A stretch of 64,000 nt of DNA from Candidatus Omnitrophota bacterium (lineage in GTDB: Bacteria; Omnitrophota; Omnitrophia; Omnitrophales; Aquincolibacteriaceae), in the NCBI GenBank assembly GCA_022705945.1, contig JAKJDL010000006.1, forward strand, positions 13,196 to 77,195. The letters run 5' to 3'. Below are positions 1-64,000 of this stretch, piece after piece. The translations under genes were made by a program, and so were the position numbers. The number at the start of each line of letters is the position of its first letter. Positions within the stretch are counted from its first letter, which is position 1. A model generated the notes under the pieces. It did not search any database and was not told where the DNA came from. It saw only the letters and a list, made by a program, of their open reading frames with translations.

Positions 1-1014
1 AAAACGGAGAAAGGAGCTAAAAGCGTCATAGGGATAATGAACCAGAATATCTTTTTCTTTCAAAAGTCCCCAGATATCCCCGGACTCCGTCATTTCAGGA
101 ACCGGCTGAGGGATCCATTCCGGACGCTTGATCGCCTCGAAACCGGGTTGAAAAGCCAGCTGAGAAATACCCTTGAGATCGGGCCATCCTTCGCCCTTGA
201 ATATCTGGCAATCTTCAATGCCCACGCCCTCTTTTAAACGGTCCGTCATATCATCCGGGGCGTCCACTTCAAGCCGAAGGACCGGACTTTCCCGCCTGGT
301 TTTCAAGGCTTCGCTCATAAGATTCGCAAAATCTTCGTCTTTTTCTTCGTCAATCGTAAATTCCGCGCCGCGCGTGACACGCAATGTTCCCTGACGCCCG
401 ATCATAAAACCGCAAAAAAGCTCCTGGGCAAAAAAACCGATGACATCCTCTATGAGGATGAAGGCATGCACGGATTCGGATGGCAGTGTGATCATTCGTG
501 GACATTGCTTCGGTATCTCGACCAAAGCGTACCGCACCGCGTCTTGCCCGGCAGATTCCAGGACCTCAAAGATCCGGTAAAGGCTCAGGTTCACCAGGTT
601 GGGGAACGGACGATTTTCATGAACCGCCAACGGAGTGAGAAGCGGAAGGATTTCATTCAGGAAAAGATTTTTCAGATACAGCTGTTGTCTTTCGTTCAGC
701 GCTTGAGGGAGGACCCTTGTAATACCGGCCGTTTCCAGTTCAGGAGCGAGGACTTCCCTGAAATACGTCTGTTGTTTCCGGAGCAGGGAGAACGCCTGCC
801 GGTAAATTTCCGAAAAGAGAGGCGCCGTTTCCGGAATGGTGGCCGCTCTCACCATGAAAAATTCGTCAAAATTCGAGCTGACAATACCGAGAAACTTCAG
901 TCGCTCCAGGGGAGGATTGGAGGGGTCCATCCCTTCCGCAAGAACCCGGGCATTGAAACGGATCCAGGATAGTTCCCGGTCAAAATACCGCTCTTGAAGA
1001 ACCGTGTCTGTCAT
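1..1014 (-). CDS. ppk: polyphosphate kinase 1, N-terminal ~338 codons (ORF runs off window start; not in ORF track because no stop in window)
   Basis: My own reverse-strand translation from ATG at 1014..1012 gives MTDTVLQERYFDRELSWIRFNARVLAEGMDPSNPPLERLKFLGIVSSNFDEFFMVRAA...RYALVEIPKQCPRMITLP...ILVHYPYDAFSSF with no stop to position 1. This matches the conserved PPK1 N-terminal and head domains (ELSWLxFNxRVLxEA, RLKFLxIxSSNLDEFF, YPYxxF). It starts 3 nt after the ppx stop. Confidence 0.8.
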   Translation of the reverse strand, partial: MTDTVLQERYFDRELSWIRFNARVLAEGMDPSNPPLERLKFLGIVSSNFDEFFMVRAATIPETAPLFSEIYRQAFSLLRKQQTYFREVLAPELETAGITRVLPQALNERQQLYLKNLFLNEILPLLTPLAVHENRPFPNLVNLSLYRIFEVLESAGQDAVRYALVEIPKQCPRMITLPSESVHAFILIEDVIGFFAQELFCGFMIGRQGTLRVTRGAEFTIDEEKDEDFANLMSEALKTRRESPVLRLEVDAPDDMTDRLKEGVGIEDCQIFKGEGWPDLKGISQLAFQPGFEAIKRPEWIPQPVPEMTESGDIWGLLKEKDILVHYPYDAFSSFLRF

Positions 1015-1017
1015 AGG

Positions 1018-2583
1018 TCAAGCCGCCGGCGGCACGCCCTGTTTTAGATCAATCGGCGCTCCAAAGACGTCCGCGAACATATCCCCTTTCCGGCGCAAAC
1101 TTTCCCGCTCCAGAGAAATATCGCCGCTGTCTTTCGACACCCAGAGAGCGTAAGCGTCTTCCGACCGTTCCAAAGCAAAAGAGCGAATCTTCTGCTGGTG
1201 AGCGGTGTCCAACGCGTCGGCGACCCGCAAGATCGACGCGAGCTTCGAGACGATTGCCCGGTCCGATTTCGCAAGCGACATATAGGGAACATGCGTTTCG
1301 CGCGGCGGCACCCGGCGGTGGTAACGCACGACATTCGCGATGATGTTTTTGTCGGTCTGCCGCAAACCGAATATTTCCGAAGCGTCCACCAGATAAAAAG
1401 AATGCTTGTGATGCCCCGAGGAAGAAATGTAGGTGCCGATATCATGCAATATCCCGGAGACTTCGAGCAGTAGCCGCTCCCGGGGACCCATACCGTGATC
1501 TTTCGCAAGGGAGTCGAAAAGTTTTAGTGCCAAAGAAGCCACGCAAACCGCGTGCCCTTTGTCATACATATACTTCGTCCCGAGGTGATGGGCGGAATTG
1601 AGGACCTGCCTTGAAACATCCGTTCTTTTGTAACCCGATACCAGCTGCGCCATTTCGAGTAAGAGACCGTCCCGGATACTTAATTTCGGAATAATGATCT
1701 CTTCGGCTTCGGTTGTATTCAGGAAATTCAAATAAAAAAGAAGTGCGGGATAAAGGGATTCCGCGTGACCGTAATCAAGGGAGTACTGCGTTGCAATCTC
1801 CTCCGGCGTCATTTTCCCCGCCCGTCCCACAAAACCGACAAACTCCTTCCTTTCGAGAATCGTAAACCGGTCTGCGGTATCCGGGAGTAACTGCTGAGAT
1901 ACGAACCGCATATCACCCCCAAGGGCGATAAAAGTGTCGATCCGCTCCATGGGAACTTCACGCGCCGCGTTCTTTGTGATATCTCGTATGCTTTTTTTCA
2001 GGACGCGCTGGATGAAATCCTCATCCCCCCTGGCAGCCGCTCCCTGCTCCGGAAGCCTCACGGACCCGATCGGGAGGGTCCGTGTCACGCTCACCTGCCC
2101 CTGATCCATGACAATCATTTCCGTGCTCCCGGAGCCTACCTCGACGATCAGACAATTCTTTTTCTCGAGATCGATCCGTCCCTCCAGCGCATGTTCGACC
2201 GCGACCAGCTGAAGGCGATTCTCTTCGGGACCATCCAGGACCTCAACCTCGATCCCGGCACGCACATAAATCTGATCGATGAAATTATCCCGGTTTTGAG
2301 CCTCGCGAACTGCGCTTGTGGCGATCGCGTGGATTTTCTTGATTCCGTAGGCGTCGATCACGGACCTGAAATCCCGGAGAATATTGATGCCCTGGCGCAT
2401 CGCGATACTGCTTAATCGTCCCGTTTTAAAAACATCCTTGCCGAAACGAACGGGTTTTTGAAGCTGCTCCAGATATCGTATCTCGTTTTTGCCTCCGACC
2501 TCGGCGATCACCATACGGATCGCAATGGTCCCGATATCGATCACAGCGGCGATATGTTTTGTCGGAATTTCCGGATCGGACAT
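1018..2583 (-). CDS. ppx: exopolyphosphatase / guanosine-pentaphosphate phosphohydrolase (Ppx/GppA) with C-terminal HD domain
   Basis: 521-aa ORF. N-terminal Ppx/GppA actin-like ATPase fold (AAVIDIGTIAIRMVIAEV..., EVGSGSTEM). C-terminal HD motif (LHDIGTYISSSGHHKHS). Forms an operon with ppk. Confidence 0.85.
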   Translation of the reverse strand: MSDPEIPTKHIAAVIDIGTIAIRMVIAEVGGKNEIRYLEQLQKPVRFGKDVFKTGRLSSIAMRQGINILRDFRSVIDAYGIKKIHAIATSAVREAQNRDNFIDQIYVRAGIEVEVLDGPEENRLQLVAVEHALEGRIDLEKKNCLIVEVGSGSTEMIVMDQGQVSVTRTLPIGSVRLPEQGAAARGDEDFIQRVLKKSIRDITKNAAREVPMERIDTFIALGGDMRFVSQQLLPDTADRFTILERKEFVGFVGRAGKMTPEEIATQYSLDYGHAESLYPALLFYLNFLNTTEAEEIIIPKLSIRDGLLLEMAQLVSGYKRTDVSRQVLNSAHHLGTKYMYDKGHAVCVASLALKLFDSLAKDHGMGPRERLLLEVSGILHDIGTYISSSGHHKHSFYLVDASEIFGLRQTDKNIIANVVRYHRRVPPRETHVPYMSLAKSDRAIVSKLASILRVADALDTAHQQKIRSFALERSEDAYALWVSKDSGDISLERESLRRKGDMFADVFGAPIDLKQGVPPAA

Positions 2584-2596
2584 AGCACACCTTACT

Positions 2597-3589
2597 TTAC
2601 TTTTGGGTCATTTTCAGAATTTCACAGGCCATTTTGGAGGCACCTAAAATGACCGCGTTGTCTTTGAGTCTGGAAGGAACGACTTTAAGAGCCTTCATCA
2701 GCGGCTTGAGGGCGCAAGCCTCTATCCCGGAACGGACCTCGGGAAGAATGATCTTTCCCATTGCCTCCATCATGCCTCCGCCAAGAAGCACGAGTTCGGG
2801 ATTCAAAACATTCACCACATTTGCAAGCGCAACACCCAGCCACCGGGAACGGCTCCGAATCAAATCCTCCAGAGCGGTATCTCCCGCACGAATAGCGCGG
2901 GACAATGCCCCGCTACGAATTTTTTTGACGTTATAACCGATCTCCTCCAGAAGATGAGGACACTTTTGTCGCAATAAAAGGAACCCCGCCTCGGACGCGA
3001 TAGCATTTCTTCCGACGAGGGCCCCGACTTTCAAGCGTGTTGTTTCAAAATCCGACACGGAAGGAATCGACAGGAATGTCTGACCGATCTCGCCGGCCCC
3101 TCCGGAAACACCGCGATAAAGATGCCCGTTGATGATCAGCGCTCCGCCGATACCTGTCCCGAGAAAAACCCCCACAACTTCTCCATGCCCTCGCGCCGCA
3201 CCGAACTGCTGCTCCCCGAATAAAGCGGCATTGGCATCATTTTCGATGAAAACCGGAACCCGTAGCTTCGCTTTGAGTTTCTCAGCCAGCGGATAATTCT
3301 TGAAGAAGGATACATTGGAAGATACCTTGACGGTACCCGTATAGATATCGATGATCCCGGGGCAGCCGATGCCGATCGTCACGAGATCGCTCAAATCCGA
3401 GCCGGTCTCCTCAAGAACCTCCTCGATCCCGTCAATGAGCTTGTTGAAAAAGAACTTTTCCCCGCGGTTGCCGTCCATCTCAAGTTTGACGGTCTTCTTT
3501 AAACCGAACTTTCTGTCAAAAAGCCCCATTAAAATCTTTGTCCCGCCCAGATCAATTCCGAGAATGAACTTCTTTTTCTTCCTCCCCAT
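2597..3589 (-). CDS. ROK-family sugar kinase (glucokinase-like; candidate polyphosphate/ATP glucokinase)
   Basis: 330 aa. N-terminal ILGIDLGGTKI ATPase motif. ROK signature region ENDANAALFGE...GTGIGGALIINGHLYRGVSGGAGEIGQ. Lies 13 nt upstream of ppx in the same orientation. Confidence 0.8.
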   Translation of the reverse strand: MGRKKKKFILGIDLGGTKILMGLFDRKFGLKKTVKLEMDGNRGEKFFFNKLIDGIEEVLEETGSDLSDLVTIGIGCPGIIDIYTGTVKVSSNVSFFKNYPLAEKLKAKLRVPVFIENDANAALFGEQQFGAARGHGEVVGVFLGTGIGGALIINGHLYRGVSGGAGEIGQTFLSIPSVSDFETTRLKVGALVGRNAIASEAGFLLLRQKCPHLLEEIGYNVKKIRSGALSRAIRAGDTALEDLIRSRSRWLGVALANVVNVLNPELVLLGGGMMEAMGKIILPEVRSGIEACALKPLMKALKVVPSRLKDNAVILGASKMACEILKMTQK

Positions 3590-3622
3590 AGGTCCCCCAT
3601 TTTTCGATTAACCGTTCCCAAT

Positions 3623-3651
3623 ATAATAATTTATGGGGGCGCTTATGTAAA
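3623..3651 (-). promoter_or_regulatory. sigma70-like promoter TTTACA-17-TATTAT upstream of the ROK-ppx-ppk operon
   Basis: Minus-strand reading is TTTACATAAGCGCCCCCATAAATTATTAT. A GGGGGA Shine-Dalgarno follows just before the ROK start codon. Confidence 0.4.
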
Positions 3652-3915
3652 AGGTTAGTAAAATCTCCCGCGGTGATCCCGGAGCGGAGAGGGCCGTTGC
3701 CATTCATTGGAAATTACTGCTTCACTTCGAACGGGGTCCCTAACCGCCCTCTTAAAAATCCTTCGAACATTTCCGTGGACGAATCCACGGACCTTCCCTC
3801 GCGCAGAACATAGGGGATTTCGCCGGGTTCCCCGCCCAATGCGGTCGATGTCGTGTGGACTTCCCTGCAAATCAACGAACTTTTCACTCGAACTGGTATT
3901 TTCACGATTTAAACC

Positions 3916-4047
3916 CTAATGAGTAACCACAGGAATCTCGGCCGGGGAAACACCCCGGATCATTTTGTCCGAAACGGTGCGATGTACATCTTTCATTTTT
4001 GGGGCGAACCCGTCCGCACAGCTCTCACAGCAGGAACAATTCTCCAT
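3916..4047 (-). CDS. possible small Cys-rich peptide (43 aa) 21 nt downstream of the giant ORF
   Basis: My translation: MENCSCCESCADGFAPKMKDVHRTVSDKMIRGVSPAEIPVVTH. GAGGA about 13 nt upstream. Below the ORF-track size cut-off. Could be chance. Confidence 0.2.
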   Translation of the reverse strand: MENCSCCESCADGFAPKMKDVHRTVSDKMIRGVSPAEIPVVTH

Positions 4048-4068
4048 CGTTTTGAAAATTTCCTCAAA

Positions 4069-7000
4069 TTATGCGGCACTACCCGTCCTGAAACGGGCTT
4101 CATACTCCTGCGCAAGCTGCTGCAGAATAAGCCCGATCAGGGAAATCACATCCTGGGCATACCGGCCTTTTCCGTAGCGAAAAAGTTCCGGACTCCTCAA
4201 GAGTAACATGAGCGAATAAGCGAGCAGTTCCGGGTCGAGTCGAAGCATCTCGTTTGTAAAGTAATATCGGTGGCCGACATAATCCTGTTCGATTTTCTGG
4301 CTTTCGGCGCGGCTGCCCGTGATCAGGGCGATATCCTCGGATTTTCCTTGTTCCCGGAAACGGGTCAAAATGCCGTTGAGGCGCGGCGAAGCAGTGACCG
4401 CCGCTGCTCCGGAACGGAGTGAATTCCTGATAAAACTATTGATGCCGTCGGGCGCATAAACCAGAAAGGCGTTCTTCGCGCGAAGCGATTCTCTGGCCAT
4501 GCGGTCATAAAGCGCCTTGTGATCACGATCGAACAAAATAACCATGGGGAAAGGTGAAATCGCGATCTTGTCGAAATATCCCTCCGGAATGGTCCCGGCA
4601 TCCAAAAAAACAACGCGATCATCCGCAAGAATCCCGGTTTGTTCCTGACGGAGCAATGCCGCCAACCCAGCCCTCAACTCCTCGATTGAAACATCGTGAG
4701 CCCCGGACAGGGCGGCAAGCGCAGGAGCGACACGTTCCGCAACCCTGGCGGCATCCTGCAAAGAAGCCTCCAGTTCCGGCAAAAGCCCCGCATCGTGTGC
4801 CGCAAGAATTTTTTGAGCAACAAGGATGGCCGTCAGGATGCGGATTTGCCGCGACATCCGGGGTGCAGGATTGATTTTTTGATCATATTGAAGCGACGCC
4901 GCTGACGCGCGGGGCAAAGAAATGACAGCCGGCGATATATGAATGCCGGGCTCCGTGTGCGCAGTGCGGGTTTCCGATCTGCCTCCGCCTTCGGAAAAGG
5001 CAACCGCGGGGCCAAGTTTGGTAAGCAATTGAAAAGCGCGGGCGGTAAACCGACCCGGAGTCTGTTCCAATGCCGTCTCCAACTCCTCCTTGGCCATCCA
5101 AACAATTTCAGCCGCATTGTCCCCGGGGAGAAAATCATCCCGGGAAAACTCCCCATTGAGTGAAACCCCGTAAATTGCCGTATTTTTTCTGCGAACGGAC
5201 AGGCCCTGTTCGTTTTCATGCGTGATCTCCAGCTGAACCGGAGACCCGACCGGGCGGAAAACCATTCCTTCAGGGACCGGACGCCGTCCGCCCAAAAGCT
5301 CTTCATGAAACTCACGCAACACCGCGGCCTCCGGGCTCTGATCGGTTTCCTCCTGATGCCCGGCAAACGATAGGTCCAGGCGGCCGGGCTCGTTCCCGAT
5401 CTGATGATCCCGCCGCTGTAAAGCGATCATCCGGTCTTTGATCACAAGTCCCGCAATGTCTTCTGACCGCAATCCGCGCTCATATCCCGCATCCTTTTTT
5501 TCATAAACAATTTGACCGGCGGCATCCCTGAAAACGAGCCTTGCTTTTGATTCCGCGGACGTTTCACGCCGAAGTCCTTTGGCGAGCTCCGGGTTTACAA
5601 GTTCCGGAAAGCTGACAGCGATTTTGTCCAAGGTTTCCGCGAGTCTTTCGCGGGTCTTGCCGGAAACATAAAATGTCTCCGAAACGGGAGGTATGAATGC
5701 TTCGGACCTGAAACTCCGCCGGTCCCCATTGACGCCGTTCCACAGAAACCGGCTTACGGTCGTATAAAGTTTGTCATAGGGACTGATGACCGTATCGTCG
5801 GAAAGACGGACGGTTCGTTCAACCAGTAAATTGGGATTGGGAGGAGTGACACCGTTCCCCTCTTCTATTTGCCGGGACAACGCCGCCACAGGACGCACGA
5901 TGTCTTCAAGGAAGTTAATCCTGAAAGGACCGTATCGGCCCGTCAAATCAAGAATTCTATCCCGTGTGCTTCGCAGGAGGCTCTGGATCGTTTGGTGATC
6001 CTCCGGCGTCTCCGCCACAATCGCAACGGGGCCTGTCGGCACGGGAAACTGCGGCACGGCGGCGCTTGATATGTTCACGCGCCCGGAACCCAAATGCAGG
6101 GCCCCGGCAGCCATCATTTCTCTTAACTTTTGAGGCTGATAGACAATGTGTTCGATCTCCAAGCGGCTGGTTCCGTTACGCCCCAAAATAACCGGCAGCC
6201 TTTCACTTTCGACCTCATCGAGACTGGCATACCTGGTTTGAACTACAAAATGTCCGCCGTTTTTGGTAATCGCCGAAGAACTGCCGACAAGATCCCCTCC
6301 CGGAAACGCGATTTCGCCATATTGAACACCGATGGTTCCCAGTTCGCCGATCATCCTGGCGGCTTCCCCCAAATTGATCTTGAAAACCGCGACTGCCGTC
6401 CGGAAATCCACGCCCGTTTGAGGATACCAATAAATTTTGAACTTTTTTTGACTCGTCTTTGCGATATTCCGTGCCGCAAAAAACAATCCGGCATCTCCGG
6501 GAAACTCTCCGTCCGACTCCTCAACCGTGATAGCCCATCGCCTCAAAACCGCATCTTCCCGGATCAATTGCTCCAAGGCGGCCTTGTTCTCACCGTATCG
6601 GGGCGGGACAAGCACGATCACCTCCACATCAGGCATTAAGGCGGCATCGTGCAAGGCTCGCAGGACCTTTGACATTGCGATTTGTTCGCTACCCCGTTGT
6701 GACGTCTCACGAGGCGTCGGACTCTGCGGAACAGGTTTCGGCTTGGGTATTTCAGGTAGCGAACGTTCCAAACGGCGATTTTGTTTTTTTAAACGTTTCA
6801 GTTCACGCTCCCAGATTCGATAATAAGGTCCGACAAATCGTATAAGGACGGGGCCGATCTGGCACGCGATCGCGGCCAGCGGAAGCATGACCGTTCCGAA
6901 CCCCATCATCATCATTAAGGTTGCATTCAACCAATGCTCCCCCAGGTAGATCAGGATCACCATCGGAAGGAAGAGCGCGGAAATACCGGTCATCGCCAAA

Positions 7001-10000
7001 GCGCGCCTCCAGAACCGCGCATGTTTTTCGGCCAGACCGACTGCGGCATCCAGGGTTACCTGGCCATAAAACGCGGACTTGATCGCCGCTCCGGCATTTT
7101 CGAGAACCTTCTGCGCATCCGCGGGTGTCGTCAAACCCAGTTTCACCATTTTTTCGTTGAGGGAACGGAAACTCCGAAAAGTAATGATCCGGTGAATAGC
7201 GGCCACGGGGCTTATCAAATACCAGAGACGGGCAACAGGAAAAAGGAATCTTACCAACCGGTTATGGATGATCATTCGCCGGCTGCGGAACGAAAGCTTT
7301 CTGCGTTCGGGTCCGAGTCCCGGTATCAGTTTTTTTACATAATGGTCCAATACCGCCACCATAGCCCCAAGGTGATGCGCAAGGTTATAGCTTTCATTGA
7401 AAATATCCCCGTAATCAACGAGCCGTTGCTGAAAAATCTGGAATTCATGAAGTTCCATGGGAGTCTTCGCGGTTCGTGCCTTTTCCGTAATCCTGCGCGC
7501 GGTCAGGACGCAAAGCACCGTCAATATTCCGAAAATGATCGCCAGGTCCCTGCCGATCTGGCTGTTCCACATATCAATATCCCAAAATTTGATCCCTGAA
7601 AAAATAAGGTGCTTGTTGGATGCCAATTCCTGGGCCTTGATAAGGATTGTCGTTCGTCTTTCATGGTCCAGTTCCCTCTCTTCATCCAGCATCCCGGCCC
7701 ATTCATTGATGGGGCCGATCACATGTTCGAGCAATTCTTTATCCTGCGGGCGGCCTTGTTGCTCGAAGCGGATCACCAGACGATATTGGAGTTCGCTCGT
7801 AACGGCCATCAGATCACGCAATCTCGCTTTCGAATTTCTCCACCTGACCTTTTGTGTCACGACCCGCACGAACCGGCCTGCCAACCAAAGGATGATTCCT
7901 CCGCCAAACAATAAAAAAACCCTATCCGCCACCTTTTTTCCCATAACCGCGAGCCCTTTGGGACTCTTGAAGAAAAACTTCCAGCTGGAGAGAATCTGCC
8001 GGAAGCTCCCTTCATCGGCCAACACCGAATGACGGGAAAGTTCCTGATCGGGATGGCGCAATAACCGATAAAAGACGGCAGGCGGAAGATCACTTCCATA
8101 ATGCAGGGGCAACGCCGCAGGCCCCGCTGCCGGGGCAGGCGTTTTATCCTTTTTCGAATCGGGAATCCCCGTCCAGATTTCAACAGGCATATTGTCGCCC
8201 AACTGTCCGGCAGGATCTTCGACCTGAATTACAAGCGCATCCCTGTCTGAAAGCCAGAGACCGTTTTCATCCGCAAGCGGATGCACCTTGAAGACCGTTC
8301 CTTCCAGCACATCGCCAAGCGGCGTTCTGACCCGAACCCGTTCTCCTTTGCGAGCACTTCCTTTCGGGACATCGATGAGATGATCGCTGTCTGACAGGTC
8401 CGTGCTTCCGAGAAAAACAAGGGAGTTCAAAACGCGGATCCCCGTTGCCCTTCCGGGGATTACGGTCTGCCCTTCCACGGGAATAAGCCCTGCCACGCGG
8501 CCGGCAACCGGTGCTCTGATGACGATCTTCGGATTGACCCCTTCGAGACTGGCGATACGAAGACCCGCCTCTGCATCAAGTTTGCGAAGTTCTTCGGGGG
8601 AAACGGCCGCAAAATTCCGGTTCGCAGCACTCATTTCACCCACCAGCTTCCGAAGTCCCTTTGCTGCATCAAGCTGCTCCTGCCGGTAGCCGGAAGCATC
8701 AATGAACCCGACAGGTGTTCCGGCGGAAACAACCGCGCCTTCCGGGACAAGTGCATGAAAAACACCTCCGGGAACACCGGGCGCAACCGGAACCGTAACG
8801 GGGACAGACTCGCGAGGAGACACCATGACGTGGAAGGGTTTACCTGCGCCGAGGGGCGGATCGTTCATGCCCTGTTCATGTCGCTGACCAAGCTTTAGCG
8901 AATAGGCAATTTGAGAATCATGCCTCGCCCCGGAAGGTGAAACAAAATCGATCGTCAGAAGGAATTGTCCGCTCACGGGATCGAAATCGCCGAGATTATA
9001 ACGCAGCACCCGCACGGTTTCTCCATTGATCTGCAGTTCTGCATCATCGAAATCCGCATCTCCCGCGGGAAGCCGGAAAGAAATCTGCCCCGCATCAAGC
9101 TCAACACCATACACCGCAACATTGCCCTGATTCACCTGCCCTCTCGCAAGCTTTACAATCCTCAGGGGATGGGATGCTCTGAGCGTTCGAATCGCTTCCT
9201 GATAATTTCTTTCGCGAAGTTCACGCTCCAGGGATTCCTTCCCGAACTGCAAATTTGTGTATTCTGCGGCACTCACGGACCCGTCAGTCAGCTGGGCATC
9301 AATAAGCGCTATCTCGGCTATCAGTGTACGAATACGACTCGCATTTTCAGGATCTACGATCTTCAAAATCACGTCACCGCTTGAAACCACATCCCCTTCC
9401 CTGACCGCATATTCGGGAATTCCGGATAACGGCACCGAAAGATTCAAAAGAACGGGGTTAACCGCTGTTTCTCCGCTAAAAATGCTGCTGCCCGCTGATC
9501 CGGTCTCCGGCGCGGAAACAGCCGACGGAGATTCCTGCGAGGTCTCCGGAACCGTCGGAGACTCAGCCAGTGAAGCCCCGGCGGAGACAGTGCCAGCCAA
9601 CGGTAAAGCGTTTGTCGCATTATTAATGGCGGATGCAAGATCGGTGATGCCGCCTCCGGAAACGGTTGATGCTGAAATCGTTGTTTCCGCAACAGGGAGA
9701 GACGGATCGTCGGACGAGGCAGCTTTCAGCAAAAAGCTTTCGGACACTTCGGCATTACGGGGAATTTCTGCAGCTCCCGAAGCACCGCTCAATAAAATCT
9801 GCATAACCGGGGACAAACGGGCGGACTGATCCCGGGAGGCAGGAGCCGGTAATTGAGTTGAGTCCGCCGAACCGGGCCCAAGGGGCAAAACCCGGTGTTT
9901 TACCGCAGCGGACCGGGAATCCCCAACTACCGGCTCGAAAGACTGCTCCGCTGCTGTTCCTGCAGGCGCAGGTTCTCCTCGCAATGTTTCCTGAAAAACA

Positions 10001-13000
10001 TGTCTTGAAGCTCCTCCGTGGGAAACATCTGGTCGTGGGGCCCGTGATACGAGATGCCGTGAAGAAGCATGTGTTGTCTCCCGATCGGTTTTTTCACCTC
10101 CGGGATCTCCTGGCGCACCAGTTGCGAGCGATTCTTTCTCCTCATAAGAAGCCTCTCCTTCTTCTTTCAATTTTTGATTCAACGGATTATTTTCATTGAT
10201 AAAACCGGCAACGCCCCCGTCGCCTGCCGGCCGAACCACATATGATCCCGATGCGGACAACACTGATGCATGCCCCGAATCCAGAACTCCGGCCCGGTCC
10301 GCGAGACCCTGAATTTTGTCTCGAAATGCGGGATTAACGACAACGCGGCCCTTGGCGACAGATCGTTCCATTGCATCACGGTGGTTCCAGGCACTGTGAA
10401 AGGGATTATTCCAATTGAAAAAAACTGTTTGGAAGCTCGGCGGACTAACCGTATCCTCCGGATCCACCAAACGCGCTGTTAGGATTGCATTTAAAACGGC
10501 TTTACGATAACCCTCGATTGCAGCCGGATCCGATTTAGGGTTCTTCAGGTGTTTTTTAAACCCCGGCACCGCGCGGCCGAGCTCGTCATCTAATTGTTTG
10601 ATTGCCAAAGCGGATTCTCCGTTACGGTCCGCTTCACCTCCTGTTGAAATTTCATCGTTAATGCGGGAGTCCGTCGCCGCAGCCTTGACCGGACCCGCTC
10701 CGATCGCTGACGGTCCGGAAACTGCAGCTGCCTTTATCACCCCGACGGCTTCTTTAGACACAACTTCGCGGACAAATAACTGCTGTGCCTGCCGGAGCGT
10801 CTCTTCCGAAACAATCGTCACTCGAAGGATTTCAGCAAAACGCCCGAGATCTTTCTTGCCGCTCCCCTCCGAAATCGTATTGAGGATACGCGTCGTAAAA
10901 TCGTCATACATTTCATAGGCGCTCCCCAACTCTGTGCCGACATCTCCCGACCTAAGCTCTATCTCTTCAGGAGCGCCGGGCCCAGCCTCCTTTATACCGG
11001 CTTCGGGGGTCCCGGCAAATGCGCCCGTCACAAGCGAAACAAAAAGCACCATGATTCCGACAAAGGATTTCAGGCTGAAAAAAACAGATCTTCTCGCGCC
11101 TCCCATCTTCCGATCACCGCGAATTTCCGAACGCGGAGAATCAGCCATCGTTCCGGGCTTTTCACCGGCAACCCCTGAAACCGATAAGCGCGAGCCGGCA
11201 TCCGGACCCGGCTCAAATCCTCTTCCAAATGCCGGCCGATACATCCTTTCGATCACTCCCGGAACCGTCGGGCTGAAGGCATTATCTCCGGAAAAGTGTA
11301 TTCCGAACGCCGGAGGAAAACCTGCCGCCGTCCCCCAAAAGCCGGCCGTTCCACCGATCACGGCTAAAGCCTTTGCCGGAACTTTCACGGCCCGAAGCTC
11401 CGATCGGCCGCCTCCGACGTTCCGCCACGAAAATTCGCCCAGAACGCCCGCTATTGCTTCTAGCCTGAGGATTGCCTTGCTCATCTCGGCATGAGCTTCG
11501 ATGAGTCCTATCCGGCATTTCCACGCCTCCGAAACATATTCAGCCAGCTTGTCTTCCGTAACAAGCCGGCGCCCGGCCACCTGCGCTTGCCGGGCGCGAC
11601 GGATATCATCCTCAAGACGTTGAAGTTCCCCCGCAAGAGCTTTGATCCTGTCCTGGCTCTTTCCCATGCGATAAACAAGCCCGGAGATATCATCTTCAAC
11701 CGTACGCTGAACATCCATGAGAATGCTGTCCGTGATCTCTACTTTTTTAGAAGACACCCTCTCTTCAACATCCATACTTTTCCCAAAAGAGATTTGCCCC
11801 TTCAACCCACCGGCGGTCCGATCCTTTGTACGCCGATCCAGTCCCGAATCCCAAGCCGTGCCAAGGTCGCCTTTGGCAGAGGAGCTCATGCCCGAAGGCC
11901 TACCTAAACCGTCAATAAAGCTGAACCCTCCAAACCCGAGACTGAAACGACCCCGGGCATGCTCGAGTTCTCGAACGATCACAGCGGCCTCGCGTCCTTT
12001 ATAGGCTACAGCCAACGCCCGGTTGGGAGGAAGCTGTTTACCGATTTTGTTCGTCGCATCACGGCGCAAGCGTTCAATAATTCCGGGATCAGCTTTCCAG
12101 CTCTGCGGCAACGTATTTTCTTCTAAATCGATTACAAATTCCGTTTCAGCGGTCACTCCCGGGGCAAAAAGATTAGCCAGCAAAGCTTCCTTCGCTTTAA
12201 GTGAAGAACGGTATTCATCAGCCTTAAGCTTCCACCCGATCTGGATATTCCGGATTTTCATCCTTTCAAGCTCAGAAGTTTCGGCTCTCCCCTGCGCCGC
12301 TGCCATGGCCGGCTCTAAAGCCTGTATCGCTTTTTGAGCGGTCTCATAAAGCGCCCGGAGCTCCCTGATTTCGAGTGCGATCCCGGCATAATACGCATAG
12401 CGTTCCCCGATAACTTTCTGGTGATTGAGCCGGGCCATTTGCGCGATCTTTTCAGCAAGCGCCTTGGACAGCATGGGCTCTCCCCGCAAAATGCTTCTAA
12501 GCGAGGCCTCAAGATTAACTGCCAGCGTTGCGAGACTGCCTACCCCATATCCAGCGACACCTCCTTCCGCTGCATAAGGAATAACTGCTCCTAACCCTCC
12601 GCTAAAAACAGGTTTCCCGTCCACCAGGGCGACCTCCGTAAAAATCGACCAGCTGCCTTTTAGGCGATCCTTTTCGATTTCCTTGATCGCGATCTCGATC
12701 TCGGCTTTTTTGACCTTGGGATCGTTCTCGAGGATCTTCCGGAGCAGTAACCCGGAATCGACATGGGTTACCGGAAGCAAAACAACGGGCTTGTGCGGTA
12801 AGGAATACTCCTCGGCTGAACGAAGGGTCTTTTTAAGTTCTGTGTGCGAGACTGTGGCACAGCCCGAAACAAGTGCGCCTACGGCAAGCGCCGTCCTTGC
12901 TAAAGCTAAAAAACGCCTTCTGTTCATCTTTGATATCGGTTTCAATCCCCCGGACCGGGCCTCATAGCGACCGGCCGGGTCAGGAGTTCGTCGAACATCT

Positions 13001-14793
13001 CCTTCAGGGGTGCTCCGGTTCCCAGGCCGGACCACCTTTGAGGATCTTGTCCCCCGGGACCGAACTGCGTTGTATTTAGCCAGGACATCTGCCTCAGCGC
13101 TTCGAAATGCCAGGAAATCGTCATGTCCCATAAGTTTCTCTGCTATCGTGTCGGGCGTGATCGAACCCTGTGCCGCTGCCAGGGCGTCAGCCGACCGGTA
13201 GTCTCCCATAAGAAGTTTTTCGTATCGATCCGTATCGGGCTCGTCCCTGAACGAAGGCTGAATGCCGGCGAATGGAAGGCCTTCCGAGCGAAGCCAGTTC
13301 TCAAGACCCTCGGCGTGATATCCTCCGGTGACTACGGCGATGAAAAACGGCCGATCCGGTAAAACCCGCGCCTCCCTGAGCCGGTCTTTTATTTGTTTCG
13401 CAAAAACGTCATCGCGTTTTTGGGCTATTTGATAGAATTCCCTGACCGCTTTGGCGCCTTCGATCACTTCTTCCGCCGCAAGGTCGTATCCGGGCGCGAT
13501 CTTTGAGAACTGACGGACTTTTTTTTCAACATCCATCGCCAGAAACCGGTTGGATTCGGCGCGGTCCAGTTCCAGCCTGAAGGCGCGCTTGAGCGCATAA
13601 AAATCTTTGTATGCCGTTATCACCTTTCTCATTTTTCCGTTTGTAAAGAGCTTGTCGAAAACGGCTTCTTCCAGCCGTTCTGTTTCGGCAAGTATGCCTT
13701 CCGGTTCGATCTCCGAACGGAAGATCCGAAAAGCGAGATGGCGGACGAGATTCGGATATTCTTGCAATAAAACACCGTTCCGCCGGCAGGCATCCACAAG
13801 GACCTCCGCATACCGCCTGATATCGGGTGTTTCCCGGATCATGCTGACCGGATTTTCTGCAGCCGCGGATAAAAGTGCCACGGCCTGCTTCAATGCGGGG
13901 TCCCGGTCCCCGGACAAAGCGGCTAAAAGACGGCGGAACTCACTTTTCACGGCCTCCGGACGGATTGCTTCTTCAAGCATGCTCACATGCCGGAACCGGA
14001 CCAGATTCGGCCATGAAATTTGCGCGTGATAATCCGAGAGATCGAGATCCAGAAACTTTTCAGCGCTTCGGATCAGGAACGGCAGATAACGGCCCCAGGA
14101 CATTTCTTTTTGCTGCTGAAGCCTCCACTCCTTTAGGAACAGGAAGACATCCGCCCGGAGAACGTTTTTGAACGTGTTGAGCATCATCGCTTCGATCGTA
14201 TCGAAAAATTTTCCGGAGTTTCGACGCGCTTCCGCGACGCGCTTGAAAATTTGCACATGATTAAAATACATCCGGGGATCCTCGAGGCCCCCGGAAGGCA
14301 CGCCTTTTTCTGTGGCAATAAAATACGCCGCGCCATTCATCAGACCGGCCTTGCGCAGATCATTCTTGTAAGAGGCGTTCATTTTCGCATCCTTGAACAG
14401 ATCCAGCCGCTCGGGCATCAGCGTTCCCGCGGCGCCCTCAATCAGGACAAGATCGAGCTGTTTTCGCTCTCGAAGCCGTGCAAGGATACCGGCTATATTC
14501 CGCTGAGCCTCCCGGGAGGCGTGAGCGTCCTTAATGTGCAGAAAAAAAACCGACTGATTTCCGGATAGCGGACTGAAAAGACGGTCGAATTTACCAAGCG
14601 CGGCGGGAAGCCTCAGAAAACCCTCCGGGAGTCTCATTGAAACAGGGATCGGAGGGATCGAAAATTCTTGCGCAAAGATCTCGGCAGGACTTGTAAAAAA
14701 AATGCTCGAGCTAATAAATACCTGAAGCGTCAAAAACGCTATCCCTTTTAAGTGTTTTTTTGACTTGCGCCGATTCTGTTGCATAGCCGTCAC
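4069..14793 (-). CDS. giant 3,574-aa multi-module envelope protein (single uninterrupted ORF)
   Basis: Continuous ORF with a GTG/ATG start and an N-terminal signal peptide (KKHLKGIAFLTLQVFISSSIFFTSPAEIFA-QE). Modules by residue: ~75-520 TraB/GumN/TIKI-like (FFLHIKDAHAS ... FIAVVTGGYHAEGLENWLRSEG); 623-645 internal Tat/lipobox-like segment MNRRRFLALARTALAVGALVSGC; ~770-1120 TolC/OEP-like coiled-coil repeats; 1236-1258 TM anchor; ~1270-1780 S/A/T/P/G-rich low-complexity region; ~1785-2210 HlyD-like adaptor (GDVVSSGDVILKIVDPE ... IVIRAPVAGRVAGLIPVEGQTVIPG); ~2284-2665 five-TM domain; ~3112-3245 Nudix-like; ~3300-3574 unknown. All plus-strand ORFs across this span are short and R-rich (antisense-like). 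Codon usage resembles neighbouring genes. Confidence 0.65.
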   Translation of the reverse strand: MTAMQQNRRKSKKHLKGIAFLTLQVFISSSIFFTSPAEIFAQEFSIPPIPVSMRLPEGFLRLPAALGKFDRLFSPLSGNQSVFFLHIKDAHASREAQRNIAGILARLRERKQLDLVLIEGAAGTLMPERLDLFKDAKMNASYKNDLRKAGLMNGAAYFIATEKGVPSGGLEDPRMYFNHVQIFKRVAEARRNSGKFFDTIEAMMLNTFKNVLRADVFLFLKEWRLQQQKEMSWGRYLPFLIRSAEKFLDLDLSDYHAQISWPNLVRFRHVSMLEEAIRPEAVKSEFRRLLAALSGDRDPALKQAVALLSAAAENPVSMIRETPDIRRYAEVLVDACRRNGVLLQEYPNLVRHLAFRIFRSEIEPEGILAETERLEEAVFDKLFTNGKMRKVITAYKDFYALKRAFRLELDRAESNRFLAMDVEKKVRQFSKIAPGYDLAAEEVIEGAKAVREFYQIAQKRDDVFAKQIKDRLREARVLPDRPFFIAVVTGGYHAEGLENWLRSEGLPFAGIQPSFRDEPDTDRYEKLLMGDYRSADALAAAQGSITPDTIAEKLMGHDDFLAFRSAEADVLAKYNAVRSRGTRSSKVVRPGNRSTPEGDVRRTPDPAGRYEARSGGLKPISKMNRRRFLALARTALAVGALVSGCATVSHTELKKTLRSAEEYSLPHKPVVLLPVTHVDSGLLLRKILENDPKVKKAEIEIAIKEIEKDRLKGSWSIFTEVALVDGKPVFSGGLGAVIPYAAEGGVAGYGVGSLATLAVNLEASLRSILRGEPMLSKALAEKIAQMARLNHQKVIGERYAYYAGIALEIRELRALYETAQKAIQALEPAMAAAQGRAETSELERMKIRNIQIGWKLKADEYRSSLKAKEALLANLFAPGVTAETEFVIDLEENTLPQSWKADPGIIERLRRDATNKIGKQLPPNRALAVAYKGREAAVIVRELEHARGRFSLGFGGFSFIDGLGRPSGMSSSAKGDLGTAWDSGLDRRTKDRTAGGLKGQISFGKSMDVEERVSSKKVEITDSILMDVQRTVEDDISGLVYRMGKSQDRIKALAGELQRLEDDIRRARQAQVAGRRLVTEDKLAEYVSEAWKCRIGLIEAHAEMSKAILRLEAIAGVLGEFSWRNVGGGRSELRAVKVPAKALAVIGGTAGFWGTAAGFPPAFGIHFSGDNAFSPTVPGVIERMYRPAFGRGFEPGPDAGSRLSVSGVAGEKPGTMADSPRSEIRGDRKMGGARRSVFFSLKSFVGIMVLFVSLVTGAFAGTPEAGIKEAGPGAPEEIELRSGDVGTELGSAYEMYDDFTTRILNTISEGSGKKDLGRFAEILRVTIVSEETLRQAQQLFVREVVSKEAVGVIKAAAVSGPSAIGAGPVKAAATDSRINDEISTGGEADRNGESALAIKQLDDELGRAVPGFKKHLKNPKSDPAAIEGYRKAVLNAILTARLVDPEDTVSPPSFQTVFFNWNNPFHSAWNHRDAMERSVAKGRVVVNPAFRDKIQGLADRAGVLDSGHASVLSASGSYVVRPAGDGGVAGFINENNPLNQKLKEEGEASYEEKESLATGAPGDPGGEKTDRETTHASSRHLVSRAPRPDVSHGGASRHVFQETLRGEPAPAGTAAEQSFEPVVGDSRSAAVKHRVLPLGPGSADSTQLPAPASRDQSARLSPVMQILLSGASGAAEIPRNAEVSESFLLKAASSDDPSLPVAETTISASTVSGGGITDLASAINNATNALPLAGTVSAGASLAESPTVPETSQESPSAVSAPETGSAGSSIFSGETAVNPVLLNLSVPLSGIPEYAVREGDVVSSGDVILKIVDPENASRIRTLIAEIALIDAQLTDGSVSAAEYTNLQFGKESLERELRERNYQEAIRTLRASHPLRIVKLARGQVNQGNVAVYGVELDAGQISFRLPAGDADFDDAELQINGETVRVLRYNLGDFDPVSGQFLLTIDFVSPSGARHDSQIAYSLKLGQRHEQGMNDPPLGAGKPFHVMVSPRESVPVTVPVAPGVPGGVFHALVPEGAVVSAGTPVGFIDASGYRQEQLDAAKGLRKLVGEMSAANRNFAAVSPEELRKLDAEAGLRIASLEGVNPKIVIRAPVAGRVAGLIPVEGQTVIPGRATGIRVLNSLVFLGSTDLSDSDHLIDVPKGSARKGERVRVRTPLGDVLEGTVFKVHPLADENGLWLSDRDALVIQVEDPAGQLGDNMPVEIWTGIPDSKKDKTPAPAAGPAALPLHYGSDLPPAVFYRLLRHPDQELSRHSVLADEGSFRQILSSWKFFFKSPKGLAVMGKKVADRVFLLFGGGIILWLAGRFVRVVTQKVRWRNSKARLRDLMAVTSELQYRLVIRFEQQGRPQDKELLEHVIGPINEWAGMLDEERELDHERRTTILIKAQELASNKHLIFSGIKFWDIDMWNSQIGRDLAIIFGILTVLCVLTARRITEKARTAKTPMELHEFQIFQQRLVDYGDIFNESYNLAHHLGAMVAVLDHYVKKLIPGLGPERRKLSFRSRRMIIHNRLVRFLFPVARLWYLISPVAAIHRIITFRSFRSLNEKMVKLGLTTPADAQKVLENAGAAIKSAFYGQVTLDAAVGLAEKHARFWRRALAMTGISALFLPMVILIYLGEHWLNATLMMMMGFGTVMLPLAAIACQIGPVLIRFVGPYYRIWERELKRLKKQNRRLERSLPEIPKPKPVPQSPTPRETSQRGSEQIAMSKVLRALHDAALMPDVEVIVLVPPRYGENKAALEQLIREDAVLRRWAITVEESDGEFPGDAGLFFAARNIAKTSQKKFKIYWYPQTGVDFRTAVAVFKINLGEAARMIGELGTIGVQYGEIAFPGGDLVGSSSAITKNGGHFVVQTRYASLDEVESERLPVILGRNGTSRLEIEHIVYQPQKLREMMAAGALHLGSGRVNISSAAVPQFPVPTGPVAIVAETPEDHQTIQSLLRSTRDRILDLTGRYGPFRINFLEDIVRPVAALSRQIEEGNGVTPPNPNLLVERTVRLSDDTVISPYDKLYTTVSRFLWNGVNGDRRSFRSEAFIPPVSETFYVSGKTRERLAETLDKIAVSFPELVNPELAKGLRRETSAESKARLVFRDAAGQIVYEKKDAGYERGLRSEDIAGLVIKDRMIALQRRDHQIGNEPGRLDLSFAGHQEETDQSPEAAVLREFHEELLGGRRPVPEGMVFRPVGSPVQLEITHENEQGLSVRRKNTAIYGVSLNGEFSRDDFLPGDNAAEIVWMAKEELETALEQTPGRFTARAFQLLTKLGPAVAFSEGGGRSETRTAHTEPGIHISPAVISLPRASAASLQYDQKINPAPRMSRQIRILTAILVAQKILAAHDAGLLPELEASLQDAARVAERVAPALAALSGAHDVSIEELRAGLAALLRQEQTGILADDRVVFLDAGTIPEGYFDKIAISPFPMVILFDRDHKALYDRMARESLRAKNAFLVYAPDGINSFIRNSLRSGAAAVTASPRLNGILTRFREQGKSEDIALITGSRAESQKIEQDYVGHRYYFTNEMLRLDPELLAYSLMLLLRSPELFRYGKGRYAQDVISLIGLILQQLAQEYEARFRTGSAA
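5059..5460 (-). other. Nudix-like domain (degenerate Nudix box) within the giant ORF
   Basis: IAGLVIKDRMIALQRRD...GRLDLSFAGHQEETDQSPEAAVLREFHEELLG approximates Gx5Ex7REUxEExGU, but with D for the first E and one extra residue. Weak. Confidence 0.3.
6799..7944 (-). other. polytopic (about 5 TM) inner-membrane module within the giant ORF
   Basis: Hydrophobic segments VFLLFGGGIILWLAGRFVRVV, LAIIFGILTVLCVLTA, LVRFLFPVARLWYLISPVAAIHRII, MTGISALFLPMVILIYLG and LMMMMGFGTVMLPLAAIACQIGPVLIRFV. No confident family assignment. Confidence 0.4.
8164..9441 (-). other. HlyD/membrane-fusion-protein-like module within the giant ORF
   Basis: Lipoyl-like half-motifs flank a coiled coil: GDVVSSGDVILKIVDPE ... 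coiled coil ... IVIRAPVAGRVAGLIPVEGQTVIPG, then a beta-barrel-like segment. An N-terminal TM anchor sits at residues 1236-1258 (nt ~11020-11088). Confidence 0.55.
11434..12927 (-). other. NodT/TolC-like outer-membrane-factor module with lipobox-type signal, within the giant ORF
   Basis: MNRRRFLALARTALAVGALVSGC is followed by two OEP-like repeats (LSKALAEKIAQMARLNHQKV...YAYYAGIALEIRELRALYETAQKAIQALEPAMAAAQGRAETSELER ; ...DRIKALAGELQRLEDDIRRARQAQVAGRRLVTEDKLAEYVSEAWKCRIGLIEAHAEMSKAILRLEAIAG). Confidence 0.5.
13234..14571 (-). other. TraB/GumN/TIKI-like domain within the giant ORF
   Basis: N-terminal FFLHIKDAHAS and C-terminal FIAVVTGGYHAEGLENWLRSEGL resemble the two conserved His-containing motifs of PF01963. 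Confidence 0.45.
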
Positions 14794-15013
14794 GTGATTC
14801 CCTGAAAATTCTTTCTAAAAACTTTTACAGTGTCCCGAAATTCACCGGCAGTTTAACCCTGGTTTGTAACCGCATCATAAAGATTGAGTAATAATGCGGT
14901 AAAATTCTCTCGCCTTTCGAAAAACACTGCCTCGGTGTAAAAAACTTGTAAAAAGGACACGCCCGGCGCTGCAAAATGTTTTTTTGTGGTAACATGCCCG
15001 CGGGACAAACGCT

Positions 15014-15703
15014 ATGGCTGACGAAAAAATACTCATCATCGAAGACGAAAAGAACATCGTCGAGCTTGTAAAATTCAATCTCGAGCAAGAAGGTTTTCGC
15101 GTTTTCGCCGCATCCCGGGGCGACACCGGTTTGGAGATGGCGCTCAGGGAAAAACCCGCGCTCCTTATCCTTGACCTCATGCTTCCCGAAATAACAGGGA
15201 TTGAGATCTGCAAGATCCTGCGTCAAAATCCGAAGACAAAAGCCCTCCCCATCGTCATGCTTACGGCCAAAGGCACGGAAGCGGACAAGGTCCTTGGGCT
15301 TGAACTGGGCGCTGACGATTACATCACCAAACCCTTCAGCCCAAGAGAACTTGTCGCTCGCGTCAAATCCATATTGCGCCGCTCTCGGGAAAAACCGGAA
15401 GCCGAACTGATGAGAGCCGGGTCTCTGGAGCTCGATATCTCCAAACATGAACTTCTCTTAAACAATAAAAAGGTTGGGATTTCGGCAAAAGAATTTCAAC
15501 TGCTCCGCGCACTCATGGGGTCACACGGCCGCGTTTTAACACGGGAAGTGCTTCTCGAAAAAGTTTGGGGGTATGATAATTCCACCAACATCGCGACGCG
15601 AACCGTCGATATGCACATCGGACAACTTCGCAAAAAACTCGGCAAGGAATCGGGACGGATCGTAACGATTAAGGGCGTCGGCTACCGTTTCGACAATGAT
15701 TAG
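15014..15703 (+). CDS. OmpR/PhoB-family two-component response regulator (receiver + winged helix)
   Basis: 229 aa. KILIIEDEKNIVELV ... LILDLMLPEITGIEICKILR ... DDYITKPFSPRELVARV ... winged-helix C-terminus VGYRFDND. No cognate kinase adjacent. Confidence 0.9.
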   Translation: MADEKILIIEDEKNIVELVKFNLEQEGFRVFAASRGDTGLEMALREKPALLILDLMLPEITGIEICKILRQNPKTKALPIVMLTAKGTEADKVLGLELGADDYITKPFSPRELVARVKSILRRSREKPEAELMRAGSLELDISKHELLLNNKKVGISAKEFQLLRALMGSHGRVLTREVLLEKVWGYDNSTNIATRTVDMHIGQLRKKLGKESGRIVTIKGVGYRFDND

Positions 15704-15706
15704 AAG

Positions 15707-15776
15707 CGGTTTCATAAACTACTTTTTATTTTCCGCCCCACAGAAGCATCGGGGCTGGAAATACTTATGAAACCGC
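15707..15776. promoter_or_regulatory. large stem-loop (12-bp perfect inverted repeat GCGGTTTCATAA / TTATGAAACCGC with nested CCCC/GGGG stem) immediately after the response-regulator stop
   Basis: Seen directly at 15707-15718 and 15765-15776. No adjacent T-tract, so not a canonical intrinsic terminator. Confidence 0.4.
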
Positions 15777-15865
15777 CTCCGGCAATATTGCTTTAGGGCA
15801 GGAATAACGTCTCGTTTGTCAAACGTCGCAATATACGGAAAAAGCGATATTCAAAAAGGTGTTTT

Positions 15866-16627
15866 TTACTCGATTGCGAAGCTGGCGCTCACGACCGCGG
15901 TAACCTTCTTCTCAAGAGAGCTGGTGTCATTCATTCCCCAGTCGGAGATCTCCGTGGAGTTCACCGGCGTTATTTGAAAAACACCCATCCTCGCCGAGCG
16001 CATGAACCCGATTCTGTTCCCGGTCGCCTTCACCATATTTTCGGCCCTCTGCTTGGCGTTCTCGGTAGCTTTGGCAAGCATTTCGACCTTGAGCTCATCG
16101 AGCTTGGTATAAAAATACTCCGGACTCCCGGAATAGAACTCGATCCCTTCATTGATCAGCCCCGTGGCTTCCCGCGAAATACGCGCGATCTTCTCAACGT
16201 CGTTTGAACGAAGCTCCGCAGTTTGTCTCAGGCGATAACCTTCGATATCGTTCGTATTGTTTCCCTTCTCGTTCTTTTTATAGATTGTCTCGGTCTCGAT
16301 CTGGTTGACGATGATATCTTTTTCGGCAATCCCCTGCGTTATCAGGTATTTCCGGACTTTCACAAGATCCTCGCCCAGTTTCGTGAAAGCATCGGCCATA
16401 AGAGGCTCGCGTCTCGCAAATGCCCCGGTCCAGACCGCGTAGTCGCTTTTGATGGCCTTCTGCGCCGAGCCCGTTACCGTGATCTGCTCCCGCATGAATT
16501 TCGTCACGGACAAAAATCCTTTGGAAAAGATGATACTGGCCCCGATCGTGGCTCCGGCAATGCACAGTCCGAGAATAATGATCTGGGTGTTCTTGAGGAA
16601 ACTGAAACGGTTCGTTGAGTCTTCCAT
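15866..16627 (-). CDS. SIMPL-domain (DUF541/YggE-like) periplasmic protein
   Basis: 253 aa with an N-terminal TM/signal segment and the characteristic SIMPL architecture (ITVTGSAQKAIKSDYAVWTGAF ... ). Call is by overall resemblance. Confidence 0.7.
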   Translation of the reverse strand: MEDSTNRFSFLKNTQIIILGLCIAGATIGASIIFSKGFLSVTKFMREQITVTGSAQKAIKSDYAVWTGAFARREPLMADAFTKLGEDLVKVRKYLITQGIAEKDIIVNQIETETIYKKNEKGNNTNDIEGYRLRQTAELRSNDVEKIARISREATGLINEGIEFYSGSPEYFYTKLDELKVEMLAKATENAKQRAENMVKATGNRIGFMRSARMGVFQITPVNSTEISDWGMNDTSSLEKKVTAVVSASFAIE

Positions 16628-16973
16628 GGCTTGCCTCCGCGGGATTGCCCCGGTGTTGATCGGTTATTCGTCCGGTCTTCAGGAGTCAGTATTGACGGTC
16701 TATCATAACATTTAACTCCCTGCGCTAATCACTCAGTTTTCTTCCGAGTCTTTCTTGCCATATTTCCTTTATACCAGATACCAGACGCTGTTGTTTGAAA
16801 TGCCGGCTCCGTAAATTCGTCCGTCTCAGCGCTATTGCACCATTAACGACACGGAACGATATTTTCTTTTGAATACTCCTTGTCGGGATCTTTTCGGTCA
16901 ATTCCCGGAACGGTTTGATAAGCTTTTGTTTGTCCGCCGCGCAAAACGGCCCCTTTGAGGACGTAACACGGGC

Positions 16974-17008
16974 AAAAAACCCGTGTTCCGTTTTGAACGA
17001 AACACGGG
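16974..17008 (-). terminator. rho-independent terminator downstream of the spy/cpxP-like gene
   Basis: Minus-strand CCCGTGTT-(13-nt loop)-AACACGGG followed by TTTTTT. Confidence 0.5.
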
Positions 17009-17040
17009 TTTGCTTGGACTTCGGCGCCGAATCCGGGATC

Positions 17041-17556
17041 TTAACCGGGAGACACCGCCTCACTGGCCCCCGTCCTGGCCTTTTTTTGCCACCTGCCCTG
17101 TTTCTTCGCCATCTTACCGTCATGCTTGCACTGCAGTTTCGTGAACTGTTCCGGGGTCAGAACTTCCTTCATCCTGAAAAGCCCGTCGATCCGCCTGGAA
17201 AAAAGCTGGCCCTTGATCTCGTTAATTTCGGCAACTTCCTGATCGACCGCCGCGCGGTCAGTTTCCGGTTTTGCGATTTCGTCGTGAAGTGTTTTCATTT
17301 TTGTCCTGAGCTGTTCCCGAAGCGCTTTGTCTTGCTCCTTATCAGCTTCGCGCCGGGCTTTCAGCTTGTCTTTCTGCTCCTGACTCAAACCAAGCTCTTT
17401 ATACATCCGTTCCGGACCGCCCCGCTTTTTAAAGCGGGCTTCCCGGAATCCTTCGGAGTTCTCTCCCCCATGGAAAGCATAAGCCGTAGGACCCGCCACG
17501 AGCAAACCGACTACCGCCCCGAGAACGGTCATTTTTACTGATAGTTTTGTTTTCAT
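17041..17556 (-). CDS. Spy/CpxP-family periplasmic stress chaperone (LTxxQ motifs)
   Basis: Signal peptide MKTKLSVKMTVLGAVVGLLVAGPTAYA. LTxxQ-type motifs LGLSQEQKDKLKA and LTPEQFTKL. Start chosen at the internal Met of track ORF 17041..17589. Confidence 0.7.
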   Translation of the reverse strand: MKTKLSVKMTVLGAVVGLLVAGPTAYAFHGGENSEGFREARFKKRGGPERMYKELGLSQEQKDKLKARREADKEQDKALREQLRTKMKTLHDEIAKPETDRAAVDQEVAEINEIKGQLFSRRIDGLFRMKEVLTPEQFTKLQCKHDGKMAKKQGRWQKKARTGASEAVSPG

Positions 17557-17615
17557 ATTCCGATCCTCCCTTTTGCTGACTTGGACCATCTCCGTCCTTC
17601 AAAAGTTCCGTTTTT

Positions 17616-18116
17616 TCATACAAAATCAAGGAACCCCAGATCCCCGCTGCCGCCGTCATCATCCGGGAACTCGGAATCCCCGCTCCCGAGCGCCGAGAAA
17701 AAAACCGCCTGCTCAGTCAAATAATCGGACATCGCCCGCTGCTCCGGCATGTCCCCCGGGACCCTCGCCATGACCACGGTAACAAGGATCAGGGCGACGG
17801 CAAATGCCATGCGGATTAAAGGCGCCGGTTTCAGCAAAAACCGAAGCCTTTCCGAGACTCCCGTGAGCCATCCCGCCTCAGGTTCCTCTTCAAAAATCGC
17901 GCTCCGGATCCTGTCCCAAACCTCAGGCCCCGGCCTGAGCTCTCCGCTCCCTTCGGGAGAAACAACCGCAAACTTCAGGATTTCCTCCTGGAATTTTTTA
18001 CATGCCCCGCAGTCTCTCAGGTGAGAGTCGATTTTTTCACACTCCCTCCTGTCGAGCTCGCCGTCCCGATAATCGGTCAAAAGTCGCTCACGAACCTTGT
18101 TGCATTTCATGTTCAC
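17616..18116 (-). CDS. anti-sigma factor with N-terminal zf-HC2 zinc finger and one TM helix
   Basis: CNKVRERLLTDYRDGELDRRECEKIDSHLRDCGAC is the zf-HC2 (H-x3-C-x2-C) motif. TM helix LIRMAFAVALILVTVVMA. Overlaps the sigma-factor gene by 4 nt. Confidence 0.75.
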   Translation of the reverse strand: MNMKCNKVRERLLTDYRDGELDRRECEKIDSHLRDCGACKKFQEEILKFAVVSPEGSGELRPGPEVWDRIRSAIFEEEPEAGWLTGVSERLRFLLKPAPLIRMAFAVALILVTVVMARVPGDMPEQRAMSDYLTEQAVFFSALGSGDSEFPDDDGGSGDLGFLDFV

Positions 18117-18670
18117 TCACCTCCCCTTCGTCCCATCCTTACAAGAGATTCCCTTGCCCTTTTCAGCCGGGACCGGACCGTATTCAAATTAATTCCGAGG
18201 GTTTCCGCGATCCCGGCATAATTCATGCCTTCGATCTCCCTTAGCACAAGGCAGGCCCGCTGATCGGGATTCAGGCGCTCAAGGAAACCTTTTGCCTCGC
18301 GTCCGGCATCTTCTTTCTCCAGGCTTTTCGATACCTCCGAGGCATCCGTCGCCTCAATGTCCTCCCGGATCTCCCCCCTTTCTTTCATCCTGATCCCTTT
18401 CCATTTTTTTGAATGATTCAGGGCCGAATTGACCGTTACCCGGTAAAGCCATGTTTTGAACGAGGCTTCGAATTTAAACGATCCGAGACTTCGATAAAGC
18501 CTCACAAAAACATCCTGAGTCACTTCCTCCGCATCATGCTTCATCCCGGTCACGCGATAGGCCAGTGTATAGACGTAACCGGAAGTCCTGTCATAAATCT
18601 CCCGGAAAGCCGCCCCGTCCCCCCGCGCTGCCTTCTCGATCAAATCTTTTTCGATCTCCCGCATAGACAA
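18113..18670 (-). CDS. ECF (RpoE-like) sigma-70 family sigma factor
   Basis: 185 aa. Region 2 (DAEEVTQDVFVRLYRSLGSF, WLYRVTVNSALNHSKK) and region 4 HTH (EGMNYAGIAETLGINLNTVRSRLKRARESL). Confidence 0.85.
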   Translation of the reverse strand: MSMREIEKDLIEKAARGDGAAFREIYDRTSGYVYTLAYRVTGMKHDAEEVTQDVFVRLYRSLGSFKFEASFKTWLYRVTVNSALNHSKKWKGIRMKERGEIREDIEATDASEVSKSLEKEDAGREAKGFLERLNPDQRACLVLREIEGMNYAGIAETLGINLNTVRSRLKRARESLVRMGRRGGE

Positions 18671-18724
18671 GGTCCCTTATCTTTCATCCCATTAGACAAA
18701 GCAAACAGAAGTAAAGTTCCCTTC

Positions 18725-18756
18725 AAAATAAAAAGGCCGGGGCAAAAACCCCGGCC
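18725..18756 (-). terminator. rho-independent terminator (GGCCGGGG-loop-CCCCGGCC + T-tract on minus strand)
   Basis: Plus-strand aaaataaaaaGGCCGGGGcaaaaaCCCCGGCC. On the minus strand the hairpin is followed by TTTTTATTTT. Confidence 0.5.
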
Positions 18757-18784
18757 TTGAACCTGCCTGAAGCTCTATTCCGTA

Positions 18785-19054
18785 TCAGAAGCCCATCTTC
18801 TTTTTCATGTCCTCGCCGGCCTGTTTGGCTTTCTTGGCGGCTTTCTCGGCTTCGCGTTTGGTGCAGGCGGCAACGCGATTGGCCTTGCGCTGGACCAGGA
18901 TCTGGTTTTTCTCCATATCCTTCTTGCCCAGAGTGGCGAACCAGTCTCCGATCTCATCAATCGGGGAGTTTTTGGTGCAATCCACTGCGGCATACGCGCT
19001 GACACCGCTGAACATGATCGCCAGGGCAAACAAAGCGATAAAAATATTCTTCAT
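18785..19054 (-). CDS. small secreted hypothetical protein (signal peptide)
   Basis: 89 aa. MKNIFIALFALAIMFSGVSAYA signal peptide, Lys-rich C-terminus. Confidence 0.5.
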   Translation of the reverse strand: MKNIFIALFALAIMFSGVSAYAAVDCTKNSPIDEIGDWFATLGKKDMEKNQILVQRKANRVAACTKREAEKAAKKAKQAGEDMKKKMGF

Positions 19055-19092
19055 TATTTTCCTCCTATGGTTAACGGCAACCTCGCAAGATC

Positions 19093-19266
19093 TTATCTGG
19101 ATACGGCTCCCGGAGCCACTCTTCGCAGCTTGCGGAGCAAAATTACTTTATCACCTTCCGTCGGGGCGGCCGCGATCTTGTTTTTGAGTTTCGCAACCTT
19201 GGCCCGGCGCTTCATGCGCTGGACAATTTCGGTTCGACGTCTGCGTTTTCTTCCCGCTAATGACAT
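19093..19266 (-). CDS. possible small basic protein (57 aa), unannotated in ORF track
   Basis: My translation: MSLAGRKRRRRTEIVQRMKRRAKVAKLKNKIAAAPTEGDKVILLRKLRRVAPGAVSR. AAAGGA Shine-Dalgarno 4-5 nt upstream of the ATG. Confidence 0.35.
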   Translation of the reverse strand: MSLAGRKRRRRTEIVQRMKRRAKVAKLKNKIAAAPTEGDKVILLRKLRRVAPGAVSR

Positions 19267-19342
19267 ATCATTTCCTTTCTTGTGTACGATGGTTTTCCTG
19301 CACGGTCATTATATGGAATTTTTCAGTTTGGGCAATGCGCTC

Positions 19343-21172
19343 TTAAGCTTTCCTTGCCTGACGCCGCCGGTCATTATCGCTCAGATAGCGCTTCCTGAGA
19401 CGGATGTTTTTCGGCGTGATCTCGACCAGTTCGTCCTTTTCAATAAACTCGAGGGCAAATTCGAGCGTCATTTCCCGCGGCGGAGTCAATTGTATCGCCT
19501 CGTCGGCACCCGCAGACCGCATATTCGTCTGCTTCTTTTCGCGGATCGCGTTCACGACAAGATCGGGACCTTTATTGTTCACGCCAACGATCATTCCCTC
19601 ATAAAGATCATCGCCGGGCTGTATAAAAATTTCACCGCGATCCTGAAGCCCCCAGAGAGCATACGCGACCGCTTTTCCCGGAACCTGCGAGATCAGCACT
19701 CCCGATTGCCGTTCCGGGATCTCCCCCTTGTAAGGCTGATAATCATGAAAGTTCTGGTACATGATCCCGGTGCCGCGCGTCATCATCAGAAGCTGGCTCC
19801 GGAAACCAAGGATCCCCCTCGAAGGAATCAAAAACTCCATCCGGATCGTCCCGACCGCGCTCGTGATCAGATTTTTCATCTCGGCTTTACGGGCGCCCAG
19901 GGATTCGATGACAGCGCCCTGGTAACCGGGATCCACCTCGATTACAACCTCTTCGATCGGCTCGAAAAGTTCGCCGTCAACTTCCCTGATAATGACTTCA
20001 GGCCGGGAAACCTCAAGCTCATAACCTTCCCGTCGCATGGTTTCGATCAGAATGGAAAGATGCAGTTCGCCGCGGCCCGATACCTTGACGCGGTCTTCAC
20101 CCGGCACGTCTTCGATCCGGATGCCGACATTCATCATCGCCTCATGCTGAAGGCGCTCGCGGATGTGCCGCGACGTCAGAAACCGTCCGCCGTCTTTACC
20201 CGCAAGGGGGCTTGAGTTGCAGGCGAAGTTCATCGAAATGGTCGGTTCGTCGATCTTGACGGCCGGAATTGCCTCCGGTTTATCGGGATGTGCCAGGGTG
20301 TCCGCCACATGGACATCTTCGATCCCCGCTATCGCGGCAATATCCCCCGCCTCGGCCGTTTCGGCCTCGATCCGCTTCATTCCCTTGTATTTAAGGATCC
20401 TGGTCACCCTGCTTTTAATGACCGCGTGGTGATCCCGTTTGACAAGCACGACTGAATCCCCCATCCTGACGGAACCGTGAAAGACGCGGCCGATCGCCAT
20501 CCGCCCGATATAATTATCGTAATCCAGCATGGTCACAAGCATTTGAAAAGGCTGGTCCACGTCCGCGACCGGAGGAAGCACCCGGTGCAGGATCGTATCA
20601 AGAAGGGGTTTCATATCGCGGGCCGGCTCACCCAGATCCAGCTTGGCCCATCCGTCCTTGCCGGAAGCAAAGACGATCGGAAAATCGAGCTGTTCTTCGG
20701 TCGCGTTCAGCTCGCAAAAAAGATCGAAGGTCATATTGACCACTTCATGGGGCCGCGCGTTGGGACGGTCCACCTTGTTCACAACAAGAATCGGCTTGAG
20801 ATGGAGCTCAAGGGACTTGCGAAGCACAAATTTTGTCTGAGGCATCGGCCCGTCAAACGCGTCCACAAGGAGCAGTACCCCGTCCACCATTTTCAGAATA
20901 CGTTCCACTTCACTCCCGAAGTCGGCATGGCCGGGAGTGTCCACGATATTAAAGATCGTGTCCCTGTAAACGAAAGAGGCGTTTTTGGAAAAGATCGTGA
21001 TACCGCGCTCCTTCTCGATCGGATTCGAATCCATAACCGTGATCTCGCCTTCCTTGAAATCATAGGCTCCGGACTGCCTGAGGAGGGCGTCAACAAGGGT
21101 GGTCTTCCCGTGGTCAACGTGTGCCACGATCGCTATATTACGGACGTTTTTTCTGCGTTTAAGTTGCGACAT
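19343..21172 (-). CDS. typA: translational GTPase TypA/BipA
   Basis: 609 aa. [23 protein letters not shown]1 motif, [17 protein letters not shown]-like domain order typical of BipA. Confidence 0.93.
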
Positions 21173-21257
21173 AGAACGCGCATATTATCAGGAGGGTTCC
21201 GGGGTATCAAGGAGAGAAAAACTCCGGAAAAAACGGCCGCGGGAATCAAAACAGCTA

Positions 21258-22289
21258 TCAGAAAATATTCACTTCGGGGAGAAGTTCGATACCAAAATGC
21301 TCAGATACTGATTTCTGTATTGAATAGGCAAGCGCCAGAACTTCCCGTCCGGTCGCGCCTCCGTAATTGACGAGCACCAGCGCATGAGTCTTGTAGACTC
21401 CGGTATGCCCCACCATTTTCCCTTTCCAGCCGCACTGTTCGATCAACCATCCCGCCGGGATCTTGACCCTTGCTCCGGGATAAGGGTAATGCGGCATATC
21501 GGGGAACCGGACGGCAAGAGTTTCATACTGGGCCTGCGGGATCACCGGATTTTTAAAAAAGCTCCCGGCGTTGCCGAATTTTACGGGATCGGGAAGTTTG
21601 GCGGCCCGGATTTCGCAAACCGCCTTGCGGACAGAGGCAAGCGACGGAACCGTCACACCATGTTCATCCAGCTTTTGCCGGACCCCTCCCTGGTCGATTT
21701 TGAACTTATAGTCCGGGCGGACATTCAGGTCCTGAAGTCCAAGCGATACCGAATGGATCAGAAAAAGTCCCCGGTATTCATGTTTAAAAATGCTTTCCCT
21801 GTATCCAAAAACGCAGGCCGACTCGTTAAGATGGATCGCTTCCCCCGTGTGAAGATCAATCGCCTCGAGCTCACGGAACACATCCTTCAGCTCAACGCCA
21901 TAGGCCCCGATATTCTGGACCGGCGCGGCTCCCACACTGCCCGGGATTTTCGAAAGATTCTCAAGCCCCGCATAATTCCTTTCGATACACCAGGTCACAA
22001 GCTCATCCCAGTCCACTCCTCCCCCCGCCTTCACAATCACTTCGGCGCCTTCCCCGGGAAACGCCTGAATGCCCCGGATCGCGTTCCGGATCACAAGGCC
22101 GTCGAAATCACGCGTGAAAAGGACATTGCTTCCTCCCCCGAGCACCAGCTTGGGTTCATGGGCAAGCGATTTTTCGGCAATTAATTCCCTCAGTTCGGCC
22201 ACGGAATAAACCGTCGCAAAAAGTCTCGCGGTCGCCTCAACTCCGAAAGTAGTAAATTCTTTTAACTGCTGATTCCCGACTATAGTCAT
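21258..22289 (-). CDS. murB: UDP-N-acetylenolpyruvoylglucosamine reductase
   Basis: 343 aa. FAD-binding LVLGGGSNVLF motif, MurB C-terminal domain (GNAGSFFKNP, GWLIEQCGWKG). Confidence 0.88.
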   Translation of the reverse strand: MTIVGNQQLKEFTTFGVEATARLFATVYSVAELRELIAEKSLAHEPKLVLGGGSNVLFTRDFDGLVIRNAIRGIQAFPGEGAEVIVKAGGGVDWDELVTWCIERNYAGLENLSKIPGSVGAAPVQNIGAYGVELKDVFRELEAIDLHTGEAIHLNESACVFGYRESIFKHEYRGLFLIHSVSLGLQDLNVRPDYKFKIDQGGVRQKLDEHGVTVPSLASVRKAVCEIRAAKLPDPVKFGNAGSFFKNPVIPQAQYETLAVRFPDMPHYPYPGARVKIPAGWLIEQCGWKGKMVGHTGVYKTHALVLVNYGGATGREVLALAYSIQKSVSEHFGIELLPEVNIF

Positions 22290-22307
22290 AAGGTTTTCTC
22301 CGAAATC

Positions 22308-23549
22308 TTACGCGAGGATGCCCGTTTCGCAAACCTCGGCATACCGCTTCGCGCTTTCCCGAATCTTTCGGGTTTGTGTCCCATAATCAATCTCCACCAA
22401 ACCAAACCGGGGAGCAAATCCTTTGTCCCATTCAAAATTATCCATAAGAGACCAATGCAGATAACCGATTACTTCCAGCCCGTCTTCCATCGCGCGATGA
22501 ACGCTTTTCAAATGCTCCCGGAGGAACTCCCAACGCTCCCTGTCATCATTCGTGCAAATACCGTTTTCGGCAATCAGGACCGGAAGCCTGTATTTCGCCA
22601 GCCTGTAAAGGATATCATACAATCCTTCCGGATAAATGTCCCACCCCAGCGCGTTTTTTTTTACCGGATGATGATTTTCCCGGCAGATATCCGCGACGAG
22701 GCTCCGCGGGCCCCATCCCCGGGGATCCGCCAACTGACGGGAATAATAATTGACCCCGATGAAATCAAGGGCCTGATGCCGCTTGAGCGTATCGAGATAC
22801 CTTTCGTTGAAAATCTTGCGGCGCAGCCGGGCGGCCAAACGGCTTTTCGGGTTTTTTTTACAGGGGACAACTGCGATCATATGATGGGCAATGCTGACGG
22901 CGGGCTTCGGGATTCCCGCCTCCCGGTAAATTCCATGGATCACCCGGTAGGCTTTCAGATGCGCCCGGATCATGTTTTTCTCCGCCTTGATCGTCCCCCA
23001 AAGCGACTTTTTTTGCGGGGGCCACACTCCGAAAAGATACGAATGGGAAACATAAATGCTGGGTTCGTTGATCGTGATCCAGTAACGGACGCTTCCGGCA
23101 AGAGCCCGGACCACAAAGGCACAGTAACATGAAAAACGCGCGGAGGACTTTTCGTTCTCCCAGCCTCCGTCCCGCGCGAACCACGAGGGATTGGTGAAAT
23201 GATGAAGCGTTGCGACCGGTTCGATTCCCCGCGTCCGGAGGGCCGACACCACATCGAGATAGTGCTTCAACGCCGCCGGGTCGAATTTCCCCTCTTCGGG
23301 TTCGATCCGGGCCCATTCGATCGAAAAACGGTGCGCGTTATGGCGAAGATCTTTAACGAGATCAAAATCACGCTCGTAGAGCTCATAGTGGCGGCAGGCC
23401 TCTCCGGATCTTTCCCTGCCCGTCAACCGCTCCCATTCCCACCAGTCGGAGCCGGAATTATTGCCTTCCACCTGATGGGCGGACGTCGCGGCACCCCAAA
23501 GGAATTCTTTCGGAAATCGGATCATGTCAAAGTATACCATCCCCGCCAT
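22308..23549 (-). CDS. glycoside hydrolase family 1 beta-glucosidase
   Basis: FLWGAATSAHQVEG N-terminal GH1 signature. TINEP acid/base and IAENG nucleophile motifs. True start may be the internal Met (MIRFPKEF). Confidence 0.85.
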   Translation of the reverse strand: MAGMVYFDMIRFPKEFLWGAATSAHQVEGNNSGSDWWEWERLTGRERSGEACRHYELYERDFDLVKDLRHNAHRFSIEWARIEPEEGKFDPAALKHYLDVVSALRTRGIEPVATLHHFTNPSWFARDGGWENEKSSARFSCYCAFVVRALAGSVRYWITINEPSIYVSHSYLFGVWPPQKKSLWGTIKAEKNMIRAHLKAYRVIHGIYREAGIPKPAVSIAHHMIAVVPCKKNPKSRLAARLRRKIFNERYLDTLKRHQALDFIGVNYYSRQLADPRGWGPRSLVADICRENHHPVKKNALGWDIYPEGLYDILYRLAKYRLPVLIAENGICTNDDRERWEFLREHLKSVHRAMEDGLEVIGYLHWSLMDNFEWDKGFAPRFGLVEIDYGTQTRKIRESAKRYAEVCETGILA

Positions 23550-23595
23550 CCCGCGCGCCTTGTTTTATTGCGAATAAACGGCTAGAGTAAAGGCC

Positions 23596-24882
23596 ATGCG
23601 CTCCCTGATCGCCCAGATCAAGAAAACCTACCGGATGGCCGGCCGGCACGAGCGCCGGACCGTTCTTGAAAACTTCGCGTCACTTTCAACCCTGCAGGCG
23701 ATCACCTACATCCTTCCCGTCCTCATCCTGCCTTATCTTTTCCGCGTCATCGGGGCCGAAAAATTCGGGTTAATCGCTTTCGCCCAGGCCCTGATCCAGT
23801 ATTTCATGATCCTGACGGACTACGGCTTCGGGATTTCCGCAACCAGGGAGATCTCCCTTTACCGGCATCACCGCGCAAGGATCAACGATATCTTCTCCGC
23901 GGTTATGACGGCCAAGATCGCGCTGGCCGCCGTGAGCTTCCTGATCCTGAGCGGGATCGTCTGGCTGGTGCCGAAATTCCGGGCTGACGCACCGGTTTAT
24001 TTTTACAGTTTCGGGGCGGTGATCGGCAACACGCTTTTTCCGATCTGGCTGTTTCAGGGAACCGAAAAGATGAAACATATCGCGGACCTCCACATTCTCG
24101 GAGGCATTCTGTTTGCGGTTTTCATTTTTATTTTCGTAAAGAGCCCGGCCGATTATCTGATGGTCCCCTTTGTCTATTCTCTCGTATCGATCCTGACCGG
24201 CCTTTGGGCCCAGTCCGTCGTGTTTATGAAATTCGGTATTTCCTTCCGTTTCCCCGGATATGAGAGCCTGCGTCAGAGGCTGAGGGCCGGCTGGGACATT
24301 TTTATTTCAAACGTCGCGATCAATGCCTACACGACAACACGCGTTTTCACGGTCGGGCTTCTGACCAACAACACCCTGACGGGTTATTATTCCATCGCCG
24401 AGAGGATCGCGAGCTTCTGCCAACTCTTTCCGCTTTCCTCCTTCTCCCAGGCCCTTTTCCCGCGGCTCAGCAAGATTTACCAAAAAAGCAAAAAACGCGC
24501 TTTTCAGTTCATGAAAAAAATCCAACAGATCACGGTCATGATTTCGATGATCTGCCTTCCTCTGATCTTTATTTTTGCCGGAGGTATCGTCAGGCTTGTA
24601 TGCGGCGGGCTTTTTCCGGAAACCGTTCTTGCGCTCCGGATCCTGCTCGTCGGTGTTTTCATCGTAAACTCAAACGCCTTCCGGATCCAGTTCCTGCTTG
24701 TATGCGGAAAAACTTTCATTTACTCCAGGATTCACGTCATCATGGCCATGGTCGGCCTGCCGCTGATTTTTTTAATGATTTGTTCGTTTTCATATATCGG
24801 GGCCGCAATCGCGACCATCATCATTGAAGCCGGAATTTTCACGATCACTTATTTCACGGTGAATCGTTTGCGGCTGAAGTGA
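23596..24882 (+). CDS. MOP-superfamily polysaccharide flippase (Wzx-like)
   Basis: 428 aa, about 12 predicted TM helices. N-terminal FASLSTLQAITYILPVLILPYLFRVIGAEKFGLIAF is typical of Wzx/polysaccharide biosynthesis proteins. Confidence 0.7.
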   Translation: MRSLIAQIKKTYRMAGRHERRTVLENFASLSTLQAITYILPVLILPYLFRVIGAEKFGLIAFAQALIQYFMILTDYGFGISATREISLYRHHRARINDIFSAVMTAKIALAAVSFLILSGIVWLVPKFRADAPVYFYSFGAVIGNTLFPIWLFQGTEKMKHIADLHILGGILFAVFIFIFVKSPADYLMVPFVYSLVSILTGLWAQSVVFMKFGISFRFPGYESLRQRLRAGWDIFISNVAINAYTTTRVFTVGLLTNNTLTGYYSIAERIASFCQLFPLSSFSQALFPRLSKIYQKSKKRAFQFMKKIQQITVMISMICLPLIFIFAGGIVRLVCGGLFPETVLALRILLVGVFIVNSNAFRIQFLLVCGKTFIYSRIHVIMAMVGLPLIFLMICSFSYIGAAIATIIIEAGIFTITYFTVNRLRLK

Positions 24883-25233
24883 AAGACGTCAGCATCGGCA
24901 CCGTTCGAAAAATAGTCCGGACCGGATAATCCCGCGGGGAATACCTTGACCATGGCCGCTCCGGCATCCCGTACCGCATAAACCTCCCGGAGCGTCAAAG
25001 TCCCCGGGAATACCGGAATTTTTCCCGGCCTTATAAAAGTGAGTAGGTTGCGGCCAAAAAATCGGATTTATCCCCGATCTAAAATAAAACCTCCAAAACA
25101 TTGCTTTTTACCGCAAACCTGCTAGAATCTCGTCGCTTGCCGGGTTGACCGATTTGATTCCTTCGCGGAAGAGAAATTGGTTCCCTGTTCTTTGTTATCA
25201 AGTTCTTATGCAGGTGCGAAATCGCACTTTTGT

Positions 25234-25359
25234 ATTCGGCGCGGGGTGCCGGCGACGACACAGTTATCAGGAGACTGTGCGGAGCGGTGCTCGCGCATTC
25301 GGCGCGGGGTGCCAGCGACGACACAGTTGTCAGGAGACTGTGCGGAGCGGTGCTCGCGC
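25234..25359 (+). repeat. two tandem 63-bp direct repeats immediately 5' of tRNA-fMet, each starting with a copy of the tRNA -6..+9 sequence
   Basis: Unit ATTCGGCGCGGGGTGCC[G/A]GCGACGACACAGTT[A/G]TCAGGAGACTGTGCGGAGCGGTGCTCGCGC at 25234-25296 and 25297-25359. The tRNA then begins ATTCGGCGCGGGGTGG... Each unit has an internal hairpin CACAGT-N9-ACTGTG. Confidence 0.7.
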
Positions 25360-25365
25360 ATTCGG

Positions 25366-25442
<77 letters not shown>

Positions 25443-25456
25443 TTCAAGCGCAGAAA

Positions 25457-25492
25457 AACCCTTGAAGCATCGCTTCAAGGGTTTTTTGTTTT
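25457..25492 (+). terminator. rho-independent terminator after tRNA-fMet
   Basis: AACCCTTGAAGC-ATC-GCTTCAAGGGTT followed by TTTTTTGTTTT. Confidence 0.6.
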
Positions 25493-25621
25493 ACGGGGCG
25501 TCATTATTTAAAAGCCATCGAGACATAACCTCGGTGGCCTTCGTGTTTTCAGAACCCTTGCAATCGATGATCAATAAAAGCGTCAATACTTTCGCCCTTG
25601 GGGTTGGGGTCGGTGGGAGGA

Positions 25622-25834
25622 TTACTTATATTCTGTTTCTGCTTTGCGGATGGGGAGATGGAGGGGAATATTCAGAGCCTCGGCTACCTTGAAACAGACC
25701 TCAATCCCAGCTGCGCGACCTTCGTAGGTTCCGTGAATATCCGCCTTCTCGGCAAACTCCTCTTAGGATAGACCCAGCTTCTGTCTTTTCCGTCCTACCG
25801 TAGCTCCGAAACTGAATATTTTTAAGTCATCCAT
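25622..25834 (-). pseudogene. disrupted XRE-family HTH regulator (in-frame TAA replaces the Gln of the LGLSQEEFAEKA HTH motif)
   Basis: My translation: MDDLKIFSFGATVGRKRQKLGLS*EEFAEKADIHGTYEGRAAGIEVCFKVAEALNIPL... The stop is at 25763-25765 (CAA->TAA equivalent). Confidence 0.4.
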
Positions 25835-25836
25835 AG

Positions 25837-26964
25837 TTACTCTTTTTGTTTTTGATCTAATTCGACAAAATATTTCCCGAATACTTCCGCCAGCTTCACC
25901 GGAACGGCATTCCCGACCTGCCTTGCCTCAGAAGTAATTCCGGTACCGTAGAATTTATAGTTGTCTGGAAATGTTTGGAGCCTGGCTGCCTCGCGTATGG
26001 AAATCGCACGATTTTGAGTCGGATGAACAAACCTTCCGTTAGAAATCGAAACGCATTTACAGGTCAGTGTCGGAGACACCTTTTTCCACCACATCCGTCC
26101 ATACGTATCGCTGTGTTTTGTGGGATGTCTTAAGCGACATGGCACTCTGTCCTGCTGCGGAATATCCCTATGACTTCCGCCATTTTTAGGAGTGCCCTTT
26201 ATTCTCTTTGAATTTTCCGGTGACAGTTTGGGAACATGATGATTAAAGAATTTTGGGCTGTTCCCTCCCGATTTAATCGGTGGTAACGGCGATGGCTTGT
26301 TAAAGGCTTGCTCGACGGTCACAAAATCTATCTTCCCAGGCCCATGTGTTATTGGCGGAAACATTAGTTTTTTTACCTGTTCTTCGGAAACCTCTTTTTT
26401 TGCTATAAGTATGAAACGTTTTCTCCTTTGGGGCACCCCATAGATAGCCGCATCAATAACATCCTCACCAACGGAATAATGATTCTTTTTTAAGAAGCTT
26501 TTGAGACGCCGATATGAAGAGCATTGGGATTTTTTAAATCCGGGAACATTTTCGATGAAGAAGTAATCGGGCAAACGCTTGAATTTTTTTACGACACGAA
26601 GCATCTGGGATAACAGATCTTTACGGTCATCCTTATGGCCCTTCAAAACGTTTTTCTTATTCTGAGCGCTAAAGGGCTGGCACGGCGCGCATCCGGCTAC
26701 AACTATTTTATCTTCATTTTTCGGGGCAAGACATGCCCAGACATCCTCGCTTTTAACATCTTCGACCGACATTCCCCAAAAAGTCGCGGGGATATTTTCT
26801 TTATTATTTTCTGCATAGGTTTTCCCAAACGCTAGGTCTTTGTCGATGCCGAGACGAACATCGATCCCAACATTTCGAAACCCGCGAGTTAAACCTCCGG
26901 CTCCGCAGAAAAAATCAACCGCTATTATTTTACCTTTAGACTTTTGACTACTTTCGCTACACAT
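25837..26964 (-). CDS. dcm: DNA (cytosine-5)-methyltransferase
   Basis: 375 aa. Motif I IIAVDFFCGAGGLTRGF, motif IV GCAPCQPFS, motif VI FIENVPGF, motif VIII QRRKRFILIA. C-terminal target-recognition region. Confidence 0.9.
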   Translation of the reverse strand: MCSESSQKSKGKIIAVDFFCGAGGLTRGFRNVGIDVRLGIDKDLAFGKTYAENNKENIPATFWGMSVEDVKSEDVWACLAPKNEDKIVVAGCAPCQPFSAQNKKNVLKGHKDDRKDLLSQMLRVVKKFKRLPDYFFIENVPGFKKSQCSSYRRLKSFLKKNHYSVGEDVIDAAIYGVPQRRKRFILIAKKEVSEEQVKKLMFPPITHGPGKIDFVTVEQAFNKPSPLPPIKSGGNSPKFFNHHVPKLSPENSKRIKGTPKNGGSHRDIPQQDRVPCRLRHPTKHSDTYGRMWWKKVSPTLTCKCVSISNGRFVHPTQNRAISIREAARLQTFPDNYKFYGTGITSEARQVGNAVPVKLAEVFGKYFVELDQKQKE

Positions 26965-27362
26965 TTACCCACATCCTTCTTTATTTGAAAATCCCAGAAC
27001 CGAAACACCTTCCAACCTTGCTTCCGCAATGTTTTATTAACGAGTTTATCGCGTTCAATGTTGGCTTTAATTTTTTCGTTCCAGAATCGTTTATTAGTTT
27101 TGAACCTATGGCGACTGGTCTTGCCATACTTATAACCGTGCCAAAAGGAGCTATCACAAAAAATCGCTGTTTTGTTTTTCGAATTAACAAAATCTGGTTT
27201 TCCGAAAATCGCGCAATGTTTTCTATAAACAACCCGCTGACGCCTTAGTTCCGCTTCGAATATGCGCTCAATGATAGAGCCCTTGGATCGGATACGCGAC
27301 ATGTTATAGGAAATTTGAGCTTGGGAACGCAACATTGGCCTTTTAATCTTCCTCGGCGCCAA
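26925..27362 (-). CDS. vsr: very-short-patch repair endonuclease
   Basis: 145 aa. Conserved Vsr core SKGSIIERIFEAELRRQRVVYR ... GKPDFV ... KTAIFCDSSFWHGY ... RDKLVNKTLRKQGWKVFRFWDFQIK. 3' end overlaps the dcm start by 40 nt. Confidence 0.85.
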   Translation of the reverse strand: MAPRKIKRPMLRSQAQISYNMSRIRSKGSIIERIFEAELRRQRVVYRKHCAIFGKPDFVNSKNKTAIFCDSSFWHGYKYGKTSRHRFKTNKRFWNEKIKANIERDKLVNKTLRKQGWKVFRFWDFQIKKDVGKCVAKVVKSLKVK

Positions 27363-35118: not shown

Positions 35119-37158
35119 TCAGGATTTCTTCCTGTTTTTCAGCGCGCGGGTTTTACTCCCCGCGGCCGGCGATCCGGAATCCGGTTTCCGACCTGATTCA
35201 AGTCTCCTGATCTCATCCCGGTAGCGGGCGGCCTTATCAAATTCGAGGGCCCGAGCCGCGGCTTCCATGCGCTTCTTGAGAAAAGCGAGATGATCCTTTA
35301 TTTCGTATTCCTCCCCGGATTCATGCACCACATCCCGCACGAAATCTTCCGCCTTTTTCCGGCGCTCGATGCCTTCGCGGATCTCCTTGATAATGCTTTG
35401 GGGAGTGACCCCGTGCGTCCGGTTGTAATCTTCCTGAATCTTTCGGCGGCGGGCGGTTTCATCGATCGCCCGATTCATGGAATCGGTCACTCTGTCCGCA
35501 TACATGATGACCCGGCCGTTCACATGCCTTGCCGCGCGGCCCGCGATCTGGATCAGCGATACATCGCTTCTCAGGAAGCCTTCCTTGTCCGCGTCCAGGA
35601 CAACGACAAGCGACACCTCGGGAAGGTCCAGCCCCTCCCTCAACAGGTTCACGCCGACAATACAGTCGTATTTTTTTAGTCTCAGATCGCGCAGGATCTC
35701 CACCCGTTCAAATGCGTCAAATTCGGAATGAATGTAACTCACCCTGATCCCCAGCTCCCTGAGATACCGGCTGAGATCCTCCGCCATTTTCTTGGTAAGC
35801 GTCGTCACCAGTGTTCTTTCTCCTTTTCCCGCCCGGCTCCTGATCTCTCCGATCAGATCATCAATTTGTCCCTCGGTACGGCGGACCTCGATCCCGGGAT
35901 CCATGAGCCCGGTAGGACGGATCAACTGCTCGACGATCTCTCCGCGCACCCGTTCCATCTCATACGGCCCGGGAGTGGCTGAAACATAGAGGCATTGCTT
36001 CACCCTGGATTCAAATTCCGGAAATTTGAGCGGCCGGTTGTCAAGCGCCGAGGGGAGCCGGAATCCGTGTTCCACCAGCACTTTTTTGCGCGAAGCATCC
36101 CCGTTATACATACCGCGGATCTGCGGAATGCTCTGGTGCGATTCATCAATAATGACAAGAAAATCCCCGTCAGAAGGAAAATAATCGATCAGGGAATAGG
36201 GCGCGGAACCGGGGGCACGGCCGGAAAGATGCCGGGAATAATTCTCGACCCCGCCGCAATACCCGACTTCTTTCAGCATCTCAAGGTCATAGAGCGTCCT
36301 CGATTCCAGACGCTTTGCTTCAATATCCTTGCCCTCCGCCGTCAGTTTTTTTATCTGTTCCTTCATTTCCTGTTCGATAGAAACGAACGCGTTTTCCAGC
36401 CTCTCGGAGGAAGTTACAAAATGTTTGGCGGGATAAACCGCCAGCCTGTCAATCTCCCGAACCGGTATAAGCTTGACGGGGTCCAGAAGCGATATTCCTT
36501 CGACAAGCCCGGAGCCGAGAGTAATCCGGCAGGGGTTTTCTCCATAGGAAGGAAAAAGATCGATCCTTCCCCCGCGCACCCTGAAAGTCCCGCGTTTCAG
36601 CTCGGTCTCGACCCTCTCATATTGAAGCTTGATCAAATTCAGAAGAAGTCCCTCCCGGTCAACGGCACCCCCCTTCTCGACGGTCACAAGAAGTCCCTGC
36701 CAGTCCTCGGGAGAACCCAAACCGTAAATACAGGAAACACTTGAGACAATAATGCAGTCCCTGCGGGAAAGAAGCGAGCTGGTCGCCGAAAGCCTCAGGC
36801 GGTCGAGGTCGTCATTGATCGAGGCGTCTTTTTCGATATAAGTATCCGTCCGCGGGATGTAGGCCTCGGGCTGGTAATAATCATAATAGGAAACAAAATA
36901 TTCAACGGCGTTCCCGGGGAAGAACTCTTTGAGTTCGGAATAAAGCTGCGCCGCCAGCGTCTTGTTGTGTGAGATCACAAGCGTCGGTTTGCCGAGCAGC
37001 GCGATTACATTCGCCATCGTAAAGGTTTTTCCGGAACCCGTGACACCCATCAGCACCTGTTCGCGCTTCCCTGAACGGAACCCTTCGACTAGTTTTCGGA
37101 TCGCCTCGGGCTGATCCCCTTTGGGCTGCATGGATGAAACAAGCTTGAAGTCGCTCAT
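35119..37158 (-). CDS. uvrB: excinuclease ABC subunit B
   Basis: 679 aa. GVTGSGKTF Walker A, beta-hairpin region YYDYYQPEAY, helicase motifs, C-terminal UVR domain. Confidence 0.93.
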   Translation of the reverse strand: MSDFKLVSSMQPKGDQPEAIRKLVEGFRSGKREQVLMGVTGSGKTFTMANVIALLGKPTLVISHNKTLAAQLYSELKEFFPGNAVEYFVSYYDYYQPEAYIPRTDTYIEKDASINDDLDRLRLSATSSLLSRRDCIIVSSVSCIYGLGSPEDWQGLLVTVEKGGAVDREGLLLNLIKLQYERVETELKRGTFRVRGGRIDLFPSYGENPCRITLGSGLVEGISLLDPVKLIPVREIDRLAVYPAKHFVTSSERLENAFVSIEQEMKEQIKKLTAEGKDIEAKRLESRTLYDLEMLKEVGYCGGVENYSRHLSGRAPGSAPYSLIDYFPSDGDFLVIIDESHQSIPQIRGMYNGDASRKKVLVEHGFRLPSALDNRPLKFPEFESRVKQCLYVSATPGPYEMERVRGEIVEQLIRPTGLMDPGIEVRRTEGQIDDLIGEIRSRAGKGERTLVTTLTKKMAEDLSRYLRELGIRVSYIHSEFDAFERVEILRDLRLKKYDCIVGVNLLREGLDLPEVSLVVVLDADKEGFLRSDVSLIQIAGRAARHVNGRVIMYADRVTDSMNRAIDETARRRKIQEDYNRTHGVTPQSIIKEIREGIERRKKAEDFVRDVVHESGEEYEIKDHLAFLKKRMEAAARALEFDKAARYRDEIRRLESGRKPDSGSPAAGSKTRALKNRKKS

Positions 37159-37215
37159 GATCCCTTGATTATAGCACCGGGGGCCTCAAAAAAATCCGAT
37201 GGTCTTTTCGCCGGT

Positions 37216-38085
37216 CTACAAACCCCGGGAATATTCGGGCCGCAACCGGACATTCCCGCCCAGAGCCGCTTCAAGCCTTGCCAAAAGGGCTGATTTGTCC
37301 CTGGGGAAAATCCCCTCCAGAGCCAAATAATTGGACGCGTGATCTGAACGGAAGACAGTACGTTTTAACTCCAGACCTCGGACGATCTCACAAGCTTCCC
37401 GCAGAAGCTCTTCGGCGTTGAGCTCCCTGAAATCCCCCCGGCGCACCTCTGAGGATAACGGAGTCCCGGGGATCACCATAAGCGATAAAAAGGAAAGGTA
37501 ACGCGGCTGCATCAGATTCAAAGCTTCGATCGTGCCCCGGACATGCTCTCCGGAATGTTTTTTACCTCCGAGACCGAGAAGCACGATCACCGAGGACCTG
37601 ATACGCGCTTTCTCCGCACGGCGCACGGCCTCGATCATCTGCCGGACACCGGAAGATTTTGTGCACCGGTCCAGAATAGACTGACTGCCGCTTTCAAGCC
37701 CCATATAGATCAAGGTAAGTTTGTGAGAGGAGAGTTCCGCGAGTTCGGCATCGCTTTTACGCATGATGTTTGTCCCGTTCGCGTAGCTTGAGATACGGGA
37801 AAGTTTCGGGAAGCATTCATTGAGCTTGCGGAGAACGGGGACAAGCTTACTGTTCGACAAGACCAGGGCATCCCCGTCCATCAGAAAAACGCGTCTAGTC
37901 TCCGGATACTGCGATGAAAATCTTTCGATGTCCCCGAAGACCTCGTCCCGGTCCTTGATTCGAAAACTCTTTGTTTTGTAGGCACCGCAGAAAGAGCAGT
38001 GGTTCTCCGAACATCCGAGGGTCAGCTGAAGAAGAAAACTTCCCGCCTCCGAAGGAGGTCTGATCACCGGTTCAATAATGCCCAT
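37216..38085 (-). CDS. radical SAM domain protein
   Basis: CSENHCSFCG cysteine triad near the N-terminus. GG-rich SAM-binding stretch (VFLMDGDAL), TIM-barrel-sized. Confidence 0.7.
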   Translation of the reverse strand: MGIIEPVIRPPSEAGSFLLQLTLGCSENHCSFCGAYKTKSFRIKDRDEVFGDIERFSSQYPETRRVFLMDGDALVLSNSKLVPVLRKLNECFPKLSRISSYANGTNIMRKSDAELAELSSHKLTLIYMGLESGSQSILDRCTKSSGVRQMIEAVRRAEKARIRSSVIVLLGLGGKKHSGEHVRGTIEALNLMQPRYLSFLSLMVIPGTPLSSEVRRGDFRELNAEELLREACEIVRGLELKRTVFRSDHASNYLALEGIFPRDKSALLARLEAALGGNVRLRPEYSRGL

Positions 38086-38128
38086 CCGCGGCCCCTTCTT
38101 TTCCGGAAGGATTTTTTAAAAAAAAGTT

Positions 38129-38668
38129 TTAACGGCGTTTTTTCTTTGAAGATTTCCCGGTTTTCTTTTTGCTTTCGGAAGGTTTTACGGGGGGTAATGT
38201 CTCGATCCGGGTCCCTTCTTTCATCACGGTCTTCAAACGCTCGGGATTCAATACCCGGCTCGGCTTCGCCGGATCCTGCTGGCGGTGTCCGGCTTTCCGG
38301 ATCGCAAAGCATTCGGGGCAGTAAACCGGGCGGTTGCCGCTCGGCTGAAAAGGAACTTTGCACCCCTTGCAGCAGTCCGCGCATACCGCCTCATAGAGGA
38401 TCTTTTCCCGGGCAGCATTCCCTGTCCGGGACAGCGTCTCATTTTGAGGCGGCCTTTGGTCCGCAGAAGGCGCAAGAGACCGGTCAGCCCGGGAGATAAC
38501 CGTCCTGAGATCGGTAACCTGGGCAAGAGTCCGGTCGGTCTTTTTTTCGAGACTTTCAAGACGCTCGACAAGTTTAAGCATGGCAGTCACAAGATCCGGC
38601 ATCCGGTCATCTGGCGCTGTTTTTCTCGGGGAGCCTTTTGTGTTTTTTTTCCTGGCGCGCTTTTTCAT
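38129..38668 (-). CDS. Lys-rich zinc-ribbon protein (hypothetical)
   Basis: CADCCKGCKV ... CPECF paired-Cys motifs with K-rich termini. The opposite-strand ORF 38285..38725 is R-rich and antisense-like. Confidence 0.45.
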   Translation of the reverse strand: MKKRARKKNTKGSPRKTAPDDRMPDLVTAMLKLVERLESLEKKTDRTLAQVTDLRTVISRADRSLAPSADQRPPQNETLSRTGNAAREKILYEAVCADCCKGCKVPFQPSGNRPVYCPECFAIRKAGHRQQDPAKPSRVLNPERLKTVMKEGTRIETLPPVKPSESKKKTGKSSKKKRR

Positions 38669-38707
38669 GTTTCTCCTTTGAATCTATCGCTGGGGCCTGA
38701 GGCCGGT

Positions 38708-39607
38708 TCAATCGACAAGCAGTGAAAAATCAACGGCTTTGACGGAATGAGTGAGGGAGCCTACCGAAATGGTATCCACGCCCGCCGCCGCGAACCGGCG
38801 AACATTATCGATGGTGATGCCTCCGGATGCTTCCACGATCACTCCCGGCGCCTCCTTCCGGACGATCTTCACGGCCCGTTTCGCCGCCTTGGGATTAAAA
38901 TTATCCAAAAGGATCACCTTGGGCTTAAAACCGATCGCTTCCCACAATTCCCCCAGGCTCCGGACTTCAATTTCAAAATTCCCCGGGCGAAGCCTGAGTT
39001 TTCTGAGGTCTCCGTGAACGCGATGGTTTTCCTTGATAAAAATAAACTCATCAAGCCCTTGGCGGTGATTGCGGGCCCCTCCGACCTGAACGGCCAGTTT
39101 TTCCAGCTCTCTCCAGACGGGCATGGTTTTCCGGGTATCGAGGATCAGGGCGGGATATTTTTTTACTTTATCGACAAAGGCGCGGGTCTTGGTCGCAATA
39201 CCGGAAAGATGGCCGATGAAGTTCACCATGGTCCTTTCAACTTTCAGGATCGACCGGATATTGCCGTGCATTTTAAAAACCGTCTGCCCGCGCCGGATCC
39301 TGTGCCCGTTACAGACGCAGAATTCCAGTTTCACCCGGGGATCGGCTATCCGGAAAAGTTCCCGCACAAGCCTTTGCCCGCAAAAGATCCCCTTTTCTTT
39401 CGCGATCACTCGCGCGGTTCCCCGAGCACGCAGCGGGATCAGAAGATTCGAGGTCACATCCCCCGCTCCGATATCTTCCTTGAGGGCCTCCCTCAGAAAC
39501 CTGATCGTCTTTCCGGAAACCGGCAGGAGGTGTCCGTGACTGCCTCGGGGGCCCCTAGAGACCGGCGAGCTGTTCTTGGTAGGATATGAGAATTTTTTTC
39601 GCATCAT
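38708..39607 (-). CDS. nadC: nicotinate-nucleotide pyrophosphorylase (quinolinate phosphoribosyltransferase)
   Basis: LREALKEDIGAGDVTS N-terminal motif, TRKTMPVWRELEKLAVQVGGARNHR, LDNFNP, ASGGIT. Annotated start gives a ~25-aa non-conserved extension overlapping valS. True start may be internal. Confidence 0.8.
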   Translation of the reverse strand: MMRKKFSYPTKNSSPVSRGPRGSHGHLLPVSGKTIRFLREALKEDIGAGDVTSNLLIPLRARGTARVIAKEKGIFCGQRLVRELFRIADPRVKLEFCVCNGHRIRRGQTVFKMHGNIRSILKVERTMVNFIGHLSGIATKTRAFVDKVKKYPALILDTRKTMPVWRELEKLAVQVGGARNHRQGLDEFIFIKENHRVHGDLRKLRLRPGNFEIEVRSLGELWEAIGFKPKVILLDNFNPKAAKRAVKIVRKEAPGVIVEASGGITIDNVRRFAAAGVDTISVGSLTHSVKAVDFSLLVD

Positions 39608-42428
39608 TCAATTTTTCCTTTTCCTTTTCAAGGATCTCCGCGGGGGCCCGGGAAGCAAAAGAGGGGTTATCCAGTTTTTTACGGATCCCCTGGATCCAGA
39701 TCTCCGTTTCCGCGATCTTCTTTTGAACGCGCTTCTTTTCCTCGGCCAGATCCAGTATCCCGCCGACCAGGATGTAAACATCGAAATCCGCAAAAGAGCT
39801 TGCGACCATCGCGCCCTGTTTTTTGAACTGCGATACGCATTCGAGCGATTCGAGGCGGGCGAGCGATTTGACCTCGCGCTCAAAACAGCGCAGGATCTCA
39901 AGAGCCGCTTTTTCCTTGCATGCGATCACCGCTTTCAGTTTGTTCGCCGGCGCGATTTGAAACCTCGCCCGGAGATCCCGGATCCCTCTCACCGCGTCCT
40001 GGAGGAACGAAACGGCCCGCTGAGCTCCGGGGTCCCGGAACTTTTCCGCCCCCTCGTCGTGAGGCCATGCGGCCAGCATAATACTTTCCGGCCACGAAAC
40101 CCCGTCGGCCGCCTTCTCCTTGAATTTGTGCCAAACCTCTTCGGTAACAAAAGGCATGAAGGGGTGGAGAAGACGGAGGATCCGTTCACAAACGAAAAAG
40201 AGGACCTTCCGGGTTTGAAGTTTCAATGCCTCATCCCTGCCCTGGATCATGGTCTTTGCCAATTCGATATACCAGTCGCAAAAATCATCCCACACGAAAT
40301 GATAGAGTTCGCTCGTCGCCTGTGCGAGGCCGAACTGGGAGAGATGTCGTTCGATCTCGGCGGTCTTCTCTTCAAGCCTCGAAAGGATCCACCGGCTCGG
40401 AAGAGAGAGCTCCATGCCCTTGAACTGCTCCGGATCAACCGATCCTTCTTTAAAATCTTCCAATGAGCGAAGCACGAACCGGCAGGCGTTCCAGACCTTG
40501 TTCGTGAAATTACGGCCGACTTCGAATTTCTCGCGCGACAGATAGACATCCTGCGCCGAAAGCATGATCATGCTGTAGCGGAGCGCGTCGGCGCCCATCT
40601 CATTGATCACCTCCAACGGGTCGATCGAATTGCCGAGGGATTTCGACATCTTGAGTCCGCTTGCCGCGCGGACCGTCCCGTGAATGTTGATGCGAGTGAA
40701 CGGAACTTCTCCCATGAATTCGAGCCCGGCCATGATCATGCGGGCGACCCAGAAAAAAATGATCTCGGGAGCGGTAATGAGGTCGGAGGTCGGATAGAAC
40801 TTTTTAAGATCCCCGGTGTTCTCGGGCCAGCCAAGCGTGGAAAACGGCCAAAGCCAGCTTGAGAACCAGGTGTCCAATACGTCCGGATCCTGTTTAAGAT
40901 CCGTACTGCCGCAGGCCGGACATTGGGAAGGTTCCTCACGCGCGACAATAATCCCGTCGCCGCCCGGAACCCGGCCGTCAGGCTTTCCCCGGAATGACCC
41001 GGGGCTTGTTTTGGTTTTGGCGGGATGCGAGTCCCCGGACACGAGACCCGCGGCCTGGCATTGGGTACAGTGCCAGGCCGGTATTTGATGCCCCCACCAG
41101 ATCTGCCGCGAGATGCACCAGTCGCGGATTCCCTTGAGCCAATTCGTATAAACTTTCGTCCAGCGGTCGGGATAAAAAACGGTTTTGCCTTCCTCGTGCG
41201 CTTTAAGCGCTTTTTCCGCAAGGGGCTGCATTTTGACGAACCATTGCTTTGAAAGATACGGTTCGACCACCGTGTCGCACCGGTAACAGTGTCCCACCGC
41301 ATGCAGATGGGAATCGCGGCGCAGAAACAGTCCTTTCTCCTCCAGGTCCCGGAGAATTTTCTTTCTCGCCTCAAAACGGTCCATACCTGCGTAGCTTCCG
41401 GCCCGCTCATTCATTTTTCCGTCCGGCGTCATCACATTGATCTGTTCGAGTCCGTGCCGGTGCCCCATCTGAAAATCGTTCGGGTCATGCGCGGGAGTCA
41501 CTTTCACGATTCCGGTCCCGAACTCGGGATCCACAAACTCATCCGCGATCACGGGTATCTCGCGGTCCATCAGGGGCAGAAGAACGTTTTTCCCGATCAG
41601 ATCTCTATACCGGGCATCACCGGGATGCACCGCGACCGCGGTATCCCCAAGCATTGTTTCGGGACGCGTGGTTGCGACCACAATGTGATCCGCCCCCATT
41701 TTTTCATAGGGCGCGGTCTTCCCGGCGATCGGATAAATAATGTGATAGAGGCCTCCCTGAACGTCCTTGTGCGCGGCTTCTTCGTCCGAGAGCGCAGTCT
41801 GGCAGCGCGGGCACCAGTTAATAATGTAATTGCCGCGGTAGATAAGTCCGCGTTCATAGAGGGTCACAAATGCCTCACGCACGGCTCTGGAAAGGCCTTC
41901 GTCCATCGTGAAGCGCTCCCGTGTCCAGTCACAGGAAGCTCCGAGCCGGCGAAGCTGGCGCGTGATCGTGTCGCCGTGTTCGTTTTTCCATCTCCAGACT
42001 TCTTCCAGAAACTTTTCACGGCCGAGGTCCCACCGCGTTTTATTTTCCTTCGCGAGTTTTTTTTCGACGACATTTTGAGTCGCGATCCCGGCATGATCGA
42101 CGCCCGGCACCCACAAGGCATCCTTGCCTTTCATGCGGTTCCAGCGGATCAGGATATCCTGGATGGTGTTATTGAGCGCATGCCCCATGTGAAGGATGCC
42201 GGTCACATTCGGCGGAGGGATAACGATGACATACGGACACTCCGGGCCCGGGACCCGGCCGTCAGGTTCCCGTTGGGAGGATTTGTCCTCTTTTTTTCCG
42301 AGGGACGAGGGACCAGTCCCCGGTCCCCATTTTCCGTCGCTTTTGGGACGGAAAAACCCCTTCGATTCCCAAAGGGAATACCACTTCTGCTCGACTTCCT
42401 TGGAGTTGTATTGTTTGTCTAAATCCAT
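39555..42428 (-). CDS. valS: valyl-tRNA synthetase
   Basis: 957 aa. HIGH (PNVTGILHMGHA), KMSKS (GLKMSKSLGN), editing domain, C-terminal coiled coil. Two lineage-specific insertions. Confidence 0.93.
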   Translation of the reverse strand: MDLDKQYNSKEVEQKWYSLWESKGFFRPKSDGKWGPGTGPSSLGKKEDKSSQREPDGRVPGPECPYVIVIPPPNVTGILHMGHALNNTIQDILIRWNRMKGKDALWVPGVDHAGIATQNVVEKKLAKENKTRWDLGREKFLEEVWRWKNEHGDTITRQLRRLGASCDWTRERFTMDEGLSRAVREAFVTLYERGLIYRGNYIINWCPRCQTALSDEEAAHKDVQGGLYHIIYPIAGKTAPYEKMGADHIVVATTRPETMLGDTAVAVHPGDARYRDLIGKNVLLPLMDREIPVIADEFVDPEFGTGIVKVTPAHDPNDFQMGHRHGLEQINVMTPDGKMNERAGSYAGMDRFEARKKILRDLEEKGLFLRRDSHLHAVGHCYRCDTVVEPYLSKQWFVKMQPLAEKALKAHEEGKTVFYPDRWTKVYTNWLKGIRDWCISRQIWWGHQIPAWHCTQCQAAGLVSGDSHPAKTKTSPGSFRGKPDGRVPGGDGIIVAREEPSQCPACGSTDLKQDPDVLDTWFSSWLWPFSTLGWPENTGDLKKFYPTSDLITAPEIIFFWVARMIMAGLEFMGEVPFTRINIHGTVRAASGLKMSKSLGNSIDPLEVINEMGADALRYSMIMLSAQDVYLSREKFEVGRNFTNKVWNACRFVLRSLEDFKEGSVDPEQFKGMELSLPSRWILSRLEEKTAEIERHLSQFGLAQATSELYHFVWDDFCDWYIELAKTMIQGRDEALKLQTRKVLFFVCERILRLLHPFMPFVTEEVWHKFKEKAADGVSWPESIMLAAWPHDEGAEKFRDPGAQRAVSFLQDAVRGIRDLRARFQIAPANKLKAVIACKEKAALEILRCFEREVKSLARLESLECVSQFKKQGAMVASSFADFDVYILVGGILDLAEEKKRVQKKIAETEIWIQGIRKKLDNPSFASRAPAEILEKEKEKLNDAKKILISYQEQLAGL

Positions 42429-42496
42429 ATCAAGATCGGGACTCGCGGCCGGCTCCCGGAAACTTGCCCGGCGCCCTGTTTTTCGGGTCCCGGCTT

Positions 42497-44059
42497 TTAT
42501 CCTTTATGCAGTTTGTACTCGATCGCCTCGACAAGCGCCTTCCAGCTGGCTTCGATGATATTTTCGTGGACACCGACCGTTGTCCATACCTTCTTCTTAT
42601 CCTGGAACTCGATAAAAACACGGACCTTCGCGGCGGTTCCGGCCTCGGAATTCACAACTCGGACCTTGTAATCCGTAAGGCGGATCTCGTTGATAAGCGG
42701 ATAGGTTTTGACGAGGGCTTTCCGGAGGGCCGAATCAAGGGCGTTCACAGGACCGTCCCCTTCCGCGGACTCGAAATACTTCATGTCTTTTGTGATTATT
42801 TTAACGTCCGCGATCGAACGGGGCCTGCCGGCACCGATCTCCTCGGTGCGCACGGAAACAGCTTCGGTTTTGAAAAAAGACTTAAACTTGCCAAGCAGTT
42901 TTTGGACCATTAGCTCAAAGCTCGCCTCGGCCGCTTCGAACTGGTATCCCTCATGCTCAAGACGCTGGATCTCCGCCAGAATCTTCTTGGCCTCCGGCGA
43001 ATCCTTCTGGAACTTCATCTCAAGTTCCTGAGCCTTGATCATGATATTGGTTTTCCCTCCGAGTTCTGAAACAAGATAGCGGCGGTAATTTCCGACACTT
43101 TCGGGTCTAACATGCTCGTAGGTCTTCGCGTTCTTCACCATGGCGTTAATATGGACGCCTCCCTTATGAGCAAACGCGGATCGCCCCGTGAACGGCTGAT
43201 TGTTCATGGGCGGGAGATTGCATACATCGGCGACATAATGCGAAAGGGAGGTGAGTTCTTTCAGCCTTGCCTGTGAAAAACAGCGGTATCCCATTTTGAT
43301 CTGGAGGTTAGGGATGATGCTCGTAAGGTTCGCGTTCCCGCACCGCTCGCCAAAACCGTTCACCGTGCCCTGCACAAGCCTGCATCCTTCCCCGACAGCT
43401 TGTATGGAATTAGCGACCGCAAGTTCGGAATCGTTGTGGCAATGGATACCGAGCGGCGTTTTAACCGCCCGTTTTACTCTCAAAATCGCGTGACGGATCT
43501 TGTGCGGAAGGGTTCCCCCGTTCGTATCGCAAAGCGTCAGGTTGTCCGCGCCGGCCCGGGCTGCCTGTTGCAAGGTTTTGATCGCGTATTCGGGGTTCGC
43601 CTTGAAGCCGTCAAAAAAATGCTCGGCGTCATAAATCACTTCAATCTTCTGGTCCTTGAGGTAAGCGACCGTCTCGTAGATCATGAGAAGGTTCTCTTTA
43701 AGAGATGTCCTGAAAACTTCGGTCACATGCATGTTCCAGGATTTACCGAAAACCGTTACGACCTTTGTTCCCGCATCAAGAAGGGATTTGATCTGGGCAT
43801 CCTCTTTCACTTTTACATGAGCGCGGCGCGTGGAACCGAACGCCGCCACCTTGGAACGTTTCAAGCCGGCTTTTTTGACCGCGAGAAAGAACTCCATATC
43901 TTTCGGGTTCGATCCCGGCCATCCGCCCTCGATATAGTGAATGCCGAACTGGTCAAGCCGCTTCGCGATCAGGATCTTGTCGCGGCTGGACAGACTGATG
44001 CCCTCAGCCTGGGAGCCGTCCCTTAACGTGGTGTCATAAAAAAGAATTTTTTTATTCAC
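42497..44059 (-). CDS. citramalate synthase / 2-isopropylmalate synthase family (LeuA/CimA), GTG start
   Basis: FYDTTLRDGSQAEG, HCHND, C-terminal LeuA-dimer regulatory domain. N-terminus resembles CimA-type enzymes. Confidence 0.85.
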   Translation of the reverse strand: MNKKILFYDTTLRDGSQAEGISLSSRDKILIAKRLDQFGIHYIEGGWPGSNPKDMEFFLAVKKAGLKRSKVAAFGSTRRAHVKVKEDAQIKSLLDAGTKVVTVFGKSWNMHVTEVFRTSLKENLLMIYETVAYLKDQKIEVIYDAEHFFDGFKANPEYAIKTLQQAARAGADNLTLCDTNGGTLPHKIRHAILRVKRAVKTPLGIHCHNDSELAVANSIQAVGEGCRLVQGTVNGFGERCGNANLTSIIPNLQIKMGYRCFSQARLKELTSLSHYVADVCNLPPMNNQPFTGRSAFAHKGGVHINAMVKNAKTYEHVRPESVGNYRRYLVSELGGKTNIMIKAQELEMKFQKDSPEAKKILAEIQRLEHEGYQFEAAEASFELMVQKLLGKFKSFFKTEAVSVRTEEIGAGRPRSIADVKIITKDMKYFESAEGDGPVNALDSALRKALVKTYPLINEIRLTDYKVRVVNSEAGTAAKVRVFIEFQDKKKVWTTVGVHENIIEASWKALVEAIEYKLHKG

Positions 44060-45273
44060 TTCTTTCCGAGTCCGAACGCTTTATGGATCGCCTTCGCGGC
44101 GAGTTTGCCCTTGTCGCCCGCGACCACAACCGATATCTTGATCTCTGAAGTGGAGATCATTTCGATGTTGATCCTGTGCTTGGCCAGGACCGAGAACATC
44201 TTGGACGCGATGCCGGAATGCGAACGCATGCCGATCCCGACGATCGAAACCTTCGCGATATTGCTGTCGCTCGTGATCTCGCCCACACCGAGTTTTTTGG
44301 CGTTCGTTTTAACGACTTTCAGCGCTTTCTGGAGCTCATTCTTAAAAACGGTAAACGAAATATCCGTCGAATGCGTCCTGGTCTTGTTCTGAATGATCAT
44401 GTCCACATTCACATTGGCATCCGCAAGGATCTGGAACACCTTCGCCGCGACCCCCGGCCGGTCCGCAACGCGGAATAACGTGATCTTAGCTTCATCCTCT
44501 GCAAGGGCAACGCCGCTGACAACGACTTCTTCCATTTTCTTGTTCTCCTTTGTAATAAGAGTTCCTTTGATCTCCTTACGGGAATTGCACACCCAGATCG
44601 GCATGTTGAACTTTTTCGCAACCTCGATCGAGCGCGAATGCATGACCTTCGCTCCGAGCGACGCAAGTTCCAGGATTTCATCGTAGGTCGCGACGTCTAT
44701 TTTTTTCGCTTCCGGAATCACGCGCGGATCGGCCGTATAAATCCCGTCCACGTCCGTATAGATCTCGCAGTGCTTTGCCTTGAGGGCCACCGCGAGCGCC
44801 ACGGCCGTAAGATCGGAACCGCCGCGGCCAAGCGTTGTGATCTCCCCTTCCGGGGTCTGACCCTGGAATCCGGCGACAATGACAATCTTCCCTGCCGCGA
44901 GGGCCTTCTGAATCCTCCTGGGACTGATGTTCTGGATGCGGGCCTTGCTGTGGAAGGTATCGGTCGTGATCCCGACCTGGGGTCCCGTGAAAGAAACCGC
45001 CTCGTGGCCGAGTTTATGGATCGCCATCGCGAGAATAGAGATCGAAACCTGCTCCCCCGTCGCAAGCAGCATATCCATCTCGCGCCCTTCGGGATCCTTA
45101 TTGATCTGGTCCGCAAGCGTGATAAGGTCATCCGTCATATCTCCCATCGCGGAAACGACCACGACGACCTTATTGCCCTTTTTTTTCGTCTTGACGATCC
45201 GCTCGGCAACACGCATGACCTTCTCCGCGTTCGCAACAGAGGAACCCCCGTATTTTTGAACAATCAGTGACAT
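44056..45273 (-). CDS. lysC: aspartate kinase (monofunctional, two ACT domains)
   Basis: VQKYGGSSV, VVVVSAMGDMTD, two C-terminal ACT repeats. Confidence 0.9.
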   Translation of the reverse strand: MSLIVQKYGGSSVANAEKVMRVAERIVKTKKKGNKVVVVVSAMGDMTDDLITLADQINKDPEGREMDMLLATGEQVSISILAMAIHKLGHEAVSFTGPQVGITTDTFHSKARIQNISPRRIQKALAAGKIVIVAGFQGQTPEGEITTLGRGGSDLTAVALAVALKAKHCEIYTDVDGIYTADPRVIPEAKKIDVATYDEILELASLGAKVMHSRSIEVAKKFNMPIWVCNSRKEIKGTLITKENKKMEEVVVSGVALAEDEAKITLFRVADRPGVAAKVFQILADANVNVDMIIQNKTRTHSTDISFTVFKNELQKALKVVKTNAKKLGVGEITSDSNIAKVSIVGIGMRSHSGIASKMFSVLAKHRINIEMISTSEIKISVVVAGDKGKLAAKAIHKAFGLGKK

Positions 45274-45381
45274 CTTAAAAACCTCCTGAAAAATGATTTC
45301 TTTCGGAATTGTTAGATGAGGACGTTGGACGACGGATGGAGCAAGTTCTTGAACACCATCCTCCTTCCCCCATCCGCTATT

Positions 45382-46584
45382 TCAGCCCGCTTTCGTAATA
45401 AAAAAAGGCATAAGCTCCGTGCTCTTGCCAATCCTCAGTTCCGAGGTTTTGGCCGCAACTTCGGAAAAACGCTCGATCTCATCCGCCATGATATTCTTGC
45501 CGAACACGGCAAAAGGGGCGGCATCCCTCACAACCGAACGGATCTTCCAGAGGGTCGCATGACAGGGAGTAACAAGTATCCTCGCTTCCTTCTGCCGTTC
45601 AAAATATTTTCGCATTTTGGAGAGCACAAAATAGTCGATTGCCTCGATCGCCGAAACCTTGGCTTTCAAATCCCCCGCCCTTCCGGCTTCATCCGGCTGG
45701 TGGAGATAAACGCAGACAAAATCTTTCTCTTCAAGAGCGTCCAAGGCAACTTTGGAGATCTTATCGTAAAAAACCGCGGGATCCTCGTTTTCCTCCCTGG
45801 TTTCCATCACCGTAAGCCCCGCCAGACGGCCGAGCCCCTTGGCGTATTCACGTGAAGCGACCATTGCCCCGCCGGTGATATCAAAAAGCTCCCTGAAAGT
45901 TTTGAGGGAAGGTTTTTTCCCCTGTCCCCACAGCCATATCATGTTCGCCGGGTTCTCTCCAAGGTCCACGCGAACCTGGTTAATCTCATGGTCCTGGAGC
46001 AAAAGGCGCGCATCAAACATAAGCTTGCGGAGCAGTTCTTCCCCGGGACCCTTGGGAAGAACGGACTCGATCTTCTGGCCTATCACGTTTTCGGGACAAT
46101 TTGACTTCGCGGAAAGGGCTTCAAACCCGTGAGCGTCCTTGATCACCGCGATGTGCCGATGGGCGCTTCCGGCAAAAAAGCGAACAAACTCGCTCGAAAC
46201 TTTCTTGTTCAGAAAATTCACAAGTGCTTTGGCCTCTTTCGTGCTGATTCCTCCGGCCGTTGAGTCCGCAAGGATTCCCCCCGCCTCGGTGATAAAGTTC
46301 ATACAAAAAGCGACTTCCTTATCATCCAGCTTCAGTTCGAGATTAGCCGCTTCCAGAGGCCCGCGGCCCGTGTAAAACTTGCTCTCATAACCGAGCATCT
46401 CGAAAAGGCTTGCGTCAGGAGAAAGAGGCAGACGGTCCGAAAGCAATTTAGCGGTGCCGACCTTGCCTGATTTGGCAAAGAAAGAAAGATGGGGGATCTT
46501 TGCGACCTCAAGCGGTGTTTTGCCGCCAAGCTCGTCCGCGGGATGATCGGCAGCGCCTGAAAGCACGACTACGATATATTTCAT
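45382..46584 (-). CDS. cofactor-independent phosphoglycerate mutase (ApgM-type) family protein; candidate non-canonical homoserine kinase
   Basis: 400 aa, ApgM/metalloenzyme-superfamily-like. Located between lysC and thrC-hom where thrB would be expected. No canonical GHMP-kinase thrB in the window. Confidence 0.7.
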   Translation of the reverse strand: MKYIVVVLSGAADHPADELGGKTPLEVAKIPHLSFFAKSGKVGTAKLLSDRLPLSPDASLFEMLGYESKFYTGRGPLEAANLELKLDDKEVAFCMNFITEAGGILADSTAGGISTKEAKALVNFLNKKVSSEFVRFFAGSAHRHIAVIKDAHGFEALSAKSNCPENVIGQKIESVLPKGPGEELLRKLMFDARLLLQDHEINQVRVDLGENPANMIWLWGQGKKPSLKTFRELFDITGGAMVASREYAKGLGRLAGLTVMETREENEDPAVFYDKISKVALDALEEKDFVCVYLHQPDEAGRAGDLKAKVSAIEAIDYFVLSKMRKYFERQKEARILVTPCHATLWKIRSVVRDAAPFAVFGKNIMADEIERFSEVAAKTSELRIGKSTELMPFFITKAG

Positions 46585-47654
46585 GAACCCACAGCCTCCT
46601 TTACGGCATCAAGATCGGCTTCTATCGTATAGACAGGATCATTAAAACTCAAGGCGAAATCAGGATCTTTGAGCCCCGCGCCCGTCAGCGTAATCACGAT
46701 CCGGCTTCCTTCTTTAAAATAGTTCCTTTGCGCAAGCCTGATTACCCCGGCTACCGGCGCCGCGCTGGCGGGTTCCGCGAACACGCCTTCACGCTCGGCA
46801 AGGAATCGGTAAGCTTTTGTTATTTCCTCATCCGTAACCATATCGATCAATCCCCCCGATTCGTCACGCGCGGCGACGGCACCCTGCCAGCTTGCGGGAT
46901 TGCCGATACGGATCGCGGTCGCTATCGTCTCCGGCTTTGCGACCGGATGTCCCAACACAATCGGAGCGGAACCCGCGGCCTGGAAACCGAGCATTTGGGG
47001 AAGCGTTCCGGATTTTCCGGCTTTTTTATATTCCTTGTAGCCCTTCCAATACGCCGTAATGTTCCCCGCGTTCCCGACGGGAATGGCATGGTATTCCGGC
47101 GCGTCTCCGAGATCGTCCACGATCTCGAAAGCAGCGGTCTTCTGCCCTTCAATGCGATACGGATTGATCGAATTGACAAGCGTGATCTTCCCGTCCCCGG
47201 TCACTTCTTTCACGAGCTCAAGCGCCTGGTCAAAATTGCCTCTGATCATCAGCGTTTTCGCGCCGTAACGGAACGCCTGAAGCAGTTTTCCTTTCGCGAT
47301 CTTCCCTTCGGGGATCAGCACATAGCATTTGAGCCCGCAACGGGTCGCGTAGGCCGCCGCTGAAGCGGACGTGTTCCCCGTGGACGCGCACATCACCGCT
47401 TTGGAACCGGCCTCGACGGCTTTCGAGATGGCCATCGTCATGCCCCTGTCTTTGAAGGAACCGGTCGGATTTAATCCTTCAAATTTATAATAGATCCGGA
47501 CATTTTTAAGACCAAGCTCCGCGGGTAAAGCTTCGGCCGGGATAAGCGGCGTATTTCCCTCATTGAGCGAAACGATCGGTGTTTTGTCCGTTACGGGAAG
47601 GTATTCCCGAAACCTCTCGATGATCCCTGTTTTCTTGACGGCGTGTTTACTCAT
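46581..47654 (-). CDS. thrC: threonine synthase
   Basis: PLP-binding TGSFKDRG lysine motif, fold-type II PLP enzyme. Confidence 0.9.
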   Translation of the reverse strand: MSKHAVKKTGIIERFREYLPVTDKTPIVSLNEGNTPLIPAEALPAELGLKNVRIYYKFEGLNPTGSFKDRGMTMAISKAVEAGSKAVMCASTGNTSASAAAYATRCGLKCYVLIPEGKIAKGKLLQAFRYGAKTLMIRGNFDQALELVKEVTGDGKITLVNSINPYRIEGQKTAAFEIVDDLGDAPEYHAIPVGNAGNITAYWKGYKEYKKAGKSGTLPQMLGFQAAGSAPIVLGHPVAKPETIATAIRIGNPASWQGAVAARDESGGLIDMVTDEEITKAYRFLAEREGVFAEPASAAPVAGVIRLAQRNYFKEGSRIVITLTGAGLKDPDFALSFNDPVYTIEADLDAVKEAVGS

Positions 47655-48952
47655 GACCCGGCTTCCTCAATCCGGATAACCTGGGATTTACCTTTGACAA
47701 AGCTCAGCCTATCGATCACTCTGATCGCGGCACGCACATCCTTCTCGGGGGCCTCGTGAGTCAAAAGAATGAGAGGCACGACCTTGCCGACGCTCCGCTC
47801 CCTCTGGATCATATCCGAAATACTGACTTTATGTCTTCCGAGGATCTTCGAGATCCCGGCAAGCACGCCCGGCTGGTCGATCACATAGAATCGCAGGTAA
47901 TACCGGGACAGGATTGTTGTAATGCTTTTAATCTCGATCTCCGAACCAAGGGCGCGGATCACGGTCTCATCATCAACAGGCCCGTCGATATCTCTTTTCG
48001 AGATATCCATAAGGTCCGCGATCACGGCGCTTGCGGTCGGATGCGGCCCGGCCCCGCGGCCGTAGAACATGACATCCCCCGTTTCATCCCCGCGCAGCAT
48101 GACCGCGTTGAACGATTGATTTACACTCGCGAGAATGTGCGTCTTCGGGAGAAGCGTGGGCTGGACGCGGGCTTCCACACCGTTTTTGCTTTTCTTGGCG
48201 ATCGCGAGAAGCTTGATCACGTAACCGAACTCTTTGGCGAAAGCGATATCATCGCTTGAGATGCGGGTAATGCCCTCCGAATAAATGTCGCTGAATTTTA
48301 CCCGCCCGCCGAAAGCAAACCGGACGAGGATCGCAAGCTTATGAGCCGCGTCAACTCCCTCGATATCCAAAGTCGGATCTGCTTCGGCATAGCCTTTCTT
48401 CTGGGCTCCCTTTAGGGCTTCGGCAAAATCCATCCCGGTCTCCGTCATCTGGGTCAGGATATAGTTCGTAGTTCCGTTGATGATCGCGTAGATGGATTCG
48501 ATATTGTTGGCCACAAGACCTTCCCGGAGTGCTTTGAGACACGGTATCCCGCCGCCCACGCTCGCCTCAAAACAGATCCAGCGGCGCATCCTGTGAGCCA
48601 GTTCAAAGATCTCGTCGCCGTGCTCCGCCAACAAAGCCTTGTTCGCGGTTACGACATGTTTTCCTTCCTTGAAGGCGGTCTTGATGATCTCCCCGGAAAA
48701 AGTTGTCCCCCCGATCAGTTCCACAACCACATCAACCGAAGGATCACGGACAACATCAAAAGCATCTTTCGTCACGAGAGACTGCGGAGGCCTGACCTTA
48801 CGCCTGCGATTGGGATATTTCTCGGCAATCCGGACAATCTCGAAAGAAACTCCGAGCTGTTTCTCGAATTGCCTTTTTTTGGAGATCAGGATCTCGTAGA
48901 GACCGCTTCCTATCTGACCCAACCCGAGAAGTCCAATGCGGATTTTTTTCAT
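47651..48952 (-). CDS. hom: homoserine dehydrogenase with C-terminal ACT domain
   Basis: IRIGLLGLGQIGSG NAD-binding motif, homoserine DH catalytic domain, ACT domain. Confidence 0.9.
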   Translation of the reverse strand: MKKIRIGLLGLGQIGSGLYEILISKKRQFEKQLGVSFEIVRIAEKYPNRRRKVRPPQSLVTKDAFDVVRDPSVDVVVELIGGTTFSGEIIKTAFKEGKHVVTANKALLAEHGDEIFELAHRMRRWICFEASVGGGIPCLKALREGLVANNIESIYAIINGTTNYILTQMTETGMDFAEALKGAQKKGYAEADPTLDIEGVDAAHKLAILVRFAFGGRVKFSDIYSEGITRISSDDIAFAKEFGYVIKLLAIAKKSKNGVEARVQPTLLPKTHILASVNQSFNAVMLRGDETGDVMFYGRGAGPHPTASAVIADLMDISKRDIDGPVDDETVIRALGSEIEIKSITTILSRYYLRFYVIDQPGVLAGISKILGRHKVSISDMIQRERSVGKVVPLILLTHEAPEKDVRAAIRVIDRLSFVKGKSQVIRIEEAGS

Positions 48953-49147
48953 TTTTTTATGCCCCGGATAGACTTAAGTTATGATGGTCGCTTCATTTAA
49001 GAAAATCGAGGTAGTATATCGCAGGCGGATTCAAAAATCAAACAGGGTTATCCTTGGCTTTTTTTTTCAAAAACAATGATGTATACTCACTCCTGTCCGG
49101 CATTCCGGCCGGCCTTAATTTTAAAACCGCAAGAAAGGATTATTTTC

Positions 49148-49570
49148 ATGAAGAAAAGATCCGCCGTTCTCCTCCTCGTCCTGGCGATTTTCGTCAACTT
49201 CGGGATGGCCCGTCAGGGCCAATACGATGAAGATGCCCGCGAACAGGAGAGACTTCAAAGGCAAATGGCCCAGGAAGCCGGGCAAACTTCAACCCGTCCC
49301 GTAAGAAATATCGCTTCCGGAATTAAAGAAATCACCTATGACAACGTGCGTGACGTCACCAAGGACACGGCGAAAGCCACCGCTCATGAAGCTCCTGTGG
49401 TCGGAACACTGGACGGGAGTCAGAAGGCAAGTGAAAAAGTCGTCGATAACACGATCCGCGGAGTCAAGAAGGTCGCTTCCCTCGGTCTCGCCAGGGACGA
49501 CAGCTATTCGATTGAAGAGGCTGAAAAAGGTTCGGGCGACGCCGCCAAGATCAAACTCTTTCAGTTCTAA
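49148..49570 (+). CDS. small secreted hypothetical protein
   Basis: MKKRSAVLLLVLAIFVNFGMA signal peptide. Start at the internal Met of track ORF 49076..49570. Confidence 0.5.
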   Translation: MKKRSAVLLLVLAIFVNFGMARQGQYDEDAREQERLQRQMAQEAGQTSTRPVRNIASGIKEITYDNVRDVTKDTAKATAHEAPVVGTLDGSQKASEKVVDNTIRGVKKVASLGLARDDSYSIEEAEKGSGDAAKIKLFQF

Positions 49571-49595
49571 AACCAATCTCTCCAAAAACTTAAAA

Positions 49596-49628
49596 GGCAG
49601 GCGGAAAAAATTCCGCCTGCCTTTTTTA
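49596..49628. terminator. bidirectional rho-independent terminator (GGCAGGCGG-loop-CCGCCTGCC flanked by A/T runs)
   Basis: aaaaGGCAGGCGGaaaaaattCCGCCTGCCtttttt, between the convergent small gene and msbA. Confidence 0.6.
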
Positions 49629-49670
49629 ATATCTTCTGCCGCAAACCTCCGGTCTTTCGGAGAACCCCGG

Positions 49671-51506
49671 TCAAAGATTGAACTGAAGATCGTAAAGCTT
49701 TTTGTAAACACCGCCAAGCCGGAGAAGAAACTCATTTGTCCCCTGCTGGACGATCTTGCCTTTCTCCATCACAAGAATACGGTTCGCTTTTTGAACGGTC
49801 GAAAGACGGTGAGCAATCACAAAAACGGTTCGCGCCTTCATAAGGTTCTCGAGAGCACCTTGGACTTCCTGCTCGCTTTGTGTGTCAAGATGCGATGTCG
49901 CCTCATCAAGGATAAGTATGGGCGGATCCTTCAGAAGAGCCCTTGCGATAGCGAGCCTCTGCCGCTCCCCTCCTGAAAGTTTAAGTCCCCGCTCTCCGAG
50001 CTGGGTGTTATAGCCGTCGGGAAGGGCCTTGATAAAGTGATCCGCGTAGGCGATCGCCGCGGCTTTTTCGATATCTTCCAGCTTCGCGTCCGGGCGGCCG
50101 TAGGCGATATTTTCACGGATCGAACAGTTGAAGAGTACGGTCTCCTGCGAGACAATGCCTATCATATTACGCAAGGAGTGAAGCGTCAGGTCCCGGATAT
50201 CCCTGCCGTTGATCTTGATGGCCCCCCGCACCGGATCATAAAAACGGAGCAAAAGACTCACAAGCGTGGTCTTGCCCGAACCGCTCGCGCCCACGATCGC
50301 GATCACCTCATTATGTTTGGCCTTGATGTCAATCCCGTCAAGGACGGGAGTTCCCTTTTCATATTCAAAACTGATATTTTCATAGACAACTTCACGGACG
50401 GATTCCCCGAAAACAACGGCGTCGGGTTTATCCTGAATGCTAGGCTTCGCGTCAAGCACCTCAAAAATACGCTGTCCGGATGCAATGGACTGCTGGATCG
50501 TGCTGTTGACCTTGCTGATTTTCTTCAGGGGTTCGTAAAAAATAAAGAGCGAACCCACGAAGGCGACAAAACGGTCCGGCGGAAGGTATTTGATACCGAA
50601 TCCGACAGCCACCGCCGCACCAACCGCTCCCATGATTTCGATCAGGGGCCGCTGAATGATCGTGACCTTGATGGTCTTCCGGAAATATTCAAAAACGCTT
50701 TTATTGATCTCCTCAAAACGTCCTATCTCTTTTTCCTCACGGCAAAAAGCCTTCACGATGTGGAATCCCGAAAGCGTCTCGCCGATAAAGGACGTGATGT
50801 CGCCCGTCCGTTCCTGCATGGATTTGGTAAGCCTCCGGAGACGTTTGCCGAGGATCGTGATCGGGATCGCGACCAGCGGGAAAATCACGATCGCGAAAAG
50901 AGCGTATTTGCCGCCCCAGATAAAGACCCACGGGATATTGAAAAGTATCACAAGCGGCTGTTTCACAAGGTCCACGATCACGTCCGTAATCGCGCCCTGG
51001 ATCTGGCCGACGTCGTTCAGAATGCGGGAAAGGAAATCTCCCGTGCGCCCCCTGGAATAAAAATCATGGGAAAGATAAACCAGATGACGGTACAGATCGT
51101 CGCGCACCTTGCGGATCGCCCGGATCCCGATATTCGACATTTGATAATTGGAAAGGTAGTCGAAAAATCCCCGGAGGAAGAAAACCCCGACCATGATGAA
51201 AGGTATCCAGAAAACCGGGAACGCGACGGATGAAAGGAACGGGATGTGGGGCAGGTTATCGAGACGGACCTCATTTTTATTATGAAGACCGTTCACGATG
51301 ATATAAAGGGTCGCCGACACAAGAGAATTGGCAACCGAATAGGCAAACATTGCGAGGATGGCAACGCAAAGCCGCCAACGGTGAGGCTTGACATAGGCTA
51401 GTAGCCGCTTGTAGATGTCCATAAGGTCCGACACTGTAACATATTCGTTGACACGGCTCAAGGTTATGCTTTTAATAGCTTTTCTCGGGGATTCGCTCCC
51501 GTTCAT
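49671..51506 (-). CDS. msbA: ABC transporter permease/ATPase fusion, MsbA-like lipid A exporter
   Basis: 6-TM domain plus NBD with GASGSGKTT Walker A, LSGGERQRLAIARAL signature, ILILDEATSHLD Walker B. Confidence 0.85.
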   Translation of the reverse strand: MNGSESPRKAIKSITLSRVNEYVTVSDLMDIYKRLLAYVKPHRWRLCVAILAMFAYSVANSLVSATLYIIVNGLHNKNEVRLDNLPHIPFLSSVAFPVFWIPFIMVGVFFLRGFFDYLSNYQMSNIGIRAIRKVRDDLYRHLVYLSHDFYSRGRTGDFLSRILNDVGQIQGAITDVIVDLVKQPLVILFNIPWVFIWGGKYALFAIVIFPLVAIPITILGKRLRRLTKSMQERTGDITSFIGETLSGFHIVKAFCREEKEIGRFEEINKSVFEYFRKTIKVTIIQRPLIEIMGAVGAAVAVGFGIKYLPPDRFVAFVGSLFIFYEPLKKISKVNSTIQQSIASGQRIFEVLDAKPSIQDKPDAVVFGESVREVVYENISFEYEKGTPVLDGIDIKAKHNEVIAIVGASGSGKTTLVSLLLRFYDPVRGAIKINGRDIRDLTLHSLRNMIGIVSQETVLFNCSIRENIAYGRPDAKLEDIEKAAAIAYADHFIKALPDGYNTQLGERGLKLSGGERQRLAIARALLKDPPILILDEATSHLDTQSEQEVQGALENLMKARTVFVIAHRLSTVQKANRILVMEKGKIVQQGTNEFLLRLGGVYKKLYDLQFNL

Positions 51507-51553
51507 GCATTAAACGCATCACCGGATAATTTTTGAATACAAAAAGGTTTGGG

Positions 51554-52492
51554 ATGGAAAAAAAGATCAAGGTCGGCGTTATCGGCATCGGACATCTTGG
51601 AAAAGAACACGCCCGAATTTACAGCCAGCTTCCCGAGTGCAGCCTCGTCGGGATCTCGGACCTTGATCCGGCTAAGGCCGACAAGGCCAAAGAACTCGGG
51701 ACGGTTTATTTCAAAGACTACCGGGATCTCATCGGGAAAGTGGATGCCGTCAGCGTCGCGACGCCCACCTGCACCCATTTCACGATCGCCAGGGAATTCC
51801 TTCAAAACAAGGTCCACACCCTTGTCGAAAAACCGATCACACTCAGAACCGAAGAGGCGGACGAGCTGATCGATCTTTCCAGAAAAAACCGCTGCGCCCT
51901 CCAGGTCGGCCATATCGAAAGGCACAACCCCGGCTTCAAGCGAGTTCAGGAGATCACGAAAAACACGCGCTTCCTCGAAATCCACCGCCTCGGCCCCTTC
52001 ACGGGACGGATCAACGACTGCGGTGTCGTCCTCGACCTTATGATCCACGACCTTGATATCGTACTCAGTCTTGTCGGTTCCGAGGTCGCAAGTTTTGACG
52101 CGCTGGGAGTCAATGTTTTAACGCCGTTTGAGGACATCGCAAACGTGCGGCTTAAATTTAAGAATGGCGCCGTTGCGAATATCACGGCCTCGCGGCTGAC
52201 GTTCGAAAAGCAGAGAAAGATCCGCATTTTCCAGGAAGACGCCTATATCTCTCTCGATTACGGCGCGCAGACCGGAAAGATCATCCGGAAATCCGGAAGC
52301 GAGATCCTCCAGGAAGACGTTTCCATCGAAAAAGCCGAACCTCTCAAGGAAGAACTGTGCTTTTTCCTCTCCGGCATTGCGTCGGGCACCAGTTTGGGGA
52401 AACCCGACACCGCGGCACGGAACGCTCTGGCTCTCGCGATCGATATCGTCAAAATGATCCAGGAAAACCAGCCCAAGCCCGCGGCGCGTTAA
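51554..52492 (+). CDS. Gfo/Idh/MocA-family NAD(P)-dependent oxidoreductase
   Basis: IKVGVIGIGHLGKEHARIY Rossmann motif, EKP motif (LVEKPITL). Start at the internal ATG with AAAGG SD. Confidence 0.8.
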   Translation: MEKKIKVGVIGIGHLGKEHARIYSQLPECSLVGISDLDPAKADKAKELGTVYFKDYRDLIGKVDAVSVATPTCTHFTIAREFLQNKVHTLVEKPITLRTEEADELIDLSRKNRCALQVGHIERHNPGFKRVQEITKNTRFLEIHRLGPFTGRINDCGVVLDLMIHDLDIVLSLVGSEVASFDALGVNVLTPFEDIANVRLKFKNGAVANITASRLTFEKQRKIRIFQEDAYISLDYGAQTGKIIRKSGSEILQEDVSIEKAEPLKEELCFFLSGIASGTSLGKPDTAARNALALAIDIVKMIQENQPKPAAR

Positions 52493-52496
52493 TACA

Positions 52497-53636
52497 ATGC
52501 CAAAAAAGATTTTCATCATCGCCTGCGAGGCCTCGGCCGATCTCCACGGTGCTCATCTCACGGAAGAGCTCGGAAAACTCATGCCCGACGCCGAGTTCTG
52601 CGGCCACGGAGGACACCGGATGCAAACCTCCGGCGTCAGGATTTTTCACGACATGACCCGGATCGCGGCCCTCGGACTGGGCGATGTCCTTCGCAATTAC
52701 CTGAAATACCGGAAGATCTTTCACGAGACGACCGACCTTATTAAAAAAGAAAAACCGGATGTCCTCGTCGCTATCGACTCCCCGGCATTCAACCTCCGGC
52801 TGGCAAAAAAAGTCTCCAAGCTGGTCCCGATCGTTTATTTCATTTCGCCCCAGCTCTGGGCGTGGGGGAAACGTCGCATCCACATCATCAAAAAACATAT
52901 CCGGGAAATGCTCGTGATCCTTCCTTTTGAGCAGGATTTCTATGAAAAGGAAGGCGTGCCCGTCAAGTTCGTGGGACATCCCCTCCTCGACGCGATCCCG
53001 GAGCTTCCCGACACCAAAATGCTTCGGGGAAAACTCGGTATCCCGGAAGGCCGGAAGGCTATCGGCCTTTTTTCAGGATCACGCGAAAAAGAGGTAAAGC
53101 GAATCCTGCCCGTCATGCTGCAGAGCGCGGCCATCCTTGAAAAGGATTTCCCGGAAACTCTTTTTTTTGTTTCCCGATCCCCGAACGTCCGGAACGAAAT
53201 TTACGATGAGATCATTTCGGGAGCGCAAGTTACCGCAACCACCCCGAAGATGCCGTTTTATGAGCTCGTAAGGGCCGTGGATTTCGCACTCGTTACATCA
53301 GGAACCGCTACCCTCGAAACTGCCCTGATCGGTACTCCGTTCTTCCTTCTTTATAAAACGGGACGTCTCACCTATTTCATAGGTAAACACCTCGTCAAGG
53401 TCCCCTACCTCGGTCTCGTCAACCTGCTCGCCAAAGACAGAGTCGTTCCGGAATTTATCCAGCAGGACGCCCATCCCAAAACGATCGCTCATGAAGCCGG
53501 GGCTTTTCTTAAAAGCGACGAACTCCAGAAAAAAATGAGAGAAGAGTTCCGTCAGGTCCGGAAAGAACTTGGAGAAAAAGGCGCGAGTGTAAAAGCGGCG
53601 AAAGAGATCTTCAAACTTCTGGAGCGGTTTTCGTAA
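52497..53636 (+). CDS. lpxB: lipid-A-disaccharide synthase
   Basis: 379 aa, GT-B fold, N-terminal KIFIIACEASADLHGAHL typical of LpxB. Confidence 0.88.
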   Translation: MPKKIFIIACEASADLHGAHLTEELGKLMPDAEFCGHGGHRMQTSGVRIFHDMTRIAALGLGDVLRNYLKYRKIFHETTDLIKKEKPDVLVAIDSPAFNLRLAKKVSKLVPIVYFISPQLWAWGKRRIHIIKKHIREMLVILPFEQDFYEKEGVPVKFVGHPLLDAIPELPDTKMLRGKLGIPEGRKAIGLFSGSREKEVKRILPVMLQSAAILEKDFPETLFFVSRSPNVRNEIYDEIISGAQVTATTPKMPFYELVRAVDFALVTSGTATLETALIGTPFFLLYKTGRLTYFIGKHLVKVPYLGLVNLLAKDRVVPEFIQQDAHPKTIAHEAGAFLKSDELQKKMREEFRQVRKELGEKGASVKAAKEIFKLLERFS

Positions 53637-53715
53637 AAGGCTTTACTCAAGAAAGTTTCGGCCCAAACCCGGCCCGGATTTTTCCGTTCCGATCCGGCAG
53701 ATGCTGTCCTGACTT

Positions 53716-54072
53716 TCAATCCTTAGCGGAAGGCAGGTGATGCCAGGCAAATTCCGGCTTGAGGATGGGCCTGTAATTTGCCGGATAAGGAACAGGAAAA
53801 GTCACCATTTCATAAACTCCCGTCAACGCGCGCCCTACCGTGAACCAGGCGCCACGCCCGAGACCCGCGAACCAACTCGGGAGGAAAGTGTCGTTCTTTT
53901 TTTCTTTGGCGAGCTCGTTGGATATTTCTATCGGGGAAAGCGCCACGTTCAAAAAACCGCGCTGCAGCTTGCGGAGCATCGTGCCTTCCGGCTCGATCTC
54001 GGCAGCGTGAAGAAAAAAGACGGGGAAAGCGGACAGAATTAAAACAGCGGAAATCCTTAATAAAGTCTTCAT
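53716..54072 (-). CDS. small periplasmic hypothetical protein (signal peptide)
   Basis: MKTLLRISAVLILSAFPVFFLHA signal. Resembles small exosortase-associated periplasmic proteins, but uncertain. Confidence 0.5.
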   Translation of the reverse strand: MKTLLRISAVLILSAFPVFFLHAAEIEPEGTMLRKLQRGFLNVALSPIEISNELAKEKKNDTFLPSWFAGLGRGAWFTVGRALTGVYEMVTFPVPYPANYRPILKPEFAWHHLPSAKD

Positions 54073-54190
54073 AGTTCGGTAATCTAACACCCTTCGCCCA
54101 AAGCAGGCAACTTATTCTTTTCACTTCAGGAAGCCGGGCAAGAAAGCAGAGATTTGCCCGGAGTGAGCCCGCCGGAAAAACGCCGGCGGC

Positions 54191-64000: not shown

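Follow-up and report, generated by a model that had tools for sequence, protein, structure and literature searches.

The 64,000-nt window, the whole stretch of Omnitrophota DNA that was analysed, carries at 4069..14793 on its minus strand an open reading frame (ORF) of 3,574 codons plus a stop codon that runs without interruption, as the initial annotation had described. The frame starts at a GTG, with an ATG at codon 4. Because the G+C content is ~54%, a 10.7-kb open frame is not attributable to chance. An exact-sequence look-up of the giant protein returned no record. Relatives were sought with the protein divided into three pieces, and very few were found. Among 1.84 billion representative proteins only 13 relatives were detected, with no transporter families among them. 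PDB sequence searches with the whole protein and with a profile of the whole alignment yielded nothing significant. In a whole-protein Pfam scan, profile matches remained below threshold; gathering scores were reached when modules were scanned singly. The low-complexity R/G/P and S/A/T/P linkers noted previously were seen between the modules, which are described below from the N-terminus, with all coordinates on the minus strand and relatives designated by L and P numbers.

Hydropathy placed a Sec-type signal peptide at aa 1-41 (14671..14793), with a basic n-region and a hydrophobic core at aa 15-33 followed by ...EIFA/QEF. This segment, recognised earlier as resembling a secretion signal, is kept in L008, L009 and P0014. 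Module 1 (aa 42-575; 13069..14670) is a predicted exported domain without a family match, over which AF2 pLDDT was 60-85. Alignment of nine sequences revealed invariant residues in D-x-H, E-G, E, R and G-G-x-H. No Pfam match was obtained for aa 1-575 or for the orthologs, and a PDB profile search with module 1 was empty. The proposed TraB/GumN/TIKI identity of this domain was not borne out: TraB/PrgY/GumN/TIKI (PF01963) gave no Pfam or PDB match, and hhalign of the nine-sequence profile against E. coli YbaP returned a probability of 0.45%. The D-x-H, E-G and G-G-x-H residues only loosely resemble the paired GxxH motifs of that group. Despite the invariant Asp/His/Glu/His set, module 1, which is also exported by prediction, did not match protease families.

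Module 1 is followed by a linker (aa 576-622; 12928..13068) with the degenerate motif GRYEARSG, the same place being occupied by GRSEVRSG in L009 and HRRSETRAL in L012. The lipobox-type signal reported at residue 623 was confirmed as MNRRRFLALARTALAVGALVSGC at aa 623-645 (12859..12927). Its lipobox, LVSGC with Cys645, corresponds to the lipoprotein signal of NodT/OprM-type proteins but is internal to the ORF; it is kept in L008, L009, L012, P0014, P0015 and P0017 and absent in P0018. Module 2 (aa 646-1129; 11407..12858) is outer-membrane-factor (OMF; TolC/OEP)-like, in agreement with the original call. Scanned alone, it matched Pfam OEP (PF02321) at aa 995-1116 with 24.0 bits against a cut-off of 22. 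OEP matches occurred at a constant position in five of seven diverse orthologs, and sub-threshold matches were present at the module 2 position in L008, L012 and P0002. The first OEP repeat was matched only weakly, CmeC (E 0.07) being the best OMF match of the PDB profile. The AF2 secondary structure of module 2 consists of two rounds of a helix, a beta-hairpin and two long helices; when the module 2 model was used with Foldseek, TolC ranked first, not significantly, in a model whose mean pLDDT of 46.7 over aa 34-1233 makes it usable for module 1 at most and too poor to confirm a TolC fold.

Between the end of module 2 and the next module lies a short spacer (aa 1135-1220; 11134..11391) with a weakly hydrophobic start, bordered by RSELR and RSEIR; it holds a multi-TM insertion in L009 and P0017 and is missing in L020. 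Hydropathy then identified a signal-anchor or TM helix, VFFSLKSFVGIMVLFVSLV, at aa 1237-1255 (11029..11085), followed by AFA/GT. Module 3a (aa 1256-1540; 10174..11028), a predicted periplasmic domain with no Pfam match, is 86% identical to L008. An indel-prone, low-complexity S/A/T/P linker (aa 1541-1780; 9454..10173) with the conserved island LSPVMQILL follows, and is the site of length differences of 38 bp (L005) and 108 bp (L006, L008, L009). The next module (aa 1781-2215; 8149..9453) resembles membrane fusion proteins (MFP; HlyD/RND adaptors); it contains a pair of lipoyl-like half-motifs, and its tail is beta-barrel-like. Scanned alone, it matched HlyD_3 at aa 1794-1827 with 28.0 bits against a cut-off of 22.2, as expected of a lipoyl-like barrel-sandwich domain. 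TIGR01730 matched at the same place in the window protein (E 1.8e-4) and in L008 (E 1.4e-5), HlyD_D23 remained below its cut-off (13.6 bits; aa 2019-2115, module residues 239-335), and an MdtN-like match at aa 2039-2116 was weak (E 0.03). The anchor and the HlyD_3 score agree with the TM-anchored HlyD-like adaptor suggested at first. By these profile scores, the OEP and HlyD matches pass threshold only just.

The inner-membrane domain (aa 2284-2655; 6829..7944) has no family match. Hydropathy averaged over three orthologs resolved hydrophobic segments at aa 2287-2310, 2417-2435, 2514-2532, 2598-2617 and 2626-2650, and thus the five TM helices counted previously. This domain is only 50% identical to L008, whereas the flanking modules are ~90% identical. 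Between aa 2216 and 3100 no Pfam match was obtained and neither an ATPase nor an ABC, RND or MFS transporter was found, and no Walker A motif occurs outside the OMF-like module. The initial annotation had proposed an envelope export machine of the tripartite efflux or type-I secretion kind; OMF-like and HlyD-like modules are indeed present, but the lack of an ABC/RND/MFS transporter counts against either system in the proper sense.

One or more predicted cytoplasmic domains (aa 2701-3100; 5494..6693), with no Pfam match, lead to a NUDIX-fold domain (aa 3101-3265; 4999..5493); the AF2 model of aa 2375-3574 had a pLDDT of 32, too low for use. The Nudix-like call held: this module alone matched Pfam NUDIX (PF00293) at aa 3117-3251 with 24.0 bits against a cut-off of 21.1, and its relatives scored 27.1 (L012), 22.6 (L008) and 29.9 (P0009). 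A regular expression for the canonical Nudix box, GX5EX7REUXEEXGU, had no match in any giant. The window version, GHQEETDQSPEAAVLREFHEELLGG, keeps REFHEE, with Asp in place of the first Glu and spacing that is off by one. The C-terminal domain (aa 3310-3574; 4072..4866) has no family match and is 60-83% identical to L012. Together with parts of module 1 it forms the most conserved stretch, and the chain nearly always ends in ...AA. A PDB profile search with this domain gave nothing significant, and the nine-sequence alignment contained no invariant Ser, Cys or His. A Ser-Lys-dyad protease was rejected for this domain, as Ser is not invariant in that alignment and no protease match was obtained.

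An OmpR-family response regulator (15014..15703, plus strand; Pfam Response_reg and Trans_reg_C) lies divergent to the giant gene. A divergent regulator and a histidine kinase also adjoin the gene in L004/L012, L014 and L017. Phosphate and polyphosphate genes (ROK, Ppx, Ppk, His_Phos_1, Pst-PhoU) occur near the gene in the closer relatives only and not in L016-L018; a link of the giant gene to phosphate or polyphosphate is a weak lead. The downstream 43-aa Cys-rich ORF, for which a test of co-conservation had been suggested, corresponds to a ~73-aa ORF that relatives have kept but lacks the 5' part; no evidence ties it to the machine.

Six other genomes or metagenome contigs, 20-78% identical to the window protein, encode the same architecture in a single uninterrupted ORF of 3,526-4,000 codons: L008 (3,602 aa; 78% identity), L012 (3,726 aa; 37-57%), and L014/P0021 (3,526 aa), L016/P0015 (3,735 aa), L017/P0017 (4,000 aa) and L018/P0018 (3,711 aa), each of the last four at 20-30%. 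In L009, L020 and L011, whose contigs are cut, the frame is open across the junctions to the contig limits. A metagenome scan with the module 1 alignment detected two loci. Interrupted copies also exist, in L004, L005, L006, L010 and one ENA contig, with breaks at differing positions that lie mostly in indel-prone linkers. The same strain was assembled a second time as L005 (MWBP01000062.1), in which 38 additional bases at window position ~9697 break the frame; at this site the window has an in-frame 108-bp deletion compared with relatives, and L005 retains a 14+24-bp remnant of that segment. Compared with the near-identical, uninterrupted L012, L004 lacks 104 nt, so that its first gene stops at the RSEIR motif before the anchor (...GGRSEIRGS*). 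A single base separates L006 from the near-identical L008, TAA replacing GAA and creating an in-frame stop; UGA-to-Gly recoding at this stop was discarded, since the codon is TAA and L008 has GAA. The broken versions in public MAGs thus mostly represent linker indels or single changes and no real gene borders.

The broken frames would be the expected signs of an assembly or consensus artefact or a decaying pseudogene, with the true locus an ordinary operon containing stop codons. This explanation is hardly credible given seven DNA-verified uninterrupted ORFs that differ in sample, assembler and lineage, scattered breaks that mostly affect linkers, and a 108-bp deletion in the window that keeps the frame. 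Further, the modules are more conserved than the linkers between the window and L008 (86-92% versus 73-83% amino-acid identity), and the ratio of amino-acid-changing to silent codon differences is 0.5-0.8 in modules 1, 2 and 3a, the MFP-like module and the C-terminal domain. The conserved fused frame, kept in independent genomes down to ~20-30% identity, likewise counters the artefact or one-off loss of stop codons considered originally, and bears out the genuine giant fusion listed beside them. Four 'stand-alone' C-terminal-domain proteins (P0012, P0016, P0019 and P0020) are probably gene fragments, a statement for which the contig of P0012 alone, only 999 bp long, was examined. The RSE motif precedes the domain in P0012, P0016 (as RSENR) and P0020, and P0016 and P0020 begin with Leu. 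The giant ORF is a real, conserved gene and not an artefact of the window assembly.

A short motif, RSE-x-R, is present at module borders in every family member. In its strict form, RSE[ILVTFMA]R, it occurs 22 times in seven proteins, compared with ~0.04-0.06 copies expected per protein, and no further copy was found in the six frames of the 64-kb window. The window protein contains RSELR at aa 1130-1134 (11392..11406), after the conserved F-x-W that closes module 2; RSEIR at aa 1221-1225 (11119..11133), 11 residues ahead of the membrane anchor; and RSETR at aa 3272-3276 (4966..4980), ahead of the last domain at the junction common to all family members. The motif is the sole conserved island of otherwise variable linkers; its copies stand shortly before the internal lipoprotein signal, shortly before the membrane anchor, or ahead of the last domain. 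A hydrophobic segment lies no more than 45 residues downstream of 11 of the 22 copies, compared with 2.6 expected (P ~1e-5). Because the copies are spelled with five different Arg codons, four Ser codons of the TCN type and both codons for Glu, selection acts on the RSE-x-R peptide. An RNA or DNA element and a ribosome-binding site were rejected, as all synonymous codons occur and the nearest downstream start codon lies anywhere between 12 and ~40 nt away. RSE-x-R looks like a cutting site.

Another explanation for the arrangement is an operon that has lost its stops, in which a continuous frame yields its proteins mainly by internal initiation upstream of each signal and the motif is part of a signal n-region or a docking peptide. 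Consistent with this idea, a complete targeting signal stands at the start of every module, Met precedes both internal signals of the window protein (aa 623 and 1232), and GGTGATC lies 5 nt upstream of the ATG at aa 1232 in junction 3. SD-like sites accompany only 12 of the 32 window genes (~40%); the many genes that lack one make SD-independent starts plausible, and GTG, TTG or CTG codons in the linkers could serve. However, L008 and L009 have no internal Met at junction 3, nor do L012 and P0015 at junction 1. This non-conservation, together with the 12 of 32 genes, takes away the weight once given to SD-like runs before the internal starts. Internal initiation also leaves unexplained a 10.7-kb frame without stops or frameshifts, though linkers change by tens of codons. 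It has no role for conservation of the motif at the peptide level, and the motif is found ahead of the last domain too, which is cytoplasmic and needs no targeting. We regard this explanation as unlikely.

The topological problem that a fusion would pose, raised in the initial annotation, is real, and the conserved junction motif bears on it. As established for Sec, Lgt and Lsp, a lipobox functions only in an N-in signal peptide. In an uncut chain, the lipobox signal that follows the exported domain would be oriented the other way round. If the chain is cut at the motifs, each module falls in its canonical location, and after the five TM segments the NUDIX domain is again on the cytoplasmic side. 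The protein might instead be a single uncleaved, multi-pass membrane giant in which the signals are TM helices, the OMF-like module is cytoplasmic or merely a coiled coil, and the motif is a structural or interaction element. Such an architecture would fit with the failure to find a protease and with the very long membrane-associated proteins known from Omnitrophota (bioRxiv 10.1101/2023.11.21.568195). It would, however, render the conserved lipobox Cys functionless if its orientation is reversed, and would place the outer-membrane partner of a periplasmic MFP module on the wrong side of the inner membrane. Neither the OEP matches at a constant position in five of seven diverse orthologs nor the placement of the motif directly upstream of hydrophobic segments is accounted for, and an uncleaved giant seems quite improbable.

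Because of the conserved fusion, the motif, the lipobox topology, the missing internal Met and the module identities, we favor a polyprotein that is putatively cut in the cytoplasm at RSE-x-R into separately targeted proteins, a reading to which we assign a probability of about 0.5. What we infer is that cleavage happens, where and by which protease, how the products assemble, and whatever substrate there may be. Cutting would be co-translational or early post-translational, at the R-S-E-hydrophobic-R motifs that stand in the linkers immediately before each internal targeting signal. The first product would be a Sec-exported periplasmic domain (aa ~42-610), probably hydrolytic, and the second an outer-membrane-factor-type lipoprotein from Cys645 to ~1130. 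The third would be an inner-membrane protein (aa ~1226-3271), N-in and C-in, made up of the module 3a periplasmic domain, the MFP module, the five TM helices beyond the anchor and, on the cytoplasmic side, an enzyme region ending in NUDIX. The fourth would be the soluble, highly conserved C-terminal domain (aa ~3277-3574). Against cleavage, neither module 1 nor the C-terminal domain matched a protease, and the junction 1 motif is degenerate in the window protein (RYEAR).

Products 2 and 3 may come together in the way that outer-membrane factor and adaptor do in a tripartite exporter. Since no pump of the ABC, RND or MFS class makes up the inner-membrane and cytoplasmic part, a classical efflux pump is less likely than a conduit to which a cytoplasmic enzyme is coupled, in the style of synthase-dependent secretion or of a device driven by proton-motive force. 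More tentatively, and with somewhat less than even confidence, we hypothesize an 'operon in one polypeptide', in which a putative cytoplasmic protease would cut at a dedicated pentapeptide and the pieces, each with its own targeting signal of the Sec, lipoprotein or anchor kind, would reach periplasm, outer membrane, inner membrane and cytoplasm and reassemble as a new conduit coupled to or driven by a cytoplasmic NUDIX-containing enzyme in place of an ABC, RND or MFS pump.

Several known systems resemble parts of this arrangement. Like the tripartite exporters AcrAB-TolC, MacAB-TolC and HlyBD-TolC, the giant ORF encodes an OEP module with a lipoprotein signal (NodT/OprM subgroup), an anchored HlyD/RND-adaptor-like module and an inner-membrane domain, and its module order of outer membrane, periplasm and inner membrane matches the parts of such exporters. 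Unlike in these exporters, where the parts are separate genes, all are held in one frame. The inner-membrane part also differs, as a 5-TM domain with no family match that is fused to the adaptor and lacks a Walker A motif as well as any ABC, RND or MFS transporter. The exported N-terminal domain, the ~285-aa periplasmic domain, the ~400-aa cytoplasmic region, the NUDIX domain and the conserved C-terminal domain are extras relative to tripartite exporters. In synthase-dependent secretion, as in the alginate system Alg8/Alg44-AlgE, the enzyme part, which spans inner membrane and cytoplasm, carries an MFP-like domain in the periplasm and works with an outer-membrane conduit in the absence of a transport ATPase. 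The resemblance is one of layout only: no glycosyltransferase, PilZ or TPR was detected in the giant ORF, which has NUDIX instead.

Picornavirus and flavivirus polyproteins, the gingipain precursors RgpA/Kgp/HagA and the Atl autolysin comprise several units per translation product, with short conserved sites in flexible linkers. The giant ORF differs in that no protease domain was recognised in it and its cleavage is putative. Each of its units is equipped with a targeting signal of the Sec, lipoprotein or anchor kind, and the units would end up in three different compartments, a feature of which we know no example among bacterial polyproteins. Giant genes of the Archaeovorin and Dockerin types have been described in Omnitrophota, encoding >30,000 aa with repeats, carbohydrate-binding-like folds, and SecA-like and C39/S8 peptidase domains, and cleavage of giant products into several polypeptides has also been raised for them (West-Roberts et al., bioRxiv 10.1101/2023.11.21.568195). 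TolC, HlyD and fusions are mentioned neither in that study nor in a survey from 2026. The present ORF shares with those genes the phylum and a very long, membrane-associated, multi-domain product. In contrast, its family is 3,500-4,000 aa long and non-repetitive, with no peptidase domain and with a defined junction motif; Pfam scans of the 3,574-aa window protein detected none of the C39, S8 or SecA-like domains of the Archaeovorin and Dockerin types.

Collectively, the giant ORF is genuine and conserved, belongs to a small family centred on Omnitrophota, and is, at roughly even odds, a polyprotein gene that encodes the parts of an envelope-spanning assembly in one frame. In bacteria, operons and translational coupling normally match the amounts of the parts of a machine; a one-chain gene, if true, would be a different solution, and one that resembles viral polyproteins if cutting takes place at a fixed motif before each targeting signal. 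It would raise the questions of which protease acts, when the cuts are made as a nascent chain of ~390 kDa is exported by Sec, and what role a TolC/HlyD-type conduit has without a known pump. The RSE-x-R motif gives exact sites for mutation, and the exact ends that its cleavage would leave on peptides could be sought in anaerobic-digester and groundwater metaproteomes.

An uninterrupted 10.7-kb ORF was confirmed in the window as a single open frame running from position 14793 down to 4069 on the minus strand (3,574 codons; it begins with GTG, and codon 4 is ATG). Since the window DNA is ~54% G+C, chance cannot account for an open frame of this length. Hydropathy analysis recovered all of the hydrophobic segments listed in the initial annotation, each encoded on the minus strand: aa 15-33, aa 628-646 with the lipobox Cys645, aa 1237-1255, and a cluster at aa 2288-2653. 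Averaging hydropathy across three orthologs resolved this cluster into five segments, in agreement with the five transmembrane (TM) helices originally counted.

The giant gene is surrounded by ordinary chromosomal genes, with a ROK kinase and Ppx/GppA downstream, a divergent OmpR-type response regulator upstream and, further upstream, SIMPL, a Spy/LTXXQ-like protein, an ECF sigma/anti-sigma pair, BipA, MurB and a GH1 enzyme. An envelope-stress-type cluster lies ~2.2 kb upstream (window 17041-18670, minus strand) and comprises the ECF sigma factor, a zf-HC2 anti-sigma factor and the LTXXQ/Spy-like periplasmic protein. The 43-aa Cys-rich ORF that follows the giant gene (window 3916-4047, minus strand) was found to be a 5'-truncated copy of a ~73-aa ORF, MKTNEMLITELRRQRDLL...YAYCESCADEV...DKMIQG, which is kept downstream of the giant gene at related loci (L007, 5501-5722; L006, L008 and L011). 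A Pfam search with this ORF gave no significant match. The intergenic DNA downstream of the 43-aa ORF is likewise conserved among close relatives. Elsewhere in the window, a ~6-kb low-G+C stretch at 26000-32000 (0.43-0.45 versus 0.52-0.55 elsewhere) starts right after a tRNA-Met gene (25366-25442) and holds ORFs of 375, 796 and 303 aa; integration of an island at this tRNA gene could explain it.

Protein searches, together with a scan of a genome collection that used the adaptor region as seed, turned up relatives of the giant ORF. The same one-frame architecture was present in six other uninterrupted ORFs: L008, from an Omnitrophota MAG (3,602 aa, 78% identity to the window protein); L012, from a MAG labelled 'uncultured bacterium' (3,726 aa, 37-57%); L014, encoding P0021 on an ENA metagenome contig (3,526 aa, roughly 30% in module 1 and 2 alignments); and, at roughly 20-30% identity, L016 (P0015, a Logan contig, 3,735 aa), L017 (P0017, a JGI metagenome contig, 4,000 aa) and L018 (P0018, an NCBI MAG, 3,711 aa). 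At three further loci, L009, L020 and L011, the frame was open up to the contig limits. Thus, the fusion is genuine and not the artefact of one assembly. The family is rare: a protein search of 1.84 billion representatives with the last 874 residues gave no more than 13 matches. A 65%-identical second half of the giant gene was also found at L007 (JBAZMU010000072.1, GCA_041649595.1), which is labelled 'Candidatus Methylomirabilota bacterium' but shares its ROK/Ppx neighbours with the Omnitrophota loci; this contig may be mis-binned or mislabelled.

Interrupted copies were also recovered. L004 matches L012 but for 104 missing nt, a TAA codon stands in L006 at the position of GAA in its near-twin L008, the frame of L010 shifts near aa 1775-1796, one ENA contig is split into products of 840 and at least 2,592 aa, and L005 has 38 extra bases relative to the window at ~9697. 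These breaks differ in position, and three of the copies pair with a near-identical uninterrupted partner. We interpret them as errors of assembly or lesions at strain level and not as gene borders. L005 (MWBP01000062.1) is a 6.6-kb contig of 'Candidatus Omnitrophica bacterium ADurb.Bin277' that equals window 13503-6944 except for the 38 bases, which disrupt the reading frame of that assembly. Alignment with relatives revealed an in-frame 108-bp segment at this site in L006, L008 and L009; the window has none of it and its frame is intact, while L005 retains 14+24 bp only and its frame is broken. The site sits in a Ser/Ala/Thr/Pro-rich linker in which codons are freely gained and lost, and the natural linker states appear to be 0 or 108 bp, both of which preserve the frame. 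A short conserved island, LSPVMQILL (aa ~1657-1668, window ~9790-9830; ISPVMAILL in L012), lies within this variable, disordered linker, and in L006 its Met was taken by the gene caller as the start of a 1,942-aa product.

Comparison of the window protein with L008 demonstrated 86-92% amino-acid identity in the recognised modules and 73-83% in the linkers, while the inner-membrane domain (50%) and the first cytoplasmic region (69%) were much more diverged. This dip at aa 2216-3100 points to a mosaic, produced by recombination or by fast evolution of the inner-membrane part. The diverged region (window ~6700-8150 and 5494-6693) is flanked on both sides by ~90%-identical modules.

Pfam and profile matches on the whole protein were weak, yet they fell at the same positions in orthologs. 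When each module was scanned alone, the proposed OMF-like, HlyD-like and Nudix-like modules all scored above the curated Pfam cut-offs: aa 647-1128 matched OEP at 24.0 bits (cut-off 22), as did five of seven diverse orthologs; aa 1781-2215 matched HlyD_3 at 28.0 bits (cut-off 22.2), with HlyD_D23 further along and below its cut-off; and aa 3101-3290 matched NUDIX at 24.0 bits (cut-off 21.1), rising to 27-30 bits in L012 and P0009. The Nudix box retains REFHEE with non-canonical spacing. Profile searches gave no family match for aa 42-575 (module 1), aa 1256-1540, the 5-TM domain (aa 2284-2655), aa 2701-3100 or the last domain (aa 3310-3574), and the TraB/GumN identity assigned to module 1 failed every test run. 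The invariant residues of module 1 (Asp/His, Glu, Arg and Gly-Gly-x-His) suggest a hydrolase. In P0006, a module-1-related domain adjoins a calcineurin-like phosphoesterase. Structure prediction was unsuccessful because the alignment was too shallow; fold searches placed TolC, CusC and OprM near the top without significance, which is a hint only.

Pfam scans and a motif check of the giant ORF detected no ABC, RND or MFS domain and no Walker A motif outside the OMF-like module, contrary to the view of it as a tripartite efflux or type-I-like apparatus. Its layout matches a tripartite conduit in which no pump is recognised. The 4,000-aa member P0017 contains a HATPase_c domain (histidine-kinase-type ATPase; aa 1683-1795, 64 bits) inside the giant ORF, besides adjacent two-component genes. 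Some relatives carry a ~170-250-aa insertion between the two junction motifs (L009 ~3470-3993; P0017 aa ~1150-1340) with several mutually similar hydrophobic segments (...AVNIPWAGLIAAYCVWMQDHLHRG...), an additional membrane module that is optional in the family. In almost every member, including the window protein (...GSAA, window 4072-4080), the chain closes with Ala-Ala after a small residue (SAA, VAA, TAA, QAA; variants TMA/VSA/RSA), an ending reminiscent of C-terminal degradation tags.

The module borders are marked by a peptide motif, RSE[ILVFTA]R (RSE-x-R), that is a new observation. The window protein carries three copies, starting at aa 1130, 1221 and 3272, and a six-frame search of the 64-kb window found no other copy. 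The motif is present at equivalent places in every family member: after the F-x-W that closes the OMF-like module, right before the hydrophobic anchor that follows, in front of the last domain and, in several members, also where module 1 ends, a place at which the window protein is degenerate (RYEAR). Seven DNA-verified proteins contain 22 strict copies versus about 0.05 expected per protein. The residues before the motif are small (Gly, Ser, Pro), and for 11 of the 22 copies a hydrophobic segment comes within the next 45 residues, versus 2.6 expected (P about 1e-5). The motif was absent from the shorter module 1-containing relatives P0004-P0006. Codon usage within the motif is free, with five codons for Arg, four TCN codons for Ser and both codons for Glu, so that the peptide and not the RNA is under constraint.

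The first three units each open with a complete targeting signal of their own (Sec-type, lipoprotein-type and signal-anchor, respectively). As is established for Sec, Lgt and Lsp, a lipobox functions only when its hydrophobic core crosses the membrane N-in, C-out. If the chain stayed uncut, the lipobox segment following the exported domain would act as a stop-transfer sequence in the opposite orientation, and the OMF-like module would be left in the cytoplasm. Since the lipobox is conserved as far as distant relatives, the chain would have to be broken upstream of it, through proteolysis or a separate start, and it is quite improbable that the giant stays uncleaved. Internal initiation at the junctions would also supply such a break, and signal-peptide-like internal starts had been proposed; however, the junction start codons are not conserved across relatives whereas the RSE-x-R peptide is, and a copy of the motif also stands in front of the last domain, which is cytoplasmic and needs no targeting. 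These observations favour cytoplasmic cleavage at the RSE-x-R motifs; internal initiation is less likely. Such cleavage would yield four products: periplasmic module 1; an OMF-type outer-membrane lipoprotein; a six-TM inner-membrane protein with the adaptor on its periplasmic side and the NUDIX region on its cytoplasmic side; and a free C-terminal domain.

In four lineages the giant gene has a divergently transcribed regulator of the OmpR type next to it, usually accompanied by a kinase. In closer relatives, ROK, Ppx, Ppk and His_Phos_1 lie beside it and Pst-PhoU lies upstream, a neighbourhood that distant relatives lack. The NUDIX domain and this phosphate-gene context together hint, speculatively, at a phosphate- or nucleotide-linked substrate.

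The published Omnitrophota giant genes (bioRxiv 10.1101/2023.11.21.568195) are a class different from this family, and TolC/HlyD fusions are mentioned neither in that study nor in a 2026 survey. No comparable case emerged from a literature search on bacterial polyproteins that carry internal lipoprotein signals. OMF/MFP envelope systems are of a known kind, from which this family differs by its defined junction motif and its one-frame organisation, the latter being unprecedented.
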